Source: Tubiluchus corallicola
Lineage: Eukaryota > Animalia > Priapulida
Reading direction: 5' to 3'
NCBI GenBank assembly: GCA_030141605.1
Contig: JAQGDQ010000502.1
Span: 62,001 to 126,000 of the forward strand
DNA: 64,000 nucleotides
The number at the start of each line of letters is the position of its first letter. The first letter of the stretch is position 1. Position numbers and translations under genes: made by a program. Below are positions 1-64,000 of the stretch, piece by piece. Under the pieces are notes generated by a model. That model did no database searches. It worked only from the letters and a program-made list of their open reading frames with translations, and was not told where the DNA came from.

Positions 1-924
1 TTAATAGAGTGTGAATCAACATAGTTTTATTTTTCATTAATTTCATTATTTTCATTAACATTTACACAAATGGCCAGATGTCAAACAAAGAAAGTTATCT
101 TGAATTACAGAAAACATACTTATAAATTATAGATACTGGGTACTACAAATTTCATTATACAGCTTCTGACAGTTTCTAAGTTGTAAATAGACATTTGATC
201 TTAAACCGCCCACTCAATGTCACTGAGTATCTCACCAAAACCTATCTCCATATACTACAATAAGTTACCTATAACTGGCTTTGGCAAATAAGCTTCATTG
301 GCTCAAACATCTACTCCTCTGATTAGTCTACTAACTGGGTATTCTACTAGTCATTGACTAAACTGGAATATAATTGGCTATTGTGACTAAACTCCTTACA
401 TTTCTTGACTTTTAGTCTCTGAGAGTTTCGTGTTCATTCAATGACTCACATTACTCCTGTGGTGACAAGCTCAATGTAAAGTCTACACTACCGTAATTAT
501 TTACTAGCACAAGACTTTTTTGACAACACATGTGCAAAAGATGTCCCAGAATATGAACAGTATGACGTTGTATTATGTTTGCAAAAGCTGGATAAAATTT
601 ATTATGCAACCTACAAATGGTTCACATAAACAAGTTACTGGCTTACTGCACCATCATTTTTCATGTCCGGATTTATTTAAATTTGCGTGTTCATCGATTT
701 CATTGTAGATATTCTAATAATCACCGCCACAGTGGAAATGTGATGTCCCTTACATGGGTTATGCCATCTATTTTTGTCTTAGATTTTATCCACATAATCT
801 AAACTAAATTAAACACTAACGAAAATTTGTTCACATTAATTTGTTCCCATCTTAAAACAATGCCATCACTCATCAAGGGTGAAATGCCCTTTACTGTCTG
901 AGAAACACTTATATCATAATTTAC

Positions 925-1609
925 CTGTGGTAAAACATACGTCGTGGTGTCTGCATCACCCATCCCGTGTCTTTAACGGCTATGCCCAAAAGTTCTAAAT
1001 TTCTTGGATTTCTATTCACAAAATCGGGGTTGACATTGTCATTGTCTAGTAGCTTATCTGCTGACTGTGCCAGCTTAAGATCGTCTGCAGAAGTAACACT
1101 CTGTGATGAAGTCTCGCATTGTTGTGAAGATAATATTGTTGCCCTTAACAATGATATTTTGCGAAAAGAACTTGGAATAGCTACAAGAAATAATTATTAT
1201 CAATAGTAAGTTAAATTTAATAAATCATGGTTTCGAAAATGTCGTAAATAATACATTGTTACATACATTACAATACAAGCTATTACTACTACAAAACCAA
1301 ACAAAAGTTTCACCAGATATTCATCATGCCTATATTGCTATTTTGGGGCATTGTGTGAAAAGTAACAGATAACATTTAACGGTCCAACTTCTGAGAGTCA
1401 GTGATTGTTATTAATTATTAATTTACACTGCATGCATATGCAGAACACGTTTATGTATCACTAATGTTACTGTCACAAACTCTGCGACAAAAAGCTTCAG
1501 ATAATGCACATAGGTAATATTTTTTATTTAACATAATTACCATCGACTAGAATGTAGTCATACATCAACCCTAATTACGGTGCTTACCTCTTTTGGTATG
1601 ACTCAACAT
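925..1609 (-). CDS. MRPL18: Mitochondrial ribosomal protein L18, first two coding exons (1609-1588, 1180-925); no further exons recognised, gene probably continues beyond the window start
   Basis: The spliced frame reads MLSHTKR/AIPSSFRKISLLRATILSS...NPDFVNRNPRNLELLGIAVKDTGW...FYHR. NRNPRNLELL is the MRPL18 signature, the N-terminus resembles a mitochondrial presequence, and the GT-AG sites have matching phase. Confidence 0.85.
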
Positions 1610-4600
1610 AGTCTTAAATAGTCAGCACTTAGTTCAGAACACATAACACTACTAGACTCAGTAACACTACAAAAAATAAACCGAATTTAAAAATAAGCTA
1701 AAATCACGAGCTTAAACTGTGTTGTTTCTCAGTTTTTCTGAATACTGACACGCTCTTGTCGCTCTGTTTTTGAACCTGCAGTACGGGATATCTACGCTAG
1801 AGATCAGGGCGCAGTTTTGGCAAATCAATTTGCAGCTACAAGCACGACCGTATTCCCTTTGAGGTAAAGAATGTAGAAAGGAACCTTCTAACTCTATCTG
1901 GGTAGAATCATTATAGCTAATAAAACGTAGACATATGTAGTAAAAAGGAATGCTTATTATATTCTTCATTAGTAATCGAATATTATGCAAAGTTAAAAAA
2001 TGTGCAGTCCAACTAATGTGTTCACCAGTGTTGACAAAATACACGCATCATTGAAGTTGACCATAACTATTGATACTTTTATAGGAGTTTGCTAAATTAG
2101 TAGTTGTTAAAAGTACACTAACTTAAGGTTCATAATATATATAGCTGCATAAGCTACATAGCAAAACTAGCCACCATAATAATTGTATACATAACATTTT
2201 ATGATTCATCTAGTAACATCTGCTGACAAGAAAAAGCACGATAGGTTGAACCCCTTTAATTTCCTGAAGCAAAATGACAAACTTCAAAGTGAGGATGTCA
2301 ATCTTTCGAAAATGACAAAGACAGAGTGAAAATGAGGGAGGAAGAGAAGAGAGCAAGAAAAGAAAACAGGACATTAAAACATGGCCTGATAATAAATTAA
2401 TGAAAGCAGAAAAACTAATCTCACATCAGAGCATAATTACAAACCCTGAAATGCTACAGTGCAAAACAGGCTGGAGTGGTATTATAGGCTACCAATATAT
2501 GTTTGCAACATAGTCATGCCTACATGTAACCATCGTCATGTACTAACAGTGGTGGGTAGTAAAGAGTATTAGTAATACGTTACTGTAATCAGAGTACTTT
2601 TTACAGTAAGTAGTAGATAATGTAATGCATTTTAGATTAATTTGTTTAGTTGCCTTGCTTAACTGTACCTACCACACTGCATCTGCACAAAGGTTTACTA
2701 CTACAGTCTGCAACATTGTGTGTATTAGCTAACGCGTACATTCAACACATTATCCGTATTATCAATGTATGTAAGCCGTGCATTCTTTACTGCTGTAGCA
2801 GTTCCGATATAGTTTATTTTACTGCGAAATAAATACAGATTGCACGATTCCTATACAGCATTTAAAATTTAACATCCAATTACACAATCTTAACAGCGGA
2901 CATGTAATACCCAACATAGTACACGTTGTATACAAGGGAGGGTAAGAAATAAAATAAATAAGTCAGAAAATGCATCCCTACAACATGTTGTTTCTACTTC
3001 CTTTGTAAGACAGAAGTTTTGGGTAACATAACAAACAGAATATGGGCGAACCAACATCTGGTGTCTGCATGACTCTTAACAACAAAAATCTGTAACTGGG
3101 ATATTACAGGTTTATTTGTCTTTCTGAATAGTAGTTACATTAGTAATAACTGGTACACTCTTACATACAAATGCACACCCCACAGTAACTACAACACATA
3201 TACAAAAAAAGATTTTAAAACCACAAAATTATTTCTGGTTGCATACGACCATCTTCATATTTTCCATTTAACAAGTTTTAAGTTTTAATATTTGTAAATA
3301 CCTGAAAAATAGCAAAGAAATATGAAACTGAAACTTTAGTTACTGAACTCCCTATTTATATGAAAAATATTTTGTTCTCATTGAACACTTTTCAGAATTG
3401 CATGCCAGTATGATTACTTTGTTCATCTCAATGTTAGTTTCAATAAACCATCCTTAATTACTACTTTATGCAAACAGCTGTTCCAATATAAAAACATGTT
3501 ATTAATTCCCTTACTGATGTGATCTTTGTACAATGTTTATTATTAAAAGTCTTACACATCTTTAGATTTTGAAATATATTTATTTCTCCACTTAGCACTA
3601 CAATATAACAATGATCACAATACTTTATTGACAGTGTTAACATTGTAACACAGTGCTACAAGTATAACACTTCACTTCTTTGTCCACAACAAGTATAAGT
3701 AAATAGATGACAACCATAAACAATAAATTGAAAAGATTCCTGACAGATTTATACATAATTCAGAAAAGCATACAAACTTTACATGACTCTGCAGATGTTT
3801 GTTGGGCCATCAACAAAAACAAAAAAGTCGGCTTATCTTGTGTGGCATGAGAAATTGCTGCGCTGTTGCATTGTGTACCATGGGTGACCAATGCGCTGTA
3901 GGTAATTAGCGCAGAATGCATTTTTTTGCACTTTTGATCACTTACCCACCTTAATGAATTTTCCAGCTCCATTAGAAGCATAGAGAGACATAAACCTATT
4001 TAACACTTCCTACAAGGGGATGTTCGAACAGAATGTCGCACTGCCAGGCTTGTCGTCAATTTAGGAGTTACATTTTCTGCAGAAAAGAGAACAACGGGAC
4101 TTATACATGAAATACCCCACAAGTTGACCAATGCAAAAACACTGATAGTACAATAATGCACATGTTTATTTATTAAAAGCTCATAAATGACATCAGAGTG
4201 CTACGCATATAGGTGAGTCGAGAAATAATTTGAAAAAATAACCTACATTTCACCTATTGATGCTGAAATAATTTTTGCCTGCTGACTGTAATGTTTAGGA
4301 GCTCATTACCACCTCTACAGGAATAAGAAACAGCCTTCTACAATCAATTGTTTCTTATAAAAGACCATACAATTGTAAAAAGTACAAGTCAAATTTTCGA
4401 ACAAATGATAAGTATGCCACCATATAAAATTCATAATTCCCCTTAAAGTGCTATGTTGACTTTGTCAACTATGCCTGACTCAGATATAAAAACCCATTTT
4501 GCATAAAACGGAATTCTGACATTCCATTTATGAAAATAACAAATTAAATCCTAGTGTTCTACAAACTTGCTAAATAAATAATAGGTAGGTCATGACTAGC

Positions 4601-5152
4601 ATCACTTGTAATTTATTACTATGTTCCATTCTGCATTGATCCACAGAACTTTTATACAAAGTGTATGCTTGCATACACACACACACACACACGCTAAAGT
4701 TTTTCTGTAATTATTTCAACATGATAATAGACAAACGACGATTAACGAACACTCTTAACTACAACCAAACCTCGTTATACCGCCAAACTCGTTTACCACT
4801 TGCAAAATGGCCAGGAATGAAACAGCTGTATTCAACTGTATATAAAAATAACCTGTTATACCACCACCCATTTCCCATCATCCACACACAAATTAATGTA
4901 TGTGCTCAGTGGAGACATACCGCCAGTAGTCAAGTGTCTCAACTAACGCCAGCAGCTTCTTCATATACTGCCCACTGTACGAATCTGCTACATGTACAGC
5001 TGAGTTGTAGACACTAGCTAGACATTACATGTTGTATAAAAGAATGCATGTCATCATGTTTTGATTACTTGCAAGCTGTATCTTACATTGTATAATCACA
5101 ATGAATGCACCACGTACCGGTATGGAGTCATAACAGAAAATGACAAGAAAAG

Positions 5153-5797
5153 CAGTGGCGGATTATGATTTTATGGGCCTTAGGCTTGAGCTTGGAACGG
5201 GCCTTTTAAATGTTGCTACACTACTGAGCTGACGTGTTTTTGTGGAGCTCTCGTCGTTTGTAAGTTTGTTTAATTTTGTGAGTTTTTGCCCACCGATTGT
5301 GATAAAAATTACATCTTCTTCATCCTTGAGTTGTGGAGTAGGACTATATAAACACGATTACAGCTTGGTGAGTTTCTGGGCTAGATGTCAACTAAAATAA
5401 CCCAATCAGAAACTCTGAGTCAGATATGTTGAAAAAAATGGACTTTTCAGAAATTATAACTGACTTTGCCCCCAGAAAAATTCGGAAACTGAAATTTTGA
5501 ACTTAAACTTAAACTGTGTAAACGTGAATTGTGTAAACTTAAACTGTGTAAACGTGAATTGTGTAAACTTAAATTGTGTAAACTTGATTTGTGTAAACTT
5601 GATTTGTGTAAACCCGATTTGAAATATAGTGACTGACTTTTGAAAAAAAAAACTTTTTTCTATATTTGATTTTGGCGGGCCCCTTGCTCTTTTGTCAATT
5701 TATTTTTTTTACAAAAAAAAAATTTTTTCGTTTTATATTGCCGGGCCCCTTTTGATCCCGGGCCTTAGGCTTCAGCCTATAGGGCTATCCGCTACAG
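5153..5797 (+). mobile_element. Internally deleted hAT DNA transposon
   Basis: 8-bp TSD AAGAAAAG at 5145-5152 and 5798-5805. Termini are CAGTGGCGGAT and a degenerate ATCCGCTACAG. A transposase C-terminal remnant (..DMLKKMDFSEIITDFAPRKIRK..) lies near 5420-5500, with an internal minisatellite at ~5500-5615. Confidence 0.75.
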
Positions 5798-6222
5798 AAG
5801 AAAAGGCATGGCTTTTTTTCACCAGCGAGAAGGGTGATATTTGCTTGTTTGAGATATGAGAGGTAAGCAGTTGGCCTACAATCTTTTATATATGTAGCTG
5901 AGTACAGGACATGTTTATTACATAATCAAAAAGTTCTTAATAAAGTTGACTGACGTTGTGTTAGTCATTAATTCACAAAAGATTAATTTAATAATTTTCT
6001 TTTAATTCATTAACCTTTGCAGTGAAAATTGAGGACACTAGATTGTGTACACTCGTCTGACTGTTTTGTGATTTGTCTATGATTTGGCAAACTTGATTTG
6101 GCAAAATTTAATTGAAACACTTCGTTATAATGCCAAACTCGCTGTAACGCCAACTTTTTTCTGGTCCCAAAGTGGGCAGCATAAAGAGGTTTGACTATAA
6201 GCACACAAATCAACAATATTAA

Positions 6223-7533
6223 CTATTCCACTTTCTGGTGTATTTCTTCACGCCGCTGTCTTTCTTCATAAGCTTCTTCATCGTCATAGACCTCGGCACA
6301 GCAGATATTATAGCAGATGAAACTAAGAATCATGGTAGGTAGGCCAAGCAGGATGCACGTCACTAATGGCTGATTGGTGAACATTTTGTACAATGTGGAA
6401 TAGATTTCGAAAAACATACGAGAGATTTTGTGATACCACCAGTTTCCGCCTCTGCCCGCAATCGAACCATCTGCAACTTCGACGAGAAAAGCTTGTATTG
6501 CACTTTCGGACATTTCACTTATATTACCACGGAGTTCATAATACTGATAAGTTGTTGCATTTAAGACAATTAAGCCAGGAACAGGTACAAAGTGCATTAC
6601 TACAGAATTGACTAAATCACCTCCATCTACCCAGGCAAACTGGAACTGGTCTGGACTGTGCCTCCGATATTCAAATGCCAGATCTTTAGTCTTTCGATAA
6701 ACTTTTTTCTGGTCTTTATAAATCTGGTCCGTCAATGTCTTTTTAATCACCAAAATAGCCAAATTCTTTTTTGAATGAAGAAACTCATGAAAATTACCAC
6801 TCAATATTTCAGGAAACAAAAGTAAGCGTTCTTTCAAAATCCATTCCTCAACAGAAGCTTTTGACAATTGGTCTTCTGCTGCCGGGTACCAATAATAATT
6901 TTCATCTTTAAACACTAAAATGGTTGGAATTGTTGGTGTTGGTACTGACTTTGGTACTTTGTCTGAAGATATGTAATAAAAATAACTTTGAGACATTCGC
7001 TGTGTGGCAATTTCACTATAAATATCCCATAGTGGTCCTTTTTCTAACCCCACATAGAGGAAAAAATGTCCATCAACATGCTTATCTCGAGCTTCATCAA
7101 AGCCATCTCGGTCGTTTATTTTCCTCAAAGCAGGCCCCATTGCTCTGTAGGCAAAATCGACGAGTTCACTTTTTGTACGAGCTCCATGAAAATTGTACAC
7201 ATCCTCACCCTTTACAAAAAGAATAGTTGGAAAACCTCCTACACTGAAAGCTCTGGCAACATCTGTGTATTTCGTAGCGTCAACTTTAGCTACCCGAATG
7301 TCGCTATGATATAGCGTTTCACCAACCTGCTCGTATATCGGAGCAAGTGACTTACAATGTCCGCACCATGGTGCATAAAACTTTATTAACCACATCCCGT
7401 CGTTACGTATTGCTGGCTCGAGAAATTTACTATTAAGTTCCATCACAGTTGCTCTACTTCTGGCGTCCGCGAAAGACAACGCCAAAAAAATAACGAGAAA
7501 GTGTGAGCAGAGTGCGAAAATTGACTTCCCCAT
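6223..7533 (-). CDS. TMX3: Thioredoxin-related transmembrane protein 3 (protein disulfide isomerase), single exon
   Basis: Signal peptide from the ATG at 7533 (MGKSIFAL..). Also FYAPWCGHCK thioredoxin active site, further Trx-like domains, a C-terminal TM helix (PLVTCILLGLPTMILSFICY), an acidic tail and Lys at position -3. The ORF track extends upstream to a non-ATG codon at 7632. Confidence 0.9.
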   Translation of the reverse strand: MGKSIFALCSHFLVIFLALSFADARSRATVMELNSKFLEPAIRNDGMWLIKFYAPWCGHCKSLAPIYEQVGETLYHSDIRVAKVDATKYTDVARAFSVGGFPTILFVKGEDVYNFHGARTKSELVDFAYRAMGPALRKINDRDGFDEARDKHVDGHFFLYVGLEKGPLWDIYSEIATQRMSQSYFYYISSDKVPKSVPTPTIPTILVFKDENYYWYPAAEDQLSKASVEEWILKERLLLFPEILSGNFHEFLHSKKNLAILVIKKTLTDQIYKDQKKVYRKTKDLAFEYRRHSPDQFQFAWVDGGDLVNSVVMHFVPVPGLIVLNATTYQYYELRGNISEMSESAIQAFLVEVADGSIAGRGGNWWYHKISRMFFEIYSTLYKMFTNQPLVTCILLGLPTMILSFICYNICCAEVYDDEEAYEERQRREEIHQKVE

Positions 7534-9164
7534 AAAGCTTGTGGTACTTAAAAACTCAAAATTAAACGTTTGCAGTAAAATTGGTATTAAAAATTTGTAA
7601 AATAACATCAACTGAGCGCAGACATGTTTCACTCGGCTTCCTTTCTCTCAGTCCTAGAGTTTCACGTTTTCTTACGACCATTGTCAACGACTCCGACAGG
7701 AATAAAGCTTCTTAAAAAATAAAAAAGTAAAATGTTTATAATAAACATTACTATGCCAAAGGTCCAACATACATCTTATCTTGCACCTGCAAGTATAGTG
7801 CTGTTTAGGTATGGTATGCAAATATCATGGTAAGCAAATATCAAGATAACATAGCAAATTTATTAATAATTAAGACATGAGAATCAATTATTGTGATTTG
7901 TAATGAGCAATACAGTATATTATCATCGATTCCAATCAAATCATAACCTTAATTGTGAGGCCTGAACTGAACAATTGATGTGGGTCGAACGTTACTGAAG
8001 TGCAAGAGTTGCATAGATAAAATCATTTGGAAATTATAGATAATAGGAGCATGAGAAGATCGGATTTTTCATAATAATTTTAACTTTTTATAAAGTGATC
8101 ATTATAATATCAAGGAGGTTTAGCAATCAGCAAAACAACACGCGAAAGGAGGAAATGGACAGACACACCAAAGCCACCAATTAACAGAATTATCTACTTT
8201 CTTTTTCAGCTGCTTTCTGCTTCTATTTCTTTCTCCTTTAAATTATTTTTTCTTTTACTACATGTATTTTGATATTCTTCTTCTTCGTCTTCTGCTACAT
8301 CTTTAGCAGGTTTTTATCCATGCAAATCTTCATTGAATTGTTGTATGCCACATAGCCTTTCACAATAAATGCACGCATCACGATATCCCCCCCTTCCCAA
8401 CACACCGTGAACTCCATCAGGATGCACCAGGATCATATCAATATGCCTATTATGTGTTTGACAGGCAATACATACACAATCTTAAGGGTTTTGCCACTTT
8501 CAATTGTTGCCATTTTGAATTTGACCTCTGACAGCCCACATATGTCAAATCTGATTTTCCTCCACATCTAAAACGAAGCATTATGATATCACATACTGCG
8601 TTATAATATTCATAATTTTCGCAAAAATTGCACTATTTTTATTCTTATCAGCTGTACTAGGTACCAGTGCTGCGACAACATACTATAGGTACCAGTTCTG
8701 CCATAATCATTGAATCGTCGCATATACATGCTCTGTTCACTTTCAAACTTTCTGGTCTCCATTTTCAAAATTTGTCACAGAATCTCTTAAAAGATGGAAG
8801 CAAAGATGGAGACATAATTTTTGCAAAAGTATAGGACAACATCTAAATGTGGACTTGCCACAACATTGTGCCAGTAAGGCTGTAATATGCTGATCATAAT
8901 AACTCTTCATGTGTTGCAATTGCTTTTCAATATTCATACTCTCGTTGAAAACAGTAGGCTACACTACGAAACAGTTGCGAAACTGAAAGTCTGAGGCCAG
9001 ATTGCAACTTTTATTTGCAATGTCTGCGCGCTCTCATTGACACCAGTTATTTATAAACTTTTCAACTTTTACTTGCATTTCTTAATATGAAAATGTTAGA
9101 ATTTCTAATAATGTTCTGTTGGTATTTTCTTTATCTGTATCGATCCTTTGCGTCAGCGCTTACG

Positions 9165-9407
9165 TATGATTTTGACTAAAGTACTTTACAAGCAAGTCTG
9201 CAGGCGTATCCTTTTATGTGCACCTGAGCGTAAAAGAATTGCAAATACGTAAAGTGTAAATCGCGGTTTGTTGTATCCAGTGCTTACACGCATAATTTTG
9301 ACTAAAGTACTTTACCAGGAAGCCTGTAGGCATATTTAACAAGTATATTTTATGTGCACCTGAGCGTAAAAGAATTGCAAATACGTAAAGTGTAAATCGC
9401 GGTTTGT
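9165..9407. repeat. Tandem duplication (~125-bp unit) just upstream of the GTPase start codon
   Basis: TTTTGACTAAAGTACTTTAC...TATGTGCACCTGAGCGTAAAAGAATTGCAAATACGTAAAGTGTAAATCGCGGTTTGTT occurs twice (~9170-9272 and ~9296-9407). Confidence 0.85.
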
Positions 9408-9471
9408 TTTATTAGGAACAAAGAACGAGCTATACCAAAAAATTATAATTTACGGCGAATGTTATTAAAAA

Positions 9472-12400
9472 ATGGGAGAATTCTACAAACACCTTAAGTG
9501 TGTAATAGTCGGAGATGGGTGAGCGAACATAATTAAAATGTAGTTATTATAATTGTCATAAGATAGTGATCGTTCACACAAATTTAATGCGGTTTTCACC
9601 TAGCATCTCTAAGACAGCAATTAGTTCATAAACTGACAACATGTTTTCGATGTGACCAATAATAAATTAACGGAAAGAAGTCACGGAAAAAATAATAGTT
9701 TTGGCTAGGAAAAAAATCACAATTAATTTTGGTTTAGGGCGTAGGGTTAGGTTAGGGATTATGGTTAGGAAATTGGAGTTAGGGTTAGTGTTAATTTTTT
9801 CCTGCGCCTTTTCCTCTGACTTTTCACCTTTGACTTTTTTACCTGTGACTTTTTACCTGGATTCGTTTTTGATCATTATACGTTACATATATATATATAT
9901 ATATATTATATTATGTATACATATATTCACCACAGTCCATAGAGTCTTTGTTCGGATAGAAGTTGCTATCGTCCAGTCTGCCACAGGACGATTGGTGGTT
10001 TAAACATATTTGGCACTTATTGTAATCAGTCACTGAATGACGCCGGATACTGAAGTAGGGCGTTTTTGTTGTTAAACCAAAAATGTATCAAATACAACAA
10101 AAACATTAAATTTTGCTGTAACCTTCTATAATCATTTATGCTTTCGCCGTTTAAATGGAAAAAAGATTTTCAGTCTGGAACGATGTAAAGCGGCGGCAGA
10201 ATCTTTTCCTGTACGCAAAGCGACTCGGTCTGTGATACGCTCAGTGACATAAAAAACAGGATAAAATATCAAACATTTAAGTTTCTTTACAGATAGCATA
10301 AAGCAAGACACATAATTTTCAACACGGTCAATTGAATTGAAGGAAAGGCCTAGCCTTTGGATGTTAGAAGGATTAAGTGTGATAAGCGCATCGTGTAATT
10401 AGTAAAGTCTCAATCATTTCATACCTAGGCGTTCCCATTTTGACCTCCCATTCTTCTATCAATGATGTCGTTCATCGGTTGAAGAAAACAGCCTACTTTC
10501 GATTTTTGTTAAAAGTTTAACAAATTTTTGCAAAAAATTAGATATCTAATTTCGTGATATTTTTGCATGAACATCGGCCAAGCTGCAGAGGTCTGAAATA
10601 GTTTAAGTGATAACAGTAAAATAAGCGAATATGCCAAGTTGACTTGTCCTTACCTTTAATAGACGCAAGACGGGTAAAACAATGGACTTATTAATGAAGT
10701 TGATTTTATGAACTGTGAAAAATTTAAATCAGTCATAGTACAAGGTTGGCCCTAAAACGGGAACTCTTGGGATCTGAAAGCCTGAAACAATGTTGTGTTG
10801 CTGGCATTGAGTTAAGTTTGACGCTTTGCTTGGCCAGCAAACATTTAGCGACGTTTCATTTTTTTATTTGTAGTACCGTAGGAAAGACTTGTCTTGCAAT
10901 GAGCTTTGCGATGGATGCCTTCCCGGATGAATACGTCCCAACTGTGTAAGTGCTGATCACACATTGTCAAGGCAAAATGGAACAAATAGCTGCTATGAAA
11001 TAGTATTCATTCTTCTCCTCGAAAAATAAGTTAATAGTGTATAACAAGCTCGGAGATTTTTTGTAAAATGCACCCAGGATGTTTCAAAAGAAACATAGAA
11101 ACACATAAAACGTAGAAACAATAGTCGGATAGGAACATCTCAAGTAGAAGTATGTTGATACGCATATATAAAAATGTACGTATGTTAACCTACTTATATG
11201 GTATATGAGAAGTTGAATTATGCAAGTTAACATTGAATATTAAGAGGTGCTGAATCTTGTCATTAAGAATTGATCTTTGTCATTAAATTATTATAGTGTT
11301 TATGTTATCACGATGTGATAATGCAGAATTCTAGGTTGATTTCAGCCAAGATAAAGTCTTGTTCAAACCATTCACATTGATGAACTTGATCGTGTTTAAC
11401 TTAACGATGCACGTAATAACGTAGTTCTTTGTAGGCCTAACCTGAAGCGCGCATAAAGTTTCGCCTGGTAACCCGCCATTACGGATTCAGTTTAGCTTTC
11501 TGCTTTTGCGTGTATATCTCCAATTTGTAACACATCACTTTTCGTAATAGTGATATACAATTAGCCGCATCTCGTTGCGAATTGATCAACATAATTCACC
11601 ATGTCTTCTGCAATAGCCTGTAGTAGTTAAAACAATGGCGTAATTTCACAACTTTTTCTACCAATCATTGGACGAGCCAATTCCTGACGTTTTCTCCATT
11701 TCCCAAGAACATTTGCAAATTATCAAAATCAATGCAATTGATGGCTTAAGCAGTTTTCACTGTCCATCACAGGTAACCGTGTTTCCGTAAAGCTCTTAGT
11801 GCAATGTAGAAACACTGCCTATTTTTAGGCTGTCTATTCAATGACACCATCAGATGCCATTACTTCTCGAATGTGATGAGCTTACAGGTTTTTCATTTCG
11901 GTGTGCTCTGCTCATGTGGAAGCCGGAAATATCGTTTTCACTTGGCATTGCTGAACGCATTTAATCACGCAGTCTATCCAACACATTTCACTTGAGTATT
12001 TAAAATTACTCAGTTTTTAAACTTGCTCAGTATTTAACTATAAAGCAGGGTAGTGCAAAAGCAGGTTCACCGTTGCCATTACCATTTATTACGACAGTGA
12101 GAATATTTCAGCACAAAAATACAAACTATTAATTTCATAAGAGTCCAAAGTGTCACCCTACTTTTGCACCACCAGCAATGCAGGCTGTGCCCATCATTGG
12201 TGGGGTGTTCTTCCAGCAGAATTGCGTACCACTTCATTACACAATTCCTGCTCCCACTTTCCTCGATGTAACGTCCCAGTGAGCCAAATTGGGCTTAGTA
12301 ACATTGCATGGCCCTCTTATTCCCCAGACCTCGCGCACTTTCTTTTGCTGGGTGTGAAAACTACTCACTCGATCTGCCTCAGTTACTGTGGCATGTCAGG

Positions 12401-15400
12401 AAACAATGTGGACCTGTGCCTTACCGTGCATCGCAATGTGGTTCAGTAGCTGACAGACTCCAAGAACGTAACAATATTGAAACAGTTGAGGGCAGACACT
12501 TTAAACACTTACAAGACTGAAGCGTGTCTTTTTTTTCGAATATTCTCACTGCAGTAATAAATGGTAATGGCTTCTGTCAACCTGCTTTTGCGTCACCATA
12601 GAAAATAACGTTGTTCCATCTTGTAGATTTGACAACTACGATGCTAATATATGCGTGGGAAAAGGAGTGGTCAACTTAGGGCTTTGGGACACTGCAGGTC
12701 AGGATGAATATGACAGGCTAAGACCATTGGCTTATCCGCAAACAGTGAGTTCATCTTGCTGTGTTTTTCAAAGGGATGTTTGCAGTACGTAGTGCTAAAA
12801 AATGTTTGCACAGCTCTAGTATCACTATCTTTAATATTTACAATCTTAGAGCGTTCACTCCAATAAATACAGTAAAAAGCCCATACTCCAAAGTCTAAGC
12901 TGTTTTGTGGACTACATTTTAAAAGAACTCTTCTTTAGATTTATAGCAATATATTAAAATATTAAAATAATTTAAAATATTTAAATTACAAAACATTAAC
13001 TAATTACAAATTATAATCCAGCGCACCATGTAATCAATGAGCGCCTTTACTTGCCTGTAATTAAATCCGCACTTCTGTAACACTTAAAGCATAAGAAAAC
13101 CCTCCACTTACACACTGCCTTTTTGCATACAGGGCTTACGTCAGCAGTAACGCTGTATAAAACTTGTAAATTCAAACTCCCGCGATGACCGTTAGGCGCA
13201 GCCATTTTAATAGTAAGTCATTTCAAACAAGTTTGGATAACATTGCCTAAAGTTTGAAAAAATAGCGCACACATCATTCGTAGCGCACACACGTCAATAA
13301 CTAAGTTAAATTTTAAATTACTATATCTTCTCAACAAGATTTAAATAACTAATAATTTTCTTTTATAGTCATGTAAGTCTTTCAAATTTAACTGGAATTT
13401 TCTTCAGGTACCCTTTTTCTTGTCTTTTAAGCTCATAGTATGTGTAAGAGGCATTTGCTATGTTAAGACCAGGAACCTCCAACAGCTTAGTAGCGACTGA
13501 TGTATATTAATACTTAAGGGTTAGCAGTCAATAACCTCCACATGATGGTTTAATGAGATGTACGCTCATTACCCTATCAACATGTTTTGGCAGTAAGAAA
13601 CATGAACTGCTCCATTATTTGGACTAATGAGCATCCAGCTGCTTGCCAGAACTGCGAGATGATGGCTAAAATTAGTATACCTAATTTAGTACAAGAAATT
13701 GTATATACGGTGCAGCAGCAGTAACCGTCACTGTTAGATTTGGATTCGACTCGTATGCCTAACCTCCGTGTACCACTCTCTGCCAGGATTCTCCTCGGTG
13801 TCCAAGACGTGTCCATTAAACTCAAAATCACTGGCTATATCCAAGAAAAAGTAAGACAATGCCAATTAAGTAGATTTAAAAAACCAGCTCATTCCAATGA
13901 TGTTAACTTCTTTAATTCCAATTTTGTATATTCACGTCCCCAATAACTAAAAAAAGTTTCTTTAATTATAAATTCATAACTCATTCGTAAATTAAAACGG
14001 TGATCTACAACTAATTTTTGTTACGTATTATATATGCATGTAATATGTTTATTGTGAAATTGATGTAAATTTTGTCTTTATTATTATGTATTATGTATTG
14101 GATATATGTATGATATGTATATTGTAATAAATTGCTGTAAACTTCGTCTTAAGTTTATTATGTACTTTGCTTATATTGTCCCTATATATTATATTATGTA
14201 CCTATTGTACCTATGTTTATAAATGAGTATTTCTAGTTGTTTCTAGTTGTAGTTTTATGCACAGTAATTTATAGTTTTACACCGGACGTTTTAATAATTA
14301 TTAATTATTTTTGACACCAAGGACGTCATTTGTAATCCATTTTATTATATATATTATATATATATAAATATATAATCAAGAAAATATTTCAACGCCAAAA
14401 AACCAATAGTACCAACATTTATTATTCTAAATTGATTTCCCGCAATTTTTATTGCCATTCTTATGGCAGATCTTTTTCTGGTTATAGAATCTAGCTGCTA
14501 CTAATATTTTTAATATCTATAACCACAAAACCATGCCTGCAGACGTATTTTGTCGAAAAAAACGAGAAACAACTATTCTGATGCATTGGTATGACCACCG
14601 TGTTTTGCAGTTTTATTGGAGTTAATGCGCCCTTCAAAGGAACTTTGTTTTTGTTCATGTTTAAAATAATCATTGTCGTGTGTGATAGACTGCACATCTT
14701 GAATGCAAGTCTCTATTTGTTGAACAAGATGTTTGTTATCCAATTTGAGCTTAAATTATATTATTCCATGTAGCATTATTCTTTTGCATACTGAACTCTA
14801 CTTAGCCTTCTCTTCAATAGTAGTACCCTTCTAAACTACGACCAAAATATTGATATTTTTCAAACATTCATAAAAACACTGGTCAGTTTGTTCAATAGTG
14901 CCGCGAGCTTATGTTTTTGCATATTAGTACCTACCATAGCAATACTTTGTGCTTATGAATGTATGTAAATGGCACGGTAAAAATGTCACAGGAAAGAATG
15001 ACACAAACGGAAAAGCAGGTAAAAATGGCATACTTAATGACATGTGAGTTTAGGCTTAGCATTACTGGGATAATCGTTTTAGTTATTTTTAGTTGTTTCA
15101 GTTCCTCTGCCATGGGAGTTATGTTTCAACACAGCTTGCTTGTTTGCTTGTTTGGTTGGTTGTTTTTTGTCTGTTACATCAGTAAGGATATTTGCGCAAC
15201 AACTACCTAATAGATTTTCGTAAAACATTGTGGACAAGGCGGGTATTGAGTTCGGTGCTGTTGCGTTCTAAAAAAACTTGGTCGTCCCACCCCCTGTCCA
15301 TCGCCACTGCCCACGATGCATCATCCCTCAAATCTAGAGTTGTATTTACTAAACCTTTTTGCAGTATATCTATATACGTCAATAGCTGACCCCCTCTCGG

Positions 15401-18400
15401 CCTTTTTGTCGTTTTAAGAGTTTTACGTAATGTTATAGGAAGAGGAGACTCTTGAGGTAATCTTAGTGCATGCGCAAACCAATGCAATCGTTTTACTTTT
15501 ATTTGTTTACTCCAAGAATTCTTCTTTACCACATTATACAGGTCATCATTGAATATTCTGTCAGGCCATTAAATTGCTAGTAATTTCCTACAGAGACGTC
15601 TTTGAAAAGCGTCAATTTGTTTCTGCTACATAAATGGGAATCTGTTCGCCACTTGATTTTCGCAAAACTTGACCGAACTCCAGGTACAAAAAACATTCGC
15701 GAAGCACTTCATGGGCGTCTCAGAGGGATATTTGCTTGTTTAGTACTTATTTTTTGTTATCTTCGCCTGGACAAACAACATACTACGAGTTAGTTCCAGT
15801 TCCATTTAGAGAGATTCTCGCTTGTAAAACTTTGTACGGCTGTCTATTACCTTTGCTTATTAATTTGTATAGCCTTATAAGGTGACTTGGTATGTGAATA
15901 CGTATAATATTTGTCAGTCTATTACCATCGACAAAATTAATGGTGAAGAGGTAGATAAACACTATGTGGAACATACGTGCACTATTGATTATAAATGTAT
16001 ATAATGAACAAATATTTTGTGAGACTTTTGCTAGTCTATATAATACCAATACAGGCACATTTTTGTATGTTTGTTTTTTATCTTTGTGTTAAATTTTTTA
16101 TTCAAAAGAATCAGACAAATAAATTTAGGACTGTTAAGCTTTGACAGAGATCTACTTCCTACTGAGGTCTGTATTCTAACTTTACTATAGAAATTAATTG
16201 CATCAGTATAACATTTATGCCATTTTTCTACTTTTCCATGTGTGCCAATTTTTTCTGTGCAATGTTTACCATGCTATTTTTTCCTGTGCCATTGTTACCG
16301 TGTCATTTTCTCCTGTGCCATTTTTACCTGCGCACATCGTTATGTTTATACATGTCATCTAGTAATAGTTGTTACAGTGCCTGTATGCTAGTGTTTTGGA
16401 TATAAGCACGTGGTGCCTCCTGGTGTTTGTTTTCCCTAGTTTAGACAGGTGAGCTAGGTCAGGAAATAGGCCATTGGCCTCATTTCACAGTTAGAATATG
16501 AAAGTAGTGTGTCACCGGTATGCGGCAAAGATTTAAGTTTCATTTCTTCACATTTCGTCATGTCATATTATTGTTAATTATCATTATACCATTTACTTAA
16601 TGTTTTGACGTTGGTTTAGCAGAAAGAATTTTTAATTTTTCTTCAGATAAAACGAAGTCGAACGCATGTCGCGTACAGTTTTATATCTCAGTCCGTGTGC
16701 CTAGACGAGACGGCCATATTACTTTCGAGAACAGAACACCTGGACAAGGCTAGTACAGCATGGCTTCCGGGCAAGGACAATATTTGTTGAATCTAAATGA
16801 AGAACAGCTTCAGCAAAAAACCGTACAAGAGTTAAGAAAGTTGCTACGGGATAAGGGATTACAAGTCGCTGGAAGCAAAGCAGAATTAGTCCAACGAGTA
16901 CTGGACATCGAGATTACTGCAGAGGTAACCACGCCTACTTCAAAGAGTGAGAGTGTTAAGACGCCTCGTGACCAATCAGGCGAGGGGGGAGTGACGCAAA
17001 AGGACAAAACCACGCCCAGCAGTGTGAAGACTTCTGCAACAAACTTAAGCAGGCTTGATTTGCATGCCTTGAAAATTAAAGAACAGAAACTAAAATTACA
17101 AGCCATGGAAATCAAACATTTGCGCATGCAAAAGGCTAGTCAGGGGTCTGCTAGTTCAGATGTGGTTTCGCCTGTAGCCAAAGAAATGTCAAGTGCAGAA
17201 AAGGTCAATGAGTGGATTGAAAAGTCACACAAAGATGTCACAGAAGTCTCGTCACCTGAAGGGCTCATCAAACCCGAAGCTTACGTTACTATGGCTACCA
17301 ATGATAAATACGCCATAGGTGCTTTAGTATTGGCTTCTTCGCTACGTAATGTTGGTATTACACGTAGTTTAGCGATATTAATTACAACTGGAATTTCTAA
17401 ACCCGTTATGACGCAGCTAAGCGCCGCCTTTGACCACGTGGAGCTTGTGGAAGCTATTGACAGTTCAGATGTAAAAAGTCTGCAATTACTAGGGCGGCCC
17501 GAATTAAAGGTGACTTTTACAAAACTGCATTGTTGGAGGCTAACTCAGTTCTCAAAATGTGTATTTTTGGATTCTGATGTAATTGTGCTGCAAAACATAG
17601 ACGATTTATTTAGCTGGAACGAACTGTCAGCAGTTGCAGATACAGGCTGGCCTGATTGTTTTAATAGCGGACTTTTCGTTTTTGAACCTAATCTTGCCAC
17701 GTACAGTGAATTGAGGTCATTCGCTCAGTCAGATTCAAGCACATTCGACGGTGGAGATCAAGGTCTACTAAACCAGTATTTTAAAGCCTGGAATACAGCT
17801 TTTGATAAACGATTGCCATACAGGTATAATGTAGCAGTTAAAGGGACTTATGGGTATTTACCAGCTGTGAAGCAGTTTCGAGAAAGTGTCAAGGTTGCTC
17901 ATTTCATGGGTCCTAGTAAGCCCTGGGACAGTATACGCAGCATTTATCACAAGCAAGTGGCGCCAGCTACAGGTGAAACAGACTTTGAATCTGAAATGTT
18001 AAATATTTGGTGGTCACTTTACATTCATGAGGTCGAACCAAACTGGCCTCATGAATTAGAACTAATAAATAAAGCTAATGTTCAGCAGCACATTCCTACC
18101 CGAACAAAACTCAGTCCTGACGCACCTGAATTTGCCACTCGCATACATAACAGGAGCAGTGTTCAACAGGCTTCGTTACCTGAACAAGCTTCACACAATG
18201 CATTTAGCGGAAACACACTTTCGCGCTCGCCTCCCACAAATAATTTTGGCGACAATAAGCAATTAATGGATCTCATTTTGGAAGGTCAGCGGCAGCATTT
18301 AAATATGTATTGTGCGATGCAACTGCCAAATGTGGAGCTAGAGAAATATGACGGAAATATTATGAATCTCTGGCGCTTTATTCGTCGGTTCGAGACTTCG

Positions 18401-21400
18401 GTAGAAAATTATACACATGATGACGGGGCGAGATATACCAGGCTTTTACAATTTTGCACGGGCGAAGCAAAACGGGTTGTCGAAAGTTGCAGTTATATGG
18501 ATCCGCAGATCGCATACAGTCATGCTAAGCAAATGCTTATCGAACGTTTCGGGTCACCCTTTATTGTAACGCAAGCGTGGTTGGCTAAAATAAATGAGTT
18601 TGCAGTCATAAAAAATAATGAAAAAGAAAAACTCAGGGAATTTTCTGACTTGTTGATTGGTTGTGTAGAGACATTAAAGGCCATGGACAATTTAGCCGAA
18701 ATAAATACACAGACAAGTTTGCTTCAAGTCATTAAGAAACTTCCATTCCGTTTGCAAGATAAATGGAGAGACGTTGTTACCAAGTTAAATAAACATGATG
18801 GCAGAAATCCTACAATTTACGACGTGGTGGGATTTGTCAAAGAGGCGGCTGAAAAAATGAACCATCCTGTGTTTGGTGACCTTGCAACCGGTGGTCAAAC
18901 GAACATTACAAAACGCAACAATAAATTAGCAACTAGAAATTTCGCATGCACTACCTTTCGAACAAGAAGTTCATCCAGAGAAGAAAAATCGAGTCAAACA
19001 GGCGGAACGTCTAAGGATAGAAAATTAAGCAGTAGAGATGTCAGAAAATGTGTGTTCTGCAACTCAGCCGAGCATGTTTCTCTAAAAAACTGTGAACAGT
19101 TTACAGACAAGTCGGATGAAGAGAGACTACAGCTTGCTCGGAAAAGTCGTTTATGTTTTAACTGCTTACAGAAAGGGAACCACAGAGCTGGAAGCTGTTA
19201 CAAACCAGGTTGTACAAGACAGGGATGCAGAAGAAAACATTCTGCTCTGCTTCATGATGCTCTGGAGAAGTGGGCTCCTTCCAATGACGAGAGGTCAACA
19301 AATGTTGAAGCAACAAGTTGCGCTGTTACTACAACCAAACTGTCAACAAGGGCTGTGCTCCCCATCACTCCTGTTAAGGTACAGGTGCAAGGCGGACGTC
19401 CAATTCAGACAATGGCTTTGTTGGATCCAGGATCAACTAATACGTTCTGTTCCAAGGCCATATATGATGAGCTGGGAGCTGTTGGCAAGAAACAAGTCGT
19501 GTCACTGACTACAATTGAAAAGAAGCATTCAAAAATAAATACTTCTGTGACCGAGTTGTACGTCAGTAAGTTGGATGGATCAAACAAAATGAAACTTCCC
19601 TTTGTCTTTGTCAGGCCATCTTTGACGTTGGATGTTGACTATTTGGTAGACGAACAAGACATTAGTAACTGGCCTCATCTCAAAGATGTTCCTTTGATGC
19701 TAGCTGATTCACGCGAACTGCAGCTCGGGTTAATCATAGGACAGGACGTCTCTGATGCATTGATGCCTTTAGAAACACGCTGTGGGCCAAAAGGAGCTCC
19801 GTATGCAACAAGGACTAGACTTGGATGGACATTAAATGGCCTGATAGGAGGCGGCAATGAGGACGCTAAAAGGCTGTCAAACAACCTTCTTCAGGCAGAA
19901 CAGGTTGCCAGCCAGTCTGATCAATTACAGCGACAAGTCGAAAAACTTGGAAAATGGACGCTGTTGGCGATAGCATACAGTACTCCCGTGACGATAAGAT
20001 GGCGCTGCGTATTTGGGAGAAATCCATCACCAAAAGAAATGGTCACTACGAATTGGAGATACCTTTTAAGTCTAGTGATGACAACATTCCTGACAGTTTT
20101 CAAATGGCTTCAAAGAGGTTGGCAAGCCTTCGCTGTAGACTCAGCAAGAATAAGTTGTTGCATGAAAAATACACCCAAGCCATGGCTGATCTGCTCGAAA
20201 AGGGATACGCAGAAGAAGTTGTTGAACATGATACGAATGTTGCAACATGGTACTTGCCACATTTTCCAGTTTTTAACGAGAACAAACCCGAAAAAACTAG
20301 GATCGTATTTGATTGTTCGGCAACAGAAGACGCAGTCTCTCTCAACATGTTGGCAGTACAAGGTCCAGATCTGACTAATAAATTGCTTGGTGTCCTGCTA
20401 CGCTTTCGAGAGTATCCAGTAGTAATCATGGCTGATGTTCGTGAGATGTTTCACCAGGTGTACGTTGCACCGAAGAATAGGGACATGTTGAGATTTCTCT
20501 GGTGGAAGGATGGAAACCTAGATGCTCCACCCTCAATATTTCGAATGACAGTCCACCTTTTCGGCGGTGTGTGGTCGCCCAGCGTAGCTTCATTTGCTCT
20601 CCAACAGACAGCTAGAGATAACGTCAACTGTTTTGATGAGCATACATTAAATACGGTGTTACATAGCCTCTATGTCGACGACCTCCTTAAATCTGTGGAA
20701 ACTGCAAAAGAAGCAATCCTTTTGATGTCAAAATTAACACAGATTCTAGACACTGGAGGTTTCCACTTGACCAAATGGATAAGTAACGACAGAGACGTAT
20801 TAGCATGTGTGCCAATTGAAGAACGAGGAAAAAACATTAAGAACCTTGATCTAACCCAGGACGATCTACCAAATGAACGAGCCTTAGGAGTTAAATGGGA
20901 TGTCAAAAGCGATATGCTTGGCATTCAGGTTAAGCTGCGAAAAAAGCCAAGCACCAAGCGGGGACTACTTAGTTCATTAGCAAGCACCTATGATCCCCTA
21001 GGCATGGTCTCGCCTTTCATTTTACAAGCGAAAAGACTGTTTCAGAACGAATGCCGGATCCATGAAAAATCATGGGATGATAGACTGGAAGGAGAGACTG
21101 AGAAAAGTTGGGATAAATGGAAATCTGATTGTCCTGCGCTAGAATACTTTACTCTAGACAGATGCCTGAAGCCAAGAGACTTTGGAAGAATTGCAGTCTT
21201 GCAGCTGCATCACTTCAGCGATGCATCCCAGTATGCTTATGGCACTGTGACTTATGCTCGGATGGAAAATGCTGACGGAGTTGTACACACAGCATTTGTA
21301 ATGGCAAAGTCTAGGCTAGCACCTATAAAAGGCCTAACCATACCACGCCTTGAGTTGTGCGCAGCAGTATTAGCCTCAACTGTCGACAAACAACTGAGAA

Positions 21401-24400
21401 GAGAATTGTCCATACCCATCAGCGAGTCCGTGTTTTGGTGTGACAGCACTATAGTGCTTCAATACATACGCAACACCACAAGACGTTTCCATACTTTCGT
21501 GCAAAATAGAGTGACTACCATACTAGAAAGTTCGTCGCCTGTTCAGTGGCATTACATCAGTACCGCAGATAATCCAGCTGATGACGTATCCCGCGGAATG
21601 GACGCCAATGCCTTAGTAAAATCTCAGCGTTGGAAATATGGTCCTAGTTTTCTGCGAAAAGGCCAACATGAATGGCCGCAGCATGATCCGAGCAAAGTAA
21701 ACGATGAACTTAACGACGATAAAGAAGTCAAGCAGACGACATGTTCCACTACTGTAAAAGATATACAGGATAGAAACGACACAATTAGCAAGCTCATTGA
21801 ACATTTTTCGTCATTTTACAAGCTCAAGAAAGCAGCAGCTTGGATTCTTCGTCTGAAGGACATTTTGCAAAAGAAGATCAGAGGAGAAAAACCTGAAGTA
21901 CCTCCAAAGTTAACAGTGCAAGAGCTGACAAGAGCCCAAGATGCATTAGTAAAATTCGTTCAGACTCAGAACTTTGACATCGAATATAGGGCGCTTACAC
22001 AAAAATCTGCTAAATTGATGCGCATCCCTAGATCAAGCAGGTTACGAAAACTTGATCCGTTCATTTGCGAGAAGGGTTTGCTACGTGTTGGTGGACGACT
22101 GAAGAATGCATGTCTGCAGGAAGGCGCCAGGCACCCATTGATATTACCGAAAAGGCATAAGCTGTCAGAGCTAATCATTCGTCATTACCACGAAACGAAC
22201 GGACACATTGGCAGGGAACATGTCATAGCTTTAGTAAGAAATGAATTTTGGATAATTCATGCACGAGCCTTGGCACGCAAAGTCCTGTACGAATGCCGAC
22301 ATTGCAGGATCCGCAAGCCATCTTTCCTTGATCAAAAGATGGCAGATTTGCCTATTGACAGACTACAGCCATCAGACGCTTTTACCACTATTGGCATTGA
22401 TTGTTTTGGCCCGATAGAGACCAAGAGAGGCCGCTCACACATTAAACGCTATGGAGTCATCTTTACATGCCTAGCTACACGCAGTGTTCACTTGGAAGTC
22501 CTATTTGACATGTCTACTGATTCGGTTATAAAGGCGATCCACAGATTTTGCTGCCGCCGAAGGAAGCCAGACAAAATCAGGTCAGATTGTGGGACTAATT
22601 TTGTAGGAGCAAGCAGAGAGCTGAGAAAGTCTATAGCCGAGTGGAACAATGACGTCATACATTCAGAGCTTCTTCAGCGGCAAATAGAATGGGAATTCAA
22701 CCCACCAAGAGCCCCACACATGGGAGGTGTTTGGGAGTCTCTCATTAAGAGTGTGAAGAAGATTCTAAACTCTCTTTCCAACGAACAAACCTTGGATGAT
22801 GAAGGCTTGGCAACCCTGTTTTGCATAGTTGAAAATATAGTTAATAGCAGACCGCTAACTACAGTTTCTGACGATGTTGATGACTTCAATCCGTTGACTC
22901 CGAATCACTTTCTTCAGATGAGCGCAGTTCCAAACCTGCCTTTGGGAAAGTTTTGTCAGGCAGATCTCTTTCGACGAAAGTGGAGACAAATACAGTATCT
23001 CTCGGATATCTTTTGGCGCAGATGGTTGACTGAATATTTGCCCACTCTTCAGACTCGAAGCAAATGGAACAAGGAGCAGAAGAATGTTGAAATAGGAGAC
23101 ATCGTATTAGTTCTGGATGAGACACCAAGGAATCACTGGATGCTAGGACGGATCATTGAAGCACGGAAAAGCAGTGATGGACTAGTGAGAAGTGTGACAT
23201 TGAAGACTAGAGATGGGACTCTAAAACGACCAATTCATAAAATAAGTTTAATCGAATGTAATAATTAGTTGATTTTGTTAAGCATTCATAAGCTGTATGT
23301 TTAAGTTAAATTCTGAAGTAGAAGTATGTCAATTTAGTCAGTCATGATATGTTATTACACTGTTGGTTTCCTTTAATTTTGTAAATGCTGCAGGAGAGCA
23401 TTTAAGGAGGCGGTGTTTTGGATATAAGCACGTGGTGCCTCCTGGTGTTTGTTTTCCCTAGTTTAGACAGGTGAGCTAGGTCAGGAAATAGGCCATTGGC
23501 CTCATTTCACAGTTAGAATATGAAAGTAGTGTGTCACCGGTATGCGGCAAAGATGTAAGTTTCATTTCTTCACATTTCGTCATGTCATATTATTGTTAAT
23601 TATCATTATACCATTTACTTAATGTTTTGACGTTGGTTTAGCAGAAAGAATTTTTAATTTTTCTTCAGATAAAACGAAGTCGAACGCATGTCGCGTACAG
23701 CTAGTGCGTCTTCCTGAAGGCTCTTTATCAGTGCAAACTGTGGCCAAAGGTTGTTTGTTTTTGATAATAAAAATACGGTTATAAAATAAAGATGATCGTG
23801 TTTCAGTGTCAAATAACGAGCATTATACGTCGTAGGTTTTCGTACAGTCTGCACCACTCTGGGCACTCGACTGTTGTGGAGTGTCCTGCAGCAACCACAC
23901 CCAACAGCAGAACTTATTCAACGTGGATCATTGTAGCAAAACCAGAACTTTCTCGTTGTCTAAAGTGAGACACTGGATCAGCAGAGGTGTTTCAGTCACG
24001 TTCAATATGTTCACGTTTATGGCAGAGCGAGAACATCTGGAACGGCTATTTTTAGACCTGGCAGTTATCCATCCTAGTGCTGACTAGGCAGGAGGTTGTT
24101 TAACTTGAATACAGCAGACAGTTATCACTTAACTATTTACCATAAAAGTATATCAGTTGTTACAAAATACAAAGCAGGTTCTTTAATTTTCTTACTTTCG
24201 TTCTCTAGGATGTGTTCTTAATATGCTTCAGTCTCGTCAGTCCCACCTCTTATGCAAATGTTCTCCACAAGGTAAGAGAGGCATTATTTATTTTAAAATT
24301 TGTCAGTATACAAGCTAGACAAATTTGTGTCACGCACACCAGTGTGCATTGTAAGCCAGCTAAACAGTCTGTTCAATTCATCTCTGTTGCATGTTTCTGC

Positions 24401-27400
24401 AGGGTAATTAATTGGTCAGTGTGCATCAATTGTGCACCAGACTGTTTACCTGATGCACAATGCACAGGACGCCATTCCAACTACCCTGCAGAAACATGTA
24501 ACAGATATGAATTGAACAGTCTGTGCATCAGTGTGCATTATAAACCAGTTTAGCAGTCTGTTCAGATCACCTCGGTTACACCTTCCTGCAGGGTAGTTCA
24601 TTGAAATGGTGTTCTGTGCGTCCGTGTGCATTGTAAACTAGCTAAGTTGTCTATTCTATTCATCTCTGTAAAAGCTTTCTACATGGCAGCCAGACAGGCG
24701 TCCTGCTCACTAGTGTGCACCGTAAACTAGCCAAGCAGTTTGTCCAATTAATCTCTGTGACATCTTTCTTCTGTGTATCAACTTTGGATCCAATCCAGGG
24801 TTGAACTTCACAAGAGATTCTTCAAAACATGTAGCATCATAGGAGCACAACCTGCCATATGATTAACGTTAAAGTGTCTGGTAAAGTTTCCTGGAAGTTA
24901 GCCTCTGGACCGGAAGTTTGATGCAGAGATAATCGACCATACTACTCAACGAACTGAAGTAGGTTGATGATTTGGTGAGGCATTTAACATACGTTGCCTA
25001 CAGTTGGGTCTCTGGATGGCTGAGTTATCTCAAAAAATTATTTTATTAATAACACAAACAGCTACAACTGGATATATGTTTGGGGTAATTCTTTTTCTCC
25101 CTTAATCAACAGAACTAAAGATACTTCATATTAATTATAGTGGATCATTATTCGTTAATATGCCCGGGAGTATATTACACCCAAAATTGTAATATTATTG
25201 TATCTGACAAAATATTTTATTAACAGTGGTATCCGGAGGTATCTCATCATGCACCTAAGGTTCCAATTGTTCTGGTGGGAACGAAGTTAGACTTGAGAGA
25301 GAACAGCAAACAGACGGACTCTTCACTTAAGGTCTCATACGCCAAAGGTATACAATAAAATAAATGTAATTAGTTATCAGTCAGCCAAAACATTTGGCCA
25401 CTCCGTAACTCACACTGATCGGTCATACCAAAGTAACAATGCTATATTCAGCAGTTCACTGGTTCAGTGCGGTTCCCCGGCTTCTCTTCCCTTTGCCAAG
25501 ACGAGCACAACCTAGAGTTCTTATCATGTCTGATGTCATTACATGTGAAAAATGTCTAAAGGTAAAATAGCTAAGACATCAGTATATTGCAGAACACAGG
25601 TGAGTTTATTTATACAAATCAGTTAGTCATACAAATTATCCACAGCACATGTTGATTCTATGCTCTCTGACAGCCAACTGCCCAGGTAAGTTTTCTCTGA
25701 AGCAAGGAAGCCAGCAATTCTATGAAGGGTAAATGTTATGCATACTACATAGTTCAAGGATAAAAGTTTAGACTGTATATTAAGAAATAGACTTATTTTA
25801 CAGCTGAAATTTCTTGTGTGGGATTTTTAATGTTTTAACCAGAGACTACAATAATATGACATAATGAACAAAAATAATGACATATGACATAATAATAAAA
25901 AATAATGACATATGACATCGTGAACTTCACGACACTCCGACCAGGAAGTTGGAAATAACAAACTATTTGATACTTTAACCTTTTAAGTCATTTAACTTTT
26001 ACAAGAAATAAATTTGTTACATTTCTTAATCATTTTAAGAATAACATCTAACATCTTAAGTACGAGATGGCGCCACCAACCAGTTTGGGCGCCGTGGATA
26101 AATACGAATCACACCATTGCAAAACGGAGTATTTGGGCTATGTACAAAGAGGGTAAGTTTTTTTAAATCTAATTTAATAGTGACATTAAATTTCAAAGTA
26201 ATTTTGTATATAATTATCACGCTACATTCGTAACAAGTTTCATTACACACAACTTAACTATAAACTTGATATTTCTCTATTGAGTTTCACTACAAATAAC
26301 ATTCAATCTCTAGATTATAAAATCATCATGACGATTTGAGTACAAAGTATCGATTTAGGATACAAATTCGTAACAAAGCGCATCGATTTAGGATGCAAAT
26401 TCGTAACAAAAGGCATCGATTTAGGATGCACACGATTTACCAGTCGTTAGATTTAAATTACAAGTGGATTGCTAACCGAGGACATGCACAAGTACTATTA
26501 CTATTAGCAAGTATAATAAGCAATGACATCAAGCGTTGGCTACTCTTTGTGTTTATGATAAAGTTTGTACAGCATTTGCTTGGTTCGCCTGTAGGTTATG
26601 CTGTACATGGTCTATCATACAATTAGACACAATTTATCAATAACATTTCTATCATTACTTTTTTTCAGGTTTATAACAAAGAGCACGTTTTGTGCACAAG
26701 GTAAGTATAAGGTAACTCAGGTAAGTAATATTTTAACAACTTAACAAACAGTGTTAACAATAACAGCAACAAGTTGTTATTCAAATGATGTTAACAACAA
26801 TAGCAATACTAAACAATGCAAGGTATAAGGTAACTTAGGTAAGTAATATTTTAACAACTTACTAAGCAGCTATACAAACAGTGTTAACAATAACAGCAAC
26901 AAGTTGTTATTCAAATGATGTTAACAACAATAGCAATACTAAACAATGCAAAATTTATTTACAAAATCTTTAATGTTTCTGATTTTACAGGTAGATTTGA
27001 TCAAGGTGGATCTTGGGTTTCAATAGAAACAATTCGATATAAGTGGAAAGTTTTCCGACATTTGCAGGATCCACGTGGTAAGTTTGAATTAGAAATCAGG
27101 ATTACATCATTATCGTTTGACGGAATAATTACAACATTTTTCATAGAGTTTGGCTTTCTAATTTGTGTATATGCATACTGTGTCAAAGATAGCCACATGA
27201 TTTTAAATGGAAATTTAATTCCATACATGAAAACTTTTATGGCTCTAAACATGAATGCAATAAGAAATAAAAGCCAATCCAGAAAGGAAAAGTCATTAAT
27301 ATTAATAACTTTACCAACAGCTTTATGACATGTGACAATGTCAGAAATAGGACACCCACTTTCAAAGAGTACTTCCTTTTTAGGGGGTATTTCTGACTGT

Positions 27401-30400
27401 ATTTGGGACGTCTCTTCTGAAGCCAGTGTAGGAACTGAACTGGAAACAGGCGAAACATCTGGTCGTGTTGTCTGATAGTTATCAGTTACAGACACTGGAC
27501 CTGTTTGATGTATCTCAGATTTGGAGCAACTTAATGTACTACTACTATTCAGTAATGAATCCGTTAATGTGCAATCAAGCTCAGGCTGAAGACAAAATAA
27601 TGAGTTTTCTGAACAAATTATAGATTCATTGTTCGCCAAGGTGTCTGTTTTTTCAACTACCCCTGTAAGTATATAGCCTAAAAGGCTTGCATACAGGAAG
27701 AGGCCGGGTGACACTTCCTGTTTTTCTGCTCCTAGAATTTTGAGGTAGTTATCACATCCAATTAATAACTGCATATCACCTTCAAGGTTCCCATCAGGAA
27801 GAGAATCGGCAAGTAGGCCCTCCCATGGCTTAAGTTTTGAGTACACTTGGGCTGGAAGAGAGGGGCGACCTCTGAATTTTGCAATAAACGGGACTACTCG
27901 AACATCGATATTAATTCTAGTGGAATTATTTTTGCCAAACAATGCAACCTTTGCTTGATGACATCGCACAGGAACATACCCTTTACAAGCGAATGTAGAA
28001 ACATTCACATAACTAGGATTTTCCAATTTCAGATTTAACTTTTTTGCTAATGACTCTGTAATGTATGTGCCATTACTACCTGTATCCATCAAACCTCTAA
28101 CTGTAATGCCTGATTTAGAATTATTAGAGACATCAGAGTGGCACATTCTCACTAAAACTGTCTGCATAAGTACAGCTTCTGTTTCTGAATTAAACATGAC
28201 AGTGTCACTGAGTAAATTTTGTTCTAATTTTGCCTCGACAATTCTGTTGTTTTCAACTTTGTCACAAAGTGAAACATGATGTTTTTGGCCACACACAAAA
28301 CATGTAAATTTGCAGTCAACCTCAGTGTGTTTACTAGAAAGACAGACTTTGCAACGTTTACGCTTTTCTACTACTTTCAGTTTTTCTGCTATGGTAAATT
28401 TGTTGCAAAAGCCTGAAGAATGGTTTCGGTTGTCACAATATAGACAGGGCATTTTAATGCGGTTATTCTGTGACCTCTTTGCCTTGTCGTTATTGTTACC
28501 ATTACCAGTAACTCTTTCTGAACTTTTTGGTTTGTAAATTTTAGCATGTTTTGATTTTTCAGCTGCAAATGTAGTGAGAGATAACTCAGAGTTACAAGCC
28601 ATGTCATCGTTGCCAACTGCATTGTATAGAGGGAATGTACTGTCGCCTGCTGTAAGTACACTTTCTTTAATGTGAACAGATGCTGGTCTTTGATTGTTTC
28701 TACTAATGGGTTTCTTTGAAATTTCTTTAAGGCTTTGAAGCCCACACTCATTAGTAGAAATCTCAAAGTTGTTAACATATCGATACATAGTATCTATTAA
28801 TCTCTCTAATTGCCAATTAGAACCAGGAGTAGCATCTGGACAAAGGTTTCTAAGCTGAAAACCCATAGTTATGGGAAGTTTCTTAAGAATGCCTGAGACA
28901 ATGTAATGATCATCGACTGGACGACCTAACACTGTCAATGACCTTATAATGACCTCTATGTCATCAAGAAACCTTCGTAAATCGTTGGCATTGTTTTTGA
29001 CGGGTTCAATGTCGTCAAGTTGTTTCAGATAATTTGTCACCATGTGATCAGTTCTGCCAAAGCGTTTCATCAAGTGACCAACAGCAGCAGGATAGTTATT
29101 GGCAGTTCTACGGTATGTCTTGATAATTCTATATGCATTCCCTTTCAAGCAGCCCAACAAGTAATTGAACTTTTTACTATCCGTTAAATCGGGTCTTGAG
29201 TGTATTTCATCATTAAAAACACTCCAAAATTCTTCAAAATCATCCTCACCCTCCCCCGAAAAGGAAGGCAATTTAAATTTTGGCAATCTAGTATACACAG
29301 TGCTTGCATGACTAACGTTCCAGGGATTTAGCTGTGATGTCATATTAGGCACAGCAGAAACAGGTGTGCTTGATACTACAGGTAATCTAGTATACACAGT
29401 GTTTGCATGACTGACGTTCACAGCATTTAGCTGTGATGTTATATTAGGCACAGCAGAAACAGGTGTGCTTGATACTACAGGTACAGGTTCACTGACCTTC
29501 AAGTGACAGGTTTCTAATGACCTAATTCTGGCTTCAATCTTAGAACTAAGTTCAGACAAATTTCTGTTCAATGTAGTTTGTGAAGCAAGAAATTCTTTAA
29601 CTTCATCCAAATGGGAACTATCATCTGAACTACAATAAATATATGATAGCTTGTCATACAACTCTGTGAGTTTTTCAGTCGAAAATCTCAAATCAGTAAT
29701 TGCAGCATTACATCTGTCAACAAAGTTTTGATAATTAGCAATACATTCGTCAAATTCTAAGTCTAACAATGTAGTACATGTGAAAAACACCTCACCATAG
29801 TGCTGTGAGTTTATTTTCAGGTTCTGGATCAGTATCTTCACCTCCAGCTGGTGTCCATGCAATGGATCTTTGTCTGGAACCACCTTCGGAATTGTTCCAG
29901 TTGCAGCTGTTGGGGTGGCTCCATGTGCTGGGGTAGCTGGAATATGTAGTTGCTGCTCATAGTCCGGTTCCTCGTCGTCTGAGTCCTTAGAACCATGGTC
30001 CATAATGGTCACTCCTTGCTTTGATGAGTCCTTGTTTGGTTGCATTGGCTGGAATAATTGTCCAGTCCTTGTGTCATGACCTTTAGGTTCACCCTCCCAC
30101 GGCGGCGTATAAAGAATAGTCTTGTCGCTTGTGGTTGTTGTGGTGGCCATACTCAAACAAGGTTAACTTGCAGTCGTCTGGATTCCAAATTAGAAGCACC
30201 AATACTGTCCATATATTTAGCACTCAGTATAAACAGGAACAGAGTAACTGTATCACTTGGTTTGCAGCCTTATACCAAGCAAACTGATTTCTTTTCCAAG
30301 CAGAGCAACTGTATCACCTGGTTTGTAGCTTTGTAGATATCAAACTGATTTTTTTTTCTTTCAAATAAAGTCCTAGCATAATTTCCTTGGTTCTATAAAC

Positions 30401-32086
30401 TTGTATAAAATGAAGAATTTCGGCACCATGTGAAAAATGATCCCGGGTTTCGGCACCATGTGAAAAATGTCTAAAGGTAAAATAGCTAAGACATCAGTAT
30501 ATTGCAGAACACAGGTGAGTTTATTTATACAAATCAGTTAGTCATACAAATTATCCACAGCACATGTTGATTCTATGCTCTCTGACAGCCAACTGCCCAG
30601 GTAAGTTTTCTATGAAGCAAGGAAGCCAGCAATTCTATGAAGGGTAAATGTTATGCATAATACATAGTTCAAGGATAAAAGTTTAGACTGTATATTAAGA
30701 AATAGACTTATTTTACAGCTGAAATTTCTTGTGTGGGATTTTTAATGTTTTAACCAGAGACTACAATAATATGACATAATGAACAAAAATAATGACATAT
30801 GACATAATAATAAAAAATAATGACATATGACATCGTGAACTTCACGNNNNNTACAATCCTTTTCATGGTTTCGTTGTGCGCACGCACAGTTGCTGTAAGT
30901 CAAAGGGTCAGTGTACCACAGCAACGCGTCTCAATTAAAAGCGTCACGTGATGTGTGGCAAAAGCAAATCGTTCTCCTGTATTAGTTCAGTAAATTAAAT
31001 GTCAGTTGTTTTACGTGGATTTTCCTTATGCGTTGTCTGGATAGGTACACAATCGACATTTTCACAATCATCATTAATCACTGGAACTGTGAAAAGGCTT
31101 ATTATGGTCATTCCCCGTTCTGCACACAAGTATCACCCTTCGAGCTTCTACGCTTTCATCTAACTGCTGTTTATTTTCTATAAATTCCATTTCTTAATGC
31201 CCTTACTAATCGTAAAAGAAAACTATTTCAGTGTTCATAATAGTCTTTATCAAAACACTTATTTATCATTCCTTCAGACTGCTCACAACATAACGCATGT
31301 TCTGTAGTATCTTCTTCTTCTTTTCTGCACTTGGGACATAGTAAATCTTCCCACTTATTTCCTGTGAAATTACATTTCATTTCCATCATATTTCTAATAT
31401 CCGTGAGTCCACACTCACTAACTGTTTTTCGTATTTCTCCCCATTAAGAAGTATTAATTTTGTCATTCTCTGTATTCTATCTTTGTGCTCTTGCAAATTG
31501 CAATATTTCTTGGTTTATAGATTTCGTATTTCTCTTTTCCAAACTGATTTTTCAGTTTCAGTATTTTTAAGTTGCTCCATCTTTTTCTGTTCCATAATTT
31601 TCTATTATCTCTTTTATTTCCAAACACTAAAAATCTTTATAATTGTCTTTTTCTTGCTCATTTACTACTTGCTTTACTAATCTATTTTCTAGTGCATTCG
31701 TCGGTGAGTAATAAAACATTACCCTTTTATGTATAGGCCACACACCTGTTTCTGCTAACAATATGGAGTGCTTATTTTTTCAAATGTTTAATTGATAGGC
31801 GATTAACTTGAGTTAGGGCATGTAGTGTACGGCAGAATCAATACAATGCAATGTAATGGTAGCTTTTGTCGTGTCATGGGACTCATTTCCATAATTATGC
31901 AGTATGTGGCTTATGTGTTTTCATTTTATTTCAGGCTTAGATCTTGGAGTCAAAATCAAAGCCTATAAATACGTGGAATGTTCAGCTCTGACGCAAAATG
32001 GTTTAGTAACGGTTTTTGATGAAGCCATCAAAGCAGCCCTGACACCCGCAAGGAAACCTAAACATAATCATTGCCGGCTTTTATAG
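9472..32086 (+). CDS. Rho-family small GTPase, Rac/Mtl(MIG-2)-like, 190 aa; exons 9472-9518, 10874-10945, 12627-12744, 24209-24271, 25227-25347, 31935-32086
   Basis: Spliced product contains [53 protein letters not shown] and the CaaX box CRLL. All introns are GT-AG and phase-consistent, and the 72/118/63-nt exons match the classic Rac exon pattern. Confidence 0.92.
12046..12600 (+). mobile_element. Decayed, internally deleted Tc1/mariner element in GTPase intron 2
   Basis: ~60-bp imperfect terminal inverted repeats (GCAAAAGCAGGTT..CCATTACCATTTATTAC..CAGTGAGAATA and its reverse complement at ~12540-12597). A degenerate Tc1/mariner WPxxSPDL motif (WPSYSPDL) lies inside. Confidence 0.7.
13150..13320. 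repeat. Interspersed repeat; inverted copy at ~34015-34185
   Basis: ATTGCCTAAAGTTTGAAAAAATAGCGCACACATCATTCGTAG here is the reverse complement of CTACGAATGATGTGTGCGCTATTTTTTCAAACTTTAGGCAAT at ~34048-34089. Confidence 0.75.
15203..15620 (-). pseudogene. Decayed 3' fragment of a non-LTR retrotransposon ORF2 (RTE-like C-terminus)
   Basis: Peptide [20 protein letters not shown]...KRPRGG..T resembles the R(L)xWxGHxxR / RxRGRP motif found after the RT domain of RTE-type LINEs. The upstream frame is broken. Confidence 0.55.
16392..16677 (+). repeat. 5' LTR of element 1 (286 bp)
   Basis: Direct repeat of 23414-23699 with one visible mismatch (T16533 vs G23555). Confidence 0.95.
16760..19948 (+). CDS. 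BEL/Pao Gag-protease region: SAP domain, glycogenin GT8 domain (~17276-18045), capsid-like (DUF1759-type) region, CCHC zinc knuckles, aspartic protease. The frame reads on out of register to a stop at 20374.
   Basis: SAP-like [27 protein letters not shown]. Glycogenin motifs [62 protein letters not shown]. Gag [15 protein letters not shown], knuckles [10 protein letters not shown] and [11 protein letters not shown], protease ALLDPGS. Confidence 0.93.
19954..23268 (+). CDS. BEL/Pao Pol: reverse transcriptase, RNase H, integrase (-1 frame relative to Gag-PR)
   Basis: RT motifs [22 protein letters not shown] and YVDD. RNase H motifs HHFSDAS, TIPRLEL, FWCDS and NPAD. Integrase HHCC, GIDCFGP, SDCGTNF and GGVWE, with a C-terminal BEL-type SSDGLVRSV...RPIHK. 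Confidence 0.95.
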   Translation: MDAVGDSIQYSRDDKMALRIWEKSITKRNGHYELEIPFKSSDDNIPDSFQMASKRLASLRCRLSKNKLLHEKYTQAMADLLEKGYAEEVVEHDTNVATWYLPHFPVFNENKPEKTRIVFDCSATEDAVSLNMLAVQGPDLTNKLLGVLLRFREYPVVIMADVREMFHQVYVAPKNRDMLRFLWWKDGNLDAPPSIFRMTVHLFGGVWSPSVASFALQQTARDNVNCFDEHTLNTVLHSLYVDDLLKSVETAKEAILLMSKLTQILDTGGFHLTKWISNDRDVLACVPIEERGKNIKNLDLTQDDLPNERALGVKWDVKSDMLGIQVKLRKKPSTKRGLLSSLASTYDPLGMVSPFILQAKRLFQNECRIHEKSWDDRLEGETEKSWDKWKSDCPALEYFTLDRCLKPRDFGRIAVLQLHHFSDASQYAYGTVTYARMENADGVVHTAFVMAKSRLAPIKGLTIPRLELCAAVLASTVDKQLRRELSIPISESVFWCDSTIVLQYIRNTTRRFHTFVQNRVTTILESSSPVQWHYISTADNPADDVSRGMDANALVKSQRWKYGPSFLRKGQHEWPQHDPSKVNDELNDDKEVKQTTCSTTVKDIQDRNDTISKLIEHFSSFYKLKKAAAWILRLKDILQKKIRGEKPEVPPKLTVQELTRAQDALVKFVQTQNFDIEYRALTQKSAKLMRIPRSSRLRKLDPFICEKGLLRVGGRLKNACLQEGARHPLILPKRHKLSELIIRHYHETNGHIGREHVIALVRNEFWIIHARALARKVLYECRHCRIRKPSFLDQKMADLPIDRLQPSDAFTTIGIDCFGPIETKRGRSHIKRYGVIFTCLATRSVHLEVLFDMSTDSVIKAIHRFCCRRRKPDKIRSDCGTNFVGASRELRKSIAEWNNDVIHSELLQRQIEWEFNPPRAPHMGGVWESLIKSVKKILNSLSNEQTLDDEGLATLFCIVENIVNSRPLTTVSDDVDDFNPLTPNHFLQMSAVPNLPLGKFCQADLFRRKWRQIQYLSDIFWRRWLTEYLPTLQTRSKWNKEQKNVEIGDIVLVLDETPRNHWMLGRIIEARKSSDGLVRSVTLKTRDGTLKRPIHKISLIECNN
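23414..23699 (+). repeat. 3' LTR of element 1 (286 bp)
   Basis: Direct repeat of 16392-16677, preceded by the PPT and followed by the TSD GCTAG. Confidence 0.95.
24335..24780. repeat. Degenerate ~90-bp repeat cluster with one inverted unit in GTPase intron 4
   Basis: GTGTGCA(T/C)..TAA..CAG/TAG....CTGTTCAATTCATCTCTG-like units start near 24340, 24530, 24624 and 24713. An inverted copy (ACCCTGCAGAAACATG.AACAGA.ATGAATTGAACAG) lies at ~24483-24519. Confidence 0.65.
25544..25934 (-). repeat. 3' LTR of element 2
   Basis: TG...CA bounded and repeated at 30459-30846. On the minus strand it is preceded by CCTGGTCGGAG, a BEL-like PPT. Confidence 0.9.
26350..26952. repeat. Tandem repeats in the 3' non-coding region of element 2
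   Basis: A 33-bp unit (ATCGATTTAGGAT.CAAATTCGTAACAAA..) x~2.5 at ~26350-26430, and a ~120-130-bp unit x2 at ~26705-26952. Confidence 0.8.
27001..30156 (-). CDS. Gag-protease polyprotein of element 2 (1051 aa) with an unrelated C-terminal tail
   Basis: [21 protein letters not shown]...KFNYL (DUF1759-type Gag). Three knuckles [30 protein letters not shown]. Protease LMDTGS..Y and LLIGCD, an internal 33-aa tandem duplication, and no RT/RNase H/IN motifs. Confidence 0.9.
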   Translation of the reverse strand: MSMATTTTTSDKTILYTPPWEGEPKGHDTRTGQLFQPMQPNKDSSKQGVTIMDHGSKDSDDEEPDYEQQLHIPATPAHGATPTAATGTIPKVVPDKDPLHGHQLEVKILIQNLKINSQHYGEVFFTCTTLLDLEFDECIANYQNFVDRCNAAITDLRFSTEKLTELYDKLSYIYCSSDDSSHLDEVKEFLASQTTLNRNLSELSSKIEARIRSLETCHLKVSEPVPVVSSTPVSAVPNITSQLNAVNVSHANTVYTRLPVVSSTPVSAVPNMTSQLNPWNVSHASTVYTRLPKFKLPSFSGEGEDDFEEFWSVFNDEIHSRPDLTDSKKFNYLLGCLKGNAYRIIKTYRRTANNYPAAVGHLMKRFGRTDHMVTNYLKQLDDIEPVKNNANDLRRFLDDIEVIIRSLTVLGRPVDDHYIVSGILKKLPITMGFQLRNLCPDATPGSNWQLERLIDTMYRYVNNFEISTNECGLQSLKEISKKPISRNNQRPASVHIKESVLTAGDSTFPLYNAVGNDDMACNSELSLTTFAAEKSKHAKIYKPKSSERVTGNGNNNDKAKRSQNNRIKMPCLYCDNRNHSSGFCNKFTIAEKLKVVEKRKRCKVCLSSKHTEVDCKFTCFVCGQKHHVSLCDKVENNRIVEAKLEQNLLSDTVMFNSETEAVLMQTVLVRMCHSDVSNNSKSGITVRGLMDTGSNGTYITESLAKKLNLKLENPSYVNVSTFACKGYVPVRCHQAKVALFGKNNSTRINIDVRVVPFIAKFRGRPSLPAQVYSKLKPWEGLLADSLPDGNLEGDMQLLIGCDNYLKILGAEKQEVSPGLFLYASLLGYILTGVVEKTDTLANNESIICSENSLFCLQPELDCTLTDSLLNSSSTLSCSKSEIHQTGPVSVTDNYQTTRPDVSPVSSSVPTLASEETSQIQSEIPPKKEVLFESGCPISDIVTCHKAVGKVININDFSFLDWLLFLIAFMFRAIKVFMYGIKFPFKIMWLSLTQYAYTQIRKPNSMKNVVIIPSNDNDVILISNSNLPRGSCKCRKTFHLYRIVSIETQDPP
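30439..30458 (-). promoter_or_regulatory. Primer-binding site complementary to the 3' end of tRNA-Phe
   Basis: The minus strand reads TGGTGCCGAAACCCGGGATC directly after the 5' LTR. The plus strand GATCCCGGGTTTCGGCACCA is the recalled 3' end of animal tRNA-Phe including CCA. Confidence 0.85.
30459..30849 (-). repeat. 5' LTR of element 2
   Basis: Repeat of 25544-25934; the terminal three bases fall in the NNNNN gap at 30847-30851. Confidence 0.88.
30856..31103. mobile_element. MITE-like element (family also at 48239-48606 and ~60925-61266)
   Basis: Shares the ..CTTTTCA..GTTTCGTTGTGCGCACGC.CAGTTGCTGTA.GTCAAAGG left arm and the AACTGTGAAAAGGCTTATT terminus with the other copies. Confidence 0.65.
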
Positions 32087-35000
32087 TAGTCTGGCAGCCA
32101 AAAACGGGATAAGTTTTTTTCTCAGCAGTCTTCTCATTTTCTGATGGTCCATTTCAAGAATATTAAAGGTTATGTAGTGCATGCAGTCTTTGTCACCCTT
32201 GAGCATAATGAGATATTGTATTAAAAATGTCACACTAAAAAGCGTGTGCTATGACAAACCAAAAATGTGTATGTTATCAGAAGCTACCTCTGACATAGAG
32301 TTAACATTCATACCCAGATTTTGAGCAAGCGGGTCTTGAGCAAAATATATGATACTGACTTATTCAAGCATTAGAGGACCTCAGTCAATCAATGTAAACA
32401 TCGCTGAAGTTCTGCCCAATGAATTGTCTCTACTTCTAACATCAACTGGTAATAATTAGTAAATTATTTTGCCTTATCACTTATCGCATCACAATTTGCA
32501 GATGCACATGCTCGTGGAATCGGTGATTGACATTGGTAAGACACTGAAAAATTACTTAAGCATCATTCCAGACAGAAAGCCATTGGGACTACAATGTGAT
32601 ATTGTCACTTTTTATTTTGCTGTACGAAGAAAACCATGTTGAATGTACTCGGGCATTCCCAATATTAATGCTCCTTCGTCTAACCAGCCTAATGGAATGA
32701 ACCAAAAGCCACTAAATTCAACAGGTGAATCCTGTGGGTAGTCATGCCCAAACTATCGTACCGTGTCTGAAACTAAACTAACTGCATGAGACAGTAAGAT
32801 GAGTATAACAGATGCTACTACGACAACTATGAGCAATTTTAAAAATGATCACATGTCCTTGTGCTGGACAAATTTCTGGATTTTGCTATCAATAGTGGAA
32901 GCAGTTAGAGAAAATGTAGCGAATGCACATTTAAGCATATATGATGAAAAACTCACTTGATGTGACCAAATATGTCTTAATGGCACAAAGTGTGAAGTTT
33001 TCAAAGATATCACGTTATAGAAAACCATTATAGCTAGTTACCTTGCCTTCTACTGTAAAATCAACGCCAGGTACAACTTCAAAGACGATCTGATGCTATT
33101 GTTCTGAAACAAAGCATGCAAATCTTAAATGTGATTGTAATATACACAGTAGTACCAAATTAGTTTGCATCGTGTGCCTTGCAAATAATAAACAAACAAA
33201 ATCGGCACCATTTATTAAAGTGATCGCAAAGCAAAAACGAGGAAATGGACTGTATGAAAGCTGCAACATAGTTACGGGAGTATTGATATAAGGAAGGCAG
33301 TGAGTAGAGGTACGGATTCGTACTCGTCTTTTCTGCGATTACCGAATACGGATCTGTACCTTTATTCACTGCCTTTAAAGGAAATGTTACCTACTAATTT
33401 ATAAATGATGCAAAATTAAATTTAGTAGATTGAGAATGGAATAACACGTGAACCATTGCGAAGAATCGACTCTAATACTTACTTTAACGATTTTTGTGTC
33501 ATTCTCAAACACAATTTTTCGACAGTTTTGGTTTGTTATAGTACGCGCTTTTCTAATGTAACACATTTAGCTAAACATCCAAATTGCCCCAAGGGTGACA
33601 GAAGCCCACAATAGTCTCAAAGAGGACCATCAGATCATAAGAAAACCACTGAGAAAAAACTTACCCCAACAATGCAAGGCTCATCCCACAGGCTGCCAGG
33701 CTACAGCACTTATTCTAGACTTCATTTTTTTTAAAAATTTACTCAATTGAATTGGACAGGTTTAACAAAAACAGCTATATGGCTGTTTCAAGCATTTTGT
33801 TACCTTATTTAGCATAATGCAAATCAACTTAGTATAGTGTTTTGGTTAGAAATTATTACAACAGGTAATTAATGGACATATGTAAACAGCTTTAATTGTT
33901 GTGCATGTTCTCCAGCACACCTTAATAAATGCTAAAAATGTAGTGTGCTAGTAGTTGCACTGCAGGGTAAAGGAAAATTATTAGTTATTTAAATCTTGTT
34001 GACGAGATATAGTAATTTAAAATTTTACTTAATTATTGACGTGTGCTCTACGAATGATGTGTGCGCTATTTTTTCAAACTTTAGGCAATGTTATCTAAAT
34101 TTGTTTCGAACGAACTACCATCAAAATGGCTGCACCTAACAGTTATCACAGGAGTTTATATTTTGAAGTTTTATACAGCTTTACTGTTATTAGCAGCACA
34201 TAAGAAATTTGAAATCTGTTAATATGACAACATAATAAGTGAGAGACGATTGCAATAACGTTATTGTTGAGTAAAAAAATTATATTTTATCACATAATTC
34301 AATACGTAGAACAACTAAGGCATATGTAATGTACAATTTCATTTTCTTGTTTATTTTTATCTAACATATTAATTTGTACAATTTTCCAGTTGTAGATCAT
34401 AATTAGAATTCAGTTTTTTATAATAAAATACTTGTATATTAGTGAGAGTATAATAAATAAAAAAGTCAACTTTGCAAGTACATAATTATTAGTTTTCTTA
34501 ACTTGTTAAAAATATCATTATAAAAAACAACAACAACAACAACATTATAATGATTTCCAGGCAATAATTGCTGGGTTACAGTACTTGAACCTTTTTCAAG
34601 TACAAAGACACAAAGTACTTAACCCCAAGCCTAGCAATAATACAGCGTCATGCCGCATCAGTACAAATTCAAAAATATATATATATACACGTAAAATTCA
34701 TTTTACAAAGCACCATAACTAAGAACTATAATACATGTTACTATACAAAATAGTAAATAAATTTGTGCACAAATGTTTTAGTTTCATAATTGTTAAGATG
34801 TGACAACACACAAGCCACATAGTTATAGGTTTTTAACAACAATTTCAAGTTTTATGGTATAAATGTGGAAAAAATTTGTACAATTAACAGAGTGGTCATG
34901 ATTGCAGCTAAATACGAGTACAACTGTACATTGTAGTCATATAAAATTAGAGAAAAATAATTACAGCTTATAAATAATTACAGCAGCAGAATTCAGAAAC

Positions 35001-35714
35001 TAACGATAATAGAGTAGCGATAATGTCTCATATCAACATTAACACGTACACATATATCCGGATTGTGTAACAATGACCAGTATGTAACATGATTTGTACA
35101 CAGATTTAGAAAACCACTAGGTAATATGATGTAAACTAGATTACAATCAATTATACAACATCATCTGCTGGACAGAGCTAAAGCTCTAACGTAAAGTCAG
35201 ACTCATATTAAGGGTTGTTATTTACATATCATATTTCAGCTACTACAGAAGTAGCATGAATATTTGAACAGGTTAGGACTGCACCTTCAATTTTCGAGTT
35301 TTTACAATTTGTAGAATTATGAGTAAAAGCTAACAGATGCACGTTTGTTAAATTTTAGAGCAAATTTGTTTCAAACGAAATCAGTAAATTTTATTAACGT
35401 TTAAGCTCAAACTGCGTAATGACATTTTTACGAAATATTAGTGAAAGCGGACAATTACTAACAATACTTAAACATGCAAATGAAGAGCCATTTATACACA
35501 ATGAAGGACAGCTTACTACGTAAGGTCTTGTGAGAAAATCAAGACGTCTGAGGTCATTTCCTACCTTGCAAGTGGGATGTGATTGAATAAAGTGTAACAA
35601 CTGTGCTAACAAGTACAAAAACTGTACATATATAGTTTACTTACATAATTATACAGTCCCATAATTATTAAATTAGATATCACATTAGTTTTGTTAATTA
35701 ATTATCTACCAATA

Positions 35715-37889
35715 CTATCTCCACGTAGTGTGAAAGTTTCCGCTGTACAAAATATCGTCGTCGTCGCTTTCTATCCCGGAAGGCAACAGCTGCGTCAGTT
35801 CCTGATATTCGCCTCTATTGGGCCGTCTCCGATTTTTCCATCGCTGGTTAAACTGACGGATGTAGTTCATCTTGCTTCGAATGAGTACTGAAAAGTATGA
35901 AAGAAATGATTCATTAAATACATCATTGTGTGACAAAACTGATGCATGCTATATCCAGTGACTCAGCAAGCTCAGAAACTAAACTATTTTTTGCATACAA
36001 TTGTTTTCATACATCCATTAAATACTTGTACACAATTTTTTTGCATACTTTTCTTTCAAAACTGCTTAAGTTTTCAAAACAAAAATATATTTTTTTGACA
36101 TTTTAGGTAGTAGGCAGAAAGGTTCTGCTTTGAGTGTTTAGCTATTTTTGTGGGCAAGTGCAAGTAATGCTTTTAATCATCAACCACTATACTAATCATA
36201 CAACGTCAAGATATGAGCTATAATTATTAATATTTCCTTATTATCCTCACAGTGGACACCTTCAACACAGCACCTGTCACAAACCACTCAGTATATTGGT
36301 AACTACAAAAAATCGTAAAAATGTTGAAATACTACTATAGCGGTGAAAAGATTTGGCGTGCAACTTGCCAAGACAAGATCCCACACGAGACAGAGATAAT
36401 TTTGCAGAACCTAAGTACACACACTGCTTAATATCAGGACTCCTCTTAGAAGATACACATAAACAAAAACAGATCAGCGATTATTGTTCAAGACCAACTA
36501 TGGATGAGAACTCCAGTCATAGATATAAAAAGACGGTCATAACACTAAGCTGGGACTGCATGCCTCGGTCAAAGGATTAGTATTTCATGATACTAGAATG
36601 AATGAAGTAAGGATGAACTAATGGGTTTAGTTAAGGTATTGTTATTTCAAATTGTATATAATCCTTGCATGCCAGTAATAAGGTCTGAAAAGAGTAAAAT
36701 ATATGCAGTCTGCTGAACCCACTAGCGACCATCACTCATTCACGACAAGGCATTCCATTTGAAACTAAGCGCCACTGCGATTACATTTATTCTAATAGTC
36801 TGCTAGTAAGAAACACAATTTAATCAAAGCCGGCCACAAAAAATGTTTCTGTATTATCTCATGAGCACAAAACACATCAGTAGGGGAGTAACAATTTTTT
36901 TCTTAAAGCTTTACGAATGTTTAAAGCTGAATAAAATCAGTTGAATTCAAATTTTGTTTATTTCCCACTGGTTAGCAGTAATGTTATAATTTTTTCAATG
37001 CATATTTTTTCGCACTTTGTTTTTTAGTTTTTTGTTTCGCATTACTAAATTATTGCATAATTATCGATTATCATATAGTCTGTTTTTTATACGATATGAA
37101 CGTTTGTTCTGATAGTTATGGTGTAAACGGCAACACTACCTGGCCGCTAATATGCTGATTTGGCGACAAATACGATACTGTTTGGTCTGCAAAACAATAA
37201 TCACCATCATCTAAAATGGCAACTTTGGCCTAAAGATATCTGTAGGAAAACATGGTTATGTTTCGCTGAAACAACAATGTTATAATAATTATTACGTTTT
37301 ATGGTTTAAATTAAAAAAATGCGCTGTGATAAGACTGCATCAGGAAATTATTTGAGCATACAAAAAATGATAAAATTCCCGGCTGGGTGAGTGATAAAAA
37401 ATATTACCTGGGCGATTAGACGAATTAGCAGTTTTTCCAAGTATTTTTGTTGTCGGCCCAATGTGCAATAAATTGTTTTCAGGATGGAGTCAATGTTTTT
37501 GAAAATCAGCTCTTTATATGGGCAATTTAATGTGTATAAGGTGAGATGATTAATGTCTGTGAAATATCTCAGATGCATCACTACATACCTGATATCTGTT
37601 CAAACTTCACAACTTGATCGGGTGAGAAAACATTTTCCCGCTCATCGGTGTCATAAAATCGTGTCAGCCATAACCTTGAATGTATCACTGTTACTAAAAT
37701 CAATAAGCATAAAAAAATCAAGCTACCGGCAGCCCAGTACTTATCTGAAGCCGGTACTACGAGATTTGCAATGTGGTGGATGCCATGAATCGTTGCGTTC
37801 GCCACTAGAGTACTGTTCTCAATGGAGGTGGTAGTGGCAATAACAGGATCTGTTATTCTTGTGCTGGAATGGTAACTTCTGATCATCAT
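35715..37889 (-). CDS. Uncharacterised small single-pass membrane protein (~157 aa); exons 37889-37589 and 35887-35715
   Basis: Phase-1 GT-AG splice joins two ORFs in frame. The product has an S/T-rich N-terminus with NST/NAT sequons, a hydrophobic helix (YWAAGSLIFLCLLILVTVI), and a tail with YQEL and ESDDDDILY. An acceptor at ~37951 implies an upstream UTR exon. Confidence 0.55.
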
Positions 37890-40509
37890 GATTCAGTTTT
37901 GTAGTTTTTTACTAGAATAGCTCCAAGCATTGTATTGCATGCTGTATCACCTGAAATAATATTTATGCAGATTAATGTTTGGTATTATACAGTCAAGTAA
38001 AGTCATTATCGTTTTGTTAACAAAAATTGCAATAGGAACTAAAGAAGGTGCACTTGGTATTCAAGTAGTTGGGTTTTACATTTTCCGATTATAATTAGGG
38101 ATGAAACAGCTCTGGTTCCAGATCTACAGATCCTGTAATTTTAATGGAATCGGATTCGGCAAAAAATGTTTGTCGGATTTGGCACTGTTTGTGTTTGTAT
38201 TTATCTATGTGTAAAATTAACGAATGCACACAGATTGCGAAAAAAATTAGACCGGGTAAGGAAAAATATACAAAACGGTTCAATTACCCGAATAGGCTTA
38301 TTTTTCAAAGAATTTGACGGATTTCTACAAAAAACTTCAGAAATTTACGAAAACTATTGCTTAGTATTTATGCCACCATGGTTGTAGCACAAATGATGCT
38401 CGTAATCTTCAAGTTTAAATAAAAGAGGAGTTAACACTACAAGCGCTAAGAAGAATTAAAATGGTTGCAATGGTCATGTGACAAAAACTGCAGTGTTTTG
38501 TGCCTTGCAGCTTGAAAGTGCCTAGTAAATGGTAGAGAAGGCGTTGTGAGATACCCAAATCACTGATGCTGTGGTTCCGTCCATCAAAGAGCATGCAAGG
38601 ATAGTGCTATTGCGTAACAGCACTCCCATACTCAGTGTGCCGTTAGCAACACCTTTACAGGGCCCTGGGTGATGATGGAGAGCTTCACCTTGAGCATGCT
38701 CAGTAATTGATGACTGTGCAATTGCACTAATTTATATAATCAGCAGCCTATCTAAGAAAGCTAGGTAGTGCAGTGTACCAGTTTTTGTCAACACCGCAGC
38801 ACCTGTACATAACCATATTATTGTGTCAATAAAGTGTTTATTTTTTACACATACTGGTTATTGTGCAACTAACATTACAAATGACGTAAAAATGTCTCCT
38901 AAAAATCCTAGAAATCTACTTTTTCAAGGACAGATCAACGTGTGCAGTGTTTGTAGTTAAAATTACTCAGTAACCCTGAAAACAAATAGGCGATGCAGCA
39001 CATGAACAAACGGCAAAACAAACGAAATATCGTTTACTTCAATTTGTAGATCCGGACCTATGCATCCCTAATTATCATGTCCTGGTGAGTACAGGTGGTT
39101 TACTCACCAGTAAAAAAAGGTTTCACACTTATTTAGCTTTAAGCCAAAATTGACGAAAATACTATATAAATAGGTTTAATTACTCGTAAACTGTAAAGAA
39201 CAAAATTACCAAACATTTTTCCTTAATATTTTGCATATTAACTACACAAAAACCAAAAAAAACGGACTAACCAAGATAAGGACAGATTTACTTTATTCAA
39301 TTTTGTATAAAGTAAAATTGCAGCTTCGCATAAAGTACTACTACTACCAAAAACAATTTGAAAGTAACAAACGCAGGGCTTCCTAAACGCAAGTTTACAG
39401 CGCTTACCTTCATGAAAAATCCGATTTGACAATGTCATTTAAATTAGATCGATGTTTAGCAAATTCCTCAAAGCCAGTGTCACATTTTGCCACATTTGCT
39501 TTTACGTTCAGAAAACTACTCTTAATTTAAAAAACACTGCCTGTCTACCATTTTCAATTTTGACTTGTCAGCACTATGGGCATTCTTCCATAGAATGACG
39601 ATTGTCAGTGACAACGCATTTGCTCACGACCAATTTCATTATCATAGGCAAAACGTTATTAGTACGAGAATTTTTACTGAACATAAAGTTTTTGGTTCAT
39701 TCGGTTGAAAAAAATCAGTAACGAATGAGCTCTGTTTTTGTGCTTTTGCAATGCAGTCCGCTCCGACAGTAATAATTTGTAGTTTTTTGTCGTGTCGAAC
39801 AGAAACAGTTGCTGCATGGTAGTTAATTTCAATTTTTTTCAATTTCAACAGTTAAGAAACAAAGCTTGTGAAACCATTATGAAATCAAAAGCATCATAAG
39901 TAAATTAATATAATATTCATATAAATTTGATATAACAGTGTATATAAATGTAATAAACAAATTTAGATGGAAAAGGTGTGTAAGAACTTATATATTTATA
40001 GAAAAAGAACTTAAAACTAAAATAGAAACTATGATAAAATTGACATTTAAAAAAATAAAACCTTCCAAAAACAAATGTATGTCAAAAATGCAGATGAGAC
40101 GAAATGAAGAATAGTATGGCAATTGGCTTAATATTGTAGATGTTAAAGCAAATATTAAAAATCTATATAAAGGGGATCTGAAATGTTCTTTATGTCAGGT
40201 AGCAGAGGATACTAATGAATTTGAATGTAAAGCTGTGTATATCAACAAATTGGGCCTATCCTTGCAAGGGATAAGTGAGTGAAGCATAGATAAATTACTC
40301 TGACTAGGATGTATGTTGACAAGCTAATGAAACTAAACATATAATTAAAGACGAGTGAACACTGAACAGTAAAGGCAAGTTGACGTTAAAAGATATTTGG
40401 TGTGATTCGGAAAACAAGTTAATCGTGTTATTGATCTCGCAAATAGACGCTTTTTATTGACGTCTGTTTGCTCGCCAGTGGTGGTGAAGAGGATCGAACG
40501 TATCCACGG

Positions 40510-40871
40510 TAGGGGTGAGCATCGAATGTTCGAGTTCTAACGTTTGAATCAAATTGGAACGTTCGAATTCAATTCGAATAATTCAGCACTTCAATCACAT
40601 ACGTTCTTTATCATTAAAACTATTGGTACACTATGTGATTAGCATAATTTAGCTGTGATTTCTGTGCACAATTTTAAACAAATTATTAATTTGTAAGTTG
40701 CAGAACAAAATTGAGTTATATCCATGATCTTTGTAAAACTGATTTCTACTGGTGGTTCGAAAATCTTTCAATTCCACTTCGAGTTCGTTCAAACTACTGA
40801 AGTTCGATTCGAAATTCGAAAGTCACAAATTTGATTCGATTTCGCTATCAGGTAGAGCACGCTCGCCCCTA
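40510..40871. mobile_element. hAT-type MITE
   Basis: TIRs TAGGGGTGAGC / GCTCGCCCCTA, near-perfect 8-bp TSD ATCCACGG / ATCCTCGG, and subterminal TTCGA repeats. Confidence 0.75.
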
Positions 40872-41629
40872 ATCCTCGGTATGAAAAGTGGACAAAAAGC
40901 TGATAAATTATCAAAAGTGAGAATTCACAGAAATAAAGAACAAGATGGACAAAAGAAAGAAGAAAAACGAAGTAGAAAACAGTTCAGCAAAGAAATGTTA
41001 TGAAAAAGTATGAAAATGTGAGCGGTAAAGCAAGCAGTTGCTGGATGTACTTTAACTGTCGAACTGTGATTGTGCATGTATATAGACAGCGAGGTGATAG
41101 GAAACACAGTCAGCTAGATTTAAAATTACATGGTTACGAAAAAGGGACTAAATCGAGGAACGGTTTAATTTTTGCAGGTATAATAAAATGGTTATTTGTA
41201 CGAATAGAACAGGTCCCTACAGGACAGGTTCAGCGTTTTCAAGCTTGTGGCTACATCTGTTGACTGAAAACGACACTAATCCACGAGAATGCGAATTTAA
41301 ATTTCATTATAAGTGATTTTCGAAAATTTACGCGTCTGTCCAACGTATGCTTTGTTGTTATCCAACCTTGATCCTTTCAGCTTTTAATGATTTCTTGAGG
41401 TAGGAAAATTACATTTGCTGAAATGCTGATTGTACATTTGGACAGACATGACACTTGTAATCCTGGATTAAATTTTTATTTGCGCAGCTCACTAACATTG
41501 CTTACAGGAGATTTTACCTATGTAACTGTGGAGTGTGGACACATCAATATAGGAAACTGTACCAGCATGAATTACTGAAGTCAGATATTACAGGTCTGAC
41601 TGAAAGAGGTAGAAAGAAAGGAACAGTTA

Positions 41630-41787
41630 AACAAAGAGGGAGAGAAACAGGAGAGACGAGGGGGAACAGAGAGCTAGATAAGTAGGGAGGGGGAGAGAGA
41701 GAGAAATGAGGGAGAGATAAATAGATGGATGGAGGGAGGAGTGAGGGAGGGGAAAGAGAGAGAGAGAGAAAGAGAGAGAGAAGGGAA
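41630..41787. repeat. Purine-rich (GA)n-type low-complexity tract
   Basis: The plus strand is almost exclusively G/A over ~150 bp. Confidence 0.85.
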
Positions 41788-44700
41788 AATATGAATTAAG
41801 AATTCTATTTTTACATACAGCACTGTGCCATAATTATTTTACGCCTGCACACATCATCAGTTTGAGTCACCCAGTGTAAAGCGACGAGAGTTGTTGAAGA
41901 GAGTAGAACTTCCATTCACGTGTGAATTTAACTCATTATCACCACCCCGTTTGTATAACACACAAACAATCAACACTACTATCGTATACACAAAAAGTAC
42001 AATCATATCGCAAATGTACATGGTAATGTACTACGGCAATGAAGGAAAGCCTTGCCACGTACATAGTTACTAAAAATAACTGCCATCCAGTAACAACAGT
42101 TAGAGTTTCACGGTAGGGCCTAATATGCCATGTCACGGTAGATAACCACTTAATGATTACGGTCAGTTTAGAAGCTAGATCGTTCACCTTGCGATGAATT
42201 ACGGCACTCTGTTATATAGGTGCACAAAGCAGAAAATGATAACGGACTCTAAACAACCAGTTTTGTGTAAAAGCATTCCAAGCGTGCATGACTAACGTAA
42301 ATAATATCCTAGCATTAAACGAGGCATGTTATACTTCAGCGACGTTAATTTAAAAAGTAAATTAAGACTAGAAAAGTGATTTCATTCACTTTTTTTACAA
42401 ATATATGTACATATAATGAGATAAACACAAAAACGGAACAATATTGTCATAAAAGGATACTACAAATGGCTTATCTTCATCTCTTGTTTATTTTACACAC
42501 TCGTACTGTGATTAGCATTTACAACTCAAACACAAAATGGCACGATTATTTATAAGTACATATTAATAAATTACACAATAGTTATTAACAACAAATGGTT
42601 TAAAAAGAAAATGCAGCAATGGAATACGACAGACAGTGAAAACCAAATTAAAACTTAATTATAATTATAATATACACCACTTTAATTTCACTGGGGACAA
42701 CTCCTGTTGTAACTGAACTGGACATGTTAAGACAAATTTAGCAAAAGGATAACGATATGATGCAATATTTTTTTGCGATATGCTAGGGATAATGTTAAAG
42801 TAATATCGAAAAATGACGTACGAAAAAACACTGTATACTATACACTGTACACACATTCAAGCAGTGGTTGTCCGTTGTGCGTATGGCCATTTAGTTAGAA
42901 AACAATGACGCACTTAATAATAAAAACGCCATTAACACTTCATTAACTATACAGTATTTAAAATTAACATAACTACTGTACACATTCGTTATTAACAGCT
43001 TTTGGTGCACTATGAAATTACAACCATGGAGTAAGGTACTGTACAAAAAAATTAGGATCTTTTCCCAGTATGTTTCCAAAATAAAATTTACTAAATAAAT
43101 ATTCTTTACATGTGTAGTATGGTTAATGGATAGATTGTCATACATTGACTACATTCATAATAAACTCTCATCAAAGCACTGCATCTGGAGGCTTCAAGTT
43201 TGGAAGCCAAGCAAAATTTTCCATAACGATGCAGGTGATCAGTAACCCATGAACTGTACAGCCTAGCCCCAGAGCCGGCAAGGCAGAAGAGTATATTTTG
43301 CCAAAGTTGCCACAAATGAAATTTTCATGTTTTAAGAGGCTACAATCTATTAATTAACTTATCAATTTGACTTATGCAGCAAACAACATTTTTCGAAAAA
43401 CATCACGCCTTTGTTATTGTGACTAGCACCAAGCAGTCAACAGATGTTATGTAGGTTGCCCAGTGTACACCAACAACGAACACAGTAAGACATACAATGA
43501 ACTCACTGCAGTATAGCTGATGTATATTTGCTTGTAACTAGACCCAGTGACACACTGATTAGATAACAGCTAATTAGTAGTACCAAAAACCTGAATGAAA
43601 GAGCATCGAGTACCTCTCCCCCTCTCCCACCTTCACAATCGTGTACAAGTTTCCAGAGCATTCGAGTTCATTAACAGTTGTAACAAGTATTTAGAAGATA
43701 CAATTATTTTTAATTAACACATGTATAATAACAACTAATTATTACAGCAAACACTTAACACATCGCGTATGTGCACTTACAATATTGTGCATTTTATGAT
43801 AGGACATGATTCAGGCAAAAATACTTTTTGGCAAGCGATGAAAAACATTTGCAATTAAAACAGTTAAAATCCGACTCTTGCAAACGATTTGCGTTTACCG
43901 CTAATAAAACTGTGCCCGCAACACCCACTTTTGCAGCAGCCCTGTTTGTTAATCAGTGCTATTACTGTAGCTTTCTTGCTACCAGACAAATTAGAAATTC
44001 TCAAATAAAGAAGTAGCAATTCTAACCTCAAAAAATCTGATTTAGTACACGTATTTATGACCAAAGCCGGGAAAAGTACAGCATGCACATCTAAGGACTT
44101 CCTGCAGAAACAGGAAAAACATTCATTTTTAATCTTGTTCTAATTTTGCAACATTTGTAGATGAAACCATAAAAAAGCAGACGGAGTACAGTTTTAATTA
44201 CTTGAAATAAAAGTTGGCAATTTACTACCTGACAGTACTTCAGCAGTAATTGTGGTATCATACCTGCCCAAAATAACCACAGGTTCTGTAAAAGGCTTCA
44301 GTTGCCAGCTTGTGCAAAACAAGTGTTATTTTTGTTTCGGTCTTTTCACTACCCTGTCTCTCTTAGAAGTCGCATCATTTGTTAATGCCATGTTGATTAT
44401 GTTATTGAGACAAATAAATTATTCTGCATTCTGTATTTGTTTCAAAAAAGCAAAGTGTCTTCAGTGAAGTAAACGAAGTGCAACACAGTTAGTGCTGCAA
44501 CACAGCTGCCCATATTTGGAATGTCAAGGAGACGATTTCCGAACTTACCAGAACTGGACCTACGTGTTAGAGAACGTGAAAAAACAGACTCTGATCCCAG
44601 AATAACGAAAATACAGATACCTTAATTTTCAAAATATAAAAATATATAACAACACTACTCAAATAAGCCTATGCTTGATTTTAGCTTGCAAACAAAACAT

Positions 44701-46684
44701 CCTTATGTGGCATCTTGCAGTCAATTTAGCAGACAAAAATATACAAAAGCCTGTTTTTTAATGAAATATATAGCCATCTCCTTTTTTAAAGCCTTCCACC
44801 TTTTAAGTTAACTGTTGATTGTAAACATATACCAATAATACAAATGTGTGCTTGCATAGCAAAATCGTCCTTAAGCCTGCAATTAACGTTTTCTAGTTAT
44901 TCACATACCCTGAATCTCCATTTCATGAGGATCAAGCACATCGCTCCATGTTATTTCTAAGCTGAGATAATCCACGTTGAAGTTGAGAAGCAGTCTATGC
45001 AGTGAAAAACGTAATCTTGAGAAAATCATTGTTAAAGTCAGCCATTGTTTTTTGTCGCGTCTCTACAAGACACTTAGCAACCGTACGAAAGTGTGGTTGC
45101 TATGGACTTTGTAACAGCACAATGAAGTTATGTTTCGGTAGATGGCTGTTCCTGACGAAGATTTGGTCTTGGCAACAGAAAAAACCCGAAGCAAAATGAC
45201 TGTTTCCACGAGCTACTATTGGAGTTTGAAAATACAAGTTTTTTTGCAATTGCAGTATTAGTTTATAGGCAGAGAAATGGGCACTGGGTTATAAAATTAA
45301 ATTTTTAGTATTTTTTGGACATTTTCTTGATAATCTGTTGCTAGAATATAAAAGTCAAATATATTTAGCATTTCTTTTTATAAAAAACAAAAAATTAACA
45401 TTAGACCAAAATTTTGGTGCATTCTACTTTGAAGCATCATAACGTAGTTTTAACTATGATGACTTATGGACGGTTTTGGTATGAAAGTACATAAATATAA
45501 AAATTCTTTTTATTCTTAATAATGGAAATACAAATGCAAAATACAACTACCTTAAAATATGCCCAAGCACAGGTAAATTACAAACAGTTGTATCTGATAC
45601 CATGCTGGAGATATCTGAATTTTTGCAAAAGCAACACTTCAGAGTTTCGCAAATGCCGACAAAACTAGTTCAATGCAACGGATACTAGTAGGCTCTGTTC
45701 ATTAGACATACAGTTAATAGAAATGGTCGCCTAATGGACTCAGAAATGTCTGGTATGCGCTGCCATTATTCAAATGTATGTAAAAGGTATATAAAATAGG
45801 TAATTATCTCAAATAACTCCGCGTAACTGACTCAATATTTTTGCTTCACGTACTTAAAACATGACACTTGTGTGTGATGAAGGAGTTTTCGTTAATTTTA
45901 TGTCATCTTTTCTTCACTTTTGTGCACTTTAATATACGTAAAAACAGAAAGGTTAAGTATAACTTTGTTTCAAAGCAGGTTTGTTTATCATGCACTAATA
46001 AAAAGCAAAACTGCCACACCAGCATATTAGACTAATATGCTACTGTGGCAGTTTTGTTTTGAATTTGGCACACTCTCATCTGTTTTAATTAATCTTGCTG
46101 CCCAAGAATTTCTGGAAGCTAAACTTTTAATCACTTACCTAGCCGTTTCGTTTTGAAGCTCTTGCTGCTTTTCGCCGAACATTTAATCAGTTACCTGTTG
46201 CTGTTATGCCAGCAACACAACGGCAGTAATCTGTCAGTATTCTTTGCGACTTTATAAGTGTAAATATGAAATGCAGCTAAGAGCACAGAGTTAATTTTGA
46301 AAAGTATAGTAAAACACAAGCACAAACACCTAATATTTAAAGCTCTAGCAAGAGTGATGTGTTGTACATCAAAGACTAGTAATAATACACCACGTGGGTT
46401 AATAGATCCAGTCAGCTAATTGGGTCAAAACACTTCAATCCCAAAGTGAGAAGTGGGTCTATAAAGCAGGGGTTACTGTATTAAAAATGGGAAAATAGGT
46501 GAAATGTCATATGCAGAGTTAGCGGAAGATGTGGCCCACGGAAACTGCTTCAACAGACGCAAATTGGAAAAGTACATTTCCTCAAGTTAATAATTACTAA
46601 CAACATTGGTACTGTACAGCTTGTGAACTGTAAAACAATGATTAGAACGTATTTACAAGGACCATTCTTGCGAACACCTCAACA

Positions 46685-49600
46685 TCAGTCCAACTTTGAC
46701 TGCAGCCGTCGTCGGAAAATCACCGGCAAAAGAGAGAGAACTGCGAAGATCGCCAGAAGTGCAACAGACTGCCGAGAGATGGCGTCCCGAGACGACGTGA
46801 GCTCGTGCAGTGTCGTGCCGCCCTGAATGGCAATGAAAGACGGTGGTGCCACACCTAGATTGATGACAAAAACAATACAAAACATCGAGATTATTATTTT
46901 GAAGTCATTCCATTGCTGAGCTCAGCCTGCTATCATTGATCAGTTTTCATAATTGATAGATTTTGATTACTGCTCGCTAACACACCGCAAACATGTCACT
47001 AACTACCAAGGTAAAATAATCTTTTACTATATTGGTTTTCATCAATAAAAATATCTATGTTGGTTAACACTAACCAGCTTTCAAAGGTGACGGATTTTAG
47101 TTAGTATTAGCTAACGCACCATAAACAATTTTACTAACCATCAAAGTAAAATAATTTCCCTATATTTTTCTGTATCAGTTCTCACCGTCAAAAACACACA
47201 TGTTACTGTGAAATTCAACATGATAAGACGTCAATAATTCAAAGCATAAACCTCTATTTTGAGGTTGATGCCTTCCCACTCTTCCAGTACATGTCCCCTT
47301 TCAGTAGTACCAAACCTACCATGACCCCCACCTTTATAAGCCTTGTGAAAATGCACTAATTTTTAATATCGCAGATACATTATTTTAAAATTTAAACGAT
47401 TAATCACAACAGAGACAGCAATAACAAAAAGATGTTTGTTATTGTTTAGTGATATTTATTAAACAAGGACTGATTTAGTCTTGTATTTTAATGAGAAGAG
47501 AGTATTTGCTTTTTTGATACAAGCAAATCAATACGCGGGTCTGTGTGGCTCAAGGCACATTGCATGTCTGCTTCACCATCCAACCTGTTTGGGCCTTTGA
47601 ATTGATTACCAGGATAGTCAAGAAACCACTTTCACAGAAGAAAGTCAATGAGAAACGAATGAGAACCGTTCTGCAGAAACGAATGTACACAGTTTGACCC
47701 TCCATGACCCTCAGAAAAAGGCTCATGACCCTTTTGGGGTCACGACCCATAGTTTGGGAACCACTGCTCTATAGTCTCCAAACTACCTGTGATAATGACC
47801 CAAATGGCAATTCAGGTTGTCTTCTCAAGACAAATGGCCTAATTGTTTCATACAATACAAAGATTTCCCATTAAATGGTGGGTTAACACTACTAAATAAC
47901 AATATATAAAAATTTAATAATTTGAAAATTGTATTACGATTTTTAAACAAGTAATGCTATACATTAAATGCGAAAGAACAAAAATTTACCCAAAAACGTT
48001 CCAAAAAAGAACGGCGCAAGAGGAACGTTGATGACAGGTGAAGTGATGTTGATAAACCAATTTGGCAGGAACGGAGTGATGCGGAGAAAAATAATGTAGT
48101 TGAGCAGGTGACGTCTATGATGTGCCACCTAAAAGTACAGAACTGGACATTGTTGAACAGGAAAAAACAAAAATTATCATGAATTTATATGACTCAGAGA
48201 TGCAAGCGTTCTGACTTTGAAGCTGCTTATTCCACAACAATAAGCCTATTCATAGTTCCAGCTACTGATGATGATCATGAAAACGTCAAAGGTTAAGTAT
48301 ACCAGACAACACATTTGTGTACACTTTTTAATGCCTTGCAGCCTAAGCCATTGTAATAGTAATAGAGCTTTATCTAGTTTATTTTTTCTTGTTCTCAAGC
48401 AAGATCCTGCTAGTAAATCACTCTACGCACACACTAATGCATAATTAAGTAAATTCAACTGAAGTTACTGAACTGATGCGACAGACGGCTTCGCATTACC
48501 CACATGTCACGTGACGCTTGTAGTTAGGGCACGTTGCTGAGGTACACTTAACCTTTGACCTACAGCAACTGCGCGTGCGCACAACGAAACTGTGAAAAGG
48601 CTTATTGCCATTTCTGTATGCATGTATCAAGCAAAGTTTGCAATCACATAAAATGGTATGAAGGTGCAAGTCATTTAATTTATTGACACTCAAAACATGT
48701 ACCTTTTTACTAGGAACCTGCAAAAGACATGTTTGAAATCATAGGATTGTCACTTGTCAGAACAGGATATGTTTAACATAATCATTATGTTAATTCTGAT
48801 TTTATAACATAATCTTGGAGAAAGAGTTTAACTAATAATACTAACAGGATATCGTCTTTATCAAGATGCTCAAGCTCGCAGGCAACCCAGAGAATTAAAA
48901 ACAGCATTTTTGTGACTATATATAAATAATACGTACGCGCTTGAAAATATTACAACAATTTTGAGTTAGTAAGACACAACTGCGGAATGCAAATAAATCA
49001 AGCAGAGACTAGAAATTTGTGAACTCAATACATGCATAACTGTCAACAGTGAGTTATACTACATGCCAGGGCAATTTCACTTGATTCACACAACAGTTTG
49101 CAAATCACGATCATAATTTTTTGAAATCAACGATCTCCTAAACAGCATCAGCATTACTAACACACCTCTTCTGTAGTAGCGGTTTGTCAAAATCAAACAA
49201 AATTTATTGCCAATGTGAAGATTTACTACTTTTTGACACAAAAGACGTACAGCTAATTGAAGTTTCTCAAAGTGTTAAAAGAATTTAACGCTTCACACAG
49301 GCTATCGTCTAAATACGAAAAACATTATTTGTTTAGCACTTTAGCTAGGATGGTGGGTTACAACGCAGTTACAAAAATTCAAAGCCTGGGTGTCTAACGT
49401 ACCTTTTGCTGCCACTGTGAAGCTCTTTCTGGTAGATACTTCAGGACAAGACGCCTTCCGGCCAGGTAGGACAGAAGGTAGCAGAAAGATGCTCCCAATG
49501 CTGAACACTGAAACAATCACGTAACGCATGTCAAGAACAGACAGTCAGAAAAATCTCATGCATAATGCATTAAAGGAAAGCCAGACGACTGATTTATTTA

Positions 49601-52600
49601 CGTCCAAAATATACATTTTCTTGCCCATAAAAGTTAGCAATTGTATTTTAATATGTTAGCCTTCTTATATGCGAATAATAAGCTTTGAAAGTTAAGTAAG
49701 TGTAACCGCTATCGCTTATGTGACAAACTAACCACAATTTACACAAAGGTAGGCATCTCCTTGCGAATCCAGCACGTATGTGTTAGCAAAGATTGCATTA
49801 AGACGTTGATGTGACGTCACAAAAATATATCACAGATGAATACTGCAGTTCATGGTCATGCTTATCAAGGTATCGCGCGCCAATCTGCCAGCCACGCAAA
49901 TGTAACAAAAAGGTCCCATTGCCAGTCTTAGGCGATTTCGCGCATAGCTTTGAAAGATTAACAAAATTTAACTATCCGAGATAATTATTATTTAATCTAA
50001 GCTTTGATTTAAAAACAGCTATTGCAATTTTCAATATTTTAGAACATACTTTATTTTGAACTAAGGTCTACACAATCGTACGGTTTTCCTTTAAGAAGGA
50101 TTCAAGTGGAAAAATATGATACCAGAGCACAGTATTTGCTTAACCAAGAACAACTAGAACAAGAACTGTTGAAAGTAAACTTACAATAACTTTAAAGCAT
50201 CAAGTGTCTGAGCTTTTTAATAAAAATTTTAGCAACGTTGACAAAAAGTTAGTTCATAATCGCTTTACGGCATAAAAACTAGCAATAATGTTAGGCATAC
50301 TATCAAACTAAACTAATAACAATCTGTTAGTTTGATCAAACAAACAAGACAGACAAACTTGTTAGTTCAAAACAACACTTATTTATACTTACAAAGCACA
50401 CTAGCAGCAGAGCTAATGGAAACGGGAAAAGAAACCCGGATAAAATGCTGAGAAAAATAGATCCTGGAATGGCAAATGACTGCAAGCTGTGCAGAAATGC
50501 ATGTTAAGCAAAAGTTCTAAAGATTCCATAATACTCAGAAACAAATCTTACAGTCAAACTAAACCCTCACTATAATATAATCTTAACAACTTAAAATCCT
50601 ACTCTTATTACAAATAGTCAATACTTACTGTAAAACTTGTTTCTTTTGAATTTTTATCACTTTGTTATTAGCAGTATTAAATTTGAAAAACCGCCATTTT
50701 CTTTGTACAAAACAAATGCGATTATGAGTGCAGTCACAAAGTAACCAAAGATAGGTACACAAACATCGGTAATCAAAGACGCTTTCTGTACTTCGTATGT
50801 CATTCTCGTTTACTCGTACCAAAGACATGAAACATGATGATCTTTAATTAATAAGTCTCTTTCGTTTAATAATAACTATGAATTCTTTGTGTAACCATAA
50901 TAATGCGTTAAAAAACTTTTCTGCCAGTTGGGTTATATAGGCCTTTAATTATACAAAAAACTCTGATTCACTCCAAACAGTGTTCTTAATTCCATTAAGC
51001 TGTCACTTGTTTTAAAGCCCGGGATTTTATTTTTTCAATCAGGGTAACTTTCGGGCCTATATTCGAACGAACGTTTAATCAAACACGATCCCAAAAACGG
51101 ATAGATACAGTACCACGTGTACCGTATTTTCCCGTGTATAAGAGACCCTTTTTTGCTCAGAATTTTCACTTTAAAAATAGGGGGTCTCTTATACATGGGA
51201 GTAAGTCTTTTCAATAAGATGCATAAATTGTGACACTAATGATTTTAAAGAAATAAGTGCTCTACAACTGTTTTATTTCGAATAATTATAGTTTCCTTTC
51301 AATAAATCTTCTACACGGCTAAATTCTAATGATAAAATTAAAATTAAAAATATAATATATTTTTTTAAATGTCTCTTTGGTATTGGAGAGAAATCGATTG
51401 TTCTGCAGCCAATCAAAAACTCGGTTGGCTGTCATTCCCGGTGGATTAACCAGCCAGTTGCAACCCCTTGATGTCTCCATCAACAAACCTTTCAAGAATC
51501 TGATGCGAGAGGAGTGGACGAAGTGGATGCAAGATGCCGACTCCAATCTGACACCAACTGGCAAGGTAAGAAAGCCAACCCTTGGAGAAGTCTGCAGCTG
51601 GGTCCTCAAGGCATGGAATGGTGTAAAGCCAGAGGTCATTATTAAATCTTTCAAGAAGCGTGGCATCTCCAATGCCATGGACGACACAGAGGACAATGCC
51701 ATTTTTGAGCAGAGTGACTCCTCTGATGATGAACTGGCTGGAATTGCTGAAGGTCTGACTCCAGTTGACATTTTTGATGAGAGTGATGAGGAATTTAATG
51801 ATTTCTATGATGAATAAAGTTATTCATTACCAAAAAACTTTTTTCCAGAATTTTTGCCTAAAAATTGAAGGGGTCTCTTATACACAAGGGTCTCTTATAC
51901 ATGGGAAAATACGGTAATTTTAAGACTATTAGTCAATCTAGACAAACACAGTCAAGCTTGTATTTATTCCAGCCACTGTACATCAGGTATATAGCATTTA
52001 ATTTCCATCAGGTTACATTTATATATTTCAATGATTGATTATTAAAACTTGAACACATATTTTAGTAATATAAAATCATAATTGGTAATTATATCTTAAA
52101 ATATGCCAAGGAAACCATTTACAAAAGCCACTAAATAAATTCTGTCTTCAAGAATTGCATTTGTTTTGTACAATCTCCACATTTCAGCCATGATTGATAC
52201 TAAGTGCTTAGGTTTCAATCAATCGCTCCAGCAATACATATACAATACATCAACAAAATATTATTGAAACAAAAAGAAACAGTATAAGTAAAAAAACGTT
52301 GATGAAGTATGACACCGTGAAAGCCTGGCTTGTTAAGGTGGCACAAATGAGTGAATGAAAGAATGGTTAGGGTTAGTAGACATGGTGGAATGGAAAAAAT
52401 AGTAAGAAAGAAAAAAGGAGAAGAAGCGACCACAGTGTATGTTTAATTAACATAGAGGTATATTAAAATAGCATTATAATTGATTGGAGGCCATATATTG
52501 TGACTGCATGAGACATGGAACCATTAAAATTGTATTATAAGTATGAATCAAAAATGGTCCTTTTCAAGTACTTTTTGAAACTATAAATAGTTTTGTGTAT

Positions 52601-54417
52601 TTTTACTTGGGCACTTATTTTATTCCAGTTATTGGAGGCTGTGAATTTAATAAAGGTTTATAAAGGATACAATATGTACGTAAGAAAGTAGCCAGCGATG
52701 ACGTGATTGTAGTGTTCATCTCTGTACTGGAGAAGCACCGACCCCAGCACTTTTGCGTCATCGATGTTCTTTGGCAATTTTACTGCTTTTCGCTCTTCAC
52801 TGAAACATGTGAGAAGTTGAACCGAATATTCTTTACACATAAAGCAAAACTTTTGCCGATTTTTCATTATCAGTTACAAAATCGAAAATCATTAAAAGTA
52901 TTGCGGTCGACCACTACCAATATCACGACCACCAATCGTCACTATCACATTAGCATCTTCTGCACCACTGCCAGCAGCACAACCAACAGCATTAGTTAGC
53001 ACTAACAGCATGACAATCACGCCAACACCACCACCACCACTACCACCAACTTATGACCAATTAATAGCAAAAACTATATTAATTTGCCTTAGAAATTTCT
53101 CTATAAACTTTGATACAATTTCATTACAGGGCTGTACTTCATTTTACTGCAACTAAATTTTGGCTTAAGTAAGATATTCACGTATCTTAACCTTAAAAAC
53201 TCCAGAAAACAACTTTCACCATAAAAACTTCACTTCTTTAAAAATAAAAAGGCAGTCCAAAAAATGTAATATTTAAATTCTAATAAATTTCATAAGCTGA
53301 GTCAACTTCAACAAAATTCATTGGGATTTAATTGATGCGACGGAATCATTGAATCATTTTTAAATGGAATAAACCTGCCTTATACAATTCACAACTTCTT
53401 GACCGAATTCGCTAAATTATTTGTCTTAATTAGCAACCAAATACGTAAAAACAATTAAACATAAGAGAAATTGTTACTTACTCTGTAAGATTTGGGAGAA
53501 ACTTCATATACACATAACAGAGTGCGCATACAGCAAGAATGAAGATGATTCCAAGAATGAGAAAATTCCAGCGTGTGCTCTCTCTTTGTGCCCTCATCAC
53601 CTTCAGCCGTGTAACTGTTTTGTCATCTGTAGAAAACAAGTGCACTCATGTCCACTTCAGCATAATTACGTTATCACATTGTAACTGTTGTACGTCAAAT
53701 CAAGAAGCAAAGCTTGTAAGACCACACAAAAAGTGGAGAAAAAAACTGCTTAATTGACAAGAGAAAAAATTATAGAAAAACAGGGAATAGTTAAGAGAAA
53801 ATAATAGACAAAGATAAAGAGAAGAGAAATGAAATACAAACAGAGTTCAGCACAGATGCAATTCAAAAGTATGAAAATATAAACTGTATTAAGAGTAAGT
53901 TAAGCGTATATAGAGCAAATAAACTAGTTCTTTTCAAGTCCAGTTGTATTAAGTCATTGCCTGATTCTATAATCCCCTTTATGAGCAATATTCCCTTTAT
54001 GTAGTTTGCAGTAACTAGGTAATATTTTAATAACTAGAAATTTAAAGTCTAAAGAGCATATGTATCTTTTACTTTAAAGCCATGTTCGACTAGTCTTAGG
54101 CACCAAAGCAAAGACGTTAAATTGTAAAAAAGAAAACAAAACATGAAATATTCAATCTTACTTTCGTCTACAAAATCAGCAATACTTGAAAGTACGTTTT
54201 TAACACGAGCTCTTTCTTTGTCGTACTCAGCATTGTCGTAATTTCTTGGTAAATTATATATCTGCGGAAGCGGTGGACGTGGAGTAGCACCTAGAGGACT
54301 AGGTGGATATGTTTCGCGGAATTTCGATCTATTACGTGGTCCTTGCTCATTAGTTGAGGCGCTCTTACTGGCTGAACTTCTTGAATCACTTTTTTTGGAA
54401 GCCTCGGGCGCCGCCAT
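46685..54417 (-). CDS. TMEM41B: Transmembrane protein 41B (Stasimon, DedA/VTT family); exons 54417-54162, 53626-53482, 52799-52671, 50486-50393, 49507-49403, 48128-47990, 46854-46685
   Basis: Spliced product contains DDAKVLG..L..Y, YIFLQSFAIPGSIFLSILSGFLFPFPLAL, LGASFCYLLSYL, NYIIFLRITPFLPNWFINITSPVINVPL and GVAPPSF. Splice phases are consistent; the first exon is the least certain. Confidence 0.93.
48239..48606. mobile_element. MITE-like element with terminal inverted repeats in TMEM41B intron 5
   Basis: Begins AATAAGCCTATTCATAGTTCC and ends GAAACTGTGAAAAGGCTTATT, with internal inverted GTCAAAGGTTAAGT.TACC / GGTACACTTAACCTTTGAC. Confidence 0.7.
50487..52670 (-). other. U12-type (minor spliceosome) intron 3 of TMEM41B
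   Basis: 5' splice site GTATCCTTT, a U12-like branch sequence TTTGCTTAAC ~20 nt before the AG, and no long polypyrimidine tract. Confidence 0.85.
51122..51914 (+). mobile_element. Internally deleted pogo/Tigger-family DNA transposon
   Basis: TIRs CCGTATTTTCCC.TGTATAAGAGACCCTT at both ends with TA TSD. The DDE C-terminal remnant IPGGLTSQLQPLDVSINKPFK...W..AW...IIKSFKK lies at ~51420-51817. Confidence 0.9.
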
Positions 54418-54467
54418 TTCAAATGTAATGAGCGCGTCTCATAAATTCACGCGTGAAAACATTAAAC

Positions 54468-57400
54468 ATGTCAGCACCCATAAAAATTGGATCTTTAGTT
54501 GTATTTCTTGTATATTTTGCTTGTTTTAGTCCTGCAGTTGAGGCAGCACGTGGTAGCAATATCTTGTACAGCGACTTGGCCACTTACAGGTATTTTGACT
54601 TTGCTTAAAAGTTAGTTGGTAGTTAGCTTCATCAAATTAAGTCTTCAATTCAATTTTCAATTCAATTATTTATTATCTCCGTTAGAACGATAAAAATACA
54701 GTATAAAGAATACATGGAATATTTTGAAGCAAAGGAGAAGGGCAGCGAAGAACCCGTAGGTTATCAAGTCAGCCACCCTTAAATAGTTATGATTAAATAA
54801 ACTTAATTATGGCGTCGTTATCAATTTAAATTTGTATTCGGTTGATGTGTGTTAATTTGGCAATTGAATGATAGGTATCGTAATACTGTAGAACATATAG
54901 TTTAAATAACGAAAGATTTACAATTCTAAAATACTATGAATCATGCGAAGCAAACACAATAAAAATAACTTGAGATTTTTAAGATAACAGAATATGCATA
55001 ATTTGAGCATTAACTAAAAAATCCGGCAAAAAAACAAAAAACAGTAGAATGATCAACCAAAGCTGTCGAGAAAAAAATATAATAGATTAAACCAAGGAAA
55101 AATAAGGCAAATATAAGTCATACAAAACAAAACAAGAAACAGAAGCAAATAAGAAAAACAAAACTGAAATGTTGTAATAATAACATCAATGACTGAATTT
55201 GTTGAGAAAGAAAATATAATAAATTAAACCATCGAAAAACTATTTCAACTGTAAATCAGACAAAATGAAATCAAAATATAACAAAAACTTAAACAAAATC
55301 TTTAAGTGTCGTAGCAATGAAAAAAATATGTATAGTATTACAAGTATATAAGCAAAATGTCTCATTTATTTGTATCCTGCAATAAGTTGTTTTTTATAGT
55401 TTAAAATTAACTTTTTGTAGTTACTGGACTTTAACTGGTCTGGTAATGAATTCCACAGCAAAGATCCTTGGTGTTTTAAAGAATTCTGGCCTTTAGATGA
55501 GTTAAATCTTTCAATAAAATAAGATTGGGTTGTAGCAAACCTAGTAGAGTGGTGATGCATGTGACATGCTAAAGTATAATAATTGCTGAAGAGATCTGGA
55601 AGTGAATTATTTTTGAATTTATGTACAAACTTGAGCAATTCTAATTTATACAGATCATGAACTTTTAGTAGATTTAGTTGCAAATACAAAGGTGTTACAT
55701 GTTCCCTTTTGCTAGTAAATGTTATAAGTTTGATAATCTTGTTTTGTTTAGAAACCAATGATTTTAAGACCGATGCTGAAGCACTACCCCAGGCGAGAAT
55801 GCCATAACTCAGATATGGCATGACAAGAGAAGAATATAAGAGCCGTAGTGCATCTACATTTATGTAGTGTCGTATTCTAGCTAATACTCCACTTAATTTG
55901 CTAATTTTGTTGACTATATGCTGAACATGTGTTTTCCAAGTAATTCTACTATCTATAAATATACCAAGATATTTGATTTCTTGTGTAGATTGAATAGTAC
56001 AACCTCCCATATTTATGTTTAAACTATTGTTATGTTGCTTGTTTCCAATTAACATATATTTTGTTTTTTTATAATTTATCGATAGCTTATTTGCTTGCAT
56101 CCATTTATTAATATTGTCCAGTTCCACATTTACTGAATGTTCTAATGTTTTGATATTTTGGTGTGATAAAAATAAGTTTGTATCGTCTGCAAACAATCTG
56201 GTGTTAAATTGCGAATAAGATGGCAGATCATTAATATATAAAAGAAATAACAATGGACCCAATGTAGAACCCTGTGGGACACCACAGGTTATATCAGCAA
56301 GTTTAGACTCTGATGAGTCAATAGACGTAAACTGTTTCCTATTAGTAAGGTAAGACGTGAAAAGCGCAAGAGGACGTCCCCTGATACCATAGTATGATAA
56401 CTTATATAACAAAATGTCACGTTGTACTGTGTCGAATGCTTTCGATAAATCTAAAAATATAGCACAAGTAGTTTTCCCCTTATCAATATTCGCAAGGAAG
56501 TTTTCAATTATTTCTGACACAGCTAAAGATGTAGAATGATTTTTTCTGAATCCAAATTGGAATTTAGTTAAAATTTGTTCTTTTAAAAGAAATTTAGCTA
56601 GCCTAGAGTAAATTAATTTTTCAAAAATCTTTGATATGGGAGATAAGAGAGATATTGGCCTATAATTAGTGGGATTAATGGGAGAATCAGATTTGTAAAT
56701 CGGGATTATTTTTGCAATTTTCAACACGTCAGGATAGATACCCTCTTCTACACATTTATTGAACAGCATAGTTAATAATGGAGTAATAATGGACTGTGAA
56801 ATTTTAAAAAACTGATTCGAGATGTTTTCGGGTCCTGCTGATTTATTGGTTTTCAATGCAGCAATAGCAGAAGAAACTTCGTACTCGATAATTGGCGCAA
56901 AAAAGAAGGAGTTCTGATTAGGCATTCTAAGGAAAGAATCAAATGTTATTGGAGTAGGTGGTACCTTTTTTACCATATCAGAACCAACCGATGCAAAATA
57001 ATTATTCATGAATTCACAGATAGCAGGGGGTTCCGTAATCTGAGCATGATTTATTACTAGTTTGGTTGGAGTTATGCGCTGCTTGTTTTGTCCATTGATC
57101 AAATCATTCAATGTTGCCCAAGTCTTTCTAATATTAGTTTTATTATCATGTAGTAAAGTACAATAATAATTTCTTTTGGCTAAATTTATGAGATGATTAA
57201 GTTTATTAGAAAATTGTTTATATTGATTAATTTTTAAGATACTAGTTGTAGTCTTACAGTCCTTGTATAATCTACTTTTAGTTTTATTGACACAAGAATA
57301 CCTTTAGTTAACCATGGCTTGGAGAAAGTTACTTTTTCAGTTCTTGACAATGTCTTAAGTGGGGCATGTTTATTAAGAACTTCTTGATATATTTGGAAAA

Positions 57401-60400
57401 AGGTACAGAAGGCAGAATTAGTTGGCACCTCGGAAAAGTCAACAGCATCGATCTTATTTTGCAAATCCTCCAGAAATAAAATCATGTTAAAATTCCGTTT
57501 ATCCCTGATTTTAATTTTCTTTTTAACTATTAAGTTACCAATATTTTTAATAATAGCAAACACTGGTAGATGATCCGACACTTCATAAAGTATAATACCA
57601 GATATAATTGGATTAGATAGATTATTTGTATATATATGGTCAATAAGTGTCTGAGAATGGTGTGTTATTCGAGTTGGTCGTGTTACTAATGGAAAAAACT
57701 GATTAGAGTAAAGTAAATTCAAATAATCTGCAATAAATGTTTTTTCTTCTATTTGCATAAGATTTAGATTAATATCGCCACAGATATAACAAGTCTTTCC
57801 TGACTTGTTAATGGCTGATAATATAGAGTCCATCTCGCTGTGAAAATGATGGACATTGATATTTGGGTGTCGATAGATCACTCCAAATGTGATTGGTTTC
57901 TTTTTACCAGGTACTTCAACATCAAGCCACATATCCTCAACTTGTATACATGATTTTTGAGTAATGCTATTACCATTCTTACTAGTAGTTACTATTTCTG
58001 TATCACAATTAATTTTGTACTCATCTTTTACTGTATACCTCAAGCCCGATTTAAGATAAATAGCTACGCCACCTGCGCAAGTTTTAGAATCAACATGCAA
58101 GAAAGTATAGTTAGGTAAACTCGTTATAAAAGATTGATTAATTTCGTTCAATCTTGTTTCCGATATTCCAATAATATCAGGAGGAACAGTAAAGTGCATG
58201 AGTACATCTAGCATATTAGAAAATCTCTTCTGAATACTATTGAGATTAAAATGTACTATTAATAAATCATTGTTAGACTTTTTTAGATCAGAATTTGTCT
58301 CTAGTGCATGCAAACTATAGTATTTACTATCAAACCTGGTAAGATGTGCATCAGGATCAGCATCATCCCATTTTGGTTTTGCAAGTGAAGGAAAATCAAG
58401 TAAAGAAGACAGACAGTATACATTTGTTAGATTTGAAAACAATTCGCATAATTCAGCATCATCAATACACTGAAAAGGCAAAGATTCATGTGTACATTTT
58501 AAACAAAAGTAATTATCAGAAGACAGAGCATAGTGATTAAATTCATTCACACTCAACATGGTACACTTGAGGTGTACCCACATGTTACAAACGTCACAAC
58601 AGATACATTTTTGGTTATTTTTACAAGGTTTACAACAGGTTACACATGGAAATTTTTCCAATAATTAATTATGCTAGAATATAAATTTTGTGATGCAATA
58701 ACACCTTGTATTGAGTTTTAAAGTTTACCTAGGTCCTCCTCACATTGAATTTCAATGACTTGGCTTGAATCATCTCTTCGCAAGAACATTTTCCGGTATT
58801 TTGTCCAGCAGTACTTCATTTTGTGGTCCTTAGCATAGTCCCTACATTGTTTGTGTAGTTTTCTCCTTGTTGAAGTCAAGGATTCGTTTATGTAGATGCG
58901 GTTATCAGTATACGATGCATAGTCAAGATTTTTAGTGCTTCCGGCATTTCTTCTAGCACCATAAAGTTCATCCCGTTTGTCACGTCTTGCGAATTTTACA
59001 ATAATTCGTGGAGGCCCTCCATTTTTAGGTGCTGCCAATCTATGTGATGTACTAATATCTTGCGGGTGCACTTCCACTCCCATATTTCTGGCTACACTTA
59101 GCACTATGTCATTTGTAACTTCATGAGGAATTACAGGAATTCCAGCTATCTCCAATGTGTCTTTACGCTCATATTGTTCTAGTTTGTCTAGTTCACTTTC
59201 GGTAGTTTTTATTCTGTTTTGTAATGTTTTAACAGTAGTTTTCAGTACCTTGTTTTCGTCTCTCAAATGTTCCATGTCTTGTTGATATTTGTTCATTTGT
59301 TCTTGAAAACCATCAAATTTGTGGCTTAGAAAATCTTGCGATTTGGTTACCTCAGCAAGTTCTCCCATAAGGTCATCAATCCTCACAACTTTGCTACTAA
59401 TAAACGTCAGTTGCTTCTGGAAACCTTCTACAAATTTTTGAATGTCTGAAGTAGGCTGCACTTGTCCAGCTAAATTAGATGCTGAATCCAAGGTTATTTC
59501 CGCTGTATTACAAGCACTCATTTCTCTGTCACCTTGTTGTGTAGGCATCAGCTGCTCAGTTTGCTGACTAATCACTCTCGGATTCTTCTCGACCCGATTT
59601 AGGCATAAATCTTCAGACGTTTTGCTTGCCTGGCGTGTCAATACTCCTACTCGTTTTGGCATTAGCCTTTGCAAAGTAAATTCTGATTAAATTAACTGCT
59701 ATTCCACTTATTTTAACAATTTTGTTAACTTTTGCGGTAATTTAAAAAAAAACACAACCGCCATGTACGACTACAGCGCCGTCCTTTAACAGTCTTGCTG
59801 TTAAAGGAAATTAACATAAATATTGTTAAATCTGTAAATACTGCCCGCTTGTGTTACGTGTTATGTGTGGTAATTGTATGCAAACATTTCATTAGTGTGT
59901 TTTTTATTGACTGAAACTCTTGATGGCTACACAGTCATTATGTGTCTGTCTCAACCACATATAGCAGAAGATCACGGTTCAAATCTAGCCTGTATTCCAA
60001 CTTTTTTGCATTTTTGGTTTTCAAGTTTGATTTCAAAATCAATTGATTCTCCCACCATTATAGTACCCTCATAGTGATGAACGAGATACATCATCTTATG
60101 CAAATTTAATAATTTATATTTTGTAGTAAAAATCACACATATTGCATATTTTGTTGTGTTGTGGAAGCCATGAGTAATACATGATGCGTAGACTGTAAAG
60201 GCTGTGAACAAATACATTGTGAATCTTGCAAGCTGCAAACTTGTGTTCTCTTAAACTTTTAAATTTACTTTTATTTAGAGATCGGGTGAAGCACATGTTC
60301 AGTCATGCCTATGATAGTTACATTCATAATGCTTACCCGTATGATGAGCTGCGACCATTATCTTGTGACGGATTTGATACATGGGGAAGGTAATGTATTG

Positions 60401-63400
60401 ATAATTTTGCATATCTTTTTTTAAGTAATTGAATCCATCAGCCGTGGGAGGTTTTCTCTGCTGTATCTCTGTTTCTGCAGTAACCTACTGAAAATGGTCT
60501 TATGGAATAATGGATTTTGGGGTGAAGAGAAAGCCTGCCGAGCGGTCATGAGTGTGTGTTCTGTGGCTGAGACTGGTCAGCAAATGTCTTGTAACTGCCT
60601 GTGTTCACTACTCTTTCTAAACAGTTTTGCCATACTGATCCAGACTGTTTACTTCTTTGTGGAAGGATACATTCAAACAAGAAAAATATACACTGGCTGG
60701 TTCAATGGCTCATATTAAAGGGTTAACTTGAAAATTTGGCAGCTGTAGAATAAGCCTTAGTGATTATTGAAATTTGTGGCACTGCATCCAGCAATGCTCA
60801 TTATCGGCATAATGTACTAGTCTATAATTTATTGTGCTGAGGACGGTACTGTAGGCTGTAGACTGTAGATACCATGCTCATTTGTTTGTAAAGTTTTGTA
60901 AATCATATTAAAGTTTAGCAGTCCTTCTGTAAGTCGAAGGTTAAGTGTACTACGTCTCAACTACAAGCGTAATGTAACATGTGGGTAAGACAAAGCAGTC
61001 TGCCACATCAGTTCTGTAACTTCAGTTGTTTTACATTACTTAATCATGCATTAATCTGTGCATAGAGTGATTTACTGACAGGATCTTGCTTAGGAACAAG
61101 AAAAAATGAACTAGGTAAGGTTCTAGCTAGCTGTTAAAACTGTTACTATTATAATAGCCTGGGCTGCGAGGCGTTGTCAAGTGTGCACAAATGCATCGTC
61201 TGGTACACTTAACCTTTGACCTTTTCACGATCATCATCAATTGCTGAAACTGTGAAAAGGCTTATTCTTATTTAGAATGTGACGGAGAGCAGTGCTGACA
61301 CCTGTTAATTGTGACACAAATTATCTAACCTTTTTCGAATTACCGTTGATTACTTCGGAACTTAATTGCAAATGTCGATTTCACCATCTTGTTTTTGAAA
61401 ACTTACAGTTTCTCCCTGACCTTGATCGACGCTCTGGACACTTTAGCAATCATGGGTAACGAATCCGAATTCAGACGAGTCGCCAACTTGCTGATCGATC
61501 GAGCAAACTTTGACATTGATGTCAATGTGTCCGTGTTTGAAACAAATATTCGCGGTAAGAAGGTCCTTACCTAATTTTCTTAAATTTTCTTAAGTTTCTT
61601 AAATTTAGATAGCAGGAACATCAAATAGGACTAGCTGTAAGTCCACCACCACAGCTGTGGTCCTGGCTTTTGCTGAGTGTATAGTGTTTGTTTGTAAAAG
61701 AAGCCAGTTTGGGCAGTTTATAATCATTTGTTTATTTGTTGCCTTTAAACAGTTGTTGGAGGACTTCTTTCTGCCCATTTGCTGTCAAGAAGGATGGGAA
61801 TGGAATTAGAGCCTGGATGGCCTTGCTCTGGTCCTCTTTTGCGGCTTGCGGAGAATGTGGCACGTCGTCCATTTCCTGGTAAGATGATGACGTTTTTAGT
61901 TTGTTCTGCTGTGCTGAAAATTCTTTAATATTATGATTTATCTTTGCAGATTTGGATTTGATTTCGAATGATTTGCATAATCAGACATTTCGTGATTGTT
62001 TTAAATTTTGTTAGCCTTCGACACATTGACAAAAATGCCCTATGGTACCATTAACTTGCGTCGCGGAGTGCCAAAAGACGAAACCAGTGTAACCTGCATA
62101 GCTGGTGTTGCCACCTACATTGTCGAATTTGGAACGCTAACTCGGCTAACCGGAGATCCGCTCTTCGAAGCCACGGCACGGAAAGCACTGGAATCTTTGT
62201 GGAAACGTCGATCGAAAGTCGGATTGGTAAGTGTTTGTGTATTTGATTTAGTGTGTTCACTCATAGTTTGTTTTGTTTCATATTTTTGCAGCCCTGTAAA
62301 GAATTTTACGTTAGACTGTAGATTTGCAATAACTTTCTTTATTCTGGGCCTAGATTATGCTCTTTACGGGCTCCCAGGCTAATGAAATTATGGGCCTCCC
62401 TCAGACTGAGCCACTTTTTAAATTACTCGTTTAACTAACTCGCATCCATCGTGAATATTTTTTATTCCTGATACATTTTAGCGACTTTGAAGTAAGCGTA
62501 TTGTAAATTCTTTAAATAAACTAGAATAGCTATCTCTTGTTTGTCAATAAAAAATGTTCTTTAAAGCAAAACCGGACCTAATCTTAAACTGCAGGTGAAA
62601 ACAATCTGCTTTTTTAAATATTGAAAGGAAACTATTTTTTCAAAAATGACTTACGTGAAAGAATTATTACCACACAAACACAATTTCACTGTGTTTCTTT
62701 GCTGTTACATGCATTTTGCCATTCGCTAGTTAGACGGGCACTAGCGCCTGCATTTCGGAAATGCATTACACAAAAACAGGTGTTGTACCTCTCAATTCAG
62801 ATGTGCTAGTTTCTGATGAGCCACGCACATTCAACAGGTCATGCGTGAGCACCGCAGTAAATTCGAAATTTTATCTTAAAACTTGCCTAGTTTAGTAGAA
62901 TGCTTGAATATCTTACAGTAGCACTGTATTTCAATATTCGCTTTTACAAACGCGTGCAGCATGCTCGTAGAATATTTTTGCTGCTGAAAATAATGTTAGT
63001 TTGTTAAGTTATTAATAGTTGGGCTCGCCTGCCTTCAATTAAGTTTTTAATCTATTATTTACTTATCAGAAACGCTTTTGCAGTATTAATCGTGTTAAAA
63101 TGTATGCTTTTTATTGGACTTGAAAATTGGGTAGTATGTGAAAAATCATCCTGTCTTCCTTTAAGAAATACCATTATTTTACTATTTATTGCAGGCCAAA
63201 TTAGCACCTATTTCAACACAACTGTAGTGAAAGAACAGTTTTTTACCAAATGTTATCAACACTTGCGGGACTCCAGCTTGAGATGCCTTTGGCTGCAGCC
63301 TTTGCTAGCCTACAAGATAATCCGGCCCTGCCTTTACGGCATTCCAGTCTAATTGAGCTGTTGAGAAACTAATTCCTTGCATTGTAAATTTTACTGCAAG

Positions 63401-63600
63401 AAAGTAAATTAATTGTGCTTGAATTCATTTTGATAAATGTGTGCTATTGTACTGTCAGGTGGGCAATCACATTGATGTTCAGACGGGAGAGTGGACGGCA
63501 ATGGATGCTGGAATCGGAGCCGGTGTCGACTCATACTTTGAGTATCTAGTCAAAGGCGCCATCTTGTTTCAACAACAAGAACTAATGGACATGTTTAATG
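54468..63600 (+). CDS. EDEM2: ER degradation-enhancing alpha-mannosidase-like protein 2 (GH47), 5' part; exons 54468-54589, 60279-60389, 61409-61554, 61753-61878, 62015-62226, 63459-63600; continues past the window
   Basis: Signal-peptide exon ending DLATYR, followed by [80 protein letters not shown] and [16 protein letters not shown]. Splice phases are consistent. Confidence 0.93.
55366..58661 (-). CDS. LINE ORF2 (PHD finger, AP endonuclease, reverse transcriptase), split by one frameshift near 57282-57285
   Basis: PHD C..C..C..C..WVH..C..C..C. APE motifs IGISET, GVIYRHP, ICGDIN, TLIDHI and SDHLP. RT motifs [27 protein letters not shown] and KYLGI. Confidence 0.9.
58718..59662 (-). CDS. LINE ORF1 (coiled coil plus RRM-like domain)
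   Basis: Heptad-rich middle, then [32 protein letters not shown] and IYINESLT. First ATG at 59662 (the ORF track starts at a TTG, 59674). Confidence 0.85.
   Translation of the reverse strand: MPKRVGVLTRQASKTSEDLCLNRVEKNPRVISQQTEQLMPTQQGDREMSACNTAEITLDSASNLAGQVQPTSDIQKFVEGFQKQLTFISSKVVRIDDLMGELAEVTKSQDFLSHKFDGFQEQMNKYQQDMEHLRDENKVLKTTVKTLQNRIKTTESELDKLEQYERKDTLEIAGIPVIPHEVTNDIVLSVARNMGVEVHPQDISTSHRLAAPKNGGPPRIIVKFARRDKRDELYGARRNAGSTKNLDYASYTDNRIYINESLTSTRRKLHKQCRDYAKDHKMKYCWTKYRKMFLRRDDSSQVIEIQCEEDLGKL
62344..63330. mobile_element. Probable decayed hAT-like non-autonomous element in EDEM2 intron 5
   Basis: The ends CTGGGCCTAGATTAT and ATAATCCGGCCCTG form imperfect inverted repeats with GGCC/AGCCT subterminal motifs. 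The TSD is not clean. Confidence 0.45.
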
Positions 63601-64000
63601 GTGTGTAGTTTCACGGATTGTATTGTCAATGCAAAGTTATAACCATGTGTTCTGCATGAGAATGTTTTTTATCTCTTTGGCATTCCACAAACCCAAATCT
63701 TTCACTCGATAGCAAAGCCTGGGCAATCTAGAATACCGTGGATACACGTGAGCCTCTTCACCAAACTGACATCAAGTGACAACAAGTGCCAGTTTACAAG
63801 ATCAAAAACGTATTTTTTTCACTTTTTACACATAACTTTCTTTTTTCAACCAGTCAACAGTCCTTTCACTGTCTATTCATCTTTTGTTACACTTTTAGCT
63901 ACAACAGCTCTGTGACACACAATCGAACTTTTCTTAATTTGTCTACACTGATCTCACTTATATCTAGAGGAGCTTGGTGCGATCGGAAAAAGTCTGGTTT

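Follow-up and report, generated by a model that had tools for sequence, protein, structure and literature searches.

Can the structural protein of a retroelement carry an enzyme of sugar metabolism, and would the element have a use for it? This question is raised by a Bel/Pao retrotransposon of the priapulid Tubiluchus corallicola, for which a sequence-only reading proposed that Gag is fused in frame to a complete glycogenin domain. The window, that is, the whole 64,000-nt stretch of DNA that was analysed, was compared with known elements, with glycogenins and with public sequence runs.

The element and its surroundings

The element is an LTR element of the Bel/Pao group, 7308 bp in total (about 7.3 kb), and lies in sense orientation (Table 1). 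Given its near-identical LTRs and the GCTAG on both sides, it is a true and recent integration, and the matched LTRs originally described around the domain are found there with a single mismatch. Belpaoviridae have LTRs of 0.2-1.2 kb and a total length of 4.2-10 kb, a Gag with capsid and nucleocapsid, a Pol in the order PR-RT-RH-IN, a polypurine tract of about 10 nt and an 18-nt primer-binding site for tRNA-Arg or tRNA-Gly (PMC8742986). The element shares with this family the LTR length and total size, the capsid and nucleocapsid of Gag, the polypurine tract, the Pol order of protease, RT, RNase H and integrase (LLDPGS, YVDD, FSDAS, HHCC and rve) and the Pfam markers Peptidase_A17 (E 2e-47) and DUF5641 (E 3e-29). 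Judged by the features tested, namely size, Gag and Pol domains, it is a Bel/Pao element. Its peculiarities are the enzyme domain in the Gag linker, the lack of any visible TGG-type primer-binding site directly behind the 5' LTR (16678-16720), although the insertion is recent, and, in this copy, a shift of frame downstream of the protease.

Table 1. Positions of the element's features in the window
Feature	Position	Strand	Remarks
Left target-site duplication	16387..16391		GCTAG
5' LTR	16392..16677	+	286 bp, TG...CA
ORF1, Gag and protease	16760..20374	+	1204 aa
SAP domain	16808..16903	+	aa 17-48; Pfam PF02037, E 4e-8
Glycogenin catalytic (GT8) domain	17276..18046	+	aa 173-429; intronless, in frame
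LSPDAPEF motif	18110..18133	+	aa 451; counterpart LNPxAxxW in glycogenin-free Gag relatives
DUF1759, Bel/Pao capsid region	18350..18787	+	aa 531-676; Pfam
Three Cys/His nucleocapsid motifs	19049..19255	+	aa 764-832
Aspartic protease motif	19418..19435	+	LLDPGS, aa 887-892
ORF2, -1 frame	19921..23268	+	RT (YVDD), RNase H/Peptidase_A17, integrase (HHCC, rve), DUF5641
Polypurine tract	23404..23413	+	purines 9/10
3' LTR	23414..23699	+	1 mismatch against 5' LTR
Right target-site duplication	23700..23704		GCTAG

The nearest relative, P0266, is a single ORF of 2119 aa, to which the element is 37% identical in Gag and 48% in Pol. At about 19940, past the protease, homology to P0266 leaves ORF1 and continues in the -1 frame, so the copy in the window probably cannot make Pol, or has an assembly error at the frame change. 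The shift falls between protease and RT, where ORF1 and ORF2 overlap. The site is a short A run, in which no canonical slippery heptamer is seen by eye, and a contig from a second sample (S2, below) crosses the region with one gap, the exact place of which is not listed.

The element lies inside a Rac/Rho-like host gene, flanked by two of its exons, which have motifs near 12680 and 24210. This GTPase gene spans 12660-32000 on the plus strand, with exons near 12680, 24210, 25270 and 31970, and has two LTR elements in successive introns. A functional link between the element and the Rac-like gene was considered and rejected as coincidence. A second Bel/Pao-type element lies at 25543-30850 on the minus strand; it has LTRs that are 99% alike, a TGG-type primer site and an open Gag-protease ORF of 1049 aa (27001-30150), and is 23% like the Gag of the first element. 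It is likely non-autonomous, given that it is without RT and integrase. Elsewhere in the window, an intronless ORF of 461 aa for a TMX3-like thioredoxin (6223-7608, minus strand) neighbours a gene with long introns and is possibly a retrogene. A LINE at 55366-59662 on the minus strand has an ORF1 with a Baculo_FP_2nd domain, and its endonuclease and RT are in two separate ORFs.

The glycogenin domain

SAP, Glyco_transf_8 and DUF1759 are all recognised by Pfam in the single frame of ORF1, with the Glyco_transf_8 match at aa 176-392 (E 1e-20). From 17276 to 18046 there are no stops in the Gag frame, compared with 18 and 26 in the two remaining frames. The proposal of a complete glycogenin domain in frame within a Bel/Pao Gag is borne out by these results. 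The domain aligns with rabbit glycogenin across the whole catalytic domain (E 2e-78), and it keeps K255, D271-x-D273, N302, D330, D333, Q334, Y364, H381 and K387, as well as an exact KPW. Each residue picked out in the sequence-only reading (K255, D271, D273, FDGGDQ at aa 329-334 of ORF1, Y364 and H381) lies where it was said to lie and aligns with the rabbit protein. The columns of D271, D273 and H381 are 98-99% conserved among 198 host glycogenins, and Y364 aligns with the acceptor tyrosine, Tyr195 in human glycogenin. The lysine and histidine of human glycogenin-1 are numbered K86 and H212. The spacings of 16, 93 and 17 residues given earlier are all correct, but the 93 from DxD to Tyr equals the human value only because an insertion and a deletion, each of a single residue, offset each other. 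Residues named for the human protein include Tyr195, Asp102 and Thr83 (PMC7046021, in part).

A predicted model of the domain (pLDDT 88, pTM 0.89) resembles solved glycogenin with a TM of 0.85-0.86, constructs truncated at residue 270 included. By alignment, the start of the insert corresponds to about residue 3-5 of host glycogenins, and its end to the end of their catalytic domain. The glycogen-synthase-binding motif, found in 131 of the 198 host glycogenins, is absent from both ORF1 and ORF2. Human glycogenin is a dimer that binds glycogen synthase through residues 300-332 (PMC9188544, in part). Because this synthase-binding tail is missing, the insert is called a glycogenin-derived domain and is not classed as a glycogenin. 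With the animal protein (rabbit and human glycogenin-1, PDB 1LL0 and 3T7M) it shares the fold, DxD, metal histidine, acceptor tyrosine and borders; it differs in lacking the C-terminal peptide, in lying inside Gag, in being at most 56-58% identical and in its long branch.

The insert has no poly(A), no internal duplication and no 3' tail of a host gene, and tblastn finds no second glycogenin piece in the window. The insert does not stand out from the element in codon or base composition (GC3 of 0.35 versus 0.38-0.43).

The five Gag relatives in the alignment (31-37% identical) have no glycogenin at the corresponding place. They have variable low-complexity sequence, then a common LNPxAxxW motif and then the capsid region, whereas the window element has an enzyme of 257 aa in this variable linker upstream of the capsid and the motif after it. 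The LSPDAPEF motif marks the resumption of ordinary Gag; it is also a candidate PAM2-like motif.

Presence in independent sequence data

Four public DNA runs, from two samples (S1 and S2) and two studies, contain 38-57% of the element's sampled words. S2 comes from another study, and S1 is possibly not independent of the source of the window. When the runs were mapped on 15500-24500, 29-30 of 30 bins were covered, with most pieces 90-99% alike. The domain is present in several versions across both studies, known copies differ by 1-10%, and at several places in the domain two versions occur inside one run. One S1 version looks decayed, with amino-acid changes making up 5 of its 7 differences. 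Misassembly, which the sequence-only reading had named as a possible undoing of the fusion, is opposed by contigs of both studies that span the domain-to-Gag junction: an S1 contig covers 17870-18105 and an S2 contig extends at least 109 letters to each side of 18045. A further S2 contig crosses the first half of the domain with one gap. For the 5' junction, no contig crossing by 31 letters is among those listed, with 4913 further pieces beyond the listing. No RNA run with the element is listed, and two runs labelled as the same species contain almost none of its words, which is no proof of absence.

In run X2, the depth of the domain is 373-638, similar to that of the Gag-Pol body, and that of the host flank is 152-261, where depth is not copy number. 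Since the domain is as deep as the Gag-Pol body, domain-free full-length copies do not stand out. On this evidence the fusion is almost certainly a real trait of an element family. The depth of the S1 runs at 16704-17305 and 23025-23325 is 2-4 times that of the element body; such depth is a weak measure and hints at internally deleted relatives that retain the LTRs and the start of gag. Host-flank contigs of runs X1 and X2 end at the target duplication (23704) with 109 letters left over, which suggests that sample S1 carries no insertion here; the joint is not among the listed contigs.

Divergence and selection

The domain is at most 56% identical to any glycogenin, both in the best 120 of 2441 matches and among 355 full domains, and at most 58% on a trimmed alignment, the host's own glycogenin being outside the sampled set. 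For host glycogenins, the median best match is 78%, and only 8 of 198 are as distant from the others as the domain is. Nor is the domain a one-off copy nearly identical to glycogenin, another outcome that the sequence-only reading had said would count against it, given this divergence and the several versions found. In a quick IQ-TREE search of 60 rows, the terminal branch of the domain measures 1.9 and the median is 0.24; with FastTree the values are 0.68 and 0.135, and the branch is third longest of 277. The two sets of figures differ because model and sampling differ. Equal isolation is seen in six of 276 host sequences, including a sponge, a fungus and an aphelid. Given that such sequences exist, a divergent host gene outside the sample would, if captured recently, give the same conservation.

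The differences from host glycogenins are not spread evenly. The domain retains 68 of 72 near-invariant columns, and 30 of 41, 33 of 66 and then 14 of 75 in successively more variable classes. Uniform neutral change from a typical donor would be expected to leave about 54 of the 72 (P = 1.5e-5). In simulations of neutral change (2000 runs each), 4% of copies remained free of stops at 10% base change and 0.2% at 20%. Because the near-invariant columns are kept beyond neutral expectation and the reading frame is stop-free, the domain is judged from its sequence to have been shaped by purifying selection. That this selection took place in the element is quite probable, with an unsampled, fast-evolving host gene as the other candidate site.

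Differences among copies give a weak signal of selection on the domain. Among 463 differences, the 40 best supported were considered and 34 were classed, with the exclusion of six outside the homologous part of ORF1. The 16 listed for the domain comprise 9 that change an amino acid and 7 that are silent (P = 0.04 for equal rates and 0.18 if a transition bias is assumed); none of them hits a named catalytic residue. In the rest of Gag, 5 are changing and 8 silent (P = 0.002, or 0.02 with an assumed transition bias).

The trees place the donor lineage differently. The domain stands in an open fork in the quick IQ-TREE search, and with FastTree it joins, loosely (support 0.83), a group that includes P0289, a sequence that is sister to Brachionus in the IQ-TREE tree. 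The FastTree grouping is possibly long-branch attraction.

Relation to known systems

No fused glycogenin-Gag was found in the best 120 of 434 protein matches of 662-2107 aa, among the 6 matches longer than 2107 aa, in the best 150 of 12,134 representative proteins, or in 25 matches scanned with Pfam, long N-terminal extensions included; NCBIfam likewise gave nothing. The ESM Atlas gave no usable match for ORF1, and viral contigs gave one distant GT8 piece and no relative of Pol. In metagenome contigs, the best 80 of 524 relatives are all at most 56% identical, and none of 81 loci encodes Gag or Pol. As no fused relative was found in other species, the age of the family cannot be read from its spread. 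A search of the literature, with Repbase, Dfam, GyDB and subscription journals outside its scope, found no glycogenin or other glycosyltransferase in an LTR element, and the passages of PMC8556966 on Bel/Pao clades mention no such domain. The earlier remark that glycogenin is unfamiliar in LTR-retrotransposon Gag agrees with these searches of proteins, contigs and literature. We could not find the pairing of glycogenin and Gag described; the capture of enzymes by LTR elements as such is already known.

The AlkB of orchid Ty3/Gypsy elements is likewise a host enzyme that became established in an LTR lineage and has preserved its cofactor residues, and this m6A demethylase is active in vitro (PMC9289625, in part). 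AlkB is a separate ORF that acts on RNA, whereas the domain here is a predicted sugar transferase inside a structural polyprotein. The family-8 glycosyltransferase fold also occurs in other viruses of eukaryotes, as p13 of baculoviruses (PMC4133818, in part) and p13-like proteins of giant viruses. As far as these sources extend, those are stand-alone genes of large DNA viruses, outside a capsid polyprotein, and not orthologues of glycogenin; viral GT8 proteins are 11-24% identical to the domain over full-length matches and 29-33% over short stretches. Gat1 of Toxoplasma and Pythium also consists of one glycogenin-like domain without the tail and dimerises in the same way as glycogenin (bioRxiv 10.1101/764241, in part). 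However, Gat1 is a galactosyltransferase of Skp1 and far more distant from the domain than glycogenin is (92 versus 267 bits, TM 0.71 versus 0.85).

Origin and possible function

An old capture from the spliced mRNA of a host glycogenin is the likely origin of the catalytic domain. Because the insert is intronless and ends at domain borders, the capture would have proceeded by template switching onto that mRNA. From the residues retained, the domain is rather probably catalytically active, and the chances are somewhat better than even that it is an active enzyme for which the element has been selected.

If so, the likely reaction is that of glycogenin. Glycogenin transfers glucose from UDP-glucose onto Tyr195 and lengthens the chain to about 7-12 alpha-1,4-linked residues (PMC7046021 and PMC13671788, both in part), and chain extension is described as relying on contacts across the dimer (bioRxiv 10.1101/764241, in part). 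Multimerisation of Gag would pair two domains and provide a high local concentration, and the paired domains, with Mn2+ and UDP-glucose, would assemble on Y364 an alpha-1,4-linked chain of about 7-12 glucoses. Self-glucosylation at this tyrosine is likely because all of these glycogenin residues are kept. Since the synthase-binding tail is missing, synthase would not be recruited directly, and the product would be a short oligoglucan rather than a glycogen particle. In the immature particle of retroviruses, the part of Gag that precedes the capsid points outwards, and maturation may cleave it off. The oligoglucan may then coat an outward-facing Gag N-terminus, or tether Gag to glycogen particles of host germ cells, and either would improve the odds of transmission of the element. 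That a coat or tether is the benefit to the element is a tentative proposal. The roles put forward in the sequence-only reading, namely particle coating, oocyte targeting and interference with host glycogenin, are likewise candidate functions. Equally speculative is the fuller picture of self-glycosylating capsids, in which each Gag has an active domain and an alpha-glucan-dressed particle passes as a glycogen granule, or rides with one, into germ cells.

Other explanations of the domain were weighed against that of an active enzyme selected in the element. The most serious is that it is a recent passenger, a piece of mRNA from a fast-evolving or unsampled host glycogenin that is tolerated in the flexible Gag linker and owes its conservation to inheritance. 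The sampled set does not include the host's own glycogenin, host tips of 0.55-1.0 occur in the same FastTree tree, and known copies differ by only 1-10%, with amino-acid changes among them not clearly suppressed and one version apparently decayed. A passenger of this kind is nonetheless unlikely, given that both junctions preserve the frame and coincide with the limits of the catalytic domain, that several versions occur in two studies at a depth about that of the Gag-Pol body (again, depth is not copy number), and that so few host sequences are equally distant from the rest. It is a much smaller worry still, and very improbable, that the fusion is an assembly artefact or a processed glycogenin pseudogene in one dead copy; the lack of a fused form in the protein collections searched and the frame shift before RT would fit, whereas contigs from two studies cover domain and element and span the 3' junction, and the insert is free of poly(A), internal duplication, host 3' tail and stops.

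Two further possibilities accept that the element uses the domain but give it another task. An active enzyme might have changed its acceptor or donor, so as to glycosylate a host defence protein or a part of the particle in trans. Gat1, acting on Skp1, is a precedent for the same fold and dimer with altered donor and acceptor (bioRxiv 10.1101/764241, in part), and the domain, compared with host glycogenins, has diverged more quickly and is without the synthase-binding tail. Still, the acceptor tyrosine, FDGGDQ and KPW are retained exactly and the domain scores as glycogenin well above Gat1 in both bits and TM, which makes a changed specificity improbable. Alternatively, catalysis could be irrelevant and the domain a module for Gag dimerisation or for the sequestering of host glycogenin. 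This would draw on the dimeric nature of glycogenin (PMC9188544, in part), and a tail-less partner could conceivably uncouple host glycogenin from synthase; the retention of D271, D273, H381, K255, D330, D333, Q334, K387 and Y364, needless for pure structure, renders a structural or decoy role rather remote. An active, element-selected enzyme is thus the reading we prefer.

Implications

Domains fixed by LTR elements include a chromodomain for targeting and AlkB for m6A control (PMC9289625, in part), and they tend to betray a pressure that the host puts on the element. No link between the assembly of retroelement particles and glycogen metabolism was found in the literature searched; a glycogen-priming enzyme in Gag, if true, would tie the two together. 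It would also offer a natural glycogenin that has no tail and evolves under a new selective regime. A self-glycosylating capsid, should it prove true, would be the first retroelement structural protein to make its own sugar coat in the cytosol.
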